A stretch of 64,000 bases of DNA. Origin: Flavobacteriaceae bacterium (GTDB lineage Bacteria > Bacteroidota > Bacteroidia > Flavobacteriales > Flavobacteriaceae). Below are positions 1 to 64,000 of the stretch, piece by piece; position 1 is the stretch's first letter; each line of letters begins with the position of its first letter. The DNA is taken from positions 12,313-76,312 of the forward strand of contig PACV01000007.1 of assembly GCA_002702875.1 (NCBI GenBank), written 5' to 3'. The position numbers and the translations under genes were made by a program. Below the pieces are notes generated by a model, which made no database searches, was not told the origin of the DNA, and saw nothing but the letters and a program-made list of their open reading frames with translations.

Positions 1-1331
1 ACCCAAAAACTTGGGAAGCGTCTGGTCATGTTGACGCATTTAATGATCCTTTAATTGATAATAGAGACTCTAATAAGAGGTACAGGGCAGATGTGTTAAT
101 TGAGGATTATTGTGAAAAAATTGAAGGAAAAATCAATAAAGAAATACAAAAAGCAAAAAAAAACTTTGGAGCTGATTTTGATCAAGCCAAGTTTATAAAA
201 ACGAACAAAAGGGTTAGTGATTATTTTAATAAAATTGATTTCATAAAAAAAAGATTAACTAAATTGTTAGAGGATGATAATCTTAATGGATTAAAATTAT
301 TGATAGAAGAATTGAAAATTAATTGTCCAATTTCAGGATCAAATAATTGGACAGATGTAAAACAGTTCAATTTAATGTTCGATACAATGGTAGGGTCCTC
401 TGATGAATCTTCCACAAAAATATTTCTTAGACCTGAGACAGCTCAAGGGATTTTTGTAAACTATTTAAATATTCAGAAAACTTCAAGAATGAAAATTCCT
501 TTTGGAATTGCTCAAACTGGTAAAGCTTTTAGAAATGAGATAGTTGCACGACAATTTATTTTTAGAATGAGAGAGTTTGAACAGATGGAAATGCAGTATT
601 TTGTAAAACCTGGAGATCAAAAAAAATGGTATGAAACTTGGAAAGAAAGAAGAATGTTATGGCACTATTCTTTGGGATTTGAAAAAGAAAATTATCGTTT
701 TCATGATCACGATAAATTAGCACATTATGCTGATGCGGCAACAGATATCCAATTTAAATTTCCATTTGGCTTTAAGGAGCTTGAGGGTATACATTCTAGA
801 ACTGATTTTGATTTGGGGAACCATGAAAAATTTTCTGGGAAAAAATTAAAATACTATGATATTGACAGTGATAAGAAATATACACCTTATGTTGTTGAAA
901 CATCAATTGGTCTTGACAGATTATTTTTAGCTATAATTTCTAATTCCTTAGAGGAGGAAAAATTAGACAATAACTCAACTAGGACAGTACTAAAATTACC
1001 GAAATTTTTAGCTCCAACTAAACTTGCCATTCTACCTTTATTAAAGAAAGACGAATTAGTTAAACTTTCAAAAAAAATTAAAGATGATTTAAAATTTGAT
1101 TTTAATTTAGTTTATGATGAAAAAGACGCAATTGGAAGAAGATATAGAAGACAAGATGCAATTGGAACTCCATATTGTATAACTATTGACCATGACTCAT
1201 TAAAAAATGAAACTGTAACAATAAGAGACAGAGATTCAATGAAACAGGACAGAGTTAAAATTGAAGAAGTTAAAAAGTTTTTAAATTCTAAAATTGATAT
1301 TTCAATTTGGTTGAAGAAATTATCATGGTAA
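1..1331 (+). CDS. glyQS: glycine--tRNA ligase (alpha2-type, class II), 5'-truncated by the window edge
   Basis: The reading frame is already open from nt 3 (PKTWEASGHVDAFNDPLIDN...) and runs into the 93..1331 ORF. It has the class II core (FRNEIVARQFIFRMREFEQMEMQYF, GLDRL) and a C-terminal anticodon-binding domain (KLAILPL, GRRYRRQDAIGTPYCITID). Confidence 0.95.
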   Translation, partial: PKTWEASGHVDAFNDPLIDNRDSNKRYRADVLIEDYCEKIEGKINKEIQKAKKNFGADFDQAKFIKTNKRVSDYFNKIDFIKKRLTKLLEDDNLNGLKLLIEELKINCPISGSNNWTDVKQFNLMFDTMVGSSDESSTKIFLRPETAQGIFVNYLNIQKTSRMKIPFGIAQTGKAFRNEIVARQFIFRMREFEQMEMQYFVKPGDQKKWYETWKERRMLWHYSLGFEKENYRFHDHDKLAHYADAATDIQFKFPFGFKELEGIHSRTDFDLGNHEKFSGKKLKYYDIDSDKKYTPYVVETSIGLDRLFLAIISNSLEEEKLDNNSTRTVLKLPKFLAPTKLAILPLLKKDELVKLSKKIKDDLKFDFNLVYDEKDAIGRRYRRQDAIGTPYCITIDHDSLKNETVTIRDRDSMKQDRVKIEEVKKFLNSKIDISIWLKKLSW

Positions 1332-2086
1332 AAATCATCTCATATAATGTAAATGGAATTCGAGCCGCAATTAAAAAAGGATTTGTTAGCTGGCTGAAAA
1401 ATGAGCAACCTGATATTATTTGTTTGCAAGAAATAAAAGCAAACAAAGATCAATTTGACCATGAAATTTTCTCCTCTCTTGGATATAAAAACTTTTGGCA
1501 TTCTGCAGAGAAGAAAGGTTACAGTGGAGTATCTATATTAACAAAAGTTCCTCCAAAAAAAATTGAATACGGGACATCAATAAATTACATAGATATTGAG
1601 GGTAGGGTTCTTAGAGTTGATTTTGATGATTTTTCAGTTATGTCTGTTTATGTGCCTTCAGGAACTAACAATAGCAGATTATCATTGAAGTTTAAGTTTA
1701 TGAATGATTTTTTAAATTATGTAAAATCAATAGATAAAAAAATAGATAATTTAATTATTTGTGGAGATTTTAACGTATGTCATAAGCCAATTGATATCCA
1801 TGATCCAGTAAGAAATAAAAATGTATCTGGATTTTTACCTGAGGAGCGATTATGGCTTGACAGATTTATTGATTTAGGTTTTGTTGATTCTTTCAGGTAT
1901 ATTAATAAAAAACCTGATAATTACAGTTGGTGGAGTTATAGAGCTAATTCAAGAGAAAAAAATAAGGGATGGAGAATTGATTATAATTTTGTTAAAAATA
2001 ATTTAGTTGAAAAAATAACAAATTCATACATATTGAATAATGTCTATCATTCAGATCATTGCCCTGTTGTATTAGAGTTAAATTAA
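1325..2086 (+). CDS. xth: exodeoxyribonuclease III (AP endonuclease)
   Basis: MVKIISYNVNGIRA..., CLQEIK, GDFNV, and a C-terminal SDHCPV motif typical of the ExoIII/EEP family. The ATG at 1325 overlaps the glyQS stop (ATGGTAA). The track ORF start at 1307 is probably an upstream extension. Confidence 0.93.
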   Translation: MVKIISYNVNGIRAAIKKGFVSWLKNEQPDIICLQEIKANKDQFDHEIFSSLGYKNFWHSAEKKGYSGVSILTKVPPKKIEYGTSINYIDIEGRVLRVDFDDFSVMSVYVPSGTNNSRLSLKFKFMNDFLNYVKSIDKKIDNLIICGDFNVCHKPIDIHDPVRNKNVSGFLPEERLWLDRFIDLGFVDSFRYINKKPDNYSWWSYRANSREKNKGWRIDYNFVKNNLVEKITNSYILNNVYHSDHCPVVLELN

Positions 2087-2090
2087 GAAA

Positions 2091-3128
2091 ATGAGATACT
2101 CAAGATTACCAAATACAGATATTAAAGTTAGTAAAATATGTCTTGGTACCATGACATTTGGTAAGCAAAACAGTATTGATGACGGTTTTAATCAGATGGA
2201 TTATGCTCTCGAAAATGGAGTGAATTTTTTTGATACTGCAGAATTATATCCAGTACCTGCGTCAAGAGAAACCCAAGGTAATACTGAAAAAATAATAGGA
2301 TCATGGTTTGAAAAAAGAAAAAATAGAAATAAAATTATATTAGCAACAAAAATTGCTGGTCCAGGTCCATATCCTGCTCACATAAGAGATGATTTAAGTT
2401 TTAGTAAAGAAAGTTTAACAGATGCTATTGAAAAAAGTTTGTTAAGATTAAAAACTGATTACATTGATTTATATCAACTTCACTGGCCAGAGAGAAAAAC
2501 AAATACTTTTGGTAAAAGAGGATATGTTCATGACAAAGAGGAAATATGGAAAGAAAATTTTGAAGAAGTTTTATACAATTTAAATTCTTTTGTAAAGGAT
2601 GGTAAGATTAGATATATAGGTGTTTCAAATGAAAATCCGTGGGGAATCATGAGGTTTATTAGTGCCTCTAAAAAAAATTTACCAAAAATGATTACAATTC
2701 AAAATCCATATTCTCTACTAAATAGGATTTTTGAAATTGGTAACTCAGAAATATGTATGAGAGAGAATCTTGGATTACTTGCTTATTCACCGCTAGGATT
2801 TGGTTTATTAACAGGAAAATACAGAAAAAATAATTTACCAGACGGATCGAGGTTAAAGCTTTTTCCAAATTTGGCAAGATATAGTAACAATAAATGTTTT
2901 GAGGCGACAGAATTGTACTTTGAGTTATCAAAAAAACATAATTTAAGTTTAACTCAACTTTCTTTAGCTTTTGTTAATGATCGTCCTTTTGTTACATCTA
3001 ATATTATTGGAGCAACAAATTTGACTCAACTTAAGGAAAATATTGATTCTATAAATATTAAATTAAGTTCAGAATTAATTAATGAAATCAATGAAATTCA
3101 AAAACTAATTCCAAATCCTGCCCCATAA
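2091..3128 (+). CDS. NADP(H)-dependent aldo/keto reductase, Tas-like
   Basis: Collinear with E. coli Tas as I recall it (LGTMTFG.QNS, FDTAE(L/M)YPVP...ETQG.TE, DYIDLYQLHWPER). Length is 345 aa. Confidence 0.88.
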   Translation: MRYSRLPNTDIKVSKICLGTMTFGKQNSIDDGFNQMDYALENGVNFFDTAELYPVPASRETQGNTEKIIGSWFEKRKNRNKIILATKIAGPGPYPAHIRDDLSFSKESLTDAIEKSLLRLKTDYIDLYQLHWPERKTNTFGKRGYVHDKEEIWKENFEEVLYNLNSFVKDGKIRYIGVSNENPWGIMRFISASKKNLPKMITIQNPYSLLNRIFEIGNSEICMRENLGLLAYSPLGFGLLTGKYRKNNLPDGSRLKLFPNLARYSNNKCFEATELYFELSKKHNLSLTQLSLAFVNDRPFVTSNIIGATNLTQLKENIDSINIKLSSELINEINEIQKLIPNPAP

Positions 3129-3129
3129 A

Positions 3130-4800
3130 CTAGTATTTAATACTTTTAATTAGTTTTTTAGTAATGCGCGTTTTAGGATTTTCATACAGATTATCCGCCT
3201 CTTGAAATTCAACAATTTTTCCATCTTCAATTACCATTATTCTGTCAGACATAAATTTTAAAACTGTAAGATCATGCGATATAAAAATATAAGAAAGTGA
3301 CAACTTTTCTTTTAAATTATTCAATAAATTTAAAATTTTTGCCTGAATTGAAATATCTAGTGATGCGACTGATTCATCCAGAATTATAACTTTGGGTTTT
3401 ATAGCTAAAGCTCTTGCAATGACTACTCTTTGTCTTTGGCCTCCGGATAATTCATGAGGAAATCTGTCATAAATTTCTTTTTTGAGTTCAACTAATTTGA
3501 GCAACTTTACAGTATCATTTACTGAGGAAATCTTTGATTTTTTTTCATGAAAATTGATAATTTCTGATATTGAATCTCCTATCTTTTTTTTTGGGTGAAG
3601 TGAAGAGTATGGATCCTGAAATACAAATTGAATTGTTTTCCTTAAATTTTTAATATCATTTTTTGAATTGAAATTAATTTTTTTATTATTTAAAAAAACT
3701 TCTCCATTATTGTATTTTTCAAGTAAAACTAGTGTTTTACCCAAAGTTGATTTTCCAGATCCTGATGGGCCGAGTATGCCTAATGTTTCTCCCCTATACA
3801 ATTCAAAATTTATAAATTTGAGCGCTTCGAATTCGGTTTTTTTTATAAAGTTTTGTTTAAAATAATTTTTTTTTAGACCCACAACCTTTAATATAGGATC
3901 CTTTGAATATATTTTTTTATGTTTTTCCTTCCTTGTTTTTTTTGAAATTATATTATCATTTTCAATCTTTTTATTAATGTATTTATCAGTAGGTAGAACC
4001 CTTAACCTTATATTTAAGGGGGGTTTTGATTTTAGCAAAGTTTTAGTATATGGATGACTTGGTGATTTTAAAATATTTATTTTTTCACCTTTTTCAATGA
4101 TTTCACCCTCCTTCATAACTATTATTTTATCTGCTATATGTGAAACAAGTGAAATATCATGTGATATAAAAAGCACACTCATTGAATTTTGTTTTTGAAG
4201 TTCCTTAATGAGCTCAATAATTTCTTTTTGAACTATTATATCTAAAGCAGTTGTAGGTTCGTCGGCAATTAATAATTTAGGTTTACAAATTAATGCCATA
4301 GCGATCATCAATCTTTGTTTTTGACCTCCACTGAGCTGATGAGGATATGAATTGTAAACTTTTTTTGCATCAATTAATTTTACTTTTTTAAGTTGAGACA
4401 GTATTATTTTTTTTGCATCTACTTTGTTGTAATTTTGTTGGTGTAATTTTAAAACTTCATCGATTTGAGTTCCACATTTCATAGTTGGATTTAGGGAAGA
4501 TTGAGGTTCTTGAAATATAATTCCAAATTCATTACCTCTAATTTTTCTCCACTTTTCTTCAGAAATTTTAAGAAGTGATAAATCCTCAAAAAATATTTCG
4601 CTTTTATTACTAATATTATATCCTTTTGGGTTTAATCCCATAAGAGACATTGCAGTTATTGATTTTCCACTACCAGATTCTCCTACTATTGCAGTTATGC
4701 TATTTTTTAAAATAGAGAAATTAAGATTTTTTAATATATGGGCATTGTCAATTTTTAAGTCTAAATTTTTAACAGTTAGAAGATTATTTTCAAAAGCCAT
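3130..4800 (-). CDS. ABC transporter ATP-binding protein with two fused NBDs, Dpp/Opp (YejF/GsiA-like) type
   Basis: Two Walker A motifs (GESGSGKS, GPSGSGKS) and two signature motifs (LSGGQKQR, LSGGQRQR). An oligopeptide-type C-terminal tail (HPYTKTLL) follows NBD1. No permease or binding-protein gene is present in the window. Confidence 0.9.
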   Translation of the reverse strand: MAFENNLLTVKNLDLKIDNAHILKNLNFSILKNSITAIVGESGSGKSITAMSLMGLNPKGYNISNKSEIFFEDLSLLKISEEKWRKIRGNEFGIIFQEPQSSLNPTMKCGTQIDEVLKLHQQNYNKVDAKKIILSQLKKVKLIDAKKVYNSYPHQLSGGQKQRLMIAMALICKPKLLIADEPTTALDIIVQKEIIELIKELQKQNSMSVLFISHDISLVSHIADKIIVMKEGEIIEKGEKINILKSPSHPYTKTLLKSKPPLNIRLRVLPTDKYINKKIENDNIISKKTRKEKHKKIYSKDPILKVVGLKKNYFKQNFIKKTEFEALKFINFELYRGETLGILGPSGSGKSTLGKTLVLLEKYNNGEVFLNNKKINFNSKNDIKNLRKTIQFVFQDPYSSLHPKKKIGDSISEIINFHEKKSKISSVNDTVKLLKLVELKKEIYDRFPHELSGGQRQRVVIARALAIKPKVIILDESVASLDISIQAKILNLLNNLKEKLSLSYIFISHDLTVLKFMSDRIMVIEDGKIVEFQEADNLYENPKTRITKKLIKSIKY

Positions 4801-4804
4801 TAAA

Positions 4805-5782
4805 TTATATTTTAATTTTCTGTAAAAATTCTTTAGCGAAATATGTTACAATTAATTTGCATCCAGCTCTTTTGAATGCTATGAGCTGTTCATATATAGT
4901 TTGTTCATATTCAATTATTCCTTTTAATGCAGATTCTTTAATCATAGAATACTCACCGCTTACTTGATATGACGCAATTGGTGTATTAACTTTCAAGCTT
5001 AATTCTTTTACAATATCAAGATATGCAATACCTGGCTTTATCATGATAATATCTGCTCCTTCATCAATATCTCTTAATGCTTGATCAATTGCCTGTTTGC
5101 TATTATGAAAATCTATTTGATAACTTTTTTTATCACCGAAATTAGGTTTAGAACCCAAAGCATCTCTAAAAGGGCCATAATAATTAGACGCAAATTTTGC
5201 ACTGTATGACATAATAGATGTATTATGATAGTTTTTACTTTCTAATGTAAGTCTGATTTTTTTTATTCGTCCGTCCATCATATCACTAGGCGCTACTATA
5301 TCAGCTCCACTAATTGCGTGTGATAAAGCCATTTTTTGAAGTATTTCAACTGTTTCATCGTTTAATATTTCTCCATTTTTAACAATACCATCGTGACCAT
5401 ATGAGGAGTAAGGATCTAATGCTATATCAGTAATCACAATCATACTTGGAACAGATTCTTTAATTGTCATAATTGCTCTTTGAACTAAACCATCTTTATT
5501 GATTGCCTCAGAACCCTTATTATCTTTCAATGACTCATTGATTTTTGGGAATAAAAGGACTGCTTGAATTCCAATTTTCCATAACAGTTTTACTTCTTTT
5601 TTTAAAATATCTAAACTTATTGTGTAATAGTCACGCATTGATGGAATTTCTTCTTTAATTCCTTTACCATCAATAATAAATAAAGGATAAATCAGGTCAT
5701 TTGCGGAAATATTATTTTCTTTAACCAAATTTCTAATATATTGATTTGCTCTAAGCCTTCTATTTCTTTTAATTGGATACAT
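4805..5782 (-). CDS. hemB: porphobilinogen synthase (delta-aminolevulinate dehydratase)
   Basis: Full-length PBGS-like sequence (RRLR.., IMIKPG, SGEYSM). The Asp-rich metal motif DIALDPYSSYGHDG replaces the Cys-rich Zn motif. Confidence 0.95.
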   Translation of the reverse strand: MYPIKRNRRLRANQYIRNLVKENNISANDLIYPLFIIDGKGIKEEIPSMRDYYTISLDILKKEVKLLWKIGIQAVLLFPKINESLKDNKGSEAINKDGLVQRAIMTIKESVPSMIVITDIALDPYSSYGHDGIVKNGEILNDETVEILQKMALSHAISGADIVAPSDMMDGRIKKIRLTLESKNYHNTSIMSYSAKFASNYYGPFRDALGSKPNFGDKKSYQIDFHNSKQAIDQALRDIDEGADIIMIKPGIAYLDIVKELSLKVNTPIASYQVSGEYSMIKESALKGIIEYEQTIYEQLIAFKRAGCKLIVTYFAKEFLQKIKI

Positions 5783-5791
5783 AATTCATTA

Positions 5792-6706
5792 TTATTTAAT
5801 TTTAATCCAGTCAACAGGTTTTTTCAAAATTTTAACTAACTCATCTTCTTTAGATCTGGGGGCTGGTTTGAAATTGTAATTCCATCTTACCTTTGGTGGA
5901 AGACTCATCAAGATACTCTCAATCCTTCCTCCAGTTTTTAGTCCGAATAAAGTTCCTTTGTCGTGCACTAAATTAAATTCAACGTAACGACCTCTTCTTA
6001 TTTCTTGCCATAATTTATGACTTTTATTAAAATTTGTATTCATTCTTTTTAATAATATATTTAAGTAAGTTGGTAAAAAAGTTGAGCCAAATTTTTTAAT
6101 ATACTTATACCAGTCTAGTAAAGAATGTTTATTGTTTTCTCTTAAATAGTCAAAAAATAATCCACCAACTCCTCTTGCTTCATTTCTGTGAGAATTCCAG
6201 AAGTAACTGTCACATTTTTTTTTAAACTCACTATAGATTTTAGTATCAAATTCATCACAAATAATTTTATAATTGTGATGAAAAAAAATAATATCCTCTT
6301 TAAAAATATAGTAAGGAGTCAAGTCAACACCGCCACCAAACCAACTATCCACAACACTTCCTTTTTCATTCAAAAGCTCAAATAATCTAATATTCATGTG
6401 AATAGTAGGTACAAAAGGATTATATGGGTGAAGTACTAAACTTAAGCCATAGGCATTAAACAAATCATATTTAACTTTGAATTGTTTAATTATATCTTTT
6501 GGTAGTTTTCCTCCAATTGAAGATATATTAACGCCCCCCTTTTCAAAAAGTTTACCATTTTCAATAATTTTTGTTATTCCTCCTCCAGTTCCTTTATTGT
6601 AAAACCACTTATCATTGCTAAATGAACTTGAATCATCAATTTTTTCAAATTCAGAAGTTATTTCTATTTGAAGTTTTTTTATGTAATTATAAAATTTATC
6701 CCCCAT
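5792..6706 (-). CDS. hemF: oxygen-dependent coproporphyrinogen III oxidase
   Basis: HemF hallmarks are present: GGGVDLTPYY, RGVGGLFFD, RRGRYVEFNLVHDKGTLFGL. Confidence 0.95.
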   Translation of the reverse strand: MGDKFYNYIKKLQIEITSEFEKIDDSSSFSNDKWFYNKGTGGGITKIIENGKLFEKGGVNISSIGGKLPKDIIKQFKVKYDLFNAYGLSLVLHPYNPFVPTIHMNIRLFELLNEKGSVVDSWFGGGVDLTPYYIFKEDIIFFHHNYKIICDEFDTKIYSEFKKKCDSYFWNSHRNEARGVGGLFFDYLRENNKHSLLDWYKYIKKFGSTFLPTYLNILLKRMNTNFNKSHKLWQEIRRGRYVEFNLVHDKGTLFGLKTGGRIESILMSLPPKVRWNYNFKPAPRSKEDELVKILKKPVDWIKIK

Positions 6707-6711
6707 TTTTC

Positions 6712-7731
6712 TTAAATATCTTTTACTGTATTTATGAATTCTTTTACATTTTCAACAGGGGTGTTAGGAAGAATACCGTGACCAAGATTGACTATGTAAT
6801 TATCTTTTCCAAACTCACTTATCATTTTTTTTACATCAGTTTTTATTTTATGTCTGGGCTGAAAAAGTTTATTTGGATCAAAATTCCCTTGAAGAGTTAG
6901 TTGATTATTTGTTATTTTTCTTGCAAATTTTGGATTACATGTCCAATCAATTCCTAAAGCACTTACTTCAATTTTGGACAACTCACTTAAAGAATGCCAA
7001 CAACCTTTTGCAAAAACAATTACTGGTATACTTGAATGTAAGGATTTTACAATTTCATCAATATACGGAAGTGAATATATCTTGTAGTCTTCATTAGATA
7101 AGATCCCCCCCCAAGAGTCAAAAATTTTAATTACATCAACACCATAAGCTATTTTTGTTTTTAAATATTTAATTGTTGCTTTTGTTATTTTATTCAAAAT
7201 TTTTTTAGCAAGATTCGAATTTTTCATACAAAATTGCTTAGTATAATTGAAGTTTTTCGATCCTTTACCTTCAATTGCGTAGCACAATAAAGTCCAAGGT
7301 GAACCAGCAAAACCTATTAAGGGTAATTCATTATTTAACTCATTTTTAGTTAATTTGATTGCTCTAAAAACATAATTTAACCTGTCATCAATATCGTTTA
7401 CAGTTAAGTTGTTAATGTCTTTTTCGTTACGTAAAGGATTTTTTATTACGGGACCAATTAACTCTGACATTTCAACATTTAATCCCATTGCTTGAAGAAC
7501 GACTAGAATATCACTAAATATTATTGCAGCATCTGGTTTTATTTCATTTATAGGTAACATTGTAATTTCAGTTGCGAGCTCAGGCGTTTGGCATCTTGTG
7601 AAGAAATCATACTTTTTTTTAATCCTCATAAATTCAGGGAGATATCTTCCAGCTTGCCTCATAATCCAAACAGGTGGTCTTTCAGTTTTTTCTTTTTTAA
7701 GTGCTCTAATTAATAAGTTATTTTTAATCAT
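6712..7731 (-). CDS. hemE: uroporphyrinogen decarboxylase
   Basis: N-terminal signature PPVWIMRQAGRYLPEF, and FAGSPWTL. Length is 339 aa. Confidence 0.96.
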   Translation of the reverse strand: MIKNNLLIRALKKEKTERPPVWIMRQAGRYLPEFMRIKKKYDFFTRCQTPELATEITMLPINEIKPDAAIIFSDILVVLQAMGLNVEMSELIGPVIKNPLRNEKDINNLTVNDIDDRLNYVFRAIKLTKNELNNELPLIGFAGSPWTLLCYAIEGKGSKNFNYTKQFCMKNSNLAKKILNKITKATIKYLKTKIAYGVDVIKIFDSWGGILSNEDYKIYSLPYIDEIVKSLHSSIPVIVFAKGCWHSLSELSKIEVSALGIDWTCNPKFARKITNNQLTLQGNFDPNKLFQPRHKIKTDVKKMISEFGKDNYIVNLGHGILPNTPVENVKEFINTVKDI

Positions 7732-7734
7732 AAT

Positions 7735-8397
7735 TTAGTTTATAAAATTATTCACCTGTTTAATTAATTGTCTAATTGTTGGTTTTTTTGCAATAACAAT
7801 TTTATCAGTTAAAGCTTTTAAAGCTGAGGCAGTAGTATTTCCTATACAGAAACATATTGATTTTTCAATAAAATTATTTTTTATAAAACTTTCTACACCA
7901 GAGGGACTGTAAAACAAAATAAAATCATACATACAATTAACTTTTTCATATAAAAGTTTAGTTTCGTATAATTCCTCAACTATCAAGTCCACATTATTAT
8001 TTGATAGAATTTCTTCAATATTTTTTAGTCTATTTTTACCACATAAATACAAAAATTTATCAGACTTATTATTCTTAGTAATAAATTTTGCTAAGCTTGA
8101 ACTATCATTAAAACAATTTTCAACTCTGAATTTATTTTTTCTTAAGAGACTTTTTGTATTATCACCTACACAAAAAATTTTTTTTGATTTATATTTTTTT
8201 GACTCTGAATTTTTTAAAAAAATTTGAACGGCATTTTGACTAGTGAATATTAATGAGTCGCATACAATTTCACTTAAATAATAATCAGTTGGTATAATTT
8301 TTATAAAATCTTTCTCTGAATATTGGTAAAAAGAATGGTTTAGTTCTTTTTTACTTTCCGGGTCAAGTATTTTTGTTGATAACACTTTGTAATTCAT
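7735..8397 (-). CDS. hemD: uroporphyrinogen-III synthase
   Basis: A 220-aa protein of HemD size with a weakly conserved HemD-like pattern (FTSQNAV, SPSGVESF). It sits between hemC and hemE, and its start overlaps the hemC stop by 1 nt (TAATG). The call rests mainly on context. Confidence 0.72.
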   Translation of the reverse strand: MNYKVLSTKILDPESKKELNHSFYQYSEKDFIKIIPTDYYLSEIVCDSLIFTSQNAVQIFLKNSESKKYKSKKIFCVGDNTKSLLRKNKFRVENCFNDSSSLAKFITKNNKSDKFLYLCGKNRLKNIEEILSNNNVDLIVEELYETKLLYEKVNCMYDFILFYSPSGVESFIKNNFIEKSICFCIGNTTASALKALTDKIVIAKKPTIRQLIKQVNNFIN

Positions 8398-9275
8398 TAT
8401 GACATTAATTTTTTCATTTCGTTTGCAAGTAGAAATCCAATTTGTTTATATCTGCCATTTGTAATTTTTTTTGAAATTACTTTTTTTTCATTTTGTTCAT
8501 AATTAAATATTCCACCATTAAATGTAAGTATGTTGTTGACAATTTCAGCCTCAGCTGCAATGGGAGAAGAACAACCTCCATCTAGTGATTTTAAAAAATC
8601 TCTCTCTATATCAGTACAAATTTGGGTTTTTTTGTGATTTATTGAATTTAATATTTGTGTTATTTTTTTATCACAAACTCTATTAAAAACCCCAATTGCA
8701 CCTTGACCTGGAGCAGGTATCATCCAATCTAATTTAAACGTTTTAAAATTTGAAATTGATAATCGATCAAGTGCAGCCTCGGCAATAATCAAACCGTCAT
8801 GGTTAGATTTTTTGAATTTTTTTATCCTAGTATTTACATTACCTCTAATTGGTAAAACTTTTTGGTTTGGGAATTTAAATAGCCATTGATATTTTCTTCT
8901 AATACTTCCAGTTAAAATTGAACTAATTTCACTCAGATTATTAACAGATACTTTGCAAATAATTAGATCTTTTGATTTATATCTCTCTAAAACTGCTGAT
9001 TGAACAATTCCCTCAGGGACTGACGTTGGAACATCTTTTAGACTGTGAACTGCAACATCTATTTTATTATTTAGTAATGCTAAATCTAGATTTTTTGTAA
9101 ATATTCCAGTAATTCCAAGATTATAAACTGGCTTATTTAATATTTTATCTCCTTCTGATTCAATACCAATAATTTCAGATTTAATTTTTAATTTATTTAA
9201 ATTGTTTTGAACATGTTTAGCTTGAATTAGAGCCAGCTTACTTTTTCTACTACCAATTCTAATAATTTTATTCAT
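8397..9275 (-). CDS. hemC: hydroxymethylbilane synthase (porphobilinogen deaminase)
   Basis: IRIGSRKSKLALIQA, RGNVNTR, and the cofactor-Cys motif GGCSSPIA. I prefer the ATG at 9275 (MNKIIRIG...) over the track start at 9314. This start overlaps the hemA stop by 8 nt. Confidence 0.93.
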   Translation of the reverse strand: MNKIIRIGSRKSKLALIQAKHVQNNLNKLKIKSEIIGIESEGDKILNKPVYNLGITGIFTKNLDLALLNNKIDVAVHSLKDVPTSVPEGIVQSAVLERYKSKDLIICKVSVNNLSEISSILTGSIRRKYQWLFKFPNQKVLPIRGNVNTRIKKFKKSNHDGLIIAEAALDRLSISNFKTFKLDWMIPAPGQGAIGVFNRVCDKKITQILNSINHKKTQICTDIERDFLKSLDGGCSSPIAAEAEIVNNILTFNGGIFNYEQNEKKVISKKITNGRYKQIGFLLANEMKKLMS

Positions 9276-10470
9276 GATTTGAAAGGTCAATCTCAAGTAA
9301 GTTTTTTTGATCAATAAATGATTTATTAGCTATTTTTGGATTTTCTTTAATTACAGTAGCGTATTTTCCAATTATTTTTTGAATCATTTCAGGAGTGAGA
9401 TTTTGATTATAATCTTCAGACAAAAGTCTTTTTTTAAATGCTTTAATACTTGGGACAAATTTTCTATTACTCTCCCATTCAATAAATTCACCTTTGATTT
9501 CTTCAATTATTTTTAAAGTTTCAGGTATATATTTTTTCCTTTTTTTTAGTGTTTCGTCTGTAATCTGTGATAATTCATCGATGTTAATTAGGGTAACATT
9601 TTTTAGATCCTTGACATTCAAATCAACATTGTTTGGTATTGATAAATCAAGAATAACTATAGGTTTTGTATTAAAAATAATCTGTTTTTCAATAGTTGGT
9701 TTCATTGATCCAGTTGCTACTATTAATATATCAGATGATTTAATTTCCTCTTGAAGGAATTTATATTGTCTAACTTTTATATTTAATTTTGACCCAATCA
9801 ATTCAGCTTTTTCTTTTGTTCTGTTAATTAAAAAGATATTTTTATTTTTTGTATGTTTAACAAGATTTTCACAAGTATTTCTTCCAATTTTCCCGGAACC
9901 AAATAATAGAATTTTTTTGTTTGAAATATTTGAAACATTATCTAATAAGTACTTTACTGACGCATATGATATAGAAGCAGCACCAGAAGAAATTTTAGTT
10001 TCATTTTTAATTCTTTTACTTGACTGAATAACACTATTCAGTAGTCTTTCTAGAAAATTGAGTTTTACATTAGCTTTTTTAGATAAATAGAAACTTTTTT
10101 TAATTTGACCTATTATTTCAAAATCTCCTAAAATTTGGCTATCAAGCCCTGCACCAACTTTAAACAGATGATTGTAGGCTTGTTTATTTTTAAAAAAATA
10201 ACCTAAATTTTTTAAAATTTTTTCATTTCCAGCGGTGTATTCACAAAGTAATTTAGATAAGACACCCGGATCAATAACACTTCCATAAATTTCTGTTCTG
10301 TTACAAGTAGATAAAACAAGTAAGTTTTCAATTTTTAATGATTTTGCTTTATATAGCAAATCCAAAGTTTTAGAAGTATTTATACTGAATTTACCGCGAG
10401 TGATAAAATCTGCATTTTTATAACTAATTCCAATAACCCAAAAACTCTTTTCAATCTTAGTTACAATCAT
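9268..10470 (-). CDS. hemA: glutamyl-tRNA reductase
   Basis: Active-site motif LSTCNRTEIY and the NAD-binding motif LLFGSGKIGR. The track start at 10512 is a TTG. The first ATG is at 10470 (MIVTKIEKSFWVIGISYK...), and a TAnnTTTG box lies 21 nt upstream of it. Confidence 0.92.
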   Translation of the reverse strand: MIVTKIEKSFWVIGISYKNADFITRGKFSINTSKTLDLLYKAKSLKIENLLVLSTCNRTEIYGSVIDPGVLSKLLCEYTAGNEKILKNLGYFFKNKQAYNHLFKVGAGLDSQILGDFEIIGQIKKSFYLSKKANVKLNFLERLLNSVIQSSKRIKNETKISSGAASISYASVKYLLDNVSNISNKKILLFGSGKIGRNTCENLVKHTKNKNIFLINRTKEKAELIGSKLNIKVRQYKFLQEEIKSSDILIVATGSMKPTIEKQIIFNTKPIVILDLSIPNNVDLNVKDLKNVTLINIDELSQITDETLKKRKKYIPETLKIIEEIKGEFIEWESNRKFVPSIKAFKKRLLSEDYNQNLTPEMIQKIIGKYATVIKENPKIANKSFIDQKNLLEIDLSNHE

Positions 10471-10490
10471 ATCTGATAAGATATTTTTAG

Positions 10491-10498
10491 CAAAAATA
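10491..10498 (-). promoter_or_regulatory. candidate Bacteroidota -7 promoter box (TATTTTTG on the minus strand) for the hemA operon
   Basis: The plus strand reads CAAAAATA, the reverse complement of TAnnTTTG, 21 nt upstream of the hemA ATG at 10470. No good -33 TTTG lies at the expected spacing. Confidence 0.35.
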
Positions 10499-10619
10499 TA
10501 TCTACTAAACAAAAAAAAATAACGATAGAAGAACTTTTAATATCAAAATATATTATTTTTGAATTAAAAAGATAATATTGCTAAAATATAAGATTATTTA
10601 ATATATTTTGACTATTTGT

Positions 10620-10640
10620 AATTTAGAATTATTCTAAATA
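10620..10640. promoter_or_regulatory. perfect 21-bp palindrome (10-1-10), candidate operator in the hemA/araC divergent region
   Basis: TATTTAGAAT-T-ATTCTAAATA was checked base by base. It lies 13 nt upstream of the AraC-family ATG. Both flanking genes point away from it, so it cannot be a terminator. The inner TTAGAAT-N-ATTCTAA has the 7-1-7 architecture of Fur-family boxes. Confidence 0.4.
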
Positions 10641-10652
10641 AACATTATTAAT

Positions 10653-11534
10653 ATGATAAAAAATAACGATATCAGTACCAACTCTAAATTTATGATTGAG
10701 GAAGGGTTTTATATATTGAGATTTGAAAATAACTCATCAAAAACAATTTGTCAGTCACACGATATTGATAGTACTTATATTCAGTTCCACTTTTGCTTAA
10801 AGGGTAATGTTGATTTTCTTTTTAATAAAGACTCATATTCCTTTAAAGTACCAGAGGGTAATTCAATATTACTTTATAACCCAATTAGATCCTTGCCTAT
10901 AAAACTTAATTTAATAAAAAACTCATGGGTTATAAGTGTAATAATTTCAATTAAAAAGTTTCATAGCTTATTCACAATGGACGCTGAACAAATACATTTT
11001 TTAAGTCCTCAAAATATTAAAAAAAAATATTATGACAATTATATAATCTCACCTTCAATGTCAATTATTTTAAGTCAAATTTTTAACTTAAATATTCATG
11101 AATCAATGAGAGCTTTATACTTGAAAGGTAAAGTTTATGAGATTCTTAGTTTATATTTTAATAAAAGTGAAGAAATGGATGTGGAAAAATGTCCATTTTT
11201 AGTTGATGAAGAAAATGTTAGAAAAATTAGATTAGCAAAAGAAATAATTTTAACAAAAATGTCAGAGCCTCCGACTTTGTCTGAACTATCAGAGGAAATT
11301 GGTTTAAATATAAAAAAACTAAAAGAAGGGTTTAAAGAAATCTATGGTGATACAGTTTATGGATATCTCCTTGACCACAAAATGGAGGAGGCTAGGAGAA
11401 TGTTATCTTCAAAAAGTTATAATGTAAATGAGGTTGGTTTAAAGGTTGGTTACAGTACATCTAGCCATTTTATTGCGGCATTCAAAAAAAAGTATGGAAC
11501 TACACCAAAAAAATATTTAATGTCTTTGAACTAG
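10653..11534 (+). CDS. AraC-family transcriptional regulator (PchR/YbtA-like layout)
   Basis: C-terminal double HTH (LSELSEEIGLNIKKLKEGFKEIYG..., VGYSTSSHFIAAFKKKYGTTPKKY). It is divergent from hemA and sits 7 nt upstream of hemH. Confidence 0.88.
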   Translation: MIKNNDISTNSKFMIEEGFYILRFENNSSKTICQSHDIDSTYIQFHFCLKGNVDFLFNKDSYSFKVPEGNSILLYNPIRSLPIKLNLIKNSWVISVIISIKKFHSLFTMDAEQIHFLSPQNIKKKYYDNYIISPSMSIILSQIFNLNIHESMRALYLKGKVYEILSLYFNKSEEMDVEKCPFLVDEENVRKIRLAKEIILTKMSEPPTLSELSEEIGLNIKKLKEGFKEIYGDTVYGYLLDHKMEEARRMLSSKSYNVNEVGLKVGYSTSSHFIAAFKKKYGTTPKKYLMSLN

Positions 11535-11541
11535 TTATATA

Positions 11542-11571
11542 GTGAAAATGAAAATGAAAATGAAAATGAAA
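11542..11571 (+). repeat. in-frame hexanucleotide tandem repeat (GTGAAA)(ATGAAA)x4 at the 5' end of hemH
   Basis: Read directly: gtgaaa atgaaa atgaaa atgaaa atgaaa. It encodes MKMKMKMKMK, giving five consecutive in-frame potential start codons. Confidence 0.9.
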
Positions 11572-12615
11572 AAAATTAAAAAAGGAGTTTTACTCGTTAA
11601 CTTAGGTTCTCCAGATAGCCCTAGTCCAAAGGATGTCAAAAAATACCTTGGAGAATTTTTGATGGATAAAAAAGTTATTAATATTCCAAAAATTTTTAGA
11701 TCAATACTTGTCAAAGGAATTATACTTAACACAAGGCCTAAAAAATCCGCAAAAGCTTATTCGAAAATATGGTGGGAAGAGGGGTCACCTCTTATTGTTT
11801 TGTCAAATAGGTTAAAGGAAAAAGTAGAAAGAAAAACTAATTTACCTTTAGAGTTATCTATGCGATATGGTAATCCATCTATTGAAGTTGGTATTAAAAA
11901 TTTGGTAAAAAAAGGAGTCAAGGAAATTTTAATTTTTCCTTTGTATCCTCAATTTGCCATGGCAACAACTGAGACAATTATTGATTTATCTAAAAAAATA
12001 GTTTTAGAAAAATTTCCAAATATTAAATTAAAATTTGTTGAGTCATTTTACAAAAATTCAAAATACATACAAATATTATCAAATTCTATAAGTAATTTTT
12101 TAAATGGTAAAAAATATGAACACATTGTTTTTTCTTATCATGGTATTCCTAAAAAACACATAAAAATTTCAGATATCACAAAAAATCATTGTAAAATTGA
12201 TAAAAATTGCTGTTCTAATTTTTCAGAAGCACATAAATATTGTTATAGACACCAATGTTATGAGACGACAAATCAAGTTGCTAAATATTTAAATTTAAAT
12301 AAGACTGAATATACTACAACTTTTCAATCAAGAGTATTGTCAAAGTTTAATCCGTGGCTTGAGCCTTATACTGATGTTTTTTTAAGTAAATTAGCTAAAA
12401 GTGGTACCAAAAATGTTGCTATAGTAACCCCAGCTTTTGTTTCTGATTGTTTAGAGACACTTGAAGAAATTGGATTGGAGGCTGTTGAGGATTTTAAAGA
12501 TGATGGGGGCGAAAACTTACATGTAATTCCTTGTTTAAATGATCGTGATAGTTGGGTGGAGGTTATTAGTAATTGGTTAAATAAATGGGAAAAACAAGAT
12601 TTACTTCCATTGTAA
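11542..12615 (+). CDS. hemH: ferrochelatase
   Basis: GVLLVNLGSPDSP, LYPQFAMATT, SYHG(I)P. The true start may be any of the repeated ATG codons between 11548 and 11566. Confidence 0.94.
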   Translation: MKMKMKMKMKKIKKGVLLVNLGSPDSPSPKDVKKYLGEFLMDKKVINIPKIFRSILVKGIILNTRPKKSAKAYSKIWWEEGSPLIVLSNRLKEKVERKTNLPLELSMRYGNPSIEVGIKNLVKKGVKEILIFPLYPQFAMATTETIIDLSKKIVLEKFPNIKLKFVESFYKNSKYIQILSNSISNFLNGKKYEHIVFSYHGIPKKHIKISDITKNHCKIDKNCCSNFSEAHKYCYRHQCYETTNQVAKYLNLNKTEYTTTFQSRVLSKFNPWLEPYTDVFLSKLAKSGTKNVAIVTPAFVSDCLETLEEIGLEAVEDFKDDGGENLHVIPCLNDRDSWVEVISNWLNKWEKQDLLPL

Positions 12616-12665
12616 TAAATTAAACTAGTTATGTATAGAATATTATAAAACTTAATTTTTTAAAA

Positions 12666-13217
12666 TTGGAATTATACTATAATTATATAAAGTCATTACA
12701 TTTAATATTTGTTGTAACATGGTTTTCAGGTTTATTTTACGTACCCAGGATTTTTATTTATCAAATTGAGTCATACAAAAAAAATAATTATGAAACACCA
12801 ATTTTAATAAAACAATATAAGTTAATGTCAAAAAGATTATGGTATATTATAACTATACCTTCATCTATTTTAGCTTTAATTTTTGGTTTACTAATGTTTT
12901 ATGTTTACCCATCGTTATTAATGCAAAAATGGATGGTTGTAAAATTAGGTTCTATTTTTTTATTGTTTTTATATCAGTTTAAAACGCATCAAATTTTTAA
13001 ACAATTACAATTAGACATATACAAGTATTCCTCTTTTCAAATGAGAGTATGGAATGAAATAACCACTTTATTTTTATTTTCAATAGTGTTTTTAGCATTA
13101 CTAAAAAATCAATTTAGTTGGATGTTTGGTTTTTTTGGAATTATTTTTTTAATTACATTTTTATTTATTGCAATAAAATTGTACAATAGAAAAAGAAGAA
13201 TAAAAAATGAAAACTAG
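12666..13217 (+). CDS. hemJ: protoporphyrinogen IX oxidase, HemJ type (CopD-like membrane protein)
   Basis: N-terminus YIKSLHLIFVVTWFSGLFYVPRIFIY matches the HemJ pattern as I recall it. About 5 predicted TM segments. It starts at a TTG, and no in-frame ATG is available upstream of the conserved N-terminus. Confidence 0.82.
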   Translation: MELYYNYIKSLHLIFVVTWFSGLFYVPRIFIYQIESYKKNNYETPILIKQYKLMSKRLWYIITIPSSILALIFGLLMFYVYPSLLMQKWMVVKLGSIFLLFLYQFKTHQIFKQLQLDIYKYSSFQMRVWNEITTLFLFSIVFLALLKNQFSWMFGFFGIIFLITFLFIAIKLYNRKRRIKNEN

Positions 13218-13220
13218 ATT

Positions 13221-14660
13221 TTGATAAAAAAAATATCTTTAAGATCCAGAATTTTTTTCTTCATGATACTTTTGGTTTTCATGTCATCTGTTCTTATTTT
13301 ATTTGCTACATTATTTCAGTATAACAATCAATCTGAGGATTACAACTTGAGGAGACTTTTAAGAAAAGAAAATCAAGTGAAGTCTCACCTAAATTTCATT
13401 TTTGAAAATAGTAAAGAAACTTCTACCATTTTCAATGAAGGAGTTTTAAAAAGTTTAAATTCAATTGCAGATATTCACAAGGTTAATTTTTCAATTTATG
13501 ATTTAGAGGGTAAACCCATTTTTTTTTCTTATGTAAATTATGATGAATACGATAAATTAATTTATTTAAAAAAAAATATTATTGAGGAAATATCTAACTC
13601 GGAAAATTTTAGGATTATAATGCAAAATCCAGAAGAAAGAGGTTTGTTTTTATCTACTTTCAGTTATATATATGATAATTCAAATAAGCCATTTGCTATT
13701 TTGTATTTTCCATATTTTGAAGATATTTCTTTCAGTCAAATGGAGTTAAATTCTTTTTTGAATACTCTTTATAAAATTTATCTTTTTCTTTTTGCTCTTG
13801 CAATTTTAGTTGCATTTTTTATGTCAAGATATATTTCTCTTCCTTTAGAGAAGATTAAACAAAAAATTGATCAAACTGGGTTATTAAAAACTAATAAAAA
13901 AATAAGTTTAAAAAATGCGAGTAAAGAAATTTTTGGCTTAGTTAATTCATATAATAATTTAGTTGATGTTCTTGATAAAAGTAAGGAGAAGCTTGCTAAA
14001 TCTGAAAGAGAACAGGCATGGCAAGAAATGGCTAAACAAGTAGCTCACGAGATAAAGAATCCTTTGACTCCAATGAGATTATCAATTCAAAGTTTCCAAG
14101 AGGATTTTGATTCTAACGAATCAAATAACAAAAAAAAGGTCAACGAGTTTTCAAAAATCTTAATAGACCAAATTGATGTGATGAGTAAAGTTGCAAATTC
14201 ATTTTCTGATTTTGCAACAATGCCAAAAACAAAGAGAGAAAATATAGATATTATAATGATTACATCTACAGCCGTCGATATTTTTGAAAAAAATATCATT
14301 AGTTTTAACCACCCTGAAAAAAAAATAATATGTTTTATTGATAGAACTCAATGGATTAGAGTTATAACTAACTTGATTCAAAATGCTATTCAATCAGTAC
14401 CAAAAAATAAAAAACCTGAAATTATTGTAGATATTAAAGATTTTGTTAATCATGTGAAAGTTATTATATCTGATAATGGTTCTGGTATTAAAATAGGGGA
14501 TAAGAATAAAATTTTCGAACCTAAGTTTACTACAAAATCTGGAGGCATGGGTTTAGGGTTAGGAATTGTTAAAAATATTCTTAATTCATTTAATGCAGAT
14601 ATTACATTTGAATCAAATAAAAGACTCGGGACAAATTTTATCATCAAATTAAAGAAATAG
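13221..14660 (+). CDS. membrane sensor histidine kinase (NtrY-like HisKA + HATPase_c)
   Basis: Two TM segments flank a periplasmic region of about 150 aa. H-box EMAKQVAHEIKNPLTPM, N/G boxes NLIQNAIQS, DNGSGI, GGMGLGLGIVK. The start is uncertain: TTG at 13221 or ATG at 13263. There is no adjacent response regulator. Confidence 0.88.
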   Translation: MIKKISLRSRIFFFMILLVFMSSVLILFATLFQYNNQSEDYNLRRLLRKENQVKSHLNFIFENSKETSTIFNEGVLKSLNSIADIHKVNFSIYDLEGKPIFFSYVNYDEYDKLIYLKKNIIEEISNSENFRIIMQNPEERGLFLSTFSYIYDNSNKPFAILYFPYFEDISFSQMELNSFLNTLYKIYLFLFALAILVAFFMSRYISLPLEKIKQKIDQTGLLKTNKKISLKNASKEIFGLVNSYNNLVDVLDKSKEKLAKSEREQAWQEMAKQVAHEIKNPLTPMRLSIQSFQEDFDSNESNNKKKVNEFSKILIDQIDVMSKVANSFSDFATMPKTKRENIDIIMITSTAVDIFEKNIISFNHPEKKIICFIDRTQWIRVITNLIQNAIQSVPKNKKPEIIVDIKDFVNHVKVIISDNGSGIKIGDKNKIFEPKFTTKSGGMGLGLGIVKNILNSFNADITFESNKRLGTNFIIKLKK

Positions 14661-14671
14661 TTATTATCTAT

Positions 14672-15400
14672 TTAATTGACAAATTCTCTGATCTTACTTT
14701 CAATTTGATTTATTGTTTTAAGATAATTTTTATTGACACTTAATGTTTTATGAATTTTAAAATTTAGTTTAATTTTTAGTGGAATAGGAAATCCATTCCA
14801 GTTATTAAATTTAAATGAATTATTTATTGAAATTGGAACAATAATTGAATCAGGTAATTCACTAAAAATTTTTATTAATCCACTTTTTTTGAATTTTTTC
14901 ATTTTGCCGTCCTTTGATCTTGTCCCTTCAGGAAATATAATTATTGACCAGTTATTTTTTTTTACTTCTTTACAAAATCGACTTATTTTACTCAAAGATT
15001 CTTCTTTATTTGATCTGTCAATTAGAACTGAGCCACCTTTTTTTAGGTACATGGAAACACTAGGTATATTATTTCCCAAAGATTTTTTACCAACAAATTT
15101 CGGATCAAATCTTCTTAAATACCAAATTAGTATTGGGATTTCAAACATACTTTGATGATTTAATATAAAAATTTTAATTTTTTCCTTGGGTATAGTGTTT
15201 ATTAATTTAAAGTGAATTGATGAAAATATTATTTTATAATTTAAAACAAGGAATAAATTTAATATTTCAATTATTTTTTTTTGCAGGGTTCTTCCAAATA
15301 GAAAAAGGAAAAGCCATTGAATTGGATGGAAAATTATAAGTAAAACCCCAAAATTAAAGTAGAAAAAAAATGATAAAAAAAAACTTAAAAATTTATCCAC
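14672..15400 (-). CDS. plsC: 1-acyl-sn-glycerol-3-phosphate acyltransferase family protein
   Basis: N-terminal TM segment, acyltransferase motif I as NHQSMFEIP (H-x4-E rather than H-x4-D), and motif III FPEGTRS. Confidence 0.8.
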   Translation of the reverse strand: MDKFLSFFLSFFFYFNFGVLLIIFHPIQWLFLFLFGRTLQKKIIEILNLFLVLNYKIIFSSIHFKLINTIPKEKIKIFILNHQSMFEIPILIWYLRRFDPKFVGKKSLGNNIPSVSMYLKKGGSVLIDRSNKEESLSKISRFCKEVKKNNWSIIIFPEGTRSKDGKMKKFKKSGLIKIFSELPDSIIVPISINNSFKFNNWNGFPIPLKIKLNFKIHKTLSVNKNYLKTINQIESKIREFVN

Positions 15401-15425
15401 CTAAAAATTAAACCAAAGAAATTAA

Positions 15426-15836
15426 TTAACAATGTTCTTCATAAGCAGTTACTAAATTTTCAGCAATCATTTCAGCTGACCTTCCTTCAATATGATGTCT
15501 TTCCAACATATGGATTAATTCCCCATTTTTAAAAAGTGCTATACTGGGAGACGATGGGGGAAAAGGAGCCATCATATCTCTGGCTGCAGTTGTAGCTTCA
15601 ACATCAACGCCAGCAAAAACAGTATACAAGTTATTTGGTTTTTTTATGTTTTTAAGTGACATTTTTACACCTGGTCTTGCATTAGCAGCTGCACAACCAC
15701 AAACAGAATTTACAACAACAAGGGTTGTTCCATGTTTTTTAATTGATTCTATAGTCTGAGTTTCGTTTAATAATTCTTTAAAACCAACAGAAGTAAGCTC
15801 TTCTTTCATTGGTTGAACAATTTCATTTGGATACAT
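15426..15836 (-). CDS. bacilliredoxin (BrxA/BrxB, YphP/YqiW family, DUF1094)
   Basis: MYPNEIVQPMKEELT..., redox motif NSVCGCAA, TVFAGVD, SSPSIALFKNGELIHMLERHHIEG. It is collinear with the Bacillus Brx proteins as I recall them. Confidence 0.85.
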   Translation of the reverse strand: MYPNEIVQPMKEELTSVGFKELLNETQTIESIKKHGTTLVVVNSVCGCAAANARPGVKMSLKNIKKPNNLYTVFAGVDVEATTAARDMMAPFPPSSPSIALFKNGELIHMLERHHIEGRSAEMIAENLVTAYEEHC

Positions 15837-15849
15837 ATTTTTTTTTTTT

Positions 15850-15857
15850 CAAATATA
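15850..15857 (-). promoter_or_regulatory. candidate -7 box (TATATTTG on the minus strand) for the bacilliredoxin gene
   Basis: The plus strand reads CAAATATA, the reverse complement of TAnnTTTG, 13 nt upstream of the ATG at 15836. Confidence 0.3.
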
Positions 15858-15916
15858 CTAAAGTTAAAATTATAAATATTTTAAATTTATTAATGAATTG
15901 GATTTTTTTATAAGCT

Positions 15917-15924
15917 TATATTTG
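15917..15924 (+). promoter_or_regulatory. candidate -7 box TATATTTG for the TerB-DnaJ gene
   Basis: Exact TAnnTTTG match 16 nt upstream of the ATG at 15941. Confidence 0.3.
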
Positions 15925-15940
15925 AAATTATTTTGTGAAG

Positions 15941-16651
15941 ATGATTAAATGGATAGCAGCTTTTGTAGGTTACATGTACTTTAGGTTTGCAGGAGCTATA
16001 ATGGGTTTTTTTATTGGAAGTATTGTTGAGAGTTTATTAAAAAGAAATAATATTGGCATTAAAGGAGGTCCAAATGAAAAATTCCAGTTAAATCTTTTAT
16101 CTCTTGCAGCTGTAGTTATTAAGTCTGACGGAATTGTTTCAAATAGTGAGCTAAACTTTGTCAGAAATTATTTTATTTCAAATTATGGTAAAAAAAATGC
16201 TGATGATATTTTTTCAAAATTTAACTCTCAAGTAAAGAAAGAAAAACAGGATCTCATTGAAATTGCAAATTTTTTCAATGATATGACTTCAATTGAAACA
16301 AGATTGCAAATAGTTCATTTTCTTTTTGCAGTTTCTAATGCTGATGGACATGTTTCAAAACAAGAAGTCAATAAAATACTAGAAATTTCAAGATTTTTTT
16401 CAATCAATATTAAAGACTTTGAGAGCATAAAAGCAATGTTCATAAAAAATGCTGATAATGCTTATAAAATTTTGGAAGTAGAACCTAGTTGTACAGATTC
16501 AGAATTAAAAAAAGCATACAGAGATATGGTCAAAAAATATCATCCTGATAAAATATTAAGTAAGGACCCTGCTCTTATCAAAGGATCAAAAGAAAAATTT
16601 CAAGAGGTCCAAAAAGCTTACGAGTTAATTCAAAAAGAGAGAGGGTTGTAG
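15941..16651 (+). CDS. TerB-domain / J-domain membrane co-chaperone (DjlA-like)
   Basis: N-terminal TM segment, a central TerB-like tellurite-resistance domain and a C-terminal J domain (AYKILEVEPSCTDSELKKAYRDMVKKYHPDK). I prefer the ATG at 15941 to the GTG at 15935. Confidence 0.85.
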   Translation: MIKWIAAFVGYMYFRFAGAIMGFFIGSIVESLLKRNNIGIKGGPNEKFQLNLLSLAAVVIKSDGIVSNSELNFVRNYFISNYGKKNADDIFSKFNSQVKKEKQDLIEIANFFNDMTSIETRLQIVHFLFAVSNADGHVSKQEVNKILEISRFFSINIKDFESIKAMFIKNADNAYKILEVEPSCTDSELKKAYRDMVKKYHPDKILSKDPALIKGSKEKFQEVQKAYELIQKERGL

Positions 16652-16659
16652 TCTAAAAA

Positions 16660-17235
16660 ATGGATATATTTTATTTTAATTTGGGCCTAACTCATGTTTT
16701 GGATGTTAATGCACTTGATCATTTACTTTTCCTAACAGCATTATCACTTCCATTTAGTTTAAATTCGTTTAAAAAGCTTTTTTTTATGGTTACTTTTTTT
16801 ACTATTGGCCATACATTATCACTTTTAATAAATTATTTTTATCAAATTCCACTTAACACATATTTAATAGAAATATTAATTCCAATAACAATTTCAATTA
16901 CTTGTCTGCCACTAATTATTAACAAATTTTTTAACATAATTAATTTTAATAAATTTCTTTTAAATTACTTTAGTGCAATTTTTTTTGGAGTTATACACGG
17001 ATTTGGTTTTTCTAATTTTTTTTTGAATATTGTGAGAGAGGATTCTACAATTTCTAATCTTATTGAATTTGCACTAGGAATTGAAGTAGCTCAAATTATT
17101 ATTGTTAGTGTTGTGATTTTTCTAAATTTTTTAGTTGTAAAAATTTTTAATGTAAAAACAAACAAAATCCAAATGATAACAGGAATTATTATTTTCATAA
17201 TGTCTGGTAAAATGTTGTACGAAAATATTATATAG
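16660..17235 (+). CDS. HupE/UreJ family membrane protein
   Basis: Polytopic membrane protein of 191 aa with the N-terminal GLTHVL..DHLLF motif typical of HupE/UreJ. Confidence 0.7.
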   Translation: MDIFYFNLGLTHVLDVNALDHLLFLTALSLPFSLNSFKKLFFMVTFFTIGHTLSLLINYFYQIPLNTYLIEILIPITISITCLPLIINKFFNIINFNKFLLNYFSAIFFGVIHGFGFSNFFLNIVREDSTISNLIEFALGIEVAQIIIVSVVIFLNFLVVKIFNVKTNKIQMITGIIIFIMSGKMLYENII

Positions 17236-17243
17236 TCTTTAAT

Positions 17244-17663
17244 GTGAACAAACAAAAAAAATACGATAATGCTTATTTAAGAATGGCTAAGGTTTGGGGA
17301 GAGCTGTCATATTGTAAGAGAAGAAAAGTGGGGGCCTTAATTGTTAAAGATAAAATGATTATTTCTGATGGATATAATGGAACACCTTCAGGATTTGAAA
17401 ATGTGTGTGAGGATGAAAATCATTACACTAAGTGGTATGTTTTGCATGCTGAAGCAAATGCAATATTAAAAGTTGCTAGTTCAACTCAGTCAACTAAAGG
17501 AGCAACTTTATATATAACTTTGTCTCCTTGTAAAGAATGTAGTAAGTTGATACATCAGTCTGGAATTAAAAGAGTAGTATATTCGAAAAAATATAAAGAT
17601 GACTCAGGTTTAGCCTTTTTAGAAAAGGCAGGAGTTGAAATAGTTTACAATCCAATTGAATAG
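17244..17663 (+). CDS. dCMP deaminase (ComEB-type cytidine/deoxycytidylate deaminase)
   Basis: Zinc motifs HAEANAI and PCKECSKLI. GTG start. 139 aa. Confidence 0.9.
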   Translation: MNKQKKYDNAYLRMAKVWGELSYCKRRKVGALIVKDKMIISDGYNGTPSGFENVCEDENHYTKWYVLHAEANAILKVASSTQSTKGATLYITLSPCKECSKLIHQSGIKRVVYSKKYKDDSGLAFLEKAGVEIVYNPIE

Positions 17664-19221
17664 ATTTAATATATATATAATAGCAGGATTATTCTTTGTT
17701 TTTGGTATCACAATAGGTGTCAATATGAATTATATTTTAAATTATTTGGGTTTTAATTCAGATAATTTAAAAAAGTATAATTCACTGGTTAATTATGTAA
17801 AAAATAGATATTATGCAGATATAAATATTGATAGTTTGGTAGATGAATCAACAAAAGAATTAATTCAAAAATTAGATCCTCATTCTGCACATATATCAAA
17901 AAAAGAATTATCAATTATAAATGAAACAATGGAGGGGGTTTTTGTGGGAATTGGCATTAGTTTTAAAATGATAAACGATTCATTGACAGTTTTATCTGTA
18001 ATGAAAAATGGTCCTAGTCAAATTGCAGGAATTTATCCCGGTGATAGAATTCTAATTGCAAACGGAGATACGTTATTTAACAAAAATTTAGATAACAATG
18101 AAATTATATCAAAATTAAAAGGAAAAGAAAATACAGTAGTTGATTTAGATATATACAGAAATTCAAATAAAAAAATATTTAGCAAAAAAATATCAAGAGG
18201 GAAAGTTCCAATTAAAAGTGTGATTGCATATAAATTAATGCAGAAAACTGGATATATAAAAGTTGAAAGATTTGGAAAAAACACACATGATGAATTTATA
18301 AATTCATTTAGAAAATTGAATGAAAATGAAAAAATTGAAAATCTTGTTTTAGATTTAAGAAATAACCCCGGAGGGTTCCTATTTTCAGCGGAAAAAATAG
18401 TAGATCAATTTTTTAGTTCTAAAAAAACAATTTTAATAACTGAGACGAAAAGAGGAGTTAGAGATACATTTTTTACAACCAATAAAGGAGTTTTTCGCAA
18501 GGGTAATTTATATATTCTAGTAAATGGGCAATCAGCCTCTGCAAGTGAAGTTGTAGCAGGTGCAGTTCAAGACAATAAAAGAGGGACAATTATTGGTAGG
18601 AGGACATTTGGTAAGGGATTAGTTCAACAACATTTGCCACTCGGAGGTGGGGATGTTGTTAAGTTAACAACATCAAGATATTACACTCCATCGGGTAAAT
18701 CAATTCAAAGATCTTTTAGTGATGGCAACGAAGAATATTTTAATCAAGCAAACAATTTAAATTATCATGATTCTGAGGATATTAATAAATTGAAAATTAA
18801 GGATTCATCAAATATAAAATATAATAGTAAAAATGAAAATTTTAGAGGAGGTATTTCTCCTGATATTCAAGTTAAAATTGCAAATAAATCAGACGAATTA
18901 GACAAATCTATTTTAAATAATATGATAACTAATTTTGTTTATACTTACCTTGATAGTAATAGGGATAATTTTTTTAAAGGGTCAAAAAAAGAATATTTGA
19001 ATTTAAGTATTGATTATTTTGACACAGCTTATCAAAAGTTTAAAAAATTAAATTCTGATAAAAAATTATTTGACGATTTGTCAAAAAACAAAACGTATAT
19101 AAAGAATTCAATTAAAGCTTATTATGGATTTCTTTTGTTTGGAGAAGAAGTTTTATTTGAAATTTTTAATGATGATGATGAATACATTAAAATTGCCATC
19201 AATTCTATAAACAAAAGTTAG
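17656..19221 (+). CDS. S41 carboxy-terminal processing peptidase
   Basis: N-terminal signal anchor, PDZ region (GPSQIAGIYPGDRILIANGD), LDLRNNPGG, a catalytic-Ser region GQSASASE, and GKG. The TTG start overlaps the deaminase stop; an alternative ATG lies at 17725. Confidence 0.9.
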   Translation: MNRFNIYIIAGLFFVFGITIGVNMNYILNYLGFNSDNLKKYNSLVNYVKNRYYADINIDSLVDESTKELIQKLDPHSAHISKKELSIINETMEGVFVGIGISFKMINDSLTVLSVMKNGPSQIAGIYPGDRILIANGDTLFNKNLDNNEIISKLKGKENTVVDLDIYRNSNKKIFSKKISRGKVPIKSVIAYKLMQKTGYIKVERFGKNTHDEFINSFRKLNENEKIENLVLDLRNNPGGFLFSAEKIVDQFFSSKKTILITETKRGVRDTFFTTNKGVFRKGNLYILVNGQSASASEVVAGAVQDNKRGTIIGRRTFGKGLVQQHLPLGGGDVVKLTTSRYYTPSGKSIQRSFSDGNEEYFNQANNLNYHDSEDINKLKIKDSSNIKYNSKNENFRGGISPDIQVKIANKSDELDKSILNNMITNFVYTYLDSNRDNFFKGSKKEYLNLSIDYFDTAYQKFKKLNSDKKLFDDLSKNKTYIKNSIKAYYGFLLFGEEVLFEIFNDDDEYIKIAINSINKS

Positions 19222-19222
19222 T

Positions 19223-19423
19223 TTATTTTTCTTTATACTTTTTGTTGATTTTTTTTGATATAATTAATATTGATATTAGTATTGCTGCAATACCCGATGA
19301 CAAAATTCCTGTAAAAGCAACTGCATTATTTTCAAGCGAAAAATTATTGAAATCAACTTTTACAAGGTTTACAATTATCATTGCTATAGAAATAAATAAA
19401 ATTATTTTTAAAAATAAATTCAT
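19223..19423 (-). CDS. small two-TM membrane protein, function unknown
   Basis: 66 aa with two hydrophobic helices and a Lys-rich C-terminal tail (KKINKKYKEK). I prefer it to the overlapping plus-strand ORF 19242..19430, which has no such organisation. Confidence 0.5.
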   Translation of the reverse strand: MNLFLKIILFISIAMIIVNLVKVDFNNFSLENNAVAFTGILSSGIAAILISILIISKKINKKYKEK

Positions 19424-19435
19424 AACTTAAAGGTT

Positions 19436-20008
19436 ATGATAAAATTAGAAAATACTTTAATATCAGACGACATTATTGAAAAAGAATTTGCATGTAACTT
19501 ATCAGCGTGTAAAGGTGCGTGTTGTGTTGAAGGTGTTTCCGGAGCTCCACTGGAATTCAGTGAACTTGATATTTTAAACCAAATTAAAGATAAAATACAG
19601 CCCTACATTTCAGAAAAAGGTAAAAAATCTATAAAAAAAAATGGAATGTATGTTAAAGCGAAAGATGGTAGTTGGGAGACACCTTTAGTTGAAGGAAAAG
19701 AGTGTGCTTTTGCAATATTTGAGGAAAATGGCGTTGTTAAATGTTCAATTGAAAAGGCTTTTAACGAAAAAAAAATAAGTTGGCAAAAACCTATTTCATG
19801 TCATCTTTATCCTGTTAGATTAAATAAAATTGGTGATAAAATAGCTCTAAATTATCATCAATGGCAAATTTGTTCTGCTGCATGTAAAAATGGAAAAAAG
19901 TTAAAAGTTCCCGTTTACGAATTTACAGAGAAAGCATTGAAAAGAAAATTTGGTAAAAGTTGGTTTGAAAAATTGAAATTAATTGCAAAAAAATACCAAA
20001 AAGCTTGA
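19436..20008 (+). CDS. DUF3109 family Cys-rich protein
   Basis: The Cys cluster CNLSACKGACCVEG plus further conserved Cys (ECAF, VKCSIE, SCHLYP, CSAAC) matches the Bacteroidota DUF3109 pattern as I recall it. Confidence 0.7.
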   Translation: MIKLENTLISDDIIEKEFACNLSACKGACCVEGVSGAPLEFSELDILNQIKDKIQPYISEKGKKSIKKNGMYVKAKDGSWETPLVEGKECAFAIFEENGVVKCSIEKAFNEKKISWQKPISCHLYPVRLNKIGDKIALNYHQWQICSAACKNGKKLKVPVYEFTEKALKRKFGKSWFEKLKLIAKKYQKA

Positions 20009-20034
20009 TTCCCTTTATTCATAAGGGATTCAAG
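20004..20034 (+). terminator. candidate intrinsic terminator hairpin after the DUF3109 gene
   Basis: CTTGATTCCCTT-tattcat-AAGGGATTCAAG forms a 12-position stem with one T.T mismatch and a 7-nt loop. It overlaps the TGA stop. The downstream sequence is only moderately T-rich. Confidence 0.5.
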
Positions 20035-20225
20035 TATTGTTAATATTTTATTACTCTGGTTTTCAATTAATTAAGTGTAAATTATAATATAGTTTTTTTA
20101 CTAAAAATCGAATTTTTGTTAAAAACTAGACGTTTTTGTGAATAAGTAAGACTTTCTTTTTTCACTACAATTTTGAATCTTTGTTATTGCAAAAAATCAT
20201 TTTTAAATCTTTAAAAAATTCAACA

Positions 20226-21203
20226 ATGTCAAAAATAGAACCTATCCTTCAAGAAAATAAGAACCGTTTTGTAATTTTTCCTATAAAACACCACGATATT
20301 TGGGAGTGGTACAAAAAAATGGAGGCAAGTTTTTGGACAGCTGAAGAAATTGATTTACATCAAGATTTAAATGATTGGAATACTAAACTTTCTAAAGATG
20401 AAAAGTACTTTATAAAGCATATTTTAGCTTTTTTTGCTGCATCTGATGGAATAGTAAATGAAAACCTTGCTGAAAATTTCGTTAACGAAGTACAATATTC
20501 TGAGGCTAAGTTTTTTTATGGTTTTCAAATTATGATGGAAAATATTCATTCTGAAACATATTCTCTTCTAATTGATACTTATGTTAAAGATGAGAAAGAA
20601 AAAGATACTCTTTTTAAAGCTATAGAGATCTTTCCAGCAATAAAAAAGAAAGCCGATTGGGCTCTGAAATGGATTGAATCTGATTCTTTTGCTGAAAGAC
20701 TGATTGCGTTTGCTGCTGTTGAGGGAATCTTTTTCTCTGGAGCGTTTTGCTCTATTTTTTGGTTGAAAAAAAGAGGTTTAATGCCAGGATTAACTTTTTC
20801 AAATGAGTTGATTTCAAGAGATGAGGGAGTTCATTGTGACTTTGCTGTTCATCTTCACAACAATCATTTAGTCAATAAAGTTCCTAAAGAGAGAATACTT
20901 GAAATTATTGTAGATGCTTTAAATATTGAGCGTGAATTTGTTACTGAATCCTTACCAGTGAGTTTAATTGGAATGAATGCAAAATTGATGACCCAATATC
21001 TAGAATTTGTTACTGATAGACTATTAGTTGAATTAAATTGTGAAAAACAGTATAATGTCACAAATCCTTTTGACTTTATGGATATGATTTCACTTCAGGG
21101 TAAAACAAACTTTTTTGAAAAGAGAGTTTCAGAATATCAAAAAGCTGGTGTTTTAAATAAAGAGTCTCAAGAAACAAAAATAAGCTTTGATGCTGATTTT
21201 TAG
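20226..21203 (+). CDS. nrdB: class Ia ribonucleotide reductase, beta subunit
   Basis: Di-iron/tyrosyl radical motifs ([34 protein letters not shown]) and a C-terminal acidic tail. I prefer the ATG at 20226 ([15 protein letters not shown]) to the TTG at 20181. Confidence 0.95.
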
Positions 21204-21263
21204 TTTTGAATTTGTTTGAGAACTTGATACAATAATAATTAATAACAAAATCCAGAAAAAACA

Positions 21264-23726
21264 ATGTTTGTAGTAAAAAGAGACGGGCATAAAGAGCCTA
21301 TAATGTTCGATAAAATAACTTCTAGAGTAAGAAAGCTTTGTTATAGTTTAAATAGTCTAGTCGATCCTGTTAGAGTATCTATGAGAGTAATTGAAGGATT
21401 GTACGATGGTGTTACAACATCAGAACTAGATAATTTAGCAGCTGAGATTGCTGCAACAATGACTACTACTCATCCTGATTATGCTCAACTTGCCGCAAGG
21501 ATATCCGTATCCAACCTGCATAAAAACACAAAGAAATCTTTTTCTGAAACTATGAAAGATTTATATGAATATGTAAATCCTAGAACAGGAAAAAAAGCAC
21601 CATTGTTATCTGATGAAGTTTATAATATTATTAAAAAAAATTCTGAGAAACTTGATTCGAGTATAATATACAATAGGGATTATGGCTATGATTTTTTTGG
21701 CTTTAAAACATTGGAAAGATCTTACTTACTTAAACTAAATGGAAAAATTGCAGAAAGACCTCAACATATGCTAATGAGGGTATCAGTTGGCATTCATTAT
21801 GACGATATTGATGCTGTGATAGATACATACAATTTAATGTCAAAAAGATTTTTTACTCATGCAACTCCTACTCTTTTTAATGCTGGAACTCCAAAACCAC
21901 AAATGTCGTCGTGTTTTTTATTGACTGTTAAGGACGATAGTATTGACGGAATTTATGATACTCTTAAGCAAACTGCAAAAATATCTCAGTCTGCAGGAGG
22001 TATAGGTTTATCAATTCATAATGTTAGGGCAACTGGATCCTATATAGCTGGTACTAATGGAACTTCAAATGGAATTGTTCCTATGCTTAGAGTATTTAAT
22101 GATACTGCAAGATATGTTGACCAAGGTGGAGGTAAGAGAAAAGGATCATTTGCAATTTATATTGAGCCATGGCATCCTGATATTTTTGATTTTCTTGAGC
22201 TAAAGAAAAACCACGGAAAGGAAGAAATGAGAGCAAGAGATTTATTTTTTGCTATGTGGGTTCCCGATCTTTTTATGAAAAGAGTGGAGGAGGATTCAAC
22301 TTGGACTTTAATGTGCCCAAATGAATGTCAAAATTTGTATTCTACTCACGGAGAAGAATTTGAGAAATTATATCTTAAATATGAGAAATCAGGCAAAGGA
22401 AGAAAAACATTGAGAGCAAGAGAGTTATGGGAAAAGATTTTGGAATCTCAAATTGAAACGGGAACTCCTTACATGCTTTATAAAGATTCTGCTAATAGGA
22501 AATCTAATCAAAAAAATCTTGGAACCATAAGGTCATCAAACTTGTGTACTGAAATTCTTGAATACACTTCTCCAGACGAAATAGCTGTATGTAACTTAGC
22601 TTCAATTGCTTTACCATTATTTATAAAGAATGATGAATTTGATCATCAAATGTTATTTAAAGTAACAAAAACAGTTACAAAAAATTTAAACAGAGTTATT
22701 GACAGAAATTATTACCCTGTAATTGAAGCAAAAAACTCTAATATGAGGCACAGACCTATTGGATTAGGAGTTCAGGGTTTAGCAGATACGTTTATAAAAC
22801 TTCGATTACCTTTTACCTCAAGTAAAGCACAAGAATTAAATCAGGAAATTTTTGAGACAATTTATTTTGCTGCTGTCACTGCATCTATGGAGGAATCTCA
22901 GAAGGATGGACCTTACAAATCATATAAAGGGTCTCCAATTTCGAAGGGTGAATTTCAATTTAATTTATGGGGAATAAAAGATGAAGATTTGAGTGGTCGA
23001 TGGGATTGGAGTAAGTTAAGAAATGATGTAAAAAAATTCGGTGTTAGAAACTCTTTGTTGGTAGCTCCAATGCCAACAGCATCTACATCACAAATTCTTG
23101 GAAATAATGAATGTTTTGAACCATATACTTCAAATATATATACAAGACGTGTTCTTTCAGGTGAATTTATTGTCGTGAACAAACACCTTTTGGAAGATTT
23201 AGTTGAGTTAGGTATTTGGAATGAAGATATTAAAGAAAAGTTAATGAGAGAAAATGGATCTATTCAAAATATTGATGAAATCCCTGACGATATAAAAGAG
23301 TTATATAGAACTGTTTGGGAAATGAGTATGAAAGATATAATTGATATGTCAAGACATAGAGGATATTTTATTGACCAGTCGCAATCTCTTAATTTATTTA
23401 TGGAAGGTGCAACAATGGCAAAACTAACCTCAATGCATTTTTATGCATGGAAATCTGGTTTAAAGACAGGAATGTATTATTTGAGAACCAAATCAGCAGT
23501 AGATGCTATTAAGTTTACCTTAAAAAATGATTCAAAGGAAGCAAAACCTGAGGTTTCTGCTCCTGAAAGTTCACTTGATTCTAAAAATCAAGATGAGAAA
23601 ATTTTTAAACAAAATAAGGCAACAGCAGCAACCGTTGCTAAACCTTTGTCCCCCGCTGAATTAAAAGAAATGTTGTCAAAGTCAAAGGAAAGTGACGATG
23701 ACGATTGTCTTATGTGTGGCTCTTAA
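21264..23726 (+). CDS. nrdA: class Ia ribonucleotide reductase, alpha subunit (eukaryote-like R1)
   Basis: N-terminal ATP-cone ([20 protein letters not shown]), active site SSNLCTEI, and a C-terminal redox tail CLMCGS preceded by a low-complexity acidic segment. Confidence 0.96.
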
Positions 23727-23813
23727 TTAACTCTTCAAAGACCAAAGATTTATTGTTAATTAATAATTTAATAACAATAATAACCTAAATAAATAAATAT
23801 CTTTGACAATTAT

Positions 23814-26084
23814 ATGGATGATATATATCTAATTATTGTAGTTGCTTTAGGTGTATTGGCTATTGGTGATTTAATAGTTGGTGTTAGTAATGATGCAGTA
23901 AATTTCTTGACATCTGCAGTAGGATCAAAAGCAATTCCCTTTAAAACTATCATGGTTCTAGCAAGCTTGGGTGTTGCGAGCGGAGCACTTTTTTCCAGTG
24001 GTTTGATGGAAGTTGCTCGTAAAGGAATTTTCAATCCTGATCAATTTTATTTTGATGAAATTATGTTAATTTTTGTTGCAGTTATGCTAACAGATATTTT
24101 GTTGTTAGATTTTTTTAATACGATAGGGCTACCTACTTCAACAACCGTATCAATTGTATTCGAATTATTAGGAGCTGCTGTATTTATGTCTTTAATTAAA
24201 ATTCAGGCGAATAGTGGCAGTATTTCAGATTTGTATCAATACATTAACACTTCAAAAGCTATTCAAATCATTTTAGGAATATTACTTTCTGTAGTAGTTG
24301 CTTTAACAATTGGAGCAATTATACAGTGGATAACAAGACTTATATTAAGTTATAATTTTCTAAGTAAGGAAAATTGGGTTAGTAGTATTTTTGGATCAGT
24401 GGCTTTGTCTTCGATAATGTATTTTATATTAATTAAAGGGATTCAAGGATCCCCTTTTTCAAGTTCGGAATTCAGTTTTTTAGGTAATAGAAACATTAAA
24501 GAATTTATAGAGTTAGAGTTATTTTTAGTTATATTTTTAAACTTAACTTTATGGTATTTAATATCATTTATTTTAATCAAATATTTAAATGTAAATATAT
24601 ATAAGGTTATTATTGCTGTTGGAACATTTGCTTTAGCATTAGCTTTTGCAGGCAATGATTTAGTTAACTTTATTGGTGTACCAATTGCTGCATTTCAGTC
24701 ATATGAAATATGGTCATCATCGGGAATGTTACCTTCAGAATTTAATATGCGAATTTTAAGTTCTAAGGTTCCAACCCCCACATTATTATTGTTTTTTTCT
24801 GGTTTAGTTATGGTTGGTACACTTTGGTTTTCAAAAAAAGCAAAAAGTGTTTTAAAAACTTCATTGGATCTATCAAATCAGAACTATGTTAAAGAGAGGT
24901 TTGAACCAAATATAATCTCAATATTTTTAGTTAAATTTTTTTCAAAAGTTAATAAATTGATATTTTCTTCAATACCTAAATTTTATCAAAATCTTATACT
25001 TAATCAATTTAAGATTCCAAAAAATATTAGAAAAAAATTTAATAAAAACGATGCTCCTTCATTCGATATGTTAAGAGCATCTATAAATCTGATCGTAGCT
25101 TCAGTTCTAATCTCAATTGCAACTTCCTATAAATTACCACTATCAACTACCTATGTTACGTTTATGGTTGCTATGGGAACTTCACTAGCTGATAGAGCTT
25201 GGGGAGAAGATAGTGCTGTATATAGAGTCTCTGGAGTTATAAATGTCATAGGGGGTTGGTTTTTAACTGCCATTATTGCTTTTATTGTATCTGGAATAAT
25301 TGTATCACTAATTTTTGTTGGAGGTATCTCAGCAATTGCAATTATTTTATTTATTATCCTTACAATTATTGGTAAAAATTATTTAAATCATAAAAGAAAA
25401 AATTCAATACAAAATGAAGAAGTTTTAAAGTTAACTGGTGATTCATCAGAGGAAATTATTAAAAATAGTAAAAAGAATGCAGAAAATATCTTTAAGAGAA
25501 TTTTAAAGATATACTCTCAATTAATTGATGGTCTATCGAAAAATGAAATAGAAAGTTTATCAAAATCAAAAAAAAATATAAAAAAACTTTCTTCTGAGGT
25601 TGAAAATTTAAGAGAAAATACATTTTATTTTATTAAAAATTTAAATGAAACAGATAAAATTGCCGGTCACTTTTATATAACAACCTTAGGTTATATTCAT
25701 GATATTACTCAGGATTTAGAGTATACTGTTTTCAAAGGGTTTAAACATGTTAAAAACGGTCACAAAAAATTAAAATTAAGTCAAATAAGAGATCTAAATG
25801 ATATATTGGATTTTTATAAATCTATATATGATGATTTAGATAAGTCAATTAAAAATCAAGACAATAGTAATTTAAAAAATGCGTGGTTAAAAAAATCAGA
25901 AATTATAGGATTCATAAATAAAAAAATTGATGATCAAATTATTATAATTAGAGATGAAGAAACCAGCCCGAAAAACACTACACTTTATTTTAATATTCTT
26001 TTAAAAGCAAAGGAAATATTTAATGTTAAATTAGATTTAATTAAGGAGCATTATAACTCAGCTGAAGATAAAGAAGTTCTGTAA
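23814..26084 (+). CDS. inorganic phosphate transporter (PiT/PHO4 family) with a long C-terminal cytoplasmic helical domain
   Basis: Duplicated PHO4 motifs (GVSNDAVNFLTSAVGS; FAGNDLVNFIGVP). The roughly 230-aa C-terminal soluble region is possibly PhoU/DUF47-like. Confidence 0.85.
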   Translation: MDDIYLIIVVALGVLAIGDLIVGVSNDAVNFLTSAVGSKAIPFKTIMVLASLGVASGALFSSGLMEVARKGIFNPDQFYFDEIMLIFVAVMLTDILLLDFFNTIGLPTSTTVSIVFELLGAAVFMSLIKIQANSGSISDLYQYINTSKAIQIILGILLSVVVALTIGAIIQWITRLILSYNFLSKENWVSSIFGSVALSSIMYFILIKGIQGSPFSSSEFSFLGNRNIKEFIELELFLVIFLNLTLWYLISFILIKYLNVNIYKVIIAVGTFALALAFAGNDLVNFIGVPIAAFQSYEIWSSSGMLPSEFNMRILSSKVPTPTLLLFFSGLVMVGTLWFSKKAKSVLKTSLDLSNQNYVKERFEPNIISIFLVKFFSKVNKLIFSSIPKFYQNLILNQFKIPKNIRKKFNKNDAPSFDMLRASINLIVASVLISIATSYKLPLSTTYVTFMVAMGTSLADRAWGEDSAVYRVSGVINVIGGWFLTAIIAFIVSGIIVSLIFVGGISAIAIILFIILTIIGKNYLNHKRKNSIQNEEVLKLTGDSSEEIIKNSKKNAENIFKRILKIYSQLIDGLSKNEIESLSKSKKNIKKLSSEVENLRENTFYFIKNLNETDKIAGHFYITTLGYIHDITQDLEYTVFKGFKHVKNGHKKLKLSQIRDLNDILDFYKSIYDDLDKSIKNQDNSNLKNAWLKKSEIIGFINKKIDDQIIIIRDEETSPKNTTLYFNILLKAKEIFNVKLDLIKEHYNSAEDKEVL

Positions 26085-26123
26085 TTCTAAGATTTAGAAT
26101 AAAATTTTTTTAATAAATAGTAA

Positions 26124-26450
26124 TTAAAAATTTGAAATAATTTTATTGTTTTTAAAATTTACTTGATGAACTGAGTTTTTATTCTTAAAAGACCATTTAC
26201 CCTCTTTTTTACCATTTTTGTAAAAACCAACAACCAATTCATTACCATTCTTGTCAAAACTGACCCATTTGCCTTCAAGTTTACCGTTAAAAATTGATCC
26301 TTTTTGAGAAATAGTTCCATTTGAATGGTATTCAATTACATTAATTAAGTTACCATTTTTAGAATATTCAATTTTATTTTTGTTATCATCAAATGGATAA
26401 CAAATTGACATAATTAAAAATGATACTGTATAAATTAAACCTCTTGTCAT
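26124..26450 (-). CDS. MORN-variant repeat protein (YwqK-like), exported or lipoprotein
   Basis: Repeats G(K)LEGKW..F..NG / YKNGKKEGKWSF. N-terminal hydrophobic signal with Cys (FLIMSIC). First ATG at 26450; the track start at 26465 is a GTG. Confidence 0.65.
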   Translation of the reverse strand: MTRGLIYTVSFLIMSICYPFDDNKNKIEYSKNGNLINVIEYHSNGTISQKGSIFNGKLEGKWVSFDKNGNELVVGFYKNGKKEGKWSFKNKNSVHQVNFKNNKIISNF

Positions 26451-26550
26451 AATTAAATTTAACACTAATTTAATAAAAAATTAATAAAAAAGAGATACAA
26501 TGTTAACATTAAATTAACATTAGATATACAAATATATGATTTACAGCTAA

Positions 26551-29376
26551 TTAAAACTTTAGACTATATCCTAGTGAAATGGTTCTTCCTATCATTCTTT
26601 TACTAAAATAGGTGGATAATTTTTGATTATACGATTCAAATTCACTTTCCTTTTTTTCGTCAAGTAAATTTTTTATTTTAAATGTGATTGTTTGTCTATC
26701 ATTAATTTTTTTAATGATATTTAAATTCAATTCATTAAAAGGTAGAGTAAAAACGTCAGGATAAAAGCCATCACCCACAACTTCAAGAGTTCTTCCTTGG
26801 ACATTATAAGAAATGTTTGAGTTTAGAGTTTCATCTTTTGATTTTAAATTAAGTCCAGCATTTATTAAGTATGGTGATTGACCTTGAAGATTTCTTTCAC
26901 CAGATAAGGTTTCACCTTCTCTTAATCCTAATTCTCTAAGTAACCTTTCATCTTCACTATAAGTTTGTCTAGAATTAATAACTGATGTATTTAAATTAAA
27001 ATCCAAGTTATTTGATATAAAACCTAATTTTTTTCTGATTTCTAATTCAGCACCATAAACCTTAGCATCCCCCAAATTAAGTGGTTTGTAATTAGTTGTT
27101 GAGGCTGCATCAAAAGCTAACTCAATTGGATCAGTAAAAGTTTTATAAAAAAAACTAAGAGCTATCATTTGGGCATTTTCACTGAATGATTCAAATCGAA
27201 TGTCAAAATTATTTATATAAGTAGGCCTAATATTTACATTACCAATAAAATAAATATTAGAAAGTGGGTCAAAAATTTCAGCAATCGAGGCCTCTTTAAA
27301 TGAAGGTCTTGCCGTTGTTTTTGAATAAGCAAATCTAAGATTTGTATCCTCTTTTAGTGAGTAAATAAAATTCAAAGAAGGAAAAAAATCAAACTTATCG
27401 ATAATTAATTTATTGTCATAATTAATATTTAATGAAACACTACTTCCAGTATAACGAACTGAATATTTTTCAAATCTTCCTCCAAGTATTGTCCTTAATC
27501 TTGAATTAATTTTAAATTCATTAGATACATATCCTGCAAAATTGAACTGTTTTGAATTATATATATTTGCATCTTGTTTAATTGAAGCTTGAGCATTAAT
27601 GTATGTTCCAGCTTTAGAATTTGAATTCCAAAGATTAGATTCTAAAAAAATATTGTTCGTTTCACCATTATAATTTGACCAATCATCAAAAGAAGTATAT
27701 GTTGTGCTAACTGAGAACTGATGAATCGTAAAGTCCCTTTCTTTTTTTGAAGCATAAAGACCAAACTTTGTTAAAGCCGGATTGTCAAATAAAATATATT
27801 TTTTGGAAAAATTTAATTTGGATACATAATTTGATTCATCATTTGTTCTCCAAATTCTTTTAGGCTCTGTATTTTCCTTGAAACTATAAACACCATCTTC
27901 GTCTTGAAAAGAAACAACTCTAAAATCTTTATCATGAATTTTAGCATAAGTTGGAGATATTACCCAATCAATTTTAAAATTCCCTTGGTCAAAACTATGT
28001 AGGCCAGATAAGAATGCATTTGTAATTCCTCTTTCAGTATATTCTAAGTTTTCTTTATTGAAATCAATATTATCCGAAAATTTAGTTTCTTGCCTAAACT
28101 TTCCAGCATTACTTTCCCCGTTTTGAATATGTAAAAAATTAAATTTGTATTTCGTTTTCTCTGATTTGAGAGAAAGCCCAAATAGAGTGCTAAGGGTAAC
28201 CTCATTTGAACCTATATTACCAATTTGAATTCTATTGGGTTCTAATTCACTTATTTTGGAATCGCTGTCCTTGTTGTAAATGTTATTTTCAATATTTTCG
28301 TAAAAAGTAGATCTGTTTTTATATGATAAGGACCCAAGAATTCCAAGTTTTTTTCCATTTTTTCCAACATCAAATTGATTTCCATAAGAATAACTCAGAC
28401 TAAAATCCATTGCGTTTGGTATTTTCATCACACCCATTTGAGGATTGAATTTCTTTGCTAATTTTGTTATATTTTCAAGATTAGATGAATTTGTTGTAAG
28501 TCTTGGATCAAAATTATTTCCAAGTCTATACGTATCAACAACTAAGTTTCTACTTCCATCATCAAAACCTAAAAAATCAGTTTTACCCCCTTTATAGCTT
28601 AAAAAATCATTATTGAAGTGATAATTAGGGTTATAATCAGCACTTATTGAAATTGAATTTTCTTTTTGGTTTGGAAAATCTTTTGTTTCAATATTAACAA
28701 TTCCTCCAGTGAAATCAGCTGGTAATTCAGCAGTCGACGATTTAATAACTAAAACATTTGATAAAATATTTGTAGGGAAAAGATCCATTTGCACTGTATT
28801 TCTGTCTGGATCTAAACCTGGTATGTCAATTCCATTTAAAATTGATTTTGTATAACGGTCTCCTAAACCTCTAACATATACATATTTTCCTCCAAGTACT
28901 GAAACTCCAGGTACTTGTTTTATGGCTGATGCCATATCAGAGGCGCCAATATTTTTAAAAGATTGAGATGATAGTCCATCCAATAAACTGGCTGATTTTT
29001 TTTGAATAGCTAAAACAGATTCTATGGTATTATTTCTTGCACTGATTGAAACGATAACTTCCTCCAGACCCTCAGCTGCACTTGTCATAGTTATTTCAAT
29101 ATCTTGAACATCACCTGAGCTAGCGTCAATATCATTTACCTCCAATGTTTGATAACCAACAAAAGAAAAGATAAGAGTATAATTTCCGGGAGCTACTTCA
29201 ATGGAAAATTTTCCATCAAAGTCAGTTGTACCACCCTCTCCAGTTTCTTTAATTAATACATTGGCAAATGGGAGGGGCTCATTAAAGTCTCCATCAATAA
29301 TAGAACCACTAATTGTGGATTGGGAAAAAGCTAATTGAGTAATTAAAAGTAAAATTAGCAGCTGAAGTCTAAACAT
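26551..29376 (-). CDS. TonB-dependent receptor with an N-terminal carboxypeptidase-regulatory-like domain
   Basis: Signal peptide (MFRLQLLILLLITQLAFSQ), CarboxypepD_reg-like domain (ISGSIIDGDFNEPLPFANVLIK), a plug (VSVLGGKYVYVRGLGDRY), a long beta-barrel and a C-terminal aromatic residue (YSLKF). There is no SusD-like gene next to it. Confidence 0.9.
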   Translation of the reverse strand: MFRLQLLILLLITQLAFSQSTISGSIIDGDFNEPLPFANVLIKETGEGGTTDFDGKFSIEVAPGNYTLIFSFVGYQTLEVNDIDASSGDVQDIEITMTSAAEGLEEVIVSISARNNTIESVLAIQKKSASLLDGLSSQSFKNIGASDMASAIKQVPGVSVLGGKYVYVRGLGDRYTKSILNGIDIPGLDPDRNTVQMDLFPTNILSNVLVIKSSTAELPADFTGGIVNIETKDFPNQKENSISISADYNPNYHFNNDFLSYKGGKTDFLGFDDGSRNLVVDTYRLGNNFDPRLTTNSSNLENITKLAKKFNPQMGVMKIPNAMDFSLSYSYGNQFDVGKNGKKLGILGSLSYKNRSTFYENIENNIYNKDSDSKISELEPNRIQIGNIGSNEVTLSTLFGLSLKSEKTKYKFNFLHIQNGESNAGKFRQETKFSDNIDFNKENLEYTERGITNAFLSGLHSFDQGNFKIDWVISPTYAKIHDKDFRVVSFQDEDGVYSFKENTEPKRIWRTNDESNYVSKLNFSKKYILFDNPALTKFGLYASKKERDFTIHQFSVSTTYTSFDDWSNYNGETNNIFLESNLWNSNSKAGTYINAQASIKQDANIYNSKQFNFAGYVSNEFKINSRLRTILGGRFEKYSVRYTGSSVSLNINYDNKLIIDKFDFFPSLNFIYSLKEDTNLRFAYSKTTARPSFKEASIAEIFDPLSNIYFIGNVNIRPTYINNFDIRFESFSENAQMIALSFFYKTFTDPIELAFDAASTTNYKPLNLGDAKVYGAELEIRKKLGFISNNLDFNLNTSVINSRQTYSEDERLLRELGLREGETLSGERNLQGQSPYLINAGLNLKSKDETLNSNISYNVQGRTLEVVGDGFYPDVFTLPFNELNLNIIKKINDRQTITFKIKNLLDEKKESEFESYNQKLSTYFSKRMIGRTISLGYSLKF

Positions 29377-29476
29377 AATTAAATTAAAATGGCTAGAATT
29401 TAAAATTCTAGCCAAAATAAATATTTTAAAAAGTTTTTGTGTTAATTAATTGTTATGCATTTAAAAACTTTTAAAA

Positions 29477-30796
29477 TTAATTGTTAACAGCATACCATCT
29501 TGTCCATGTATACTCTGAGTTAGTAGCTCCAGCGTCATCTTTCTTTGCAGTTACAATTTCAGCAAAAGATGCAGCATCTGTTGTAAATGTACTTCCAATT
29601 GAACTTTTATCAACAAATACATCTGAAATTGAACCTTCAGCTCCAACTGCAAACTGTATATCCCAATTAGCAAATGTTAAAGTTCCAGCAGTGTAAGATT
29701 GAGAGTCGGCGTCAGCATCAAGCTCAACATCTTTACCTTTTACAAAATCAAAGGCATAAATATTTGATAAAGATCCAGTTGCAGCTTTTCTAAAATCTGC
29801 TATTTCTCCATCTACTCCTAATGCTTTGCCACTTTTGGAGGCTCCATCGATTGTTACATTTTTAACAGTAAAACTTCCAGCAGCAGAACCCTCAGGGCCA
29901 TCTATTTCCATACCGTGATCTGAAGCATCCTCTAAAATGACATACGCATCATCAATGGTTCCAGAATAAGCTTGATCAATATCAAGGGCATCATCTCCTT
30001 GACCCCAAACTAGAAGGTAAGAAGCATTAACTGTACCGCCAAAAAATTCTATTCCGTCGTCAACGTTGGCAATAACTTCAATGTGATCAATAACTGTACC
30101 TGATCCTACACCGCCAAGGGTAAGACCATTAATTTCATTACCTTCACCTATTTCTGCACCACCGTGCCTAATTGAAATGTATTGCATAGTACCTGAATTA
30201 TCGTCAGATACACTACCTCCATATAATCCGTTGGTGTCAGATACCGGTATACCTTCAATTTGTAATTCAGAAACATCTCCTTTAAATGAACTTGGAGCTT
30301 TGCCTAAAACTAGTAAACCGCCCCATAATCCTCTTGAATTTACAGTTAGAGAGGCCCCTGTAGCTGGATATGTTCCATCAGCTTGAATATTATCTGCTTT
30401 TGCTGTCATAATAATGGGCTTGGAAGCAGTTCCTTTAGCATCAATTTTACCTCCTCTTGCGACAATTAATGTTGAAGCGTCTGCTCCAGAGCCTGGTTCA
30501 GCTTTTATTACAGTCCCAGCAGGAATTGTTAATGTAGCGCCGTCACCGACAACAACTCTACCTTTAAGTAACCAAATTTTATCACTAGATAAAGTTTTAT
30601 CAGATGTTAAAACTCCTTCAAGAGTGGAATCAGCAAAAGGGTCTACTTCAACAGTAACAGTTTCAGTAACTGTAACCTCAACCTCTTTTACAACTTCAAC
30701 GGTTTCAATAATTGTTTCTGGATCTTTTGAACAAGAAAAAAGAACAAAAAGAATTAAAAAAAACAATCCATTAAGTTTTACAAATTTTAATTTCAT
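29477..30796 (-). CDS. lipoprotein of unknown function with a probable right-handed beta-helix-like repeat region; first gene of the TonB-receptor operon
   Basis: Lipobox FVLFSC, an E/T/V-rich linker (ETVEVVKEVEVTVTETVTVEVD) and repetitive G/D/A/T-rich segments (DDGIEFFGGTVNASY, GDDALDIDQAYSG, DHGMEIDGPEG). G+C is much higher than in the neighbouring genes. Confidence 0.75.
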   Translation of the reverse strand: MKLKFVKLNGLFFLILFVLFSCSKDPETIIETVEVVKEVEVTVTETVTVEVDPFADSTLEGVLTSDKTLSSDKIWLLKGRVVVGDGATLTIPAGTVIKAEPGSGADASTLIVARGGKIDAKGTASKPIIMTAKADNIQADGTYPATGASLTVNSRGLWGGLLVLGKAPSSFKGDVSELQIEGIPVSDTNGLYGGSVSDDNSGTMQYISIRHGGAEIGEGNEINGLTLGGVGSGTVIDHIEVIANVDDGIEFFGGTVNASYLLVWGQGDDALDIDQAYSGTIDDAYVILEDASDHGMEIDGPEGSAAGSFTVKNVTIDGASKSGKALGVDGEIADFRKAATGSLSNIYAFDFVKGKDVELDADADSQSYTAGTLTFANWDIQFAVGAEGSISDVFVDKSSIGSTFTTDAASFAEIVTAKKDDAGATNSEYTWTRWYAVNN

Positions 30797-30845
30797 TATA
30801 TATTATTTTTTAGTTTAACAATAATTATTTAAGTTTAAAAACAAT

Positions 30846-30853
30846 CAAATATA
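30846..30853 (-). promoter_or_regulatory. candidate -7 box (TATATTTG on the minus strand) for the lipoprotein/TonB-receptor operon
   Basis: The plus strand reads CAAATATA, the reverse complement of TAnnTTTG, 50 nt upstream of the ATG at 30796. There is no matching -33 element. Confidence 0.3.
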
Positions 30854-30966
30854 TTTCTATACTATTTGTTTTTAATTAATTAAATGTTAAGCATTATTAA
30901 GTTAATATTATATAGACTTTAAAAAATTATCTCTTGAATATTAACTAAATATTAATAGACTGCAAT

Positions 30967-32286
30967 ATGAATTGGAATGATTTATTATCATTGAAAAGAT
31001 TTGGCGATCAAACAAAAAGAATAAGAAAAGAACAAGACGAAACTAGACTTGGATTTGAAGTAGATTATGACAGAATTGTTTTTTCCTCTGCCTTTAGAAG
31101 CTTACAAGATAAAACGCAGGTGATACCTTTTTCTAAAACAGACTTTGTGCATACAAGATTAACTCATAGTCTTGAGGTATCTGTTGTTGCAAGAACACTA
31201 GGAAGACTTGCTGGTAAAGAAATATTATATAAGCACCCAAGCCTCTCTGAAATTGATGGATACAAGAGCAATGATTTTGGAGCTATAGTTGCTGCAGCTG
31301 CTCTTTCTCATGACATAGGAAATCCACCATTTGGCCATAGTGGTGAGAAAGCTATTGGATATTTTTTTTCAAATGGAAAGGGTAAAAAATATAAAGAAAT
31401 GTTAAGCGATGCAGAATATTGTGATTTATCCAACTTTGAGGGTAATGCAAATGGATTTAAAATTTTAGTCGAGTCTAAAGATGGACTACCCGGTGGACTA
31501 AGATTAAGTTATGGGACTCTAGGTGCTTTTATTAAATATCCAAAAACTTCTTTTCCTCAATATAAAACTCAAAATATATCTGAAAAAAAATTTGGGGTTT
31601 TTCAGTCAGAATTGACTTTTTTTCAAGAATTGATGAACAGTCTCAAAATCCAAAAAAATAATAGTTCATATGCTAGACATCCACTCGCATTTTTAGTAGA
31701 AGCTGCTGACGATATATGTTACACTATAATTGATTTTGAAGATGGTATAAATTTGGGTTGGATTTCAGAATCTTATGCACTTGAGTATCTTCTTAATTTG
31801 GTAAGAGACCAAATTGATAAAAATAAATTTAATTCTTTAAAATATAAATCCGATAGAATGAGCTATTTAAGGGCTCTTGCCATAAATAGTCTTATTAAAG
31901 AATCAGTTTCAATTTTCCTTGAAAATGAAGACAAAATTTTACAGGGAAAATATAATAAATCGTTACTTGAAAGTAGTAAATATAAAGCACAGATGGAAGA
32001 CATTATTTCTTTGAGTGTAAAAAAAATTTACCAGTCAAAAGAGGTAGTAGAAAAAGAAGTTATTGGATACAGTGTAATAAACGCTTTAATGAAGGTTTTT
32101 ACTCAAGCTTCGGTAAATAAATTCAATAATAAAGAAAATTCATTTGATAGTGTTATTTTAAAGTTGGTGCCTGAAGGGGTTCCTATTATATCAAATTCTA
32201 TATACAAAACTTTATTAAATACAACATGTTTTATAGCTAGTCTTTCGGATGGCAAAGCAATGGAAATATCAAATAAATTGAAATAG
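30967..32286 (+). CDS. dgt: dGTP triphosphohydrolase-like HD-domain protein
   Basis: DYDRIVFSSAFRSLQDKTQV, HTRLTHSLEV, SHDIGNPPFGH, VEAADDICY. Confidence 0.92.
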   Translation: MNWNDLLSLKRFGDQTKRIRKEQDETRLGFEVDYDRIVFSSAFRSLQDKTQVIPFSKTDFVHTRLTHSLEVSVVARTLGRLAGKEILYKHPSLSEIDGYKSNDFGAIVAAAALSHDIGNPPFGHSGEKAIGYFFSNGKGKKYKEMLSDAEYCDLSNFEGNANGFKILVESKDGLPGGLRLSYGTLGAFIKYPKTSFPQYKTQNISEKKFGVFQSELTFFQELMNSLKIQKNNSSYARHPLAFLVEAADDICYTIIDFEDGINLGWISESYALEYLLNLVRDQIDKNKFNSLKYKSDRMSYLRALAINSLIKESVSIFLENEDKILQGKYNKSLLESSKYKAQMEDIISLSVKKIYQSKEVVEKEVIGYSVINALMKVFTQASVNKFNNKENSFDSVILKLVPEGVPIISNSIYKTLLNTTCFIASLSDGKAMEISNKLK

Positions 32287-32342
32287 GTTACAAATTTATT
32301 CTTGTTAAATAATAATGATATTTATATTTGCCTAAAAAAAAT

Positions 32343-33548
32343 ATGGCTGGATGGATATCACTTTTTTTGTACTTAACCTTTTTTCAATTTTATGTCTTTC
32401 AGGCTGTAAAGGAAGTAAGTTATCAAAATTTTAAGATTTTTTATTTAGTCTCTTCTTTTTTGATTATTGGGAATTTTTTTTATCAAATATTTTCCAGAGG
32501 ATTCGACAGTAGTTCTTCTTTTTTTAGCTACTCATTAGGGTTATTTTTATCTCTTTTTTGTTTTCAATTAGTTGTAATATCTGTTCTTATAGTTGAGGAT
32601 TTTTTTAGGTTAATTTCATTTATTTCTAGTTCAGTAAATAAAAGTGAGAATATCATTCCAAACAGGAGAAAATTTGTCTCTCAAATTGCCCTTATTTCTG
32701 GATCTATACCATTTGTTGGTTTAATTTTTGGAATGATTTATGGTAAATATAATTACAGAGTATTTAAATATGAAATGGATTTTGATGATTTACCAAAAAG
32801 TTTTGATGGGTTTAAAATTACTCATATATCAGACATTCATTCTGGAAGTTTGGATAATATTGAAAAGGTGAAATATGGTATTGATCTAATAAACCAACAA
32901 AAATCAGATGTTATTTTATTCACCGGGGATTTAGTAAATAATAAATCGAACGAGCTAGAAAAATGGAAAGATATTTTTAAATTAATGGAAGCTCCTCTTG
33001 GAAAATTTTCTATTCTAGGAAATCATGATTATGGTGATTATTATGATTGGAAATCTAAGGACGAAAAAATCAATGATTTTAAAAAATTTATGGATTACCA
33101 AGAAAATATGGGGTTTAAATTATTAATGAATGAATCAATTTATTTGGAAAAAAATGAGGAAAAAATAGCCATTCTTGGATCAGAAAATTGGGGAAGGGGT
33201 TTTAAAAAAGAAGGTGATCTTGATAAGATGATTTCAAAAATAAATAAGGATGATTTTAAAATTCTAATGACCCATGATCCGTCACACTGGGAAGAAAAAG
33301 TTCTTAACCATAAAAGTAGATTTCAATTGACATTATCAGGACACACTCATGGAATGCAATTTGGAATTGAAATCCCGGGATTAATTAAATGGAGTCCCGT
33401 TAAATGGAGATACAAACAGTGGGCTGGAATTTATAAGAAGGACAAAAAAATTTTAAATGTAAACAGAGGATTTGGTTATTTGGCTTATCCAGGAAGGTTA
33501 GGAATATATCCAGAAATTTCTGTTATAACACTGAGAAGCAGGTCATAA
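32343..33548 (+). CDS. membrane-anchored metallophosphoesterase (YkuE/calcineurin-like)
   Basis: About 4-5 N-terminal TM segments, then the phosphoesterase motifs ISDIHSG, GDLVN, GNHD, GHTHG. I prefer the ATG at 32343 to the TTG at 32328. Confidence 0.85.
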   Translation: MAGWISLFLYLTFFQFYVFQAVKEVSYQNFKIFYLVSSFLIIGNFFYQIFSRGFDSSSSFFSYSLGLFLSLFCFQLVVISVLIVEDFFRLISFISSSVNKSENIIPNRRKFVSQIALISGSIPFVGLIFGMIYGKYNYRVFKYEMDFDDLPKSFDGFKITHISDIHSGSLDNIEKVKYGIDLINQQKSDVILFTGDLVNNKSNELEKWKDIFKLMEAPLGKFSILGNHDYGDYYDWKSKDEKINDFKKFMDYQENMGFKLLMNESIYLEKNEEKIAILGSENWGRGFKKEGDLDKMISKINKDDFKILMTHDPSHWEEKVLNHKSRFQLTLSGHTHGMQFGIEIPGLIKWSPVKWRYKQWAGIYKKDKKILNVNRGFGYLAYPGRLGIYPEISVITLRSRS

Positions 33549-33563
33549 AAGATTAAAAAAATG

Positions 33564-33571
33564 TAAATTTG
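33564..33571 (+). promoter_or_regulatory. candidate -7 box TAAATTTG for the thioredoxin-like gene
   Basis: Exact TAnnTTTG match 21 nt upstream of the GTG start at 33593. Confidence 0.3.
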
Positions 33572-33592
33572 TAAAATTTATAATTTTTATCT

Positions 33593-33898
33593 GTGTCAAA
33601 GTTCGGCCAATTAATTGATGAAAAAATTCCTTTATTGTTAGTCTTTTATGATTTAAACAGTATTGAAGACAATTTTATGGATTTAAGTCCAATACTAAAA
33701 GATGTGGCTGCAGCACTTGGTGATAAAGGAAAAGTAATAAAAATTGATATAAATAAAAATAATGAAATTTCTCAAGCACTTAGAATTAGAGTTTTACCAA
33801 CATTAATAATTTACAAAAATGGTGAAATGGTTTGGAGACAAAGTGGGCAACAAGACGCAAATACACTTATTGGATTAATGAATGAGAACTTAAACTAA
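33593..33898 (+). CDS. thioredoxin-fold protein lacking the CxxC active site (no cysteine at all)
   Basis: Collinear with classical thioredoxin (PILKDVAAALGDKGKVIKIDINKN..., cis-Pro region VLPTLIIYKNGE). The WCGPC position reads LNSIEDNF, and the 101-aa product contains no Cys. GTG start. Confidence 0.75.
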   Translation: MSKFGQLIDEKIPLLLVFYDLNSIEDNFMDLSPILKDVAAALGDKGKVIKIDINKNNEISQALRIRVLPTLIIYKNGEMVWRQSGQQDANTLIGLMNENLN

Positions 33899-36800
33899 TT
33901 ATCTATATCTGAAATTATTTTTTTAAACTCCGATAGGTTTTTTATTGAATTAAATAGTTCTTTTTCGATTGTATCAGTAAAACTACTATCATCATAGATA
34001 CTAGAATACAAAACCAGTTTTCTGTAGCTATTTACTTCTTCACTTATTCTATCTGTTAATATTTTTTGGTTTTCATCAGATAGACTATTATAAAGATCAA
34101 ATCTTTCTTTATATTGATTTAAAATTTTCATACAAAGATTTCTTGCCTTATTGTTACTTCCAGAGAGATAGTATCCTTCCACAAATTCATCAAGAAGTTT
34201 ATAGTATTCATATTCTCCATATAGATAAATAAATTTTTCAGTGATTTGAATAAAGTCATCAATTTTACCCTCTAAAAAGTCATAATCTCTATTATCAAGT
34301 ATAATTTCTACTAGAGCTCTATATCTTTCGATTTCAGTTAAAATTTCTTCAGCAATTGGAAATTGAAACGATGGACTAAGACTATAAAAATAATTTAATT
34401 TATCTTGATATTTCAAGCTAATTTTATTGAATATTTCTCTTGATTTTTCAACATTGTTTAATCTGTAATAACCCTCTATGAATGGGGGTATTAAACTGTA
34501 AAAGCCAAAATAATCAATTGGCATTTTTTCAAAAGCAAGATCAATAATTTCAGAAGCTTTCTCTAATTTATTTTCATCAATTAACTTCTCAGCAAGCCTG
34601 GCTAAATTACTTCTGTATGATATACTGTTCTTTCTAGTTTCAGGATCATGATAAATTGATCCACTTTCGGAATTTCCCCATTCCCATTTTTTGACAATAT
34701 CATACATCAAATCAGAGTCAATCCTACCCATTATGTATGGGTTGTTTTTATTTCTATCAGTTTTTATTGGAACAAGTTTATAAACAAGTCCCTCAAGTTG
34801 AAGATAGTCTTTCATCCAAATATATTCAGAATCTGCATAACTACCACCGGTAAAGTATATGGGTCTTTCCCAATTATTATTAGCAATAATATCAAGCATC
34901 ATCATTTGATTTTTTGTGATACCACTCTGCGGTAAATCAAAATCAATAAAATCAACAATTTTATCAATGTCATTTTGTTTAACCAGCCCACTTGATATTA
35001 CATTTGACTTGTTAACTTTAAGACGTATTTTGTTAGTTGGATAAAATACCATTTCTTGAGTATTTTTTGGATAATCATTTGGATCACCTCCAGATTGAAT
35101 TATAAGATTTTTATATTTTGTTTTAGGATTATCGCTTCCAACCCAATTGATAAAGTCTTTAACATCCCATCTAACAGAATCAATTATTGGTTCATATCTA
35201 ATATAATCTCTAATTCCATAGGCGTATAGATCATGAGTTAACTGAGAGGGAATTGGATCACTTTCATATGTTTTTCGTTTTAGTTGGTCAATGTACCAAT
35301 CTGTAGCTAAAAGACTAGTATTTATTGTTTTAACATCAGTTCTAAATCCTTCTATTTCTTGAGCATACCATAGTGCAAAAGTATCATTGTCACCTATGGT
35401 AAAAATCATTGCACCTGAATCTTTCTGAATTGAAGTTAAATATGATTTAGCCATGGATTGAGCAGTATATCTTCCTGAGCGGTCATGGTCATCCCAATTC
35501 TGATAAGCCATTAAAAAAGGAATTGATAAAAAGAGTAAGATTATAAAGAAATAATTTAAAAATTTACGGTCAATTAATTTTTTTATTTTTTGTAAAAATC
35601 CAAAAACACCCATTCCAATCCATATCGAAAAAACATAAAATGATCCAACAAGTGCATAATCTCTCTCCCTTGGTTCAAATGGTCTTTCATTAAGGTATAC
35701 TTTTAAAGCGAGACCTGTAAAAAGGAAAAAAATCATTAAAACCCAGGATTTTGTTTTGTCATTTTTGTATAAAAAATAAAGTCCAATCAATCCAAAAATA
35801 AAAGGGATAAAAAAATAGGTATTTCTGGCCTTATTATTTTTTGCATCTTGAGTTATGTTGTCTTGATTTCCTAAACGAATTTCATCAATAAACTTTATAC
35901 CACTTAACCAATTTCCATTTAAAATATCAAACTTGCCCTGGAAATCATTTTGCCTTCCTGTAAAATTCCACATCAAATATCGCCAATACATATATCCAAA
36001 TTGATAATTAAACAAAAAATAAAGGTTACTTAAAAATGATGGTTTTTCTATTTTTAAATAAGGTCCAAGCGTTTTAAAAAAATTATCATAATCCGATCCA
36101 TCAACTTCCTCTTGTTCAATTCTCAATTTAAATTCGTCAACTCTTGCTTTAAGTGCACTACTACTTTTATAATTTGGATCAATTTCAAAATCTAAAGGTC
36201 CAGTGAAATTCATATAGTTAGCTGCATGCTCACTACTCCAAAGTCTTGGAAGAAGTCCTCTGTGATTGCTATTAGAATTAATTTTCGATTTTTCCCAATG
36301 ATTAACTATAACATACTTATTTCTTTTTAGATCCCTTTCATATTTAGGTTTATCATCAATATATGGCTCTTTACTGTCTTGACCAGCATACATATCTGAA
36401 AACATGGGTCCATAAAAAAGATATGTATCTGGGTATTGTTCTAAATTGTAATAAGCTAAAAGTTGCCTTGCGTCAGTAGGAGAATTTTCATTTATAACTG
36501 TGTTTGCGTTTGATCTAATTGGAATCATTAACCATGATGAAAAACCAATTAAAACAAATAGGATGCAAAGAATACCTGTATTTAAATTTATTAAATTATA
36601 TTTTTTGGTTAGGTTAATAGCATAAACAAAGAAAATGATTAAGACCAACCCACAAAAAATTGTACCACTATTAAAAGGCAAGTTCAGACTATTTACAAAG
36701 TAAACTTCTGCTCTGCCAAAAAATGCAAGAGTAGAGGGTAGTAATAATTTAAAAATAAATAAAAGTATTGCAACAGAAATAATATTTGCAGCTATAAAAT

Positions 36801-37443
36801 TCTTAATAGTAATTTTTTTTACGTTTTTAAAGTAATACAGCATACCAAGAGCAGGAATAGTCAATAATCCCATAAAATGAACACCAAATGATAGTCCAAT
36901 TATAAATGAAATTAATAACAGCCATTTGTCACCATAGGGAGTATTCATCTCACTCTCCCATTTAAGTCCAAGCCAAAACAATACAGATAAAATTAAAGTT
37001 GCCATTGCATAAACCTCGGCTTCAACAGCATTAAACCAAAAACTATCAGAGAAACAAAAAGCCAAAGATCCTATACTTGCACTTCCAAAAAAAACTAAAT
37101 ATTCGTGAAAATTATCTAATTTTTTAAAAGAGGGAAGTTTTTTTAAAAGCATAGTAATAGACCAAAAAAGAAAAAGAATAGTAAAGGAGCTAGAAAAAAC
37201 TGACATTAAATTAACGGCTAATGCTACATATTCACTTCCTGGAGAAAACATAGAAAAAAAAGCACCCATCATTTGATAAAATGGAGCACCTGGTGGGTGA
37301 CCAACTTGCAATTTTGCAGATGTAGCTATATACTCTCCTGCATCCCAGAAACTAGCAGTGGGCTCAACAGTTAAGGAAAAAGTAATAAGAGCTATTAAAA
37401 AATGTACCCATCCAAGAAATAAATTTAATTTTTTGTAATCCAA
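33895..37443 (-). CDS. DUF2723 (TMEM260-like, GT-C fold) polytopic membrane protein with a large C-terminal helical-repeat domain
   Basis: N-terminal hallmark FWDAGEYIATSAKLQVGHPPGAPFYQMMG, at least 12 predicted TM segments, and a soluble C-terminal half of about 600 aa with TPR-like helical repeats. 1182 aa. Confidence 0.8.
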   Translation of the reverse strand: MDYKKLNLFLGWVHFLIALITFSLTVEPTASFWDAGEYIATSAKLQVGHPPGAPFYQMMGAFFSMFSPGSEYVALAVNLMSVFSSSFTILFLFWSITMLLKKLPSFKKLDNFHEYLVFFGSASIGSLAFCFSDSFWFNAVEAEVYAMATLILSVLFWLGLKWESEMNTPYGDKWLLLISFIIGLSFGVHFMGLLTIPALGMLYYFKNVKKITIKNFIAANIISVAILLFIFKLLLPSTLAFFGRAEVYFVNSLNLPFNSGTIFCGLVLIIFFVYAINLTKKYNLINLNTGILCILFVLIGFSSWLMIPIRSNANTVINENSPTDARQLLAYYNLEQYPDTYLFYGPMFSDMYAGQDSKEPYIDDKPKYERDLKRNKYVIVNHWEKSKINSNSNHRGLLPRLWSSEHAANYMNFTGPLDFEIDPNYKSSSALKARVDEFKLRIEQEEVDGSDYDNFFKTLGPYLKIEKPSFLSNLYFLFNYQFGYMYWRYLMWNFTGRQNDFQGKFDILNGNWLSGIKFIDEIRLGNQDNITQDAKNNKARNTYFFIPFIFGLIGLYFLYKNDKTKSWVLMIFFLFTGLALKVYLNERPFEPRERDYALVGSFYVFSIWIGMGVFGFLQKIKKLIDRKFLNYFFIILLFLSIPFLMAYQNWDDHDRSGRYTAQSMAKSYLTSIQKDSGAMIFTIGDNDTFALWYAQEIEGFRTDVKTINTSLLATDWYIDQLKRKTYESDPIPSQLTHDLYAYGIRDYIRYEPIIDSVRWDVKDFINWVGSDNPKTKYKNLIIQSGGDPNDYPKNTQEMVFYPTNKIRLKVNKSNVISSGLVKQNDIDKIVDFIDFDLPQSGITKNQMMMLDIIANNNWERPIYFTGGSYADSEYIWMKDYLQLEGLVYKLVPIKTDRNKNNPYIMGRIDSDLMYDIVKKWEWGNSESGSIYHDPETRKNSISYRSNLARLAEKLIDENKLEKASEIIDLAFEKMPIDYFGFYSLIPPFIEGYYRLNNVEKSREIFNKISLKYQDKLNYFYSLSPSFQFPIAEEILTEIERYRALVEIILDNRDYDFLEGKIDDFIQITEKFIYLYGEYEYYKLLDEFVEGYYLSGSNNKARNLCMKILNQYKERFDLYNSLSDENQKILTDRISEEVNSYRKLVLYSSIYDDSSFTDTIEKELFNSIKNLSEFKKIISDIDN

Positions 37444-37544
37444 ATTATAATTGTCTTAATTTTATAAAAACGAATTTAATAATTATAAATCTATAGTTTT
37501 GTTTTTTTATAAATTAAACAAAAAATTTAAAAAATTAAAAAACA

Positions 37545-37575
37545 TTTGATAACCGTACACTTTATATTAAATTTG
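37545..37575 (+). promoter_or_regulatory. Bacteroidota-type promoter for tRNA-Gln (-33 TTTG, 19-nt spacer, -7 TAAATTTG)
   Basis: TTTG at 37545-37548, a 19-nt spacer, then TAAATTTG at 37568-37575. The mature tRNA 5' end is at 37583, 8 nt downstream. This matches the published Bacteroides/Flavobacterium sigma-A consensus TTTG-N19-TAnnTTTG. Confidence 0.6.
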
Positions 37576-37582
37576 CAGATTA

Positions 37583-37655
37583 TGGCCTATGGTGTAACTG
37601 GTAACACGTCTGATTTTGGTTCAGAAGAGTCTAGGTTCGAGCCCTAGTAGGCCAA
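37583..37655 (+). tRNA. tRNA-Gln (anticodon UUG)
   Basis: Folded by hand. Acceptor TGGCCTA/TAGGCCA (U1-A72, as in bacterial tRNA-Gln), D stem GTGT/ACAC, anticodon stem TCTGA/TCAGA with loop TT-TTG-GT, 5-nt variable loop, T arm CTAGG-TTCGAGC-CCTAG, discriminator A. CCA is not encoded. Confidence 0.92.
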
Positions 37656-37683
37656 CTACTTAGTTAAACTTATTTTCAATTTT

Positions 37684-38229
37684 ATGAAAAAAATTAATAT
37701 AATATTTATTTTTTTCTCCCTCTACGTAATGGCACAAACTGAGACTCAACAATATAAGGTTTTAAAATTAATCGACAATATTGAAATTCGAGAGTATCCA
37801 CCTGTAATGAAAGTCAAATCAACTTCTAAAAGTAATAATGGATTTGGTAAGCTGTTTAAATATATTTCTGGCGATAATGAGAGCGGTACGAAAATATCTA
37901 TGACTTCACCGGTATATATGAACAAAGAAAATGAGAATTATATCATGGAATTTGTTTTACCAAAAAAATTTAATGAGATAAATTCTCCAAAAGCTTTAAA
38001 AGAAAATATCGATGTATATCTTGAAAAAAAAATTATTTGTGCTACAATTAGTTATGGTGGTTATACTAATAAGCAAAAAGAAATTTATTATTCAGAAAAA
38101 TTAATTTCAAAGCTGCAGGAAAATAAAATAAAACATAATGGAAAAAGTAAAGTTTTGGTTTACAATAGTCCATACAAAATTTTCAACAGAAAGAACGAGA
38201 TATTAATAGAGTTAGATTCTTTTGAATGA
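37684..38229 (+). CDS. SOUL heme-binding family protein, exported
   Basis: Signal peptide (IFFSLYVMAQT), then the YKVLK..IEIREYPP.. start typical of the SOUL/HEBP family. 181 aa. Confidence 0.7.
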   Translation: MKKINIIFIFFSLYVMAQTETQQYKVLKLIDNIEIREYPPVMKVKSTSKSNNGFGKLFKYISGDNESGTKISMTSPVYMNKENENYIMEFVLPKKFNEINSPKALKENIDVYLEKKIICATISYGGYTNKQKEIYYSEKLISKLQENKIKHNGKSKVLVYNSPYKIFNRKNEILIELDSFE

Positions 38230-38303
38230 ATTTATAATTATCAATAAAAATTTGTTTTAAAATTTTTTTATTTACATTATATTTAGAAATAATTTAATAT
38301 TAA

Positions 38304-40478
<2,175 letters not shown>

Positions 40479-40556
40479 TTATTTAATTGTGTGAATGTTT
40501 TAAAAATTGATTCAATACATACAATTTCAGTAATTGTTCTTAAATGATTTTCACAA

Positions 40557-41513
40557 ATGGGAGTTAGATTTTTGTTTAATTTTTTCCTGATTTCATACAT
40601 TGCCATTGGTCAAAATGATTACATAGAATATATTCCAAATACAAAAGAAAAATTACCAATGATCTTTATAAAAGGTGGTAATTTTATGATGGGAAGCGAA
40701 AAAAGCGAAATCGGGCATTTTGGAGATGAGGGGCCGAAACATGAGGTTAAAATCGATGCATTTTGGATTGGAAAATTTGAAATTACATGGAATTTATATA
40801 ATTTATTTGTATCTAGAGAGATAGATCAATATCAAAGGAGTAAAAGTAATTCCGACGAGGTTTCAATTGATGTGGATGCTGTAACCGGAGCTACAACACC
40901 TTATGTAGAAATGAGTTTTGGAATGGGTGTCGACGATTTTCCAGCAATAAGTATGACTCAACTTGCCGCTTCAAAATTTTGTGAATGGCTATCAGCAATG
41001 ACGGGAAATTTTTATAGATTACCAACTGAGGCTGAGTGGGAATATGCTTGTAGGGCTGGAAGTGATTCTGCCTTTAACTTTGGAGACGACATTTCAAAAC
41101 TAAAAGATTATGCCTGGTATGATGAAAATAGTGAAGACAAATACCAAAAAGTTGGTACAAAAAACCCCAATGATTGGGGTATTCACGATATGCACGGAAA
41201 TGTAGCAGAATGGACATTAGATCAGTATAGTCCAATATCTTATCGACAAAGAAAGGATAAACTAACAGAAAATCCATTTGTTGAACCTATCAAAGTTTAT
41301 CCCAGAGTTGTAAAAGGTGGTTCATGGATGGACAATCAAAAAAGACTTAGAAGTGCGTCAAGAAGGGGTTCTTCAAAACAATGGAAAAGGCAAGATCCTC
41401 AAATTCCAAAAAGTCTATGGTGGCATACAGATGCTCAATTTTTGGGATTTAGAGTTATTAGACCATTAAATACTCCATCTGAAAAATTACAAAAAAAATA
41501 TTGGGGTTATTAA
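40557..41513 (+). CDS. exported FGE-sulfatase (SUMF1/DUF323) domain protein lacking the catalytic cysteine pair
   Basis: Signal peptide, GHFGDEGPKHEVKIDAFWIGKFEIT, RLPTEAEWEYACRAG, HDMHGNVAEW, GGSWMDNQKRLRSASR, LGFRVIRP. Where true FGEs carry C-x4-C, this protein has no Cys. Confidence 0.8.
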   Translation: MGVRFLFNFFLISYIAIGQNDYIEYIPNTKEKLPMIFIKGGNFMMGSEKSEIGHFGDEGPKHEVKIDAFWIGKFEITWNLYNLFVSREIDQYQRSKSNSDEVSIDVDAVTGATTPYVEMSFGMGVDDFPAISMTQLAASKFCEWLSAMTGNFYRLPTEAEWEYACRAGSDSAFNFGDDISKLKDYAWYDENSEDKYQKVGTKNPNDWGIHDMHGNVAEWTLDQYSPISYRQRKDKLTENPFVEPIKVYPRVVKGGSWMDNQKRLRSASRRGSSKQWKRQDPQIPKSLWWHTDAQFLGFRVIRPLNTPSEKLQKKYWGY

Positions 41514-41607
41514 CTAGAAATTATTTAAATTTAGATATATGCTTTTAAGTTTCTCATATAAAAATTGTGAGTACTATGAAGCTAATATGTAAAAAACGAA
41601 AAACAAA

Positions 41608-42921
41608 ATGAAAAATTTAAGAAAAAATTCACGAAGATCATTTGTAAAAAAATCTGCTCTTGCAACTGGTGTTGTTCTAGCCAATCCTTTTTTTTCAGAA
41701 GCTATGGTTAATTCATCCTCCGAAAAAAAACTAAAAATCTCTGTTATTGGTTGTGGAGGTAGAGGTTCAGGTGCAGCTGTTCAAGCTTTGAAAGCTGATA
41801 AAAATGTTGAGTTAGTTTCTATGGCAGACGCTTTTAGAGACAGAATTGACAAAAGTTTAAAGGGAATTATCGACAGTTTCGAAGGTCAAAAAAACATAAA
41901 TGTAAAAGAAAAAAATAAATTTGTAGGCTTTGATGCATACAAAAAAGCCATCGATAAATCAGACGTTGTAATTCTTGCTACTCCACCAGGTTTCAGACCC
42001 TATCATTTTGAATATGCTATAAAAAACAACAAACATGTTTTTATGGAAAAACCGCTAGCTACAGATCCAGCCGGTGTTAGAAAAGTTTTGGAGTCCGCAA
42101 AAGTGGCTAAACAAAAAAAACTAAACGTGGTTGTTGGTTTACAAAGGCATTACCAAACTAAATATTTAGAGTTTAAGAAACTTGTTGATAGTGGAAAAAT
42201 TGGAAAAATCATTGGGGGTCAAGTTTATTGGAACGATGGAGGTGTTTGGACTAACAAAAGAAAACCAAATCAAACTGAATTAGAATATCAAATGAGAAAT
42301 TGGTATTATTTTAATTGGCTTTGCGGAGATCATATTCTTGAGCAACATATTCACAACATTGATGTAGCTAATTGGTTTATTGGCGAATATCCTGTTTCAG
42401 CACAAGGTATGGGTGGTAGACAAGTTAGAAATGGAAAAGAACATGGTGAAATTTATGATCATCATTTTGTCGAATTTACATACCCAAGCGGAGCTGTAAT
42501 TTCAAGTCAATGTAGACATATCAGAGGGTGTATGAATAGGGTTGACGAAGCTTTTCAAGGGACTAAGGGATCATTGGAAATTGGAAGAGGAATTATCAAA
42601 GACTTGGATGGAAATATTAATTTTAAATATCCAAGAAGAATGGACCCAAACCCATATCAGGTAGAACATGATAAATTATTTTCTTCAATTAGAAGTGGTG
42701 GTGTAATATCAGATACTGAAAATGGAGCTAAAAGTACATTGGCTGCTATTTTAGGTAGAATGGCTACTTATACTGGAAAAAAATTAACATTTGACCAAGT
42801 TATGAAGTCTAAGCAAAAGTTAGTTCCAGAGAATATGAATTGGGATTCAACTCCTCCAACTCTTCCTGATTCAAATGGATATTATGAAATCCCTACCCCT
42901 GGGAAAACTAAATTTATATAG
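41608..42921 (+). CDS. Tat-exported Gfo/Idh/MocA family oxidoreductase
   Basis: Twin-arginine signal (SRRSFVKKSALATGVVLA), Rossmann motif VIGCGGRGSG, the EKP motif (FMEKPLA), and NWYYFNWLCGDHILEQHIHNIDV, typical of the periplasmic Planctomycete/Bacteroidota subgroup. Confidence 0.85.
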   Translation: MKNLRKNSRRSFVKKSALATGVVLANPFFSEAMVNSSSEKKLKISVIGCGGRGSGAAVQALKADKNVELVSMADAFRDRIDKSLKGIIDSFEGQKNINVKEKNKFVGFDAYKKAIDKSDVVILATPPGFRPYHFEYAIKNNKHVFMEKPLATDPAGVRKVLESAKVAKQKKLNVVVGLQRHYQTKYLEFKKLVDSGKIGKIIGGQVYWNDGGVWTNKRKPNQTELEYQMRNWYYFNWLCGDHILEQHIHNIDVANWFIGEYPVSAQGMGGRQVRNGKEHGEIYDHHFVEFTYPSGAVISSQCRHIRGCMNRVDEAFQGTKGSLEIGRGIIKDLDGNINFKYPRRMDPNPYQVEHDKLFSSIRSGGVISDTENGAKSTLAAILGRMATYTGKKLTFDQVMKSKQKLVPENMNWDSTPPTLPDSNGYYEIPTPGKTKFI

Positions 42922-43839
42922 ATGCAAAGAAGAGATTTTAATTCACTAATTGGATTGTCAAGTATAGGCTTAATGTCTTATGCAACCCCTATTTCCCATA
43001 ACAGGAAAATTATTAAAAAACATAATTTTAATCTTAATTATGCCCCTCACTTAGGAATGTTTAAACATCATGTTGGAAATGACCCAATTGATCAGTTAAA
43101 TTTTATGGCAGACATTGGTTTTAAAGCTTTTGAAGATAATGATATGAGAAATAGAGATGTCTCCCTTCAAAAGAAGATGTCTATTACTATGCAAAAAAGA
43201 GATATAAAAATGGGGGTTTTTGTAGCTCATCAGATTTATTGGAATAAACCTACTTTAACTACTGGTAAAAAAAAATATATTGATGAATTTTTGAATTATA
43301 TTCAAAAAGCAGTTGATGTTGCAAAAATAGTAAATGCTAAATGGATTACAGTTGTCCCTGGGCATTTGGACTTAAGGCAAAATGTTGCTTACCAAACATC
43401 AAATGTTGTTGAAGTATTGAAAAAAGCCTCTGGGATTTTAGAACCTCATGGTCTAGTAATGGTTTTAGAACCATTAAATTTTAGAGATCATCCAGGTCTT
43501 TTTTTAACTAAAAGCCCCCAAGCTTATGAAATTTGTAAGACAGTTAATTCTCCTTCATGTAAAATTTTATTTGATATATATCACCAACAAATTCAGGAAG
43601 GAAATTTAATTCCTAACATTGAAAAATGTTGGGATGAGATTGGGTACTTTCAAATTGGAGATAATCCAGGAAGAAAAGAACCTAATTCTGGGGAAATTAA
43701 TTATAGAAATATTTTTAAATATATTCACAGTAGGGGATTTAATGGGATTTTAGGCATGGAACATGGTAATTCGAAAAGAGGAAAAGAAGGTGAAGAACTC
43801 TTAATATCTGCTTACAAAAATGTCGATAACTTTATTTAA
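42922..43839 (+). CDS. exported xylose-isomerase-like TIM-barrel protein (hydroxypyruvate isomerase-like)
   Basis: Tat-like N-terminus (MQRRDFNSLIGLSSIGLMS). Hyi-like motifs LEPLN...HPG, FDIYHQQIQEGNL, FQIGDNPGRKEPNSGEINY, GMEHG. The ATG directly abuts the stop codon of the upstream oxidoreductase gene. Confidence 0.8.
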   Translation: MQRRDFNSLIGLSSIGLMSYATPISHNRKIIKKHNFNLNYAPHLGMFKHHVGNDPIDQLNFMADIGFKAFEDNDMRNRDVSLQKKMSITMQKRDIKMGVFVAHQIYWNKPTLTTGKKKYIDEFLNYIQKAVDVAKIVNAKWITVVPGHLDLRQNVAYQTSNVVEVLKKASGILEPHGLVMVLEPLNFRDHPGLFLTKSPQAYEICKTVNSPSCKILFDIYHQQIQEGNLIPNIEKCWDEIGYFQIGDNPGRKEPNSGEINYRNIFKYIHSRGFNGILGMEHGNSKRGKEGEELLISAYKNVDNFI

Positions 43840-43848
43840 AATTAGTAT

Positions 43849-45219
43849 TCAAATTCCCAAAAATATTTGTTTATCTGAATTTTCCAAATTGAACTTATCT
43901 ACTTCATTTTTTGTAACATTGGTTTTCCATAAATAAATTTTTTTTAGTTTCTTAAATTCGACAAGATTTTCAAAAATTAAATTTGAAACATTTGTACCAT
44001 ATAAATTAATTTTTTCCAAGTTTTCAAGATTTTTAAGAAACTTGATTCCATCATCAGATATATTACTATTATTATTAATATCTAAATTAACAAGATTGTA
44101 TAAATCAGATATTTTCTGAAGATTGTCGTTTGTTAGTTTACAATTAGTCATGGAAAGAGATACTATATGATTACTGAATTTTTTAAGTTTTAAAATTTTT
44201 TCATCATCAATCTTTTTACCAGTAAATTTTATTTCAAGTAATTCATAATTGTCAGAAATGAAATTCCATTTAAATTCACTTTTTTCTAGTACTTCTAATT
44301 CATCTATATTGATTTTTGGTAAATCTTTTAATTTTTCATAATACGGCTTTGGATTCATATTAATCTTGTAAAGCTTTTCAAGAAGTGATTTTTCTTCACC
44401 TGACAATTTAAGTTCAGATAGTTTCAAGTCAGAATTTAAATATTTATCAATCCACCACTTTATTAGATTAATTTCATCATAAGTTAATGGTATCCCAGTT
44501 GGGGGCATAAATTTTTTATTGTCTTGAGAGAGGGTGGCTCTTTGAAAAATCAAACTTTTACTGGAGTTACCTGCTATAATTGATTTTCCCGATAGACCTC
44601 CATTTTTAATATCTTTTATTGTAAGCATATTTAATCCACCCGACTTTATATTTTGATTATGACAGTCAATGCATTTATTTTCAAAAACAGGTAAAATTAA
44701 ATCAGTGAAAATTTTAATCGAATCAATTTCTGAATTTTCATAGTATTTTACATTTTTTTTCTCCTGAAAAAAATTATTGATGTTACTTGGTAAATACTCA
44801 TATAAATAATTTTTACCATGAGTTATATTTGCTCCTTGATGACCTACTATCACAAGAGTTAATATCACAAGAAAATTGATAAAAAAATCCTGTTTTTTAA
44901 ATAGATTTAAAATATTTGATTTAATTAACCACCCAATGAAAGTTAGAAAAAGTAAGAAAACTCCACTCCACTTGTGTAATGAAATCTGATTTTCAATATA
45001 ATAACCATTTAATGTTAATAGCCAACCAAAAATAACAGCAAAAATTGAAGTAATAAGCCCCATCATCCAGCAAAATGCAATTACTTTTCTGTGAATTCTT
45101 AGTTTTATAATATTAGTGTAGGTTTCAATGAGAATTCCTAGAAAAATAAAACCAATTGGAAAATGAACTATAAGTGGATGAAATCTTCCCAAAAAAGTTG
45201 ATATTTCAATAGAAAACAT
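43849..45219 (-). CDS. membrane protein: DUF2231-like 4-TM domain + c-type cytochrome domain (PSCyt1-like) + leucine-rich repeats
   Basis: N-terminus FHPLIVHFPIGF with further conserved His in TM segments, the heme-c motif CIDCH followed by SGGLNM, and a C-terminal LRR block (LSMTNCKLTNDNLQKISDLYNLVNLDINNNSNISDDGIKFLKNLENLEKINLYGTNV). Confidence 0.75.
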   Translation of the reverse strand: MFSIEISTFLGRFHPLIVHFPIGFIFLGILIETYTNIIKLRIHRKVIAFCWMMGLITSIFAVIFGWLLTLNGYYIENQISLHKWSGVFLLFLTFIGWLIKSNILNLFKKQDFFINFLVILTLVIVGHQGANITHGKNYLYEYLPSNINNFFQEKKNVKYYENSEIDSIKIFTDLILPVFENKCIDCHNQNIKSGGLNMLTIKDIKNGGLSGKSIIAGNSSKSLIFQRATLSQDNKKFMPPTGIPLTYDEINLIKWWIDKYLNSDLKLSELKLSGEEKSLLEKLYKINMNPKPYYEKLKDLPKINIDELEVLEKSEFKWNFISDNYELLEIKFTGKKIDDEKILKLKKFSNHIVSLSMTNCKLTNDNLQKISDLYNLVNLDINNNSNISDDGIKFLKNLENLEKINLYGTNVSNLIFENLVEFKKLKKIYLWKTNVTKNEVDKFNLENSDKQIFLGI

Positions 45220-45222
45220 AAT

Positions 45223-46272
45223 TTAAACTCTAGTTAATTTTAATGGATAAGTTTTTTTTGAGTTCCATTGAGGTACATATATATTTTCATCTTCGTCAAC
45301 ACAAACGTCATGTGGATTTAAAAATGATTTTTTATCTGAAATAGGAGGAGTTAATAGATTATTTGAATACTCTGGTTTATTTCCTCCAGGTAATGATACA
45401 ACTTTATTATTTCTATCTAATACTGCTAACATACCATCATATTTATCCCAACTCTTAGTTACAATAACAGCGAAAAATAAATTACCATCTTTTATAACAG
45501 GTCTACAAATCCAACAACCTGGCAAGGATATTGTTTCTTTATAAATACCATCTAATGTAAATCTTTTAAATTCATTTTTTGATCTTGAGGTGATTAAAAG
45601 TGAAATATTTTTTTTATCTCTGGTATCAATTGTTATACCATGGCAACAATCAAAATTTTCATTTTTATCTCCTTTTCCTCCAAAATGTCCTATATAATTT
45701 CCATTTGAATCATAACGAATAATAAAATCTTTACCATAACCATCTGCGACATATATATCACCGTTTGGAGCAATACAAGTTTCAGTAGGTTTAAAATCTT
45801 TTTCAGAATTATAATCTTTGATTTCTTTAGGATAATTTAATTCAAAGATTTTTTTTCCATTAATTGTAGTTTTACACACCTTGTGATTTTCAGGGTCAGT
45901 TATAAATAAAAACTCGTCATCACCTTCATTTAAAATTGAAAGACCATGCGCTCCGTTATAATTAATTGACCAGGAATCTTCTATTTTACCTGATCTGTCA
46001 AAAATTAAAATATTATTTTTTGGATGAGTAGTTGTCATTAAAATTCTATTTTTTTTATCAATCACCATCTCATGACAATGATCAATAGGAAATTTTTTGA
46101 AATTTTGTATTCCCCAGTTTTTATCAATTACATATTTAAAATTTCCATGACCAACAACCAAATTATCCATTTTTAAATTTTTTTTTATTGCAAAAACGCT
46201 TTTACTTAAACCAACTGATAATCCAGCTAGAGTTGATTTTTTTAAAAAACTTCGTCTTGAATTTTTTTTCAT
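45223..46272 (-). CDS. Tat-exported six-bladed beta-propeller protein (NHL/PAL-like)
   Basis: Twin-arginine signal (SRRSFLKKSTLAGLSVGL). Repeated blade-like segments (HCHEMVIDKKNRI, GAHGLSILNEG..FLFITD, DIYVADGYG, CCHGITIDTRD, NPHDVCVDEDENIYV). Confidence 0.7.
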   Translation of the reverse strand: MKKNSRRSFLKKSTLAGLSVGLSKSVFAIKKNLKMDNLVVGHGNFKYVIDKNWGIQNFKKFPIDHCHEMVIDKKNRILMTTTHPKNNILIFDRSGKIEDSWSINYNGAHGLSILNEGDDEFLFITDPENHKVCKTTINGKKIFELNYPKEIKDYNSEKDFKPTETCIAPNGDIYVADGYGKDFIIRYDSNGNYIGHFGGKGDKNENFDCCHGITIDTRDKKNISLLITSRSKNEFKRFTLDGIYKETISLPGCWICRPVIKDGNLFFAVIVTKSWDKYDGMLAVLDRNNKVVSLPGGNKPEYSNNLLTPPISDKKSFLNPHDVCVDEDENIYVPQWNSKKTYPLKLTRV

Positions 46273-46276
46273 TTTT

Positions 46277-47719
46277 TTATGATAAAATTTCTTTAACTAT
46301 CTCACCATGTACATCTGTTAATCTGTAACGTCTTCCTTGATGTTTAAATGTTAGTCTTTCATGATCAATACCTAAAAGATGCATCAAAGTAGCTTGAAAA
46401 TCGTGTACATGAACTGGACGTTCCTTTATATTATACCCAAAATCGTCCGTTGATCCTATTGTTATACCCTTTTTAATTCCAGCCCCTGCCATAAATATTG
46501 TAAAGCATTTAGGGTGATGATCTCTTCCGTAATTAGTTTTAGTTAAAGTACCTTGTGAATAGGACCCCCTTCCGAATTCACCTCCCCATATAACAAGAGT
46601 TTCATCTAATAGACCTCTTTGTTTTAAGTCTTTAATTAAACCTGCTGTTGGTTGATCAGTATCTTTACACTGAACTTTAATTGCATTAGGTAGGTCCCCA
46701 TGTTGGTCCCAACCTTGATGGTATAATTGAACAAACTTTACATCTTTTTCAATTAATTTTCTGGCAAGTAAACAGTTTGCTGCAAAGCTTCCGGGGTTTC
46801 TACTCTCTTTACCATATAGATCATAAATATATTCAGGTTCTTTGGATACATCCATAACCTCAGGGACTGATGATTGCATTCTAAAGGCCATTTCATATTG
46901 AGACATTCTTGATAGTATTTCTGGATCTCCAACATCTCTATGATTTATTTTTTCTAATTTTTTTAAATATTCGAGTTGTTCCTTTCTTATATCTGCTGTA
47001 ACACCAGGTGGATTATCTAAGTAAAGAACAGGATTTTTTCCAGATCTAAACTGAACACCTTGGTGTTTTGATGGTAAAAAACCATTTCCCCATAAACGAG
47101 AATAAAGTGGTTGACCAAATTTATCTTTTGTTACCAGTACAACAAATTCTGGTAAGTTTTTATTGTCACTTCCTAATCCATAACTTATCCATGAACCAAT
47201 TGAAGGTCTCCCTGGAAGTTCGGATCCTGTTTGAAGAAAAGTAACAGCAGGATCATGGTTTATTGCCTCAGTGTACATTGACTTTATAAAACACAAATCA
47301 TCGACAATTTGAGATGTATAGGGCATCAGTTCACTCATCCAAGCTCCACTTTTTCCAAACTTTTTAAATTTAAATATTGATCCAGCTAATGGAAAACTTG
47401 ATTGACCTGAACTCATTCCAGTTAGTCGTTGGCCACCTCTAACACTGTCAGGAAGCTCCGTTCCATTTAATTTATTTAGTAAGGGTTTGTAGTCAAAAAG
47501 ATCTAGTTGAGACGGAGCACCACTTTGCAAAAGATAAATAACTCTTTTGGCTTTAGCAGGAAAATGAGGTAATCTGTTATTAATATAATTACTTTGAGAG
47601 TATAAACTTGATGGACTAATTAATGATCCAACAGTTAATGCACCCATTCCTAGTGACGTTTTAGTAAGAAAATCTCTTCTAGAAAATTTATAATTATGTT
47701 TGTGATTATTACAATTCAT
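46277..47719 (-). CDS. DUF1501 family protein (alkaline-phosphatase/sulfatase-fold), Tat-exported
   Basis: Twin-arginine signal (SRRDFLTKTSLGMGALTV). The DUF1501 pattern VIYLLQSGAPSQLDLFDYKP, GWDQHGDL, WGGEFGR, GRDHHP. There is no (C/S)xPxR sulfatase motif. Confidence 0.85.
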   Translation of the reverse strand: MNCNNHKHNYKFSRRDFLTKTSLGMGALTVGSLISPSSLYSQSNYINNRLPHFPAKAKRVIYLLQSGAPSQLDLFDYKPLLNKLNGTELPDSVRGGQRLTGMSSGQSSFPLAGSIFKFKKFGKSGAWMSELMPYTSQIVDDLCFIKSMYTEAINHDPAVTFLQTGSELPGRPSIGSWISYGLGSDNKNLPEFVVLVTKDKFGQPLYSRLWGNGFLPSKHQGVQFRSGKNPVLYLDNPPGVTADIRKEQLEYLKKLEKINHRDVGDPEILSRMSQYEMAFRMQSSVPEVMDVSKEPEYIYDLYGKESRNPGSFAANCLLARKLIEKDVKFVQLYHQGWDQHGDLPNAIKVQCKDTDQPTAGLIKDLKQRGLLDETLVIWGGEFGRGSYSQGTLTKTNYGRDHHPKCFTIFMAGAGIKKGITIGSTDDFGYNIKERPVHVHDFQATLMHLLGIDHERLTFKHQGRRYRLTDVHGEIVKEILS

Positions 47720-47720
47720 A

Positions 47721-50700
47721 TTATCTTTTTAAATAGGTTTCGTCATGATTCAAAATAGTGTTTGAGACCATGGTTAAAGCAGCAGTTCTGTATTTGTTTA
47801 GTGATCTGTCAAATTTTTTATCTCCAACTTTAAGTATTTGATTTGTCATTTTTGGATTTGATTTGTAGAATTTAAGTTGTGATTCGTATAGCTCTTTTAA
47901 AAGTTTTAGTTCCTCATCCTTGGGGTTTCTGGAAATTGCAAGCCTAAAACCATATTTAATTTGATCCAAGTAATTTTCTCCTCCTTCTTTTTGGATTCTT
48001 TCAGCCAAAATCCTAGATGCCTCAAAAAATTGAGGGTCATTCATTAGTACCAAAGCCTGAAGTGGAGTATTAGTCTTTTCTCTTCTAACTGTGCAGACTT
48101 CTCTAGATGTTCCATCAAGTGCAATCATTGAAGGTGGAGGGGAAGTTCTTTTTATGAATGTATACATTCCTCTTCTGTATAGACTATCTCCAGAATTTTT
48201 TTTGTAGTTATACAAGTCAGCTGAAAAACTATTTTTTTCTAACCATAATCCATCAGGCTGATACGGTTTAACGCTAGGACCACCAACTTTTTTGACTAAT
48301 AAACCGCTAGAGGCAAGTGCATTATCCCTAATAATTTCTGCAGGTAGTTTATATGAATTACTTCTGGCAAGGAAAAAGTTATTTGGATCAATTTCATTTA
48401 GTTTATCATTACTATTTGATTTTTGTTGATATACATGAGACATCACCATTAGTTTGATTAATTTTTTTATATTCCAATTGTTATTAATTAGATAAATTGA
48501 CAACCAATCTAAAAGTTCAGGATGACTAGGCAACATTCCTTGAACACCAAAATCCTCTGGTGTTCTTACAAGACCAAAACCAAAAATCATTTGCCAATAT
48601 CTATTAACTGTAACTCTAGATGTTAAAGGGTTTTCATTTGAAAATAACCATTTTGCCAATCCAAGTCTGTTTTTGGGTAAAGATGAATCCATTTTTGGTA
48701 AATTCTCAGGAACATCTGTTCCAACTTTATGTGAAGGTTCCAAATAACTTCCTCTATTTAAAAGATAATTGTCTCTCGGTTTTTTCATTTCCTCCATTAC
48801 CATTACTTCAATTACTGGCTCCATTATTTTTAGCCAATTTTTTCTTAAAGTTGAAAGTTTAGCTTTATTTCTTAATATTTTGTAGTCAGATTCTATCCAA
48901 TGATTTTTTATTACAGTTTCATTTACATTTCTTTTAGAGATATCATATGAATTAAAAAGACTTAATGATTCTAAGTTTGTCATGTCTTTAGAGAAAAGAT
49001 ATATATCATCTATTTTTCCTGAAAATAAACCTTTGTCACCTGAATGGTACATCCCTGATCTTCCAACTCGAAGAGGTCTGATATCCTTTTTTCTTACATT
49101 TAAAGGAAATCCGGTCTGAGATTTTTTTCCAACAGGAATAGGGTGTATAGATTTATATAAATTATCCATTTTTACATCAAGATTAGCTTCTTTTCCATTT
49201 ATAAAAATTCTTATACCACTTGATTTAGCTGATCCATTATATGAAAATGTTATGTGATTCCAGGTATCTTTTTCAATTACGTTACTAGATTTAACATGAA
49301 TCAAATTAGTTGGAAGGACATTAATTAGCCTCATGTTAATATAGTTTTCATTATCTAGATATATATCCCAACCTCTCCAAAAATCATTTTTTTGCCCACT
49401 TGTTCCAAGAACATGTTGTGTTTTTTCAGGATTCATATCATCAGTATTTATCCAAAAAGAACCTGAAAAAGAATCATTAGTCTCAAAATTTGGAACTTTT
49501 TCAAGATTCAAATAATCAATGTCAGTTGAAAATTTTAAAGCCTTATCTTTTATTCCATCTACAACTTCAGCTTTTGATTGTGATTTAGCATAAAAGTTGT
49601 TATCAACTATAAATATTTTTTTATTATTAGAATTATTAGATTTTTTTATTTTGTCTAGTGGGTAGTGTCCAATTAAATAATTTGATTTTAAATTTTTTAT
49701 AATATTTTTCTCACTGGAATTTTTGTTTTTAAGATTTTCTACATAACTATAGAATTCTCGTAATTCATTTTTTTGAATATTAATTTCTTTTTCTTTATCG
49801 TCTATTTTGGTTTTAATTTGACTAATTTCATTTTCTTTCTCCTTACTTGGCATGGGTAAAAGGGGGCCAAAATCTCCGTCATCTCCTGTCATCCCTAATT
49901 CTTTAATATTATTAAAAAAGGATGCAAGTTGATAATAATCCCTTTGTGAAATTGGATCAAATTTATGATCGTGACATTTTGCACAAGCAACAGTTAATCC
50001 TAAAAAAGCAGTACTGAGGGTTTCTGTTCTGTCAAATACATAATGAAGTCTCCACTCCTCATCTATTGCACCTCCCTCAGCAGTCATAGGAGAATTTCTA
50101 TTAAAAGCTGTTGCTAATTTTTGTTCTCGAGTAGGATTTTGAAATAAATCACCGGCAATTTGCCAAGTCACAAATTGATCATAAGGCATATTTTTTTCAA
50201 ATGAGTTTATTACCCAATCTCTCCATGGCCACATTGTTCTAGCTCCATCAGCATGTAATCCATGAGAATCTGCATATCTTGAAAGGTCTAGCCAGTCAAG
50301 AGTCAACATTTCAGCGTGAGCAACTGAATTTAAAAATCTGTCAACTACCTTTTCATATGCATTAGGGCTATTATCATTTAAAAAGTCGTCAATTTCATCT
50401 ATTGACGGAGGGAGTCCTCTTAAATCCATAGATACTCTTCTTAACAATCTTTCTTTGGATGCCTTTTCAGAAAATTTTAAGTTTAATTTTTTTAATTTTC
50501 GATTTACAAAGTAATCAATTTCATTATTAATTTTTGAATCAACATAGATGTTTTCTGGAATTTGAGGAATTTTTGGTTTGATAAATGACCAATGTTCTTT
50601 CCATTTCGCACCTTGGTCAATCCATCTTAAAATCAAAGCTTTTTCATTGTCTGAAAGACTGAGTTTTGATTCAGGAGGAGGCATTTGATCTAGAGGATCA

Positions 50701-51017
50701 TTGCTTAATATTCTGTGAGCAACTTCACTTTTATAAATACTAGATGATGAAAAAGCTTTCTTCCCACTTGCCAATTTAGAAAAGGCAATTTCTTCAATGT
50801 CTAATCTAAGACCTGCCTTTCTAGTCTTTGAGTCTGGCCCATGACATTGAAAACATCGATCCGACAAAATTGGTTTTATATGATAGTTAAAATCTATTTC
50901 TTCAGTTAAGTTTGAGTATTCGGTTTGTACTTTGTCAGGGATAGATAATGTACACGATTGAATAATAAAAGTTGACAAAAATAATAATAAACTAGCTTTA
51001 CTAATTAAATGACTCAT
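47721..51017 (-). CDS. large exported protein: heme-c domain (PSCyt2-type CxxCH) + DUF1549 + LamG-like insert + DUF1553/PSD1
   Basis: Signal/lipobox-like N-terminus (FIIQSC), CFQCHGPD, the hallmark CAKCHDHKFDPISQRDYY, a LamG-like segment (SFSGSFWIN...WNHITFSYNG...GKIDDIYLFS) and a C-terminal PSD1-like region (ALVLMNDPQFFEASRILAERI). 1098 aa. Confidence 0.85.
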   Translation of the reverse strand: MSHLISKASLLLFLSTFIIQSCTLSIPDKVQTEYSNLTEEIDFNYHIKPILSDRCFQCHGPDSKTRKAGLRLDIEEIAFSKLASGKKAFSSSSIYKSEVAHRILSNDPLDQMPPPESKLSLSDNEKALILRWIDQGAKWKEHWSFIKPKIPQIPENIYVDSKINNEIDYFVNRKLKKLNLKFSEKASKERLLRRVSMDLRGLPPSIDEIDDFLNDNSPNAYEKVVDRFLNSVAHAEMLTLDWLDLSRYADSHGLHADGARTMWPWRDWVINSFEKNMPYDQFVTWQIAGDLFQNPTREQKLATAFNRNSPMTAEGGAIDEEWRLHYVFDRTETLSTAFLGLTVACAKCHDHKFDPISQRDYYQLASFFNNIKELGMTGDDGDFGPLLPMPSKEKENEISQIKTKIDDKEKEINIQKNELREFYSYVENLKNKNSSEKNIIKNLKSNYLIGHYPLDKIKKSNNSNNKKIFIVDNNFYAKSQSKAEVVDGIKDKALKFSTDIDYLNLEKVPNFETNDSFSGSFWINTDDMNPEKTQHVLGTSGQKNDFWRGWDIYLDNENYINMRLINVLPTNLIHVKSSNVIEKDTWNHITFSYNGSAKSSGIRIFINGKEANLDVKMDNLYKSIHPIPVGKKSQTGFPLNVRKKDIRPLRVGRSGMYHSGDKGLFSGKIDDIYLFSKDMTNLESLSLFNSYDISKRNVNETVIKNHWIESDYKILRNKAKLSTLRKNWLKIMEPVIEVMVMEEMKKPRDNYLLNRGSYLEPSHKVGTDVPENLPKMDSSLPKNRLGLAKWLFSNENPLTSRVTVNRYWQMIFGFGLVRTPEDFGVQGMLPSHPELLDWLSIYLINNNWNIKKLIKLMVMSHVYQQKSNSNDKLNEIDPNNFFLARSNSYKLPAEIIRDNALASSGLLVKKVGGPSVKPYQPDGLWLEKNSFSADLYNYKKNSGDSLYRRGMYTFIKRTSPPPSMIALDGTSREVCTVRREKTNTPLQALVLMNDPQFFEASRILAERIQKEGGENYLDQIKYGFRLAISRNPKDEELKLLKELYESQLKFYKSNPKMTNQILKVGDKKFDRSLNKYRTAALTMVSNTILNHDETYLKR

Positions 51018-51037
51018 TACAATAAAAATAAAAAAAA

Positions 51038-51820
51038 TTAATTAAAAATTGAATTTAGAACATGCGCTAACCTAAGACCTCCCATTAAGAGTCTTGATTT
51101 TACAGTATTCAAATATTTGTATCTATATTCAAAGCCCAAATTTGAATTTTCTTTAGCATCATTGTATATACTGTCTGCTATATTTTGAGATTCCGTGACC
51201 CAATCTAAAATATTTGATTTTTTGATTCTATCAATTTCTGTTTCCCCTAGGATTGGTAAATCTTTTGATAATTCTGTGTAACTCATTTGGTGACTATTAA
51301 TTATTTGGCTATCCCAGACTCTATGTAAATTTGTTTGTACTCCAAACCATCTAACCTTTATATCGTTTCCACCTCTGTCCTCCTTTCTTCCAACGTGTAA
51401 AGGTTGATGAACATCTCCAATAAAGTGAACAAGTAGTTTTAAATAAAAACTTTTATCCTTTTTATTGTAATTTTTGTCACTTAATATTTCAATACATTTA
51501 TATATGGCCACTATTACATCTCCATTTTTATTCTTGTTTTTTGTATCGTAATTTTCTCCAGATTTAATATTTACGTAATGCCAGGGGTTAAATTTTTTAT
51601 ATTTTGGATCAGACTTAATATCATCAGCAAATGTAGATACGCTAGCTAGTGATTTACCATTTAAAAGATTTTTAATTGATTTTTTTGCTTTTTCAGTTAA
51701 ATAATTTTCAGCGATTTGACCAACTACTCTGTGACCAGTGGCACCCCATATCTCATTTGATTTATCAAACGAGGTGTTTGAAATGTATATTAGAAATAAT
51801 ATTAAAAATCTTAAAAACAC
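51038..51820 (-). CDS. S1/P1 family nuclease, exported
   Basis: WGATGHRVVGQIAE at the mature N-terminus, HFIGDVHQPLHVG, NLHRVWD. GTG start. It ends 20 nt upstream of the heme-c/DUF1549 gene on the same strand. Confidence 0.88.
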   Translation of the reverse strand: MFLRFLILFLIYISNTSFDKSNEIWGATGHRVVGQIAENYLTEKAKKSIKNLLNGKSLASVSTFADDIKSDPKYKKFNPWHYVNIKSGENYDTKNKNKNGDVIVAIYKCIEILSDKNYNKKDKSFYLKLLVHFIGDVHQPLHVGRKEDRGGNDIKVRWFGVQTNLHRVWDSQIINSHQMSYTELSKDLPILGETEIDRIKKSNILDWVTESQNIADSIYNDAKENSNLGFEYRYKYLNTVKSRLLMGGLRLAHVLNSIFN

Positions 51821-51840
51821 AAACCAATTTAAAAAAAAAT

Positions 51841-51848
51841 TAAATTTG
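51841..51848 (+). promoter_or_regulatory. candidate -7 box TAAATTTG for the pirin-like gene
   Basis: Exact TAnnTTTG match 15 nt upstream of the ATG at 51864, in the 43-nt divergent gap. Confidence 0.3.
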
Positions 51849-51863
51849 ATTTAAAAATTTAAA

Positions 51864-52607
51864 ATGAAATTAGAAATATATACAATTGAAGACCAAGCAA
51901 GAGGACACTTTAATAATGGGGAGATACTTGAGAACAAACCAATAGGTTTTCCAGGTGATGGAGGAAAACTAAAACCTTATTCAAATATATTTTATTGGGC
52001 TCATGCGTGGACAGGCTCAAAAAAAAGTACAATTGGCCTACACCCTCATCAAGGTTTTGAAATTTGCAGTTTTGTATTAAAAGGTAAAATAAATCACTTT
52101 GATACAAAGCAAAACTCTTGGATTCCCTTATCAGAAGGTGATGTTCAAATTATAAGATCTGGAAATGGAATTTCTCATTCAGAGGAATTGATGGAAAATT
52201 CTGAAATTTTTCAGATTTGGTTTGATCCAAATCTAAGAGTATCTCTTAATAAATTAGCCTCTTATGATGATTACAAGAGCCAGGATTTTAAAATTTTGGA
52301 TTCGAAATGGAAAAAAACCAAAATTATAAAAGATGAAAACTCAAAATTAAAAATGGATAGTGAGGGAATTGAAATCTTTCAATATTCTTATCTTGATAAT
52401 AAAAATGATGAGATAAGTTTAAAACTCGACAAGATTCATTCTTTTTTTATAATTGATGGAGAAATATCAATTAATGGTAAAATAATTAGTAAAGGTTTTT
52501 TTTTCACAGTCACAGATCAAAATTTATTGAAATTAAAAATATTGTCAAATTCAGAAATTTTTAGGATATCTTCACCAAAAAATGTAAGTTATAAAACTTA
52601 TTCATAA
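51864..52607 (+). CDS. pirin-family cupin protein
   Basis: HPHQGFEICSFVLKGKINHFD matches the pirin N-terminal metal motif (HPHRGFE..-like). 247 aa. Confidence 0.75.
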   Translation: MKLEIYTIEDQARGHFNNGEILENKPIGFPGDGGKLKPYSNIFYWAHAWTGSKKSTIGLHPHQGFEICSFVLKGKINHFDTKQNSWIPLSEGDVQIIRSGNGISHSEELMENSEIFQIWFDPNLRVSLNKLASYDDYKSQDFKILDSKWKKTKIIKDENSKLKMDSEGIEIFQYSYLDNKNDEISLKLDKIHSFFIIDGEISINGKIISKGFFFTVTDQNLLKLKILSNSEIFRISSPKNVSYKTYS

Positions 52608-52853
52608 ATTTAATTTTTAGCTAAATTTTCTAAATTATAAACCAAGTAGGGGTAATTAAAACTTGTAATTGAATATAAAATACGTAAGTTAAAGATAATT
52701 TAATATTACATATTGTAGTTAGGCTTAGAAATAAAAAAACCAACAAAACTTATACTAAAGGTTCAATAATAAATAAAAGAAAGGTTAAAATATTTTTCCT
52801 CAAAATTTGTAATATTTTGTAAATTACATAAAAACATTCGAAAAATTTTTTTT

Positions 52854-53825
52854 ATGAAATATCGCAGATTTGGAAGAACCAATTGGAATATTAGTGAAGT
52901 TGGTTATGGAATGTGGGGAATGGGAGAATGGTCAGAATCAGATGATAAACAATCATCAAATTCTTTAGATATTGCAGTTGACGGAGGTGTAAATTTTTTT
53001 GATACAGCTTGGGCTTATGGTAGAGGTCACAGTGAAAGATTACTAGGTAATTTAGTTAAAAGACATTCAAATAAGAAATTATACTTAGCAAGTAAAGTTC
53101 CACCCAAAAATTTTAAATGGCCCTCAAAAAAAACATATTCCTATTTTGATTGTTATCCAATTGAGCATATTAATAATTATGTAGACAAAACTCTTAAAAA
53201 TCTAAATTTAGATCATATTGATTTAATTCAATTGCATACTTGGGACGATAGTTGGGCTGACATTGATGAATGGAAAAAATCAATTGAAGAATTAAAAAAG
53301 TCAGGTAAAATTTCGGCTTTTGGTTTAAGTCTAAATAGGTGGGAGCCCGACAATGGAATTAAAGCACTCAGATATGGACTAATTGATTCTGTTCAAGTTA
53401 TATATAATATTTTTGATCAATCACCAGAGGATAATTTATTTCCTAGCTGTAAAAAATATGATGTTGGAATTATTGCCAGAGTTCCATTTGATGAAGGAAC
53501 GTTAACTGGAAATATAACAAAGGAAACTAAATTTCCAAAAGAAGATTGGAGATCAACATATTTCGTTCCAGAAAATTTAATTTCAAGTGTTGAAAAAGTC
53601 GATATGATTCGTCCCTTAATACCGAGTGGAATTTCAATGGCAGAGGTAGCGTTAAAGTTTATATTGATGAACAATAATGTAGGTACTGTCATTCCAGGAA
53701 TGAGAAAAAAAAATCATGTTGAATCTAATATTTCAGTAAGTGATTCTGAACAATTAGAAATAAACTTATATAAAGAATTAAGAAAACATAGATGGGATAG
53801 ATTACCTACCTCTTGGTCCCAATAG
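52854..53825 (+). CDS. aldo/keto reductase
   Basis: GYGMWGMG, FFDTAWAYGRGHSE, DLIQLHTWD. No signal peptide. 323 aa. Confidence 0.88.
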   Translation: MKYRRFGRTNWNISEVGYGMWGMGEWSESDDKQSSNSLDIAVDGGVNFFDTAWAYGRGHSERLLGNLVKRHSNKKLYLASKVPPKNFKWPSKKTYSYFDCYPIEHINNYVDKTLKNLNLDHIDLIQLHTWDDSWADIDEWKKSIEELKKSGKISAFGLSLNRWEPDNGIKALRYGLIDSVQVIYNIFDQSPEDNLFPSCKKYDVGIIARVPFDEGTLTGNITKETKFPKEDWRSTYFVPENLISSVEKVDMIRPLIPSGISMAEVALKFILMNNNVGTVIPGMRKKNHVESNISVSDSEQLEINLYKELRKHRWDRLPTSWSQ

Positions 53826-53844
53826 TTAAACTAAAAATAATATT

Positions 53845-55335
53845 ATGAAATTTAAAATTTTATTAGTCATTTTAATAGGGACTTTAATTTCTTGTCAAAA
53901 TATACAAACTGAAAATAAAAAATATGAGGCTAAATGGAGTTCATTGTCTAAGCACAACGAGTCACCACAATGGTTTAAAGATTCTAAGTTTGGAATATAT
54001 TTTCATTGGGGAGTTTATTCAGTCCCAGAATTTAATAGTGAATGGTATCCTAGGAATATGCATTTAAAAGATCATAAGGTATATAAATATCATTTAGAAA
54101 ATTATGGTCATCCAAGTGAATTTGGTTATCATGATTTTGTCCCTATGTTTAAGGCAGAAAAGTTTAATAGTTCTGAATGGGCAAGATTATTTAAAGATGC
54201 AGGAGCAAAGTTCGCTGGACCTGTTGCTGAGCATCATGACGGTTTTTCAATGTGGGCTAGCAAGGTTTCCCCATGGAATGTTTATGACAAAGGTCCAAAA
54301 AAGGATATTATGATGGAATTGAAAAATTCAATAGAAGAAAATGACATGAAATTTATTGCTACATTTCACCATGCTAAACACTTACAAAGGAGTAAAACGA
54401 TTAATCAAGAAAATCCTTTGAGCCATTATCCTTTTTTAGATGATATGCCAACAAGTTCTAATGACCCTGAATTATCGCTTTTATATGGAAACATGGATGA
54501 AAATAAATGGTACGAAAATATATGGTTTGGCAAATTAAAAGAGGTAATTGATAATTACAGTCCTGACATAATTTGGTTTGATTATGTTCTTGATGAAATT
54601 CCTGAAAAATTTAGAAAAAAATTTGCAGCTTATTATCTAAATAATTCAAATGATAAGGAAGTAGTAATTGTTAGAAAACAACATGATTTACCTCAATCAT
54701 TAAGTATTGAAGATTTAGAGCAATCAAGAAAAAATGAAATTGGTAATAAGACATGGATGACTGATGCGACAGTTAGTGATGGAAGCTGGTCTTACACAAA
54801 AAATCTAAAGGTCAAATCAGCTAGTAAAGTTTTGCACATGTTAATTGACATAGTAAGTAAAAATGGAGTTTTGTTATTAAATGTGTCACCAAAGGCAAAT
54901 GGAGAAATTCCAAAAAATCAAATAGAAGTACTTGAATCAATGGGAAGGTGGTTAAAGAAGAATGGAGAATCAATTTATGGGACAGAGGCATGGTATAGAT
55001 TTGGAGAGGGGCCAACAGTACAACCTGAAGGTCATTTTAAAAACAGAGATATTTTTCATAAACTTGAGTACAGTTCAAAAGATATAAGGTACACAGTAAA
55101 AAACTACGATATTTATGCTATTTTTTTAGGAGAGATAAAGGGAAATCAAAAAGTAATTTTAAAATCATTTTCAAAGGAAGCCATAACTGACTTGGTAAGA
55201 GTCAAAGATGTTGAGCTATTAGAAACAAGAAATAAATTAAATTGGAATCTTGAGAGTGATGGTCTTCATATAGAAATTCCTGATGGTAAATATGACGAAT
55301 TAGCCTCTGTTATAAAAATTACAACAGATGGTTAA
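53845..55335 (+). CDS. alpha-L-fucosidase (GH29), lipoprotein
   Basis: Lipobox LISC, FGIYFHWGVYSVPEFNSEWY, AKFAGPVAEHHDGFSMW, WFDY. C-terminal beta-sandwich domain. Confidence 0.9.
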   Translation: MKFKILLVILIGTLISCQNIQTENKKYEAKWSSLSKHNESPQWFKDSKFGIYFHWGVYSVPEFNSEWYPRNMHLKDHKVYKYHLENYGHPSEFGYHDFVPMFKAEKFNSSEWARLFKDAGAKFAGPVAEHHDGFSMWASKVSPWNVYDKGPKKDIMMELKNSIEENDMKFIATFHHAKHLQRSKTINQENPLSHYPFLDDMPTSSNDPELSLLYGNMDENKWYENIWFGKLKEVIDNYSPDIIWFDYVLDEIPEKFRKKFAAYYLNNSNDKEVVIVRKQHDLPQSLSIEDLEQSRKNEIGNKTWMTDATVSDGSWSYTKNLKVKSASKVLHMLIDIVSKNGVLLLNVSPKANGEIPKNQIEVLESMGRWLKKNGESIYGTEAWYRFGEGPTVQPEGHFKNRDIFHKLEYSSKDIRYTVKNYDIYAIFLGEIKGNQKVILKSFSKEAITDLVRVKDVELLETRNKLNWNLESDGLHIEIPDGKYDELASVIKITTDG

Positions 55336-55400
55336 ATATTAAATTAATTTTATTAGCTTAGTTATTATAATAAACATATTAACTTATATATAATAACAAC

Positions 55401-55889
55401 ATGAAAAAAATTTTATTTTTATTAATCGTAATTAACTTTGGGTTTATAAATGCCCAAGGTATTACAGGAGTTACAACAACTGAGGACAAATATTCCAATT
55501 CAGTTAGGGATCTAATTACAGACTATATTGACAATAAATTTGAACTAACAGACTTCATATCTGATGATGCCAATATAATTGTTGTTGGACAGGTATTATC
55601 AAAAGAACAGTATATTCAAGGATTTAAAATTCATCACAAATTATACACTGACATCAAATTTGGGACAATGTTCATTGATACTACAGTATATAATGAGGCA
55701 TTCAATAATCAAGTTTGGTCACATTTATGGGGAGAATGGTCTGGAAAAAATATAAAGACTGGAAAAGTTAGTACTAATTGGGTAAATGGAAGTTATAAGT
55801 GGGTAGATGGAAAAATTGTAAACATAAATGTTATTTATGATCCAACTGAATTAAATGCAGATTTAAAAAGGGCTAAGATTAAATTATAA
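55401..55889 (+). CDS. exported NTF2/SnoaL-like fold protein, function unknown
   Basis: Signal peptide (LLIVINFGFINAQG). 162 aa, with the size and pattern of SnoaL-like small proteins. This is a weak, fold-level call. Confidence 0.5.
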   Translation: MKKILFLLIVINFGFINAQGITGVTTTEDKYSNSVRDLITDYIDNKFELTDFISDDANIIVVGQVLSKEQYIQGFKIHHKLYTDIKFGTMFIDTTVYNEAFNNQVWSHLWGEWSGKNIKTGKVSTNWVNGSYKWVDGKIVNINVIYDPTELNADLKRAKIKL

Positions 55890-55901
55890 ATTATTTGATA
55901 C

Positions 55902-56477
55902 ATGAAATTTTTTTTAACAACAATTTGTCTATCAATATTTTTCGTTTCTTGCAACAATTATAAAACCAACAAGATTGCTCCTTCTTCCAAAGATGTTCAA
56001 GTTTTCGAAAATCAAGTTTCAACTTTTTATATTTTCAGAAAAGCATTTAATGATGAAGATATTGATTTATTGATGTCAAATTTATCTGACACACTTAAAT
56101 GGAGTCCTCCTCAATATAATAATAATGTTACATTAGGTTATGAGGAATACAAACAAACAATTCTAGGATATTTTGATCAATTTGATAATATAACTTTTTA
56201 TGAATCGGAGGGTAGTTTATTTAATGTAAAGACACCTGCTTTTTGGGCAGGATCAGTATTTTCCTCTGTAATAGATAGTGCGACAACAAGTCCCTTGAAT
56301 ATGAGGGTTTATGGAACTTGGAAAGCAATACATACAGAGTCTGGAGCTGAAGTAGGAAATAAGTGGTATGGATTGTTTGGCTTTAACGAAGATGGTAAAA
56401 TTGCATCAATTTCAGATTGGATGGATGTGAGTGGTATGCAAAACCAAATTGAAAATCATATTATAAAAGGTGAATAA
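55902..56477 (+). CDS. NTF2/SnoaL-like lipoprotein, function unknown
   Basis: Lipobox FFVSC. 191 aa, with a pattern similar to the upstream gene (weak paralogy). Followed by a strong terminator. Confidence 0.5.
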   Translation: MKFFLTTICLSIFFVSCNNYKTNKIAPSSKDVQVFENQVSTFYIFRKAFNDEDIDLLMSNLSDTLKWSPPQYNNNVTLGYEEYKQTILGYFDQFDNITFYESEGSLFNVKTPAFWAGSVFSSVIDSATTSPLNMRVYGTWKAIHTESGAEVGNKWYGLFGFNEDGKIASISDWMDVSGMQNQIENHIIKGE

Positions 56478-56481
56478 TTTA

Positions 56482-56503
56482 AAAAGCCCCGGGAGGGGCT
56501 TTT
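56482..56503 (+). terminator. Rho-independent terminator
   Basis: AAAAGCCCC-GGGA-GGGGCTTTT forms a 9-bp stem with a GC core, 4 nt after the TAA stop. It is the only GC-rich hairpin I saw in the window. Confidence 0.85.
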
Positions 56504-56721
56504 AAACAAAAAAACAATAAACGAAAAATTATATAGAGTTTAAGACATACTCTAAAATGTAAGCTGACAACTATAATGTCATTCACAAAAATATGTAGGT
56601 ATTTTGACTAAATGATGAAATATTTTTATTAAAAAAGGATTTTTATTGAAAAAGCAATAATGATATCCCAAAAATATTATAATAATAAAAAATAACTTTA
56701 ATTTTTTATAAATTATTAAAA

Positions 56722-56913
56722 TTACATGTTTTGAATCATTTTGTAGAACTCTTTTGTAATAGTAAACGATCTTCCGTTTTCAGTATGCAATGAATTATCG
56801 CCCTCACCGTTTAAAGTGTGATATTCAGTTAAATGATTTTTGAAACTAATTAAGTCAATTATTTCAAAATCAATTCCATAGTCATCTTTAATAACTATTT
56901 TTTTATTAATCAT
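56722..56913 (-). CDS. small hypothetical protein (63 aa), translationally coupled to the ChbG-like gene
   Basis: Its ATG overlaps the upstream stop by 8 nt (ATGATTAA). I recognise no motif. Confidence 0.45.
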   Translation of the reverse strand: MINKKIVIKDDYGIDFEIIDLISFKNHLTEYHTLNGEGDNSLHTENGRSFTITKEFYKMIQNM

Positions 56914-57859
56914 ACAAGACTTCTTTTATCTGTCCCCATTTTACCAATATAATATTTCTTTTTCTTAGTCTTTTTTTAAATTCATCACTTTCTAAAATTT
57001 TAAAATCTAACTCCCTCCATTTTGATCCCCAATGAGGATGGTCTACAGTAATTGCTTTAAGTTCATCGTTGTCATATCCAACATGAACTAGTAAAACATT
57101 TAAGCCAGGTTTTATATCATCTAAAACATTTTTATAAAATTTCATCCACTCTTCATAATTTATTGGCGAATCGTCTTGTTTACCATATATTTTTTTTACA
57201 AATAATATTTTGGATTTATCAATCTTGGTAAAATCAATTAATTTATTATCAAGGATAGATTTATATTCTTCAGATATTTGGACAGGTAATCGAAATTTAT
57301 TTCCAACCTCCAAATATGCTTGTAGTGTTTTTGGTGTTGCTCTGACAGCTCCCATATGTGTGTCAAGGTGAGTTGGTATCAATCCATTTGACAAAGAATA
57401 GTTTATTTGAGCTTCAAGTTCATTTTTAACATCTTCATACTTTGCATATTTTCTAACAAATGAAACTTCAGGGTAAAAGTGCCCTTTATCATCTAATATA
57501 GATTTAATTTTATCTGAAGATGATATTCCTCCCCATTTATAATTTTTCCATTCTGCTGTAAGTGTAAGATGAATTCCTATATCAAGATTTGGATTTTTTT
57601 TTGAATATTCAATCACCTCGAGAAACCAAGGGCAAGGGACCATTACACTTCCGGAATTAATGTGACCTTCATTGAATGCATCAAAACTAGCACTATTAAC
57701 AGATTGAGACATTCCAATGTCATCATTATGTATTATTAGTAATTTAGAATCTTTATCAAAACCTAATTTTTCTAAAATGTTATTTTCTTGAGAATAAATT
57801 ATGTTTGCTAAAAAGAATATGCTTAGAAAGAATTTAAAAAAGATGGTCAAGTTTTTCAT
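56906..57859 (-). CDS. ChbG/YdjC-family carbohydrate deacetylase, with signal peptide
   Basis: LLIIHNDDIGMSQSVN (YdjC metal/acid motif), GIHLTL, THLDTHM. N-terminal signal FLSIFFLANIIYSQE. Confidence 0.8.
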   Translation of the reverse strand: MKNLTIFFKFFLSIFFLANIIYSQENNILEKLGFDKDSKLLIIHNDDIGMSQSVNSASFDAFNEGHINSGSVMVPCPWFLEVIEYSKKNPNLDIGIHLTLTAEWKNYKWGGISSSDKIKSILDDKGHFYPEVSFVRKYAKYEDVKNELEAQINYSLSNGLIPTHLDTHMGAVRATPKTLQAYLEVGNKFRLPVQISEEYKSILDNKLIDFTKIDKSKILFVKKIYGKQDDSPINYEEWMKFYKNVLDDIKPGLNVLLVHVGYDNDELKAITVDHPHWGSKWRELDFKILESDEFKKRLRKRNIILVKWGQIKEVLYD

Positions 57860-57923
57860 TAATTTAGTATTTAATTGATTTCATTTTTTCTAAAATTAAT
57901 AAAATTAAATTTTATTCTTCTTA

Positions 57924-58058
57924 ATGAAAGGATTCAAAAAAAAATTAGATACTAAAGTTTGTATTAGTTGTGGTAGACCTTTTCAATGGAGGAAAAAGTG
58001 GGAAAAGGATTGGCAAAAGGTCAAATATTGTAGTAATAAGTGTAAAAAAAATAAATGA
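57924..58058 (+). CDS. DUF2256 family mini-protein (44 aa), absent from the ORF track
   Basis: Translated by hand: [44 protein letters not shown]. The C-x2-C-GRPF-x-WRKKW...V-(K/R)-YCS-x2-C pattern is the DUF2256 signature as I recall it. Confidence 0.75.
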
Positions 58059-58126
58059 TAGCTATATTAACTCTTTTTATCATTATTGGTTTAGGTTTGA
58101 TTTATTATTTAGTCTTAAAAAAATAA
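58055..58126 (+). CDS. possible 23-aa single-TM micro-protein overlapping the DUF2256 stop (ATGA)
   Basis: [23 protein letters not shown] is one hydrophobic helix with a KK anchor. Its ATG shares the ATGA tetranucleotide with the upstream TGA stop. There is no homology evidence. Confidence 0.3.
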
Positions 58127-58147
58127 ATAATTAATTTAATAATTATT

Positions 58148-58561
58148 ATGATTGATGAAGATATAATTTTAAACATTTGTTTAATAACAAATTTATTAAT
58201 GATTGGAATTTCGTTAATAATACAATTTATTGTTTATCCATCATTTAAAATTTTTGATAAGGCTTTTTTTCTCAAATATCATAGAAATTATATGAAAAAA
58301 ATGTTTATAATAGTAAGTCCAATTATGATATTGGAAGTAGTTTCATCAGCAATTTTATTCATTTTAAGTCAAACAAAAATTGAAGCCTTAATATTGTTTA
58401 TTAATATTCTAATATGGTTAGTAACATTTATATTTATAGTTCCAATACATAATTCTTTTTCAAAAAATAATAATTTAAAAAAAGTAAAAAAGTTGCTTAA
58501 TTATAATTTTACTAGAACATTTTTATGGATATTTAAAGCATTAATTTTTATATACGTTTAG
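58148..58561 (+). CDS. small 4-TM membrane protein (DUF1772-like)
   Basis: 137 aa with four hydrophobic segments. VYPSF...YHRNY...IVPIHN resembles DUF1772, which is a weak call. Its stop lies 2 nt before the next gene. Confidence 0.5.
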   Translation: MIDEDIILNICLITNLLMIGISLIIQFIVYPSFKIFDKAFFLKYHRNYMKKMFIIVSPIMILEVVSSAILFILSQTKIEALILFINILIWLVTFIFIVPIHNSFSKNNNLKKVKKLLNYNFTRTFLWIFKALIFIYV

Positions 58562-58563
58562 AT

Positions 58564-59097
58564 ATGAGAAAAATCATTCTATTAATCTTTGTTACGGTTA
58601 ACTTATACTCTCAAGAATTAATTATTGGTGAAGAAAGAGTTGAGCCAGGAATAGTTTTTATTTTTGAAGGTGCTGTTAAAGATGAAGTCTATCCAATGTC
58701 AGTTAATTTATTAGAAAATCAAACAAGTGTTCATATTGAAGCTAGAGTTAATTGGGATACTAATAAAATTCCTGAAGGCACACCTGGTGGTGGTTTCATT
58801 CCTTATCTTAAAATAAGTTCAATAGTTACAAATCAGTCGACAGGATTAAAAACATTTGTAGACTTACTTCCTCATATTAATTTAATTGATAATTTTCATT
58901 ATGCGAGAAATATATCATTGCCAGGAAAAAAAAATGATATGTACTCAGTTGAATTTTTTGTTAACGCACCTTCTAAATATGATTTATTTTTTCATAGAGA
59001 TTGGAAGCAAATGTTTGGTAATTCATTAATTGAGGATATCAAATTTAAGTATAATGATATAAATTTTCTTGAAATTGCTAATGCCAGCAGAAATTAA
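58564..59097 (+). CDS. P19/FetP/FtrA-family periplasmic metal (Fe/Cu)-binding protein
   Basis: Signal peptide. Collinear with Campylobacter P19 as I recall it (IGEE.VEPG..., VHIEARVNW vs HLEADIHA, GGFIPYLKIS vs GEWIPYLTIS, FHYARNI vs PHYGANI, YSVEFFVNAPSK vs YKVTYHIEPPSK). Confidence 0.7.
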   Translation: MRKIILLIFVTVNLYSQELIIGEERVEPGIVFIFEGAVKDEVYPMSVNLLENQTSVHIEARVNWDTNKIPEGTPGGGFIPYLKISSIVTNQSTGLKTFVDLLPHINLIDNFHYARNISLPGKKNDMYSVEFFVNAPSKYDLFFHRDWKQMFGNSLIEDIKFKYNDINFLEIANASRN

Positions 59098-59133
59098 TTC
59101 ATTAGGCATTTTGAAAATTAATTATCAAGTGAA

Positions 59134-60786
59134 ATGAAATGGTGGAAAGAAGGAATTATTTATCAAATATACCCAAGATCATTCTTTGATTCGAGTGGAA
59201 ACGGAATAGGGGACCTAAATGGCATTTCTAAAAAACTTCATTATATAAAATCATTAGGTGTTGATATGGTTTGGATTTGTCCTTTTTATAAATCACCAAA
59301 TAAAGATAATGGATATGATATTTCTGACTATAAAGATATTTCCAAAATTTTTGGAGATTTAAATACTTTTGACACTTTATTAAAAAAAATGCATTCATTG
59401 GGTTTAAAATTAATAATGGATCTTGTTGTTAACCATACATCAGATAAACATCCATGGTTTAAAAAAGCAAGAAAGAGTAGGAAAAGTAAATTTCATGATT
59501 ACTATATATGGAAGGACGGAGAAAAAGATAAAAAACCTAATAATTGGAAATCTGTTTTTAGTGGTAGCGCATGGAAGTGGAATGAGCAAACTAAAGAATA
59601 CTTTCTTCATCTTTACACAAAGAATCAACCAGACCTTAATTGGGAAAATCCTACTGTACGTAAAGAGGTATACTCAATAATTGATTTTTGGTTATCAAAG
59701 GGTGTTGACGGAATTAGAATGGATGTAATTTCTTTAATTTCTAAAAGACTTGATTTTAAAAATATACCCAATAATATGATTTTTATTGATGTAATGGAAA
59801 AATATTACGCAAATGGGCCAAGAGTACATGAATACATAAAAGAGATGAACAAAAAGGTTTTGTCAAAATATGATATTGTAACTATTGGTGAGGGACCAGG
59901 AATAAATTTGAATAACGGATTAGATTATGTTAATGAGGATGAGAACGAACTGAATATGATTTTTCATTTTGATCATTTAACTATGGATTTTGGTAAAGAG
60001 GGAAAATATGATCCAATCCCATTTGATTTTATCAAATTCAAGAAAATTTTTTCAAATTGGGATAAATTATTTTCAAAGAGGGGGTGGAACAGTATATTTT
60101 TAGGTAATCATGATTTTTCTCGAATCGTTTCTAGATTTGGAAATGATAATGAATTTCATGAGGAATCATCCAAATTATTAGCAACTTTATTGATGACATT
60201 AAGGGGGACTCCATCATTATATCAAGGAGATGAAATTGGCATGACAAATGTTGATTATAGTAATATCAGTTTTTATGATGATGTAGAGACAATAAATGCT
60301 TGGAAAGAAGCGATTGATAACAAAAAGAACATGAAAAAATTTTTTGAGGCAATTCAAAAACAAAGTAGAGATAATGCCAGGACTCCAATGCAATGGGATA
60401 ATAAAAAAAATGCTGGTTTTTCAAAAGTAAAGCCATGGATAAAAGTTAATGACAACTACAAGAAAATCAATGTTAAAAATCAAGAAAAAGATTTGGACTC
60501 AATTCTAAATTATTACAAATTATTAATAAAATTAAGAAAAGAAAATTCAACTCTTGTATATGGAAAATATGAAGATCTGGGCCCTATGCATACCAAAATT
60601 TTTTCTTATAAGAGATGGGATGAAAATGATGTATTTATCATTCATTTAAATTTCAGTAATTGTTCAGTAAAGATTAATAGTAATGAAATTAAAGATTATA
60701 AATTGGTAATATCAAATTATACTTTTGCAAAAAAGAGTTATAATTTAAACCCATGGGAAGCTAGAATTTATAAATTAATTAAATAA
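59134..60786 (+). CDS. GH13 alpha-glucosidase (oligo-1,6-glucosidase / TreC / sucrose-isomerase-like subfamily), cytoplasmic
   Basis: WWKEGIIYQIYPRSF, DLVVNHTSD, QPDLNWENP, the nucleophile region GVDGIRMDVI, GEG, FLGNHDFSR. No signal peptide. Confidence 0.9.
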   Translation: MKWWKEGIIYQIYPRSFFDSSGNGIGDLNGISKKLHYIKSLGVDMVWICPFYKSPNKDNGYDISDYKDISKIFGDLNTFDTLLKKMHSLGLKLIMDLVVNHTSDKHPWFKKARKSRKSKFHDYYIWKDGEKDKKPNNWKSVFSGSAWKWNEQTKEYFLHLYTKNQPDLNWENPTVRKEVYSIIDFWLSKGVDGIRMDVISLISKRLDFKNIPNNMIFIDVMEKYYANGPRVHEYIKEMNKKVLSKYDIVTIGEGPGINLNNGLDYVNEDENELNMIFHFDHLTMDFGKEGKYDPIPFDFIKFKKIFSNWDKLFSKRGWNSIFLGNHDFSRIVSRFGNDNEFHEESSKLLATLLMTLRGTPSLYQGDEIGMTNVDYSNISFYDDVETINAWKEAIDNKKNMKKFFEAIQKQSRDNARTPMQWDNKKNAGFSKVKPWIKVNDNYKKINVKNQEKDLDSILNYYKLLIKLRKENSTLVYGKYEDLGPMHTKIFSYKRWDENDVFIIHLNFSNCSVKINSNEIKDYKLVISNYTFAKKSYNLNPWEARIYKLIK

Positions 60787-62379
60787 AGATGGAAGAAAAA
60801 TGCTAATGAGAACAATAAAAATAAAATAAAAGACTAAAGTCAATATTTCTTTTCTACCTGCAAAGTAAGTAACGTCTTTAGCTTCATTTATTTTTCTAGT
60901 GACAATTTTGCTAATAATTATTCCAAAAAATAGAGTAATAAAGCATCCAATTGCATTCCACCAAAACCAAAAAATTGAAGGTACAAAGAGCCATAGATAT
61001 ATATTAAATGTTACACCAAGAAGTATCCCAATATTTGCACCAAGAGCGTGAGTATTTTTTGTCATAATTGCCAAAATAAAAGCACCTAATATTGGACCGT
61101 AAAAAACAGAACCAATTTTGTTAATCACCTCAATAATTGTTCCTTCAATATTTCCTGTTAAAAGAGCAAAAAATAAACATGCCAAACCCCAAATTATAGA
61201 AAAAATTCTTGATTTTTTTATATAATTTTCATTTGTGATTTTAGGATTAAATCTTTTAACAAAGTCTTCCATAGTTACAGCTGATAACGAATTGATTGCA
61301 GAACTTAAAGATGACATGGCAGCAGACATAATTGCAACAATTAATATTCCAATTACACCATTTGGTAAATAATTTACAATAAAAACAGGAACCATTAAAT
61401 CAGCTTTTTTTCCTTCAATTGATGATATGTTTGATTGGTAAACAGTATTAATTGTTTCTTGAAAAATAACATCTTGATAAAATAATGTACCTAGTACAAG
61501 ACCCATAATGCAATATATAAGAGTTATGGGAAATCTAAATAATGCATTTGCAAATAAGAGTTTTTTTATTGTCCCCATGTCCTTTGCTGACAGTAATCTT
61601 TGGGACTGAGTCTGGTCAGTTCCATAATATGAGGCGTAAAGAAAGAATCCACCAATAACCATTGGCCAAAATCCAAATTCATCATTTTTATCTGAATTAT
61701 TAAACCCAAATTTTTGAAAGTCAACTGCATTAATTCTATTTACGTCAATATTTTTTATAAAATTATCTATTCCGCCTAATTCATTTAATCCATAAATTAA
61801 ACATATAATAATTCCAATAAATAAGATAATCATCTGTATTACGTCTCCCCATATGACAGCTTTCATTCCTCCTTGAAATGAGTATATCATTGTAATAAGA
61901 CCTATTATAATAATAGAAATCCAAAAATCAATATTAAATGCTGATTGGAGTATCAATGCCATAGTGTATATCATCACACCTGCTGCAACTGAACGGCTAA
62001 TTTGAAATACAATACTAATTAAGAGCCTGGATGAAGCATCAAATCTGTTTTCTAAATATTCATAAACACTTACTACTCCAGATTTGTAAAGAGTAGGAAC
62101 TATTGCTATCATAAGAAAAGCCATAGCAAGTGGAACACCAAACTCAAAAGTTAGCCATTGTAATCCCCCACCTTCTTTTAATCCAACAAATGCAGGAGCA
62201 GATATAAAGCTTATTGCAGAAAGTTGTGTTGCCATGGTAGAAAGAGATAATGGACCCCACCCGATAGCCCTTCCACCTAAAAAAAAATCGTTTGAACTTT
62301 TATTTTTTTTGAAAATATATCCTATGATCAAAAAGCCTACTAAGTAAAAGAATATAATAAAATAGTCAAGATAATTCAT
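60775..62379 (-). CDS. sodium:solute symporter family (SSF) transporter
   Basis: About 13-14 TM segments, with SSF-type N-terminus (FLGGRAIGWGPLSLSTMATQLSAISFISAPAFV). Its start overlaps the GH63-like stop (ATGA). Its 3' end overlaps the convergent GH13 gene by 12 nt. Confidence 0.88.
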   Translation of the reverse strand: MNYLDYFIIFFYLVGFLIIGYIFKKNKSSNDFFLGGRAIGWGPLSLSTMATQLSAISFISAPAFVGLKEGGGLQWLTFEFGVPLAMAFLMIAIVPTLYKSGVVSVYEYLENRFDASSRLLISIVFQISRSVAAGVMIYTMALILQSAFNIDFWISIIIIGLITMIYSFQGGMKAVIWGDVIQMIILFIGIIICLIYGLNELGGIDNFIKNIDVNRINAVDFQKFGFNNSDKNDEFGFWPMVIGGFFLYASYYGTDQTQSQRLLSAKDMGTIKKLLFANALFRFPITLIYCIMGLVLGTLFYQDVIFQETINTVYQSNISSIEGKKADLMVPVFIVNYLPNGVIGILIVAIMSAAMSSLSSAINSLSAVTMEDFVKRFNPKITNENYIKKSRIFSIIWGLACLFFALLTGNIEGTIIEVINKIGSVFYGPILGAFILAIMTKNTHALGANIGILLGVTFNIYLWLFVPSIFWFWWNAIGCFITLFFGIIISKIVTRKINEAKDVTYFAGRKEILTLVFYFIFIVLISIFLPSLFN

Positions 62380-63683
62380 TGTTTTTCATTAATTAAATCT
62401 ATACATAATGCAGCTGTCCATGAAAAGTTATTTCCTCCATAACCTTTCATTTTTTTATTTTTAAAAGGTTCAAAATACTCATAAAAACCTAAATTAGAAA
62501 CTAAATCAATAGTATCTTTTTTTATTCTTTCAGCTAGTTTGGTTTCATTATATCTTTTAAGTCCTAAATATATTATCCAGTTAAGATTAACCCAAATAGG
62601 ACCTCTCCAATATTTTTTTGGATTGAATTTATCACTTGTTGTGTCAAATGAAGCACACAGGTATTTGTTTTCATCCCCAAACTTTTCAACTAGGGTTTCA
62701 ATTAATTTTTTTGATAAAGACTTGTCAGGAGCTCCGCAAAAAAGAGGAGAAAATGATGAAGATGATATTAACGAAATTTTCTCTTTATTCCTAAGATCAT
62801 AGTAAACATATGAACCTAGTTTATTATCAAAAAGTTTATTGTTAATTCCCTCAATACTTTTTCTTTGAAATTGAGTTAGTATCTCAATTTTTTTTTCTTC
62901 ATTTCCAATTATTTTGTAGAGATTTATTAGAGACTCATTTGATTTAATTAAAATACTATTAAAGAGGGGGTCTTGAACTAAAAAAGGAGAATTTTCAGCA
63001 ATAGCTTTATCATCGTAATTAAACTTTTTTGCAATTTCGATTAAATTTATATAATGATCATATTCCCTTTTTGATGGTCTTTGCGATGGATCTACATGAG
63101 TAGTATCTTTCCTTTCAAATTGATATTCCGGACAATCTATTTTTTCCCAAATTCCATCCCATATAGGAGAATTATCAGTTCCAGACTCCCAATTATGATA
63201 TATATAAACAAGACCCTCGTTATATATATCTCTGTTTTTATAAAAGTACAAGTGATTTTTATAAACTTTGTCAATTACCTCTTTTATGAAATTAAGGAAA
63301 TTGTCTTTATCATCAACTATTTCATATATTTTTTCTAAAACAAAACCAAATACTGGAGGTTGGGTTATACCAGAAGATTTTATTTCTTTTGGACAATTAG
63401 GGCTAAGGTGTGACATATGTACTTCAGGACCCGGAAAATATGTATCACTTTCGTTATGAAAAACAATATGAGGGATAAAACCGTTTTTCCATTGAGCACT
63501 TAAAATCGAAGTAATTTCTTTTTTTGCTTTATCTATATCATAATGAGCATATCCAATTGATATAAAACCTGAATCCCATTTCCATTGAAAAGGATATAGA
63601 CCTTTACTTGGAATTGTAAAACCTCCTAGTTGAAAATTATTATCAAGAACATTCTTTGCTTGTTCCAAAAGTGATTTTTTCAT
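62376..63683 (-). CDS. GH63-like (alpha/alpha)6 glycoside hydrolase, mannosylglycerate/glucosylglycerate-hydrolase-like
   Basis: YPFQWKWDSGFISIG, WESGTDNSPIWD (GH63 catalytic-region motif), RGPIWVNLNWIIYLGL, NFSWTAAL. 435 aa, no signal peptide. Confidence 0.75.
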   Translation of the reverse strand: MKKSLLEQAKNVLDNNFQLGGFTIPSKGLYPFQWKWDSGFISIGYAHYDIDKAKKEITSILSAQWKNGFIPHIVFHNESDTYFPGPEVHMSHLSPNCPKEIKSSGITQPPVFGFVLEKIYEIVDDKDNFLNFIKEVIDKVYKNHLYFYKNRDIYNEGLVYIYHNWESGTDNSPIWDGIWEKIDCPEYQFERKDTTHVDPSQRPSKREYDHYINLIEIAKKFNYDDKAIAENSPFLVQDPLFNSILIKSNESLINLYKIIGNEEKKIEILTQFQRKSIEGINNKLFDNKLGSYVYYDLRNKEKISLISSSSFSPLFCGAPDKSLSKKLIETLVEKFGDENKYLCASFDTTSDKFNPKKYWRGPIWVNLNWIIYLGLKRYNETKLAERIKKDTIDLVSNLGFYEYFEPFKNKKMKGYGGNNFSWTAALCIDLINEKQ

Positions 63684-63743
63684 ACATAATATTAATCAAT
63701 TTTTTTGATTAACAATTAATGAGAGCAAAACAAAAATTCAGTA

Positions 63744-64000
63744 CTAAGGTATCACAACACCAGTTGCTTCAAAACTATATATTCTTTTTTTCTCTTTAAT
63801 TTTGTCTATTTCCTCTTTTGACTTTCCAGCATCAAAAGCATAATGTTTCAATTCATCTACAGTTAAAATATCAATAAATGCTTTACCTTCAACAATTACC
63901 TCTTTACCTTCTATATCTTTTGGAACAAAAAAACTATAGTTTTTAAACCTGACCATTACTTGTTTGTTATTGTTTAAATCAAGATTCATCCAACACCCTT
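63744..64000 (-). CDS. DUF4920 domain protein, 5'-truncated by the window edge
   Basis: The frame stays open to nt 64000 (...GCWMNLD...). VRFKNYSFFVPKDIEGKEV, ELKHYAFDAGKSKEEI and ATGVVI match the DUF4920 pattern as I recall it. Confidence 0.7.
   Translation of the reverse strand, partial: GCWMNLDLNNNKQVMVRFKNYSFFVPKDIEGKEVIVEGKAFIDILTVDELKHYAFDAGKSKEEIDKIKEKKRIYSFEATGVVIP

Follow-up and report, generated by a model that had tools for sequence, protein, structure and literature searches.

Four adjacent genes on the minus strand of a Flavobacteriaceae MAG may encode a periplasmic, membrane-wired redox enzyme complex that acts on a glycan-type substrate. We give this reading a probability of roughly 0.45, its chemistry being the part that we infer. 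The genes, whose products are MAU88380-MAU88383, occupy positions 43849-51017 of the window, i.e., the whole stretch of 64,000 nucleotides that was analyzed. They follow one another in the order g1-g2-g3-g4, and the ORF list confirmed the co-directional arrangement reported in a preliminary description, with intergenic gaps of 1, 4 and 3 nt. The domain make-up given there for the four proteins was recovered with Pfam, and the streamlined, low-GC setting was borne out by the GC-content of the window (0.23-0.34). All the data are compatible with a proposal made there, a membrane-wired machine of hydrolytic or redox type. One module was present in the 64-kb window, and close variants of g2, g3 and g4 (shared 90%-identity clusters) were found on a 1.87 Mb contig.

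Spacers are short across the whole window: for example, 9 nt lie between two convergent stop codons, at 43839 and 43849. Upstream, g1 has an unrelated gene, for an S1/P1 nuclease, whose end lies 20 nt away. Pfam identified an FGE-family gene at 40557-41513, 2.3 kb from the module, whose product is as similar to GldK/PvdO-type proteins as to FGE, and katG is located at 38316-40478, 3.4 kb from the module.

Domain composition of the four proteins

The protein g1 is predicted to be a Sec-exported lipoprotein: its signal is of the lipoprotein type and Cys22 is nearly invariant in an alignment of 34 orthologues (A6). Pfam placed PSCyt1 at residues 55-116 (E 7.5e-13), PSCyt2/DUF1549 at residues 166-372 (E 9e-82) and Laminin_G_3 at residues 501-615 (E 7e-13), so that the LamG-like insert lies, as first described, between DUF1549 and DUF1553 (residues 783-1043). 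The CFQCH motif was found near the N-terminus as expected; C55, C58 and H59 are invariant in the 34 orthologues, as are M112 and P113 of an MPPP motif. The operon had been said to carry two CxxCH motifs, which proved wrong: a further motif in the PSCyt2 domain of g1, CAKCH, had been overlooked and brings the predicted c-heme sites of the operon to three. Around this motif, C345, C348, H349, D350, H351, K352, D354 and P355 are invariant in the same alignment. The AF2 model of g1 (pLDDT 69.8) presents helical PSCyt2 and PSD1 domains and a beta-sandwich at residues 448-675, and its lowest confidence falls exactly on the most conserved segments. Foldseek matched the beta-sandwich to tetanus toxin Hc, CBM40, sialidase lectin domains and pentraxin in the PDB (E down to 5e-7). 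For PSD1, the sequence search returned no relative of solved structure and none was present among the 50 Foldseek matches listed, all of lectin type. Pfam and PDB searches returned no similarity of g1 to CcpA/MauG.

We classify g2 as a Tat-exported putative enzyme of the alkaline-phosphatase superfamily. The twin-arginine signals noted earlier on g2 (FSRRDFL) and g3 (NSRRSFL) both passed the TIGR01409 cutoff (respectively, 17.9 and 20.3 bits; cutoff 16.7). The invariant DUF1501 residues of g2 include D338, H340, E381, D400, H401 and H402, which are compatible with a metal site. When 26 DUF1501 sequences were compared with 15 classical sulfatases using hhalign, residues 350-464 of g2 alone aligned (93% probability), leaving the sulfatase C/S-x-P-x-R signature and the N-terminal Asp-Asp metal motif unaligned. 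Pfam Sulfatase (PF00884) scored 15.2 bits on g2 relative to a cutoff of 25, and the NCBI label of identical proteins is "sulfatase".

The propeller g3 had been viewed as exported in folded form, which its Tat signal supports, but a metal lyase like PAL (peptidyl-alpha-hydroxyglycine amidating lyase, EC 4.3.2.5) describes it better than a generic scaffold, given its active-site residues and the IMG name of its orthologues (peptidylamidoglycolate lyase). The PAL structure 3fvz was the top PDB match of the single g3 sequence (E 3.9e-7), and H109, Y179, H211, R230, H321 and D322 are invariant in 20 orthologues. In the single-sequence PDB search, H109, Y179, H321 and D322 align with PAL H585, Y654, H786 and D787. 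H211 and R230 align with PAL H690 and R706 in a second alignment, for which PAL residues 186-287 were reconstructed and which gives the same coordinates and score as the PDB search with the g3 family profile. We take H585, H690 and H786 to be the zinc ligands of PAL, Tyr654 its catalytic residue, Arg706 its substrate arginine and Asp787 its calcium-binding residue, as reportedly described by Chufan et al. in 2009. Judged by these alignments, g3 would lack none of the catalytic residues of PAL (zinc ligands, tyrosine and arginine). With the g3 family profile, the NHL domains of TRIM/Thin, which are non-enzymatic, outscored PAL, and the PAL reading of g3 therefore rests on the active-site residues rather than on overall similarity.

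Finally, g4 is a predicted inner-membrane protein with a mono-heme cytochrome c domain, expected in the periplasm, followed by an LRR arc. DUF2231 (PF09990) scored 33.6 bits relative to a gathering cutoff of 26.4, the AF2 model presents four long helices (pLDDT about 70-97), and the positive-inside count places both termini outside, as the cytochrome c domain requires. On the periplasmic side, His14, His19, His82, His127 (and His134) are invariant in 43 sequences, and four of these five histidines are retained in six distant architectural variants, as read by eye. Searches of solved structures gave no significant analogue of the DUF2231 fold and its cofactor is therefore a guess. The CIDCH motif noted after the four-TM domain was confirmed, and C183, C186, H187, F237, M238, P239 and P240 are invariant in alignments A1 and A7. 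The LRR tail attributed to this cytochrome is sub-threshold in single-sequence Pfam searches, yet the family profile matched PDB LRR proteins with E-values of 4e-14 to 1e-11. In relatives of g4, the DUF2231 anchor is followed by two, three or six PSCyt1 domains, and these proteins look like membrane-anchored heme chains; some relatives have F5_F8_type_C and CHB_HEX_C domains at the C-terminus. The products of the module are all predicted to face the periplasm.

Table 1. Positions of the genes, domains and motifs of the module in the window.
Feature	Position	Strand	Evidence
g1, PSCyt1 + PSCyt2 (DUF1549) + coiled coil + LamG-like + PSD1 (DUF1553) lipoprotein (predicted), 1098 aa	47721..51017	-	ORF list, Pfam
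g1 Cys22, lipobox cysteine (IIQSC)	50952..50954	-	sequence
g1 heme motif 1, CFQCH, residues 55-59, in PSCyt1	50841..50855	-	sequence
g1 heme motif 2, CAKCH, residues 345-349, in PSCyt2	49971..49985	-	sequence
g1 LamG/ConA-like beta-sandwich, residues 448-675, putative carbohydrate-binding insert	48993..49676	-	Laminin_G_3 (Pfam), AF2 strands
g1 PSD1/DUF1553 helical domain, residues 783-1043	47889..48671	-	Pfam E 4e-96
g2, Tat-exported (predicted) DUF1501 protein, alkaline-phosphatase/sulfatase superfamily, 480 aa	46277..47719	-	DUF1501 E 2.7e-154 (Pfam)
g2 Tat signal FSRRDFL, residues 12-18	47666-47686	-	sequence, TIGR01409
g3, Tat-exported (predicted) NHL six-bladed propeller, PAL-like putative metal-dependent lyase, 349 aa	45223..46272	-	Pfam NHL
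g4, DUF2231 four-helix anchor + PSCyt1 + LRR, membrane cytochrome (predicted), 456 aa	43849..45219	-	ORF list, Pfam, alignments A1, A7
g4 DUF2231, residues 13-136, four TM helices, N-out	44812..45183	-	hydropathy, positive-inside count
g4 PSCyt1 cytochrome c domain	44494..44673	-	Pfam E 1.5e-10
g4 CIDCH heme motif, residues 183-187	44659-44673	-	sequence; FMPP at residues 237-240
g4 C-terminal LRR arc, about residues 320-456	43852..44262	-	family profile vs PDB

Conservation of the module in Bacteroidota

We analyzed gene order at 50 species-representative loci of Bacteroidota whose upstream flank measured 7 kb or more. A g4 homologue adjoins the PSCyt1/PSCyt2/PSD1 and DUF1501 pair in 46 of these loci: in 43 loci g1-g2 lie upstream of g4 and share its strand, and in three others g1 is found downstream of g4, together with g2 where the sequence extends far enough. 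The g3 gene is adjacent in 29/50 loci (about 58%), sometimes downstream of g4. These counts indicate that g1-g2-g4 is the conserved core and that g3 is facultative; the four-gene synteny initially proposed thus stands for the former unit and not for g3 as a constant part. Because g3 and g4 can each occur alone, without g1/g2, neither is strictly dependent on the pair.

The module was found in Flavobacteriaceae, Cyclobacteriaceae and Cytophagales. Two short contigs hold part of it, g2-g4 in Chitinophagaceae and g3-g4 in Saprospiraceae, and 79 of 80 related loci are labelled Bacteroidota. This conservation across families shows that the arrangement exceeds chance. Several cultured species possess the order g1-g2-g3-g4 (Eudoraea adriatica DSM 19308, Cellulophaga omnivescoria, Tamlana fucoidanivorans, Maribacter algarum and Ulvibacterium marinum), and cultured Echinicola arenosa presents g1-g2-g4-g3. 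The CxxCH motifs had been expected to be conserved among orthologues, and all three are invariant (34 g1 and 43 g4 sequences), as are both PSCyt1 Met-Pro motifs of g1 and g4. Genomes with two modules have a distinct g4 for each: the two copies of Ulvibacterium share 36% identity, and the nearest relative of the second is the g4 encoded with a g1 of the same type. Across loci, pairwise identity in g1 rises with that in g4 (r = 0.70; P ≤ 0.001; Mantel test, uncorrected for species phylogeny). Classical sulfatases were observed within 10 kb of the module in 21 of 81 loci and inside it in two, and at one locus (L087) the module lies among 3-keto-disaccharide-hydrolase and GFO/GH109 genes.

Relation to described systems

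Genomes of the PVC (Planctomycetes-Verrucomicrobia-Chlamydiae) superphylum may carry PSCyt genes by the dozen. For this superphylum, the g1/g2 pair has been known since 2012 as a conserved module without an assigned function (Kamneva 2012, PMC3542564). Laminin_G_3 variants were described in that study along with an analogous cluster of four genes, one of them for a second PSCyt1 protein; the study also noted that PVC versions carry carbohydrate-binding domains, already listed "a few Bacteroidetes" and singled out PSCyt1/PSCyt2/PSD1 with DUF1501 as a module deserving functional study (PMC3542564). PSCyt genes occur in large numbers in some Verrucomicrobia genomes and are enriched in genomes of the oxic water layer (He 2017, PMC5615132). 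In our literature searches, we found no account of the g4 and g3 extension of Bacteroidota, no functional study of, or function for, PSCyt1/PSCyt2/PSD1 and DUF1501 proteins, and no characterized orthologue of the cluster. The designation of an undescribed system can thus be kept for the DUF2231-cytochrome-LRR and NHL extension, which appears new, but not for the pair (PMC3542564); the newly described part appears to be this extension in Bacteroidota alone.

The module of the window combines a PSCyt1, PSCyt2 and PSD1 protein with a Tat-signal DUF1501 protein across the 1-nt gap. Like the PVC modules (PMC3542564; PMC5615132), it presents both core families side by side, a twin-arginine signal on DUF1501 and an optional Laminin_G_3 insert in the cytochrome protein. 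The most complex PVC cluster (DUF1501 / PPC protein / PSCyt1-Big_2-PSCyt2-PSD1 / PSCyt1-WD40) also has a second PSCyt1 protein fused to an interaction domain, WD40 there and LRR here; PPC, Big_2 and WD40 gave zero Pfam matches in g1-g4 even at E ≤ 10. Unlike the PVC modules, that of the window belongs to a member of Bacteroidota, has its second cytochrome embedded in the membrane by way of DUF2231 and includes a PAL-like NHL propeller; the window holds one copy where some Verrucomicrobia genomes hold large numbers (PMC5615132). The DUF1800-DUF1501 operons of Proteobacteria, sometimes located within polysaccharide (chitin synthase) gene clusters, similarly pair a Tat-exported DUF1501 protein with a large helical protein whose function is likewise unassigned, but DUF1800 lacks heme motifs and neither membrane cytochrome nor propeller is reported there (Goncalves 2016, PMC5122149).

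Individual proteins also resemble characterized systems. The PAL domain (PDB 3fvz) shares with g3 a six-bladed NHL fold, with its zinc His, Tyr, Arg and Asp matched by invariant residues, and in peptidylglycine alpha-amidating monooxygenase (PAM) the lyase acts after an oxidative hydroxylation step. However, g3 is bacterial and Tat-exported, its overall similarity to PAL is low (E 4e-7 to 4e-13) and it has no copper monooxygenase (PHM) partner, in whose place the heme proteins would serve as any upstream oxidant. Among enzymes of the alkaline-phosphatase superfamily, formylglycine-dependent sulfatases can be aligned with the C-terminal core of g2, its Asp/His clusters are compatible with a metal site and its predicted location is likewise periplasmic, whereas the signature and Asp-Asp motif do not align and the Pfam Sulfatase score remains at 15 vs 25 bits. 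As in membrane-anchored cytochrome c and glycoside 3-dehydrogenase-cytochrome systems, a periplasmic heme c is tethered and encoded with a periplasmic enzyme, but the g4 anchor is a four-helix DUF2231 with a histidine cluster rather than a single helix, and an LRR docking module is present.

Proposed function and alternatives

We propose that g1 and g2 would form the catalytic pair: the LamG domain of g1 may hold a carbohydrate or glycoconjugate, its two hemes would relay electrons and g2 would provide a metal-dependent active site. The LRR arc of g4 could dock its cognate g1/g2, and the g4 heme c together with the DUF2231 histidine site (for heme b, a metal or a quinone) would join the g1/g2 hemes to the respiratory chain, with electrons possibly flowing in either direction. 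The oxidative step would yield an alpha-hydroxylated intermediate of the carbinolamide or hemiacetal type for g3 to cleave. The PAL reaction runs spontaneously above neutral pH (PMC6529398); spontaneous breakdown of such intermediates would account for the modules, about 40%, that dispense with g3. Joint action of the products is supported by the short gaps, the conserved synteny, the distinct g4 of each module and the correlated g1 and g4 identities, and the topology of g4 suits its cytochrome c domain. The redox component is supported by the three invariant CxxCH motifs, the two invariant Met-Pro motifs and the multi-PSCyt1 relatives of g4. The link to glycans is supported by the lectin/CBM matches of the g1 LamG domain, the lectin-type tails of g4 relatives, the carbohydrate-binding domains of PVC versions (PMC3542564), the nearby sulfatases and the context of L087, and a role of g2 as an enzyme by its very strong DUF1501 match and the alignment of its C-terminal core to sulfatases. 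In its most specific form, a phosphatase-fold subunit would be redox-coupled via three c hemes to a heme b/quinone DUF2231, with alpha-hydroxylation and then PAL-like cleavage removing a substituent of algal glycans or glycoconjugates, and in such detail the proposal is unlikely to be correct.

Alternatively, the complex could be purely hydrolytic or a transferase, with g2 as a sulfo-/phospho-esterase or a glycan-modifying transferase (phosphoethanolamine transferase-like), g1 as substrate scaffold, the hemes as structural elements or redox sensors and g4 as a mere membrane tether. The superfamily of g2, its NCBI label, the recurrence of classical sulfatases near modules and the lectin-like domain of g1 all fit this scenario. 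DUF1501 partners the heme-less DUF1800 in Proteobacteria, which suggests that its core chemistry may not be redox, and we know of no precedent for redox catalysis in the alkaline-phosphatase superfamily. We nevertheless consider it rather unlikely: the three heme motifs are invariant, up to six heme domains in g4 relatives are hard to explain without electron transfer, and the sulfatase signature and N-terminal metal motif are unaligned in g2. Related sulfatases require oxidative maturation, and the redox chain might serve activation rather than catalysis, the g1/g4 hemes oxidizing a g2 residue after export in a formylglycine-like manner. Each g2 has its own g1 and an FGE-family gene is found 2.3 kb away, but that gene is not conserved near the module and is equally GldK/PvdO-like. 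A 1098-aa maturase and a membrane cytochrome for each enzyme copy would be costly, g2 would already be folded at export since it is Tat-exported, and hhalign revealed no Cys/Ser at a recognizable sulfatase motif. Such a maturation system is quite improbable.

The membrane anchor, the three c hemes, the katG gene 3.4 kb away and the enrichment of PSCyt genes in oxic-layer genomes (PMC5615132) would also fit a quinol-driven periplasmic peroxidase or reductase, with electrons passing from the quinone pool through g4 and the g1 hemes to peroxide or another oxidant, as modelled on membrane-bound quinol peroxidases or di-heme CcpA/MauG enzymes. This would leave g2, LamG and g3 without a role, g1 lacks CcpA/MauG similarity in Pfam or PDB searches, and katG was found near the module in just one of 84 loci, all of which make it very unlikely. 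Genome compactness could by itself have brought together four genes that do no joint work, as the short spacers of the window (e.g., the 9 nt between stops 43839 and 43849) and the nuclease gene 20 nt upstream of g1 might suggest. However, genomes that are large and not streamlined, from several Bacteroidota families, show the same order and strand, and neither the nuclease nor the convergent neighbours are retained beside the module. The synteny data already contradict this explanation, which is extremely improbable.

If the most specific form of the redox proposal holds, the module would represent a new class of periplasmic enzyme coupled to the respiratory chain, and the PSCyt/DUF1501 proteins, whose families are very large in Planctomycetes, Verrucomicrobia and Bacteroidota, would gain their first function. 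DUF2231 gains a concrete hypothesis, as a membrane anchor for periplasmic heme chains. The copy in the window comes from a streamlined marine flavobacterium that is abundant, and it includes a membrane cytochrome of its own and a recognizable putative lyase. Since the module, with both of these proteins, is present in cultured strains, the question of its function is directly testable.

Organization and conservation of the four-gene module

We analyzed four minus-strand genes of the window (g1 to g4; coordinates in the table below) separated by intergenic gaps of 1 nt (g1/g2), 4 nt (g2/g3) and 3 nt (g3/g4). The same protein sequences are deposited as MAU88380-MAU88383 for a Flavobacteriaceae MAG of marine origin, where they bear the names hypothetical protein, sulfatase, 6-bladed beta-propeller and hypothetical protein, respectively. 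Close variants, belonging to the 90%-identity clusters of g2, g3 and g4, were found on a contig of 1.87 Mb and on numerous contigs from ocean metagenomes. All the domain names assigned to the four proteins in the preliminary description were borne out by Pfam, or by a family profile for the leucine-rich repeats (LRR) of g4, and the Tat signals that it placed on g2 and g3 both scored above the TIGR01409 cutoff; apart from these signals, none of the four proteins had an informative NCBIfam model. Of the CxxCH heme motifs, the two reported initially (CFQCH in g1 and CIDCH in g4) are real but the count was too low: a motif scan revealed a third one, CAKCH, inside the PSCyt2 domain of g1. The GC-content of the window ranges from 0.23 to 0.34. 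Scans for sigma-70 promoters and intrinsic terminators between positions 43000 and 52800 yielded counts no higher than those of shuffled sequence, which says nothing for or against co-transcription because the scan model does not cover Bacteroidota promoters.

Genes of the module and neighboring features of the window
Feature	Positions	Strand	Description
g1	47721-51017	minus	1098 aa; PSCyt1, PSCyt2/DUF1549, Laminin_G_3, PSD1/DUF1553 (ORF list, Pfam)
g2	46277-47719	minus	480 aa; DUF1501 (ORF list, Pfam)
g3	45223-46272	minus	349 aa; NHL repeats (ORF list, Pfam)
g4	43849-45219	minus	456 aa; DUF2231, PSCyt1 (ORF list, Pfam)
Large protein	33895-37443	minus	1182 aa; N-terminal TMEM260-like protein O-mannosyltransferase domain (E 8e-68)
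KatG	38316-40478		Putative catalase-peroxidase, assigned from its sequence
Convergent trio	40557-43839	plus	Signal-peptide FGE/GldK/PvdO-like protein; Tat-signal GFO/IDH/MocA oxidoreductase; xylose-isomerase-like TIM-barrel protein (MQRRDF...)
Nuclease	51038-51820	minus	S1/P1 nuclease
Fucosidase	53845-55335		GH29 (Pfam)

The distribution of the module was analyzed by scanning one genome per species for relatives of g4, which yielded at least 556 relatives. The best 80 of these loci were examined and all but one carry Bacteroidota labels; the single exception probably represents a mis-binned contig. Using tblastn with the proteins of the window, we found homologues of g1 and g2 immediately upstream of g4 and on the same strand in most of these 80 loci. 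For 50 loci the upstream flank measured 7 kb or more, and in these the order g1-g2-g3-g4 was the most frequent (20/50), followed by g1-g2-g4 (15/50) and g1-g2-g4-g3 (6/50). Two loci contain one gene between g3 and g4 (g1-g2-g3-(one gene)-g4), three present the order g4-g1(-g2), one contains g3-g4 and three were scored as g4 alone, one of the latter being actually adjoined by a divergent g1-g2 pair. From these counts, g1-g2-g4 is the conserved core, and g3 is frequent yet facultative. In Maribacter algarum and one oceanic lineage of Flavobacteriaceae, Pfam-labeled gene calls recovered these four genes as well. Full modules are present in Flavobacteriaceae, Cyclobacteriaceae and Cytophagales, and partial modules (g2-g4 or g3-g4) were found on short contigs of Chitinophagaceae and Saprospiraceae. 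Among cultured bacteria, Cellulophaga omnivescoria, Tamlana fucoidanivorans, Eudoraea adriatica, Echinicola and Maribacter algarum possess the module.

We further compared pairwise protein identities across loci and observed a correlation of r = 0.92 between g1 and g2 and of r = 0.70 between g1 and g4 (Mantel P <= 0.001), values that still include the shared species phylogeny. Genomes with two modules carry two distinct g4 genes: in Ulvibacterium marinum the two g4 copies are 36% identical, and the second one is most similar to the g4 found with the same type of g1 in another genome. The link between g4 and the module is not absolute. A single chromosomal slot located between two Mur-ligase-family genes, beside ExbBD, contains g1-g2-g3-g4 and an FMN dehydrogenase in Maribacter algarum (L002), only g4 in Zobellia (L001, L012) and only g3 in Euzebyella marina (L085) and in a related metagenome contig (L086). 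It looks as though the module had decayed piece by piece and left individual genes behind.

The genes also differ in their divergence between close relatives. Relative to L007, a related single-cell genome, DNA identity reaches 0.82-0.91 over g1-g2, 0.62-0.75 over g3 and 0.51-0.64 over g4, and it drops sharply at the g2/g3 boundary (46200-46350). In another related locus (L043), the drop is located at the g3/g4 boundary (45219-45223). Protein identities for g1, g2, g3 and g4 are, respectively, 88, 95, 67 and 39% with L007 and 80, 90, 70 and 38% with L043. These patterns suggest that the operon is a mosaic, with cassette-like replacement of g4 (and g3) between close relatives.

Predicted properties of the four proteins

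A lipoprotein signal is present in the g1 protein, and its Cys22 is almost invariant. Both heme motifs of g1 are invariant across 34 orthologues (C55, C58 and H59; C345, C348 and H349), as are the methionine of the PSCyt1 MPPP motif and the DHKxDP sequence that follows the second heme motif. PDB sequence searches returned no solved relative of g1. Its AlphaFold2 model (pLDDT 69.8) presents helical PSCyt2 and PSD1 domains, a long coiled coil (392-425) and a beta-sandwich (448-675). Foldseek matches were limited to the sandwich and are all of the carbohydrate-binding or lectin type (tetanus toxin Hc, a CBM40 module, lectin domains of sialidases, and pentraxins); the 50 matches listed include no analogue of PSCyt2 or PSD1.

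No solved relative of g2 was found by PDB sequence search either. When the g2 profile was aligned to those of 15 classical sulfatases, the C-terminal core alone aligned (93% probability); no alignment was obtained for the signature motif of sulfatases, and Pfam Sulfatase remained below threshold. We therefore reject g2 as a canonical sulfatase and place it as a predicted member of the alkaline-phosphatase superfamily, outside the formylglycine sulfatases.

The best PDB match of the single g3 sequence is the peptidyl-alpha-hydroxyglycine amidating lyase (PAL) domain of peptidylglycine amidating monooxygenase (3fvz; E 3.9e-7). With a family profile, the non-enzymatic NHL domains of TRIM/Thin scored higher than PAL (1.6e-18 vs 4e-13), and the reading of g3 as a PAL-like putative lyase rests on its active-site residues. 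In the 3fvz alignment, H109, Y179, H321 and D322 of g3 correspond to H585, Y654, H786 and D787 of PAL. Two additional residues, H211 and R230, were matched to H690 and R706 by a local hmmsearch in which residues 186-287 of the PAL chain were a reconstruction; this search reproduced the coordinates of the family-profile PDB search (88-249 aligned to 71-235), with a score of 51.9 vs 52.2 bits. We take these six PAL residues to be those of the active site, and their g3 counterparts are all invariant in 20 orthologues. Several orthologues of g3 are independently named peptidylamidoglycolate lyase in IMG. PAL is a zinc-dependent six-bladed propeller that cleaves the C-alpha-N bond of alpha-hydroxylated glycine, a reaction that, at pH values above neutral, also takes place spontaneously (PMC6529398).

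Hydropathy and the positive-inside rule predict four transmembrane helices in g4 with both ends outside, and AlphaFold2 models four long helices (pLDDT ~70-97). The heme motif (C183, C186, H187), the F237-M238-P239-P240 stretch and five histidines of DUF2231 (H14, H19, H82, H127 and H134) are invariant in 43 g4 sequences. Given the predicted topology, all five histidines would lie at the periplasmic face; in six distant architectural variants inspected by eye, the first four are retained and H134 is variable. Searches of DUF2231 against PDB sequences returned only spurious matches to EmrE and designed proteins, and Foldseek found nothing significant for residues 1-290 (best E 2.6), the matches to cytochrome b561, NarI and cytochrome c' being at chance level. 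The LRR tail, weak in the single sequence, becomes unambiguous once solved structures are searched with a family profile built from 16 sequences (E 4e-14).

Among 1.84 billion representative proteins, 5,513 relatives of g4 were found at E <= 1e-30, and the same full-length architecture is present in more than 100 50%-identity clusters. Longer relatives carry DUF2231 followed by six PSCyt1 domains, or two or three PSCyt1 domains separated by LRR tracts, and look like membrane-anchored heme chains. In other relatives the g4 architecture comes with additional carbohydrate-binding domains (CHB_HEX_C/Fn3_assoc and F5_F8_type_C), a putative link between the g4 family and glycans. The variant proteins that we identified are P0435, P0420, P0495, P0537, P0549, P0558 and P0563, and two of the variants with multiple PSCyt1 domains and LRRs present Pro/Ala-rich linkers.

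Neighboring genes

We found no general additional member of the operon among 85 same-strand extension ORFs. Lactamase_B_2 and VCA0040-like genes were each found in 6 loci. A gene of the FMN-dependent dehydrogenase family (FMN_dh, alpha-hydroxy-acid dehydrogenase; E ~1e-114) lies directly 3' of g4 in five loci of a single Maribacter/Ulvibacterium clade (L002, L009, L011, L014 and L020). Glycolate oxidases belong to this family and PAL releases glyoxylate as a by-product, which provides a tenuous chemical link between FMN_dh and PAL. Of 81 loci, 21 have a classical sulfatase no more than 10 kb away, and in two it is located inside the module. Two loci contain an extra same-strand gene between g3 and g4 (L036:8260-9933 and L076:8496-9932); the former belongs to the BLAST-defined group of classical sulfatases, and the latter is probably the second of the two Pfam Sulfatase members found among the extension genes. 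A variant order was observed at L087:6993-17053: a fatty-acid-hydroxylase-superfamily gene, g3, a 3-keto-disaccharide hydrolase (DUF1080), a Kazal-domain protein, g1, g2, g4 and a GFO/GH109-like oxidoreductase. There, g1 encodes 913 aa without LamG and is overlapped by g2 over 8 nt, and the direct pairing of a hydroxylase with a putative lyase echoes the PHM-PAL logic.

In the window itself, a spacer of 20 nt separates the end of the S1/P1 nuclease gene from the start codon of g1, which lies downstream on the same strand. The nuclease gene may be co-transcribed with the module; it is not present in any related locus and was rejected as a member. On the other side, the three co-directional genes of the convergent trio, which resembles periplasmic 3-keto-sugar pathways, converge on g4 (stop codons 43839 and 43849 are only 9 nt apart). 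These genes are missing from related loci and were also rejected, the exception being L041, where homologues of the GFO and TIM-barrel genes (62-63% identity) lie ~8 kb from the module. The TMEM260-like domain seems unusual for a bacterium with so small a genome.

Relation to known systems and proposed function

In the PVC superphylum, genes encoding DUF1501 beside PSCyt1/PSCyt2/PSD1 genes were described as forming a conserved module with no known function, some versions of which contain Laminin_G_3 or F5_F8_type_C inserts; the most complex cluster contains DUF1501, a PPC protein, PSCyt1-Big_2-PSCyt2-PSD1 and PSCyt1-WD40 (Kamneva et al. 2012; PMC3542564). In Proteobacteria, DUF1501 also pairs with DUF1800, a combination likewise of unknown function (PMC5122149). 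Our full-text literature searches for DUF1501, DUF1549, DUF1553, DUF2231, PSCyt and DUF1800 returned no functional study, nor any description of a DUF2231-PSCyt1-LRR or NHL partner. The module of the window is a member of the PSCyt/DUF1501 kind, in a Bacteroidota variant. It falls outside the definition of the PVC four-gene cluster and differs from that cluster in having a membrane-embedded second cytochrome and an additional PAL-like lyase.

All four products face the periplasm. The tightly linked genes encode three conserved predicted heme c motifs, a lectin-like domain in g1, a phosphatase-superfamily protein (g2), a propeller with a complete PAL-type active site (g3) and a membrane anchor with a conserved histidine cluster (g4). 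We propose that g1 and g2 would form a catalytic pair acting on a glycan-type substrate, that the LRR arc of g4 would dock it onto g1/g2, that g4 would carry electrons between the hemes of g1/g2 and the membrane, and that g3 would cleave an alpha-hydroxylated intermediate. We give this general reading (catalytic pair, electron link to the membrane and lyase) a probability of roughly 0.45. The specific chemistry of oxidative cleavage appears unlikely. The alpha-hydroxylated intermediate would also decay spontaneously at seawater pH, which would explain why g3 is optional.

The main alternative is a non-redox esterase or transferase complex with accessory hemes, which is favored by the pairing of DUF1501 in other phyla with DUF1800 proteins that lack heme. 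However, the heme domains are invariant here and are multiplied in the relatives of g4, and we consider this alternative unlikely. The interpretation initially given to these genes, a putative periplasmic hydrolytic or redox machine wired to the membrane, survived the tests that could be run. The observation itself holds up and is not trivial; it adds to a module to which the literature had already drawn attention and does not define a wholly new system. With a compact form of the module present as one copy in the window and found also in cultured strains, these genes are useful for addressing a long-standing unknown.
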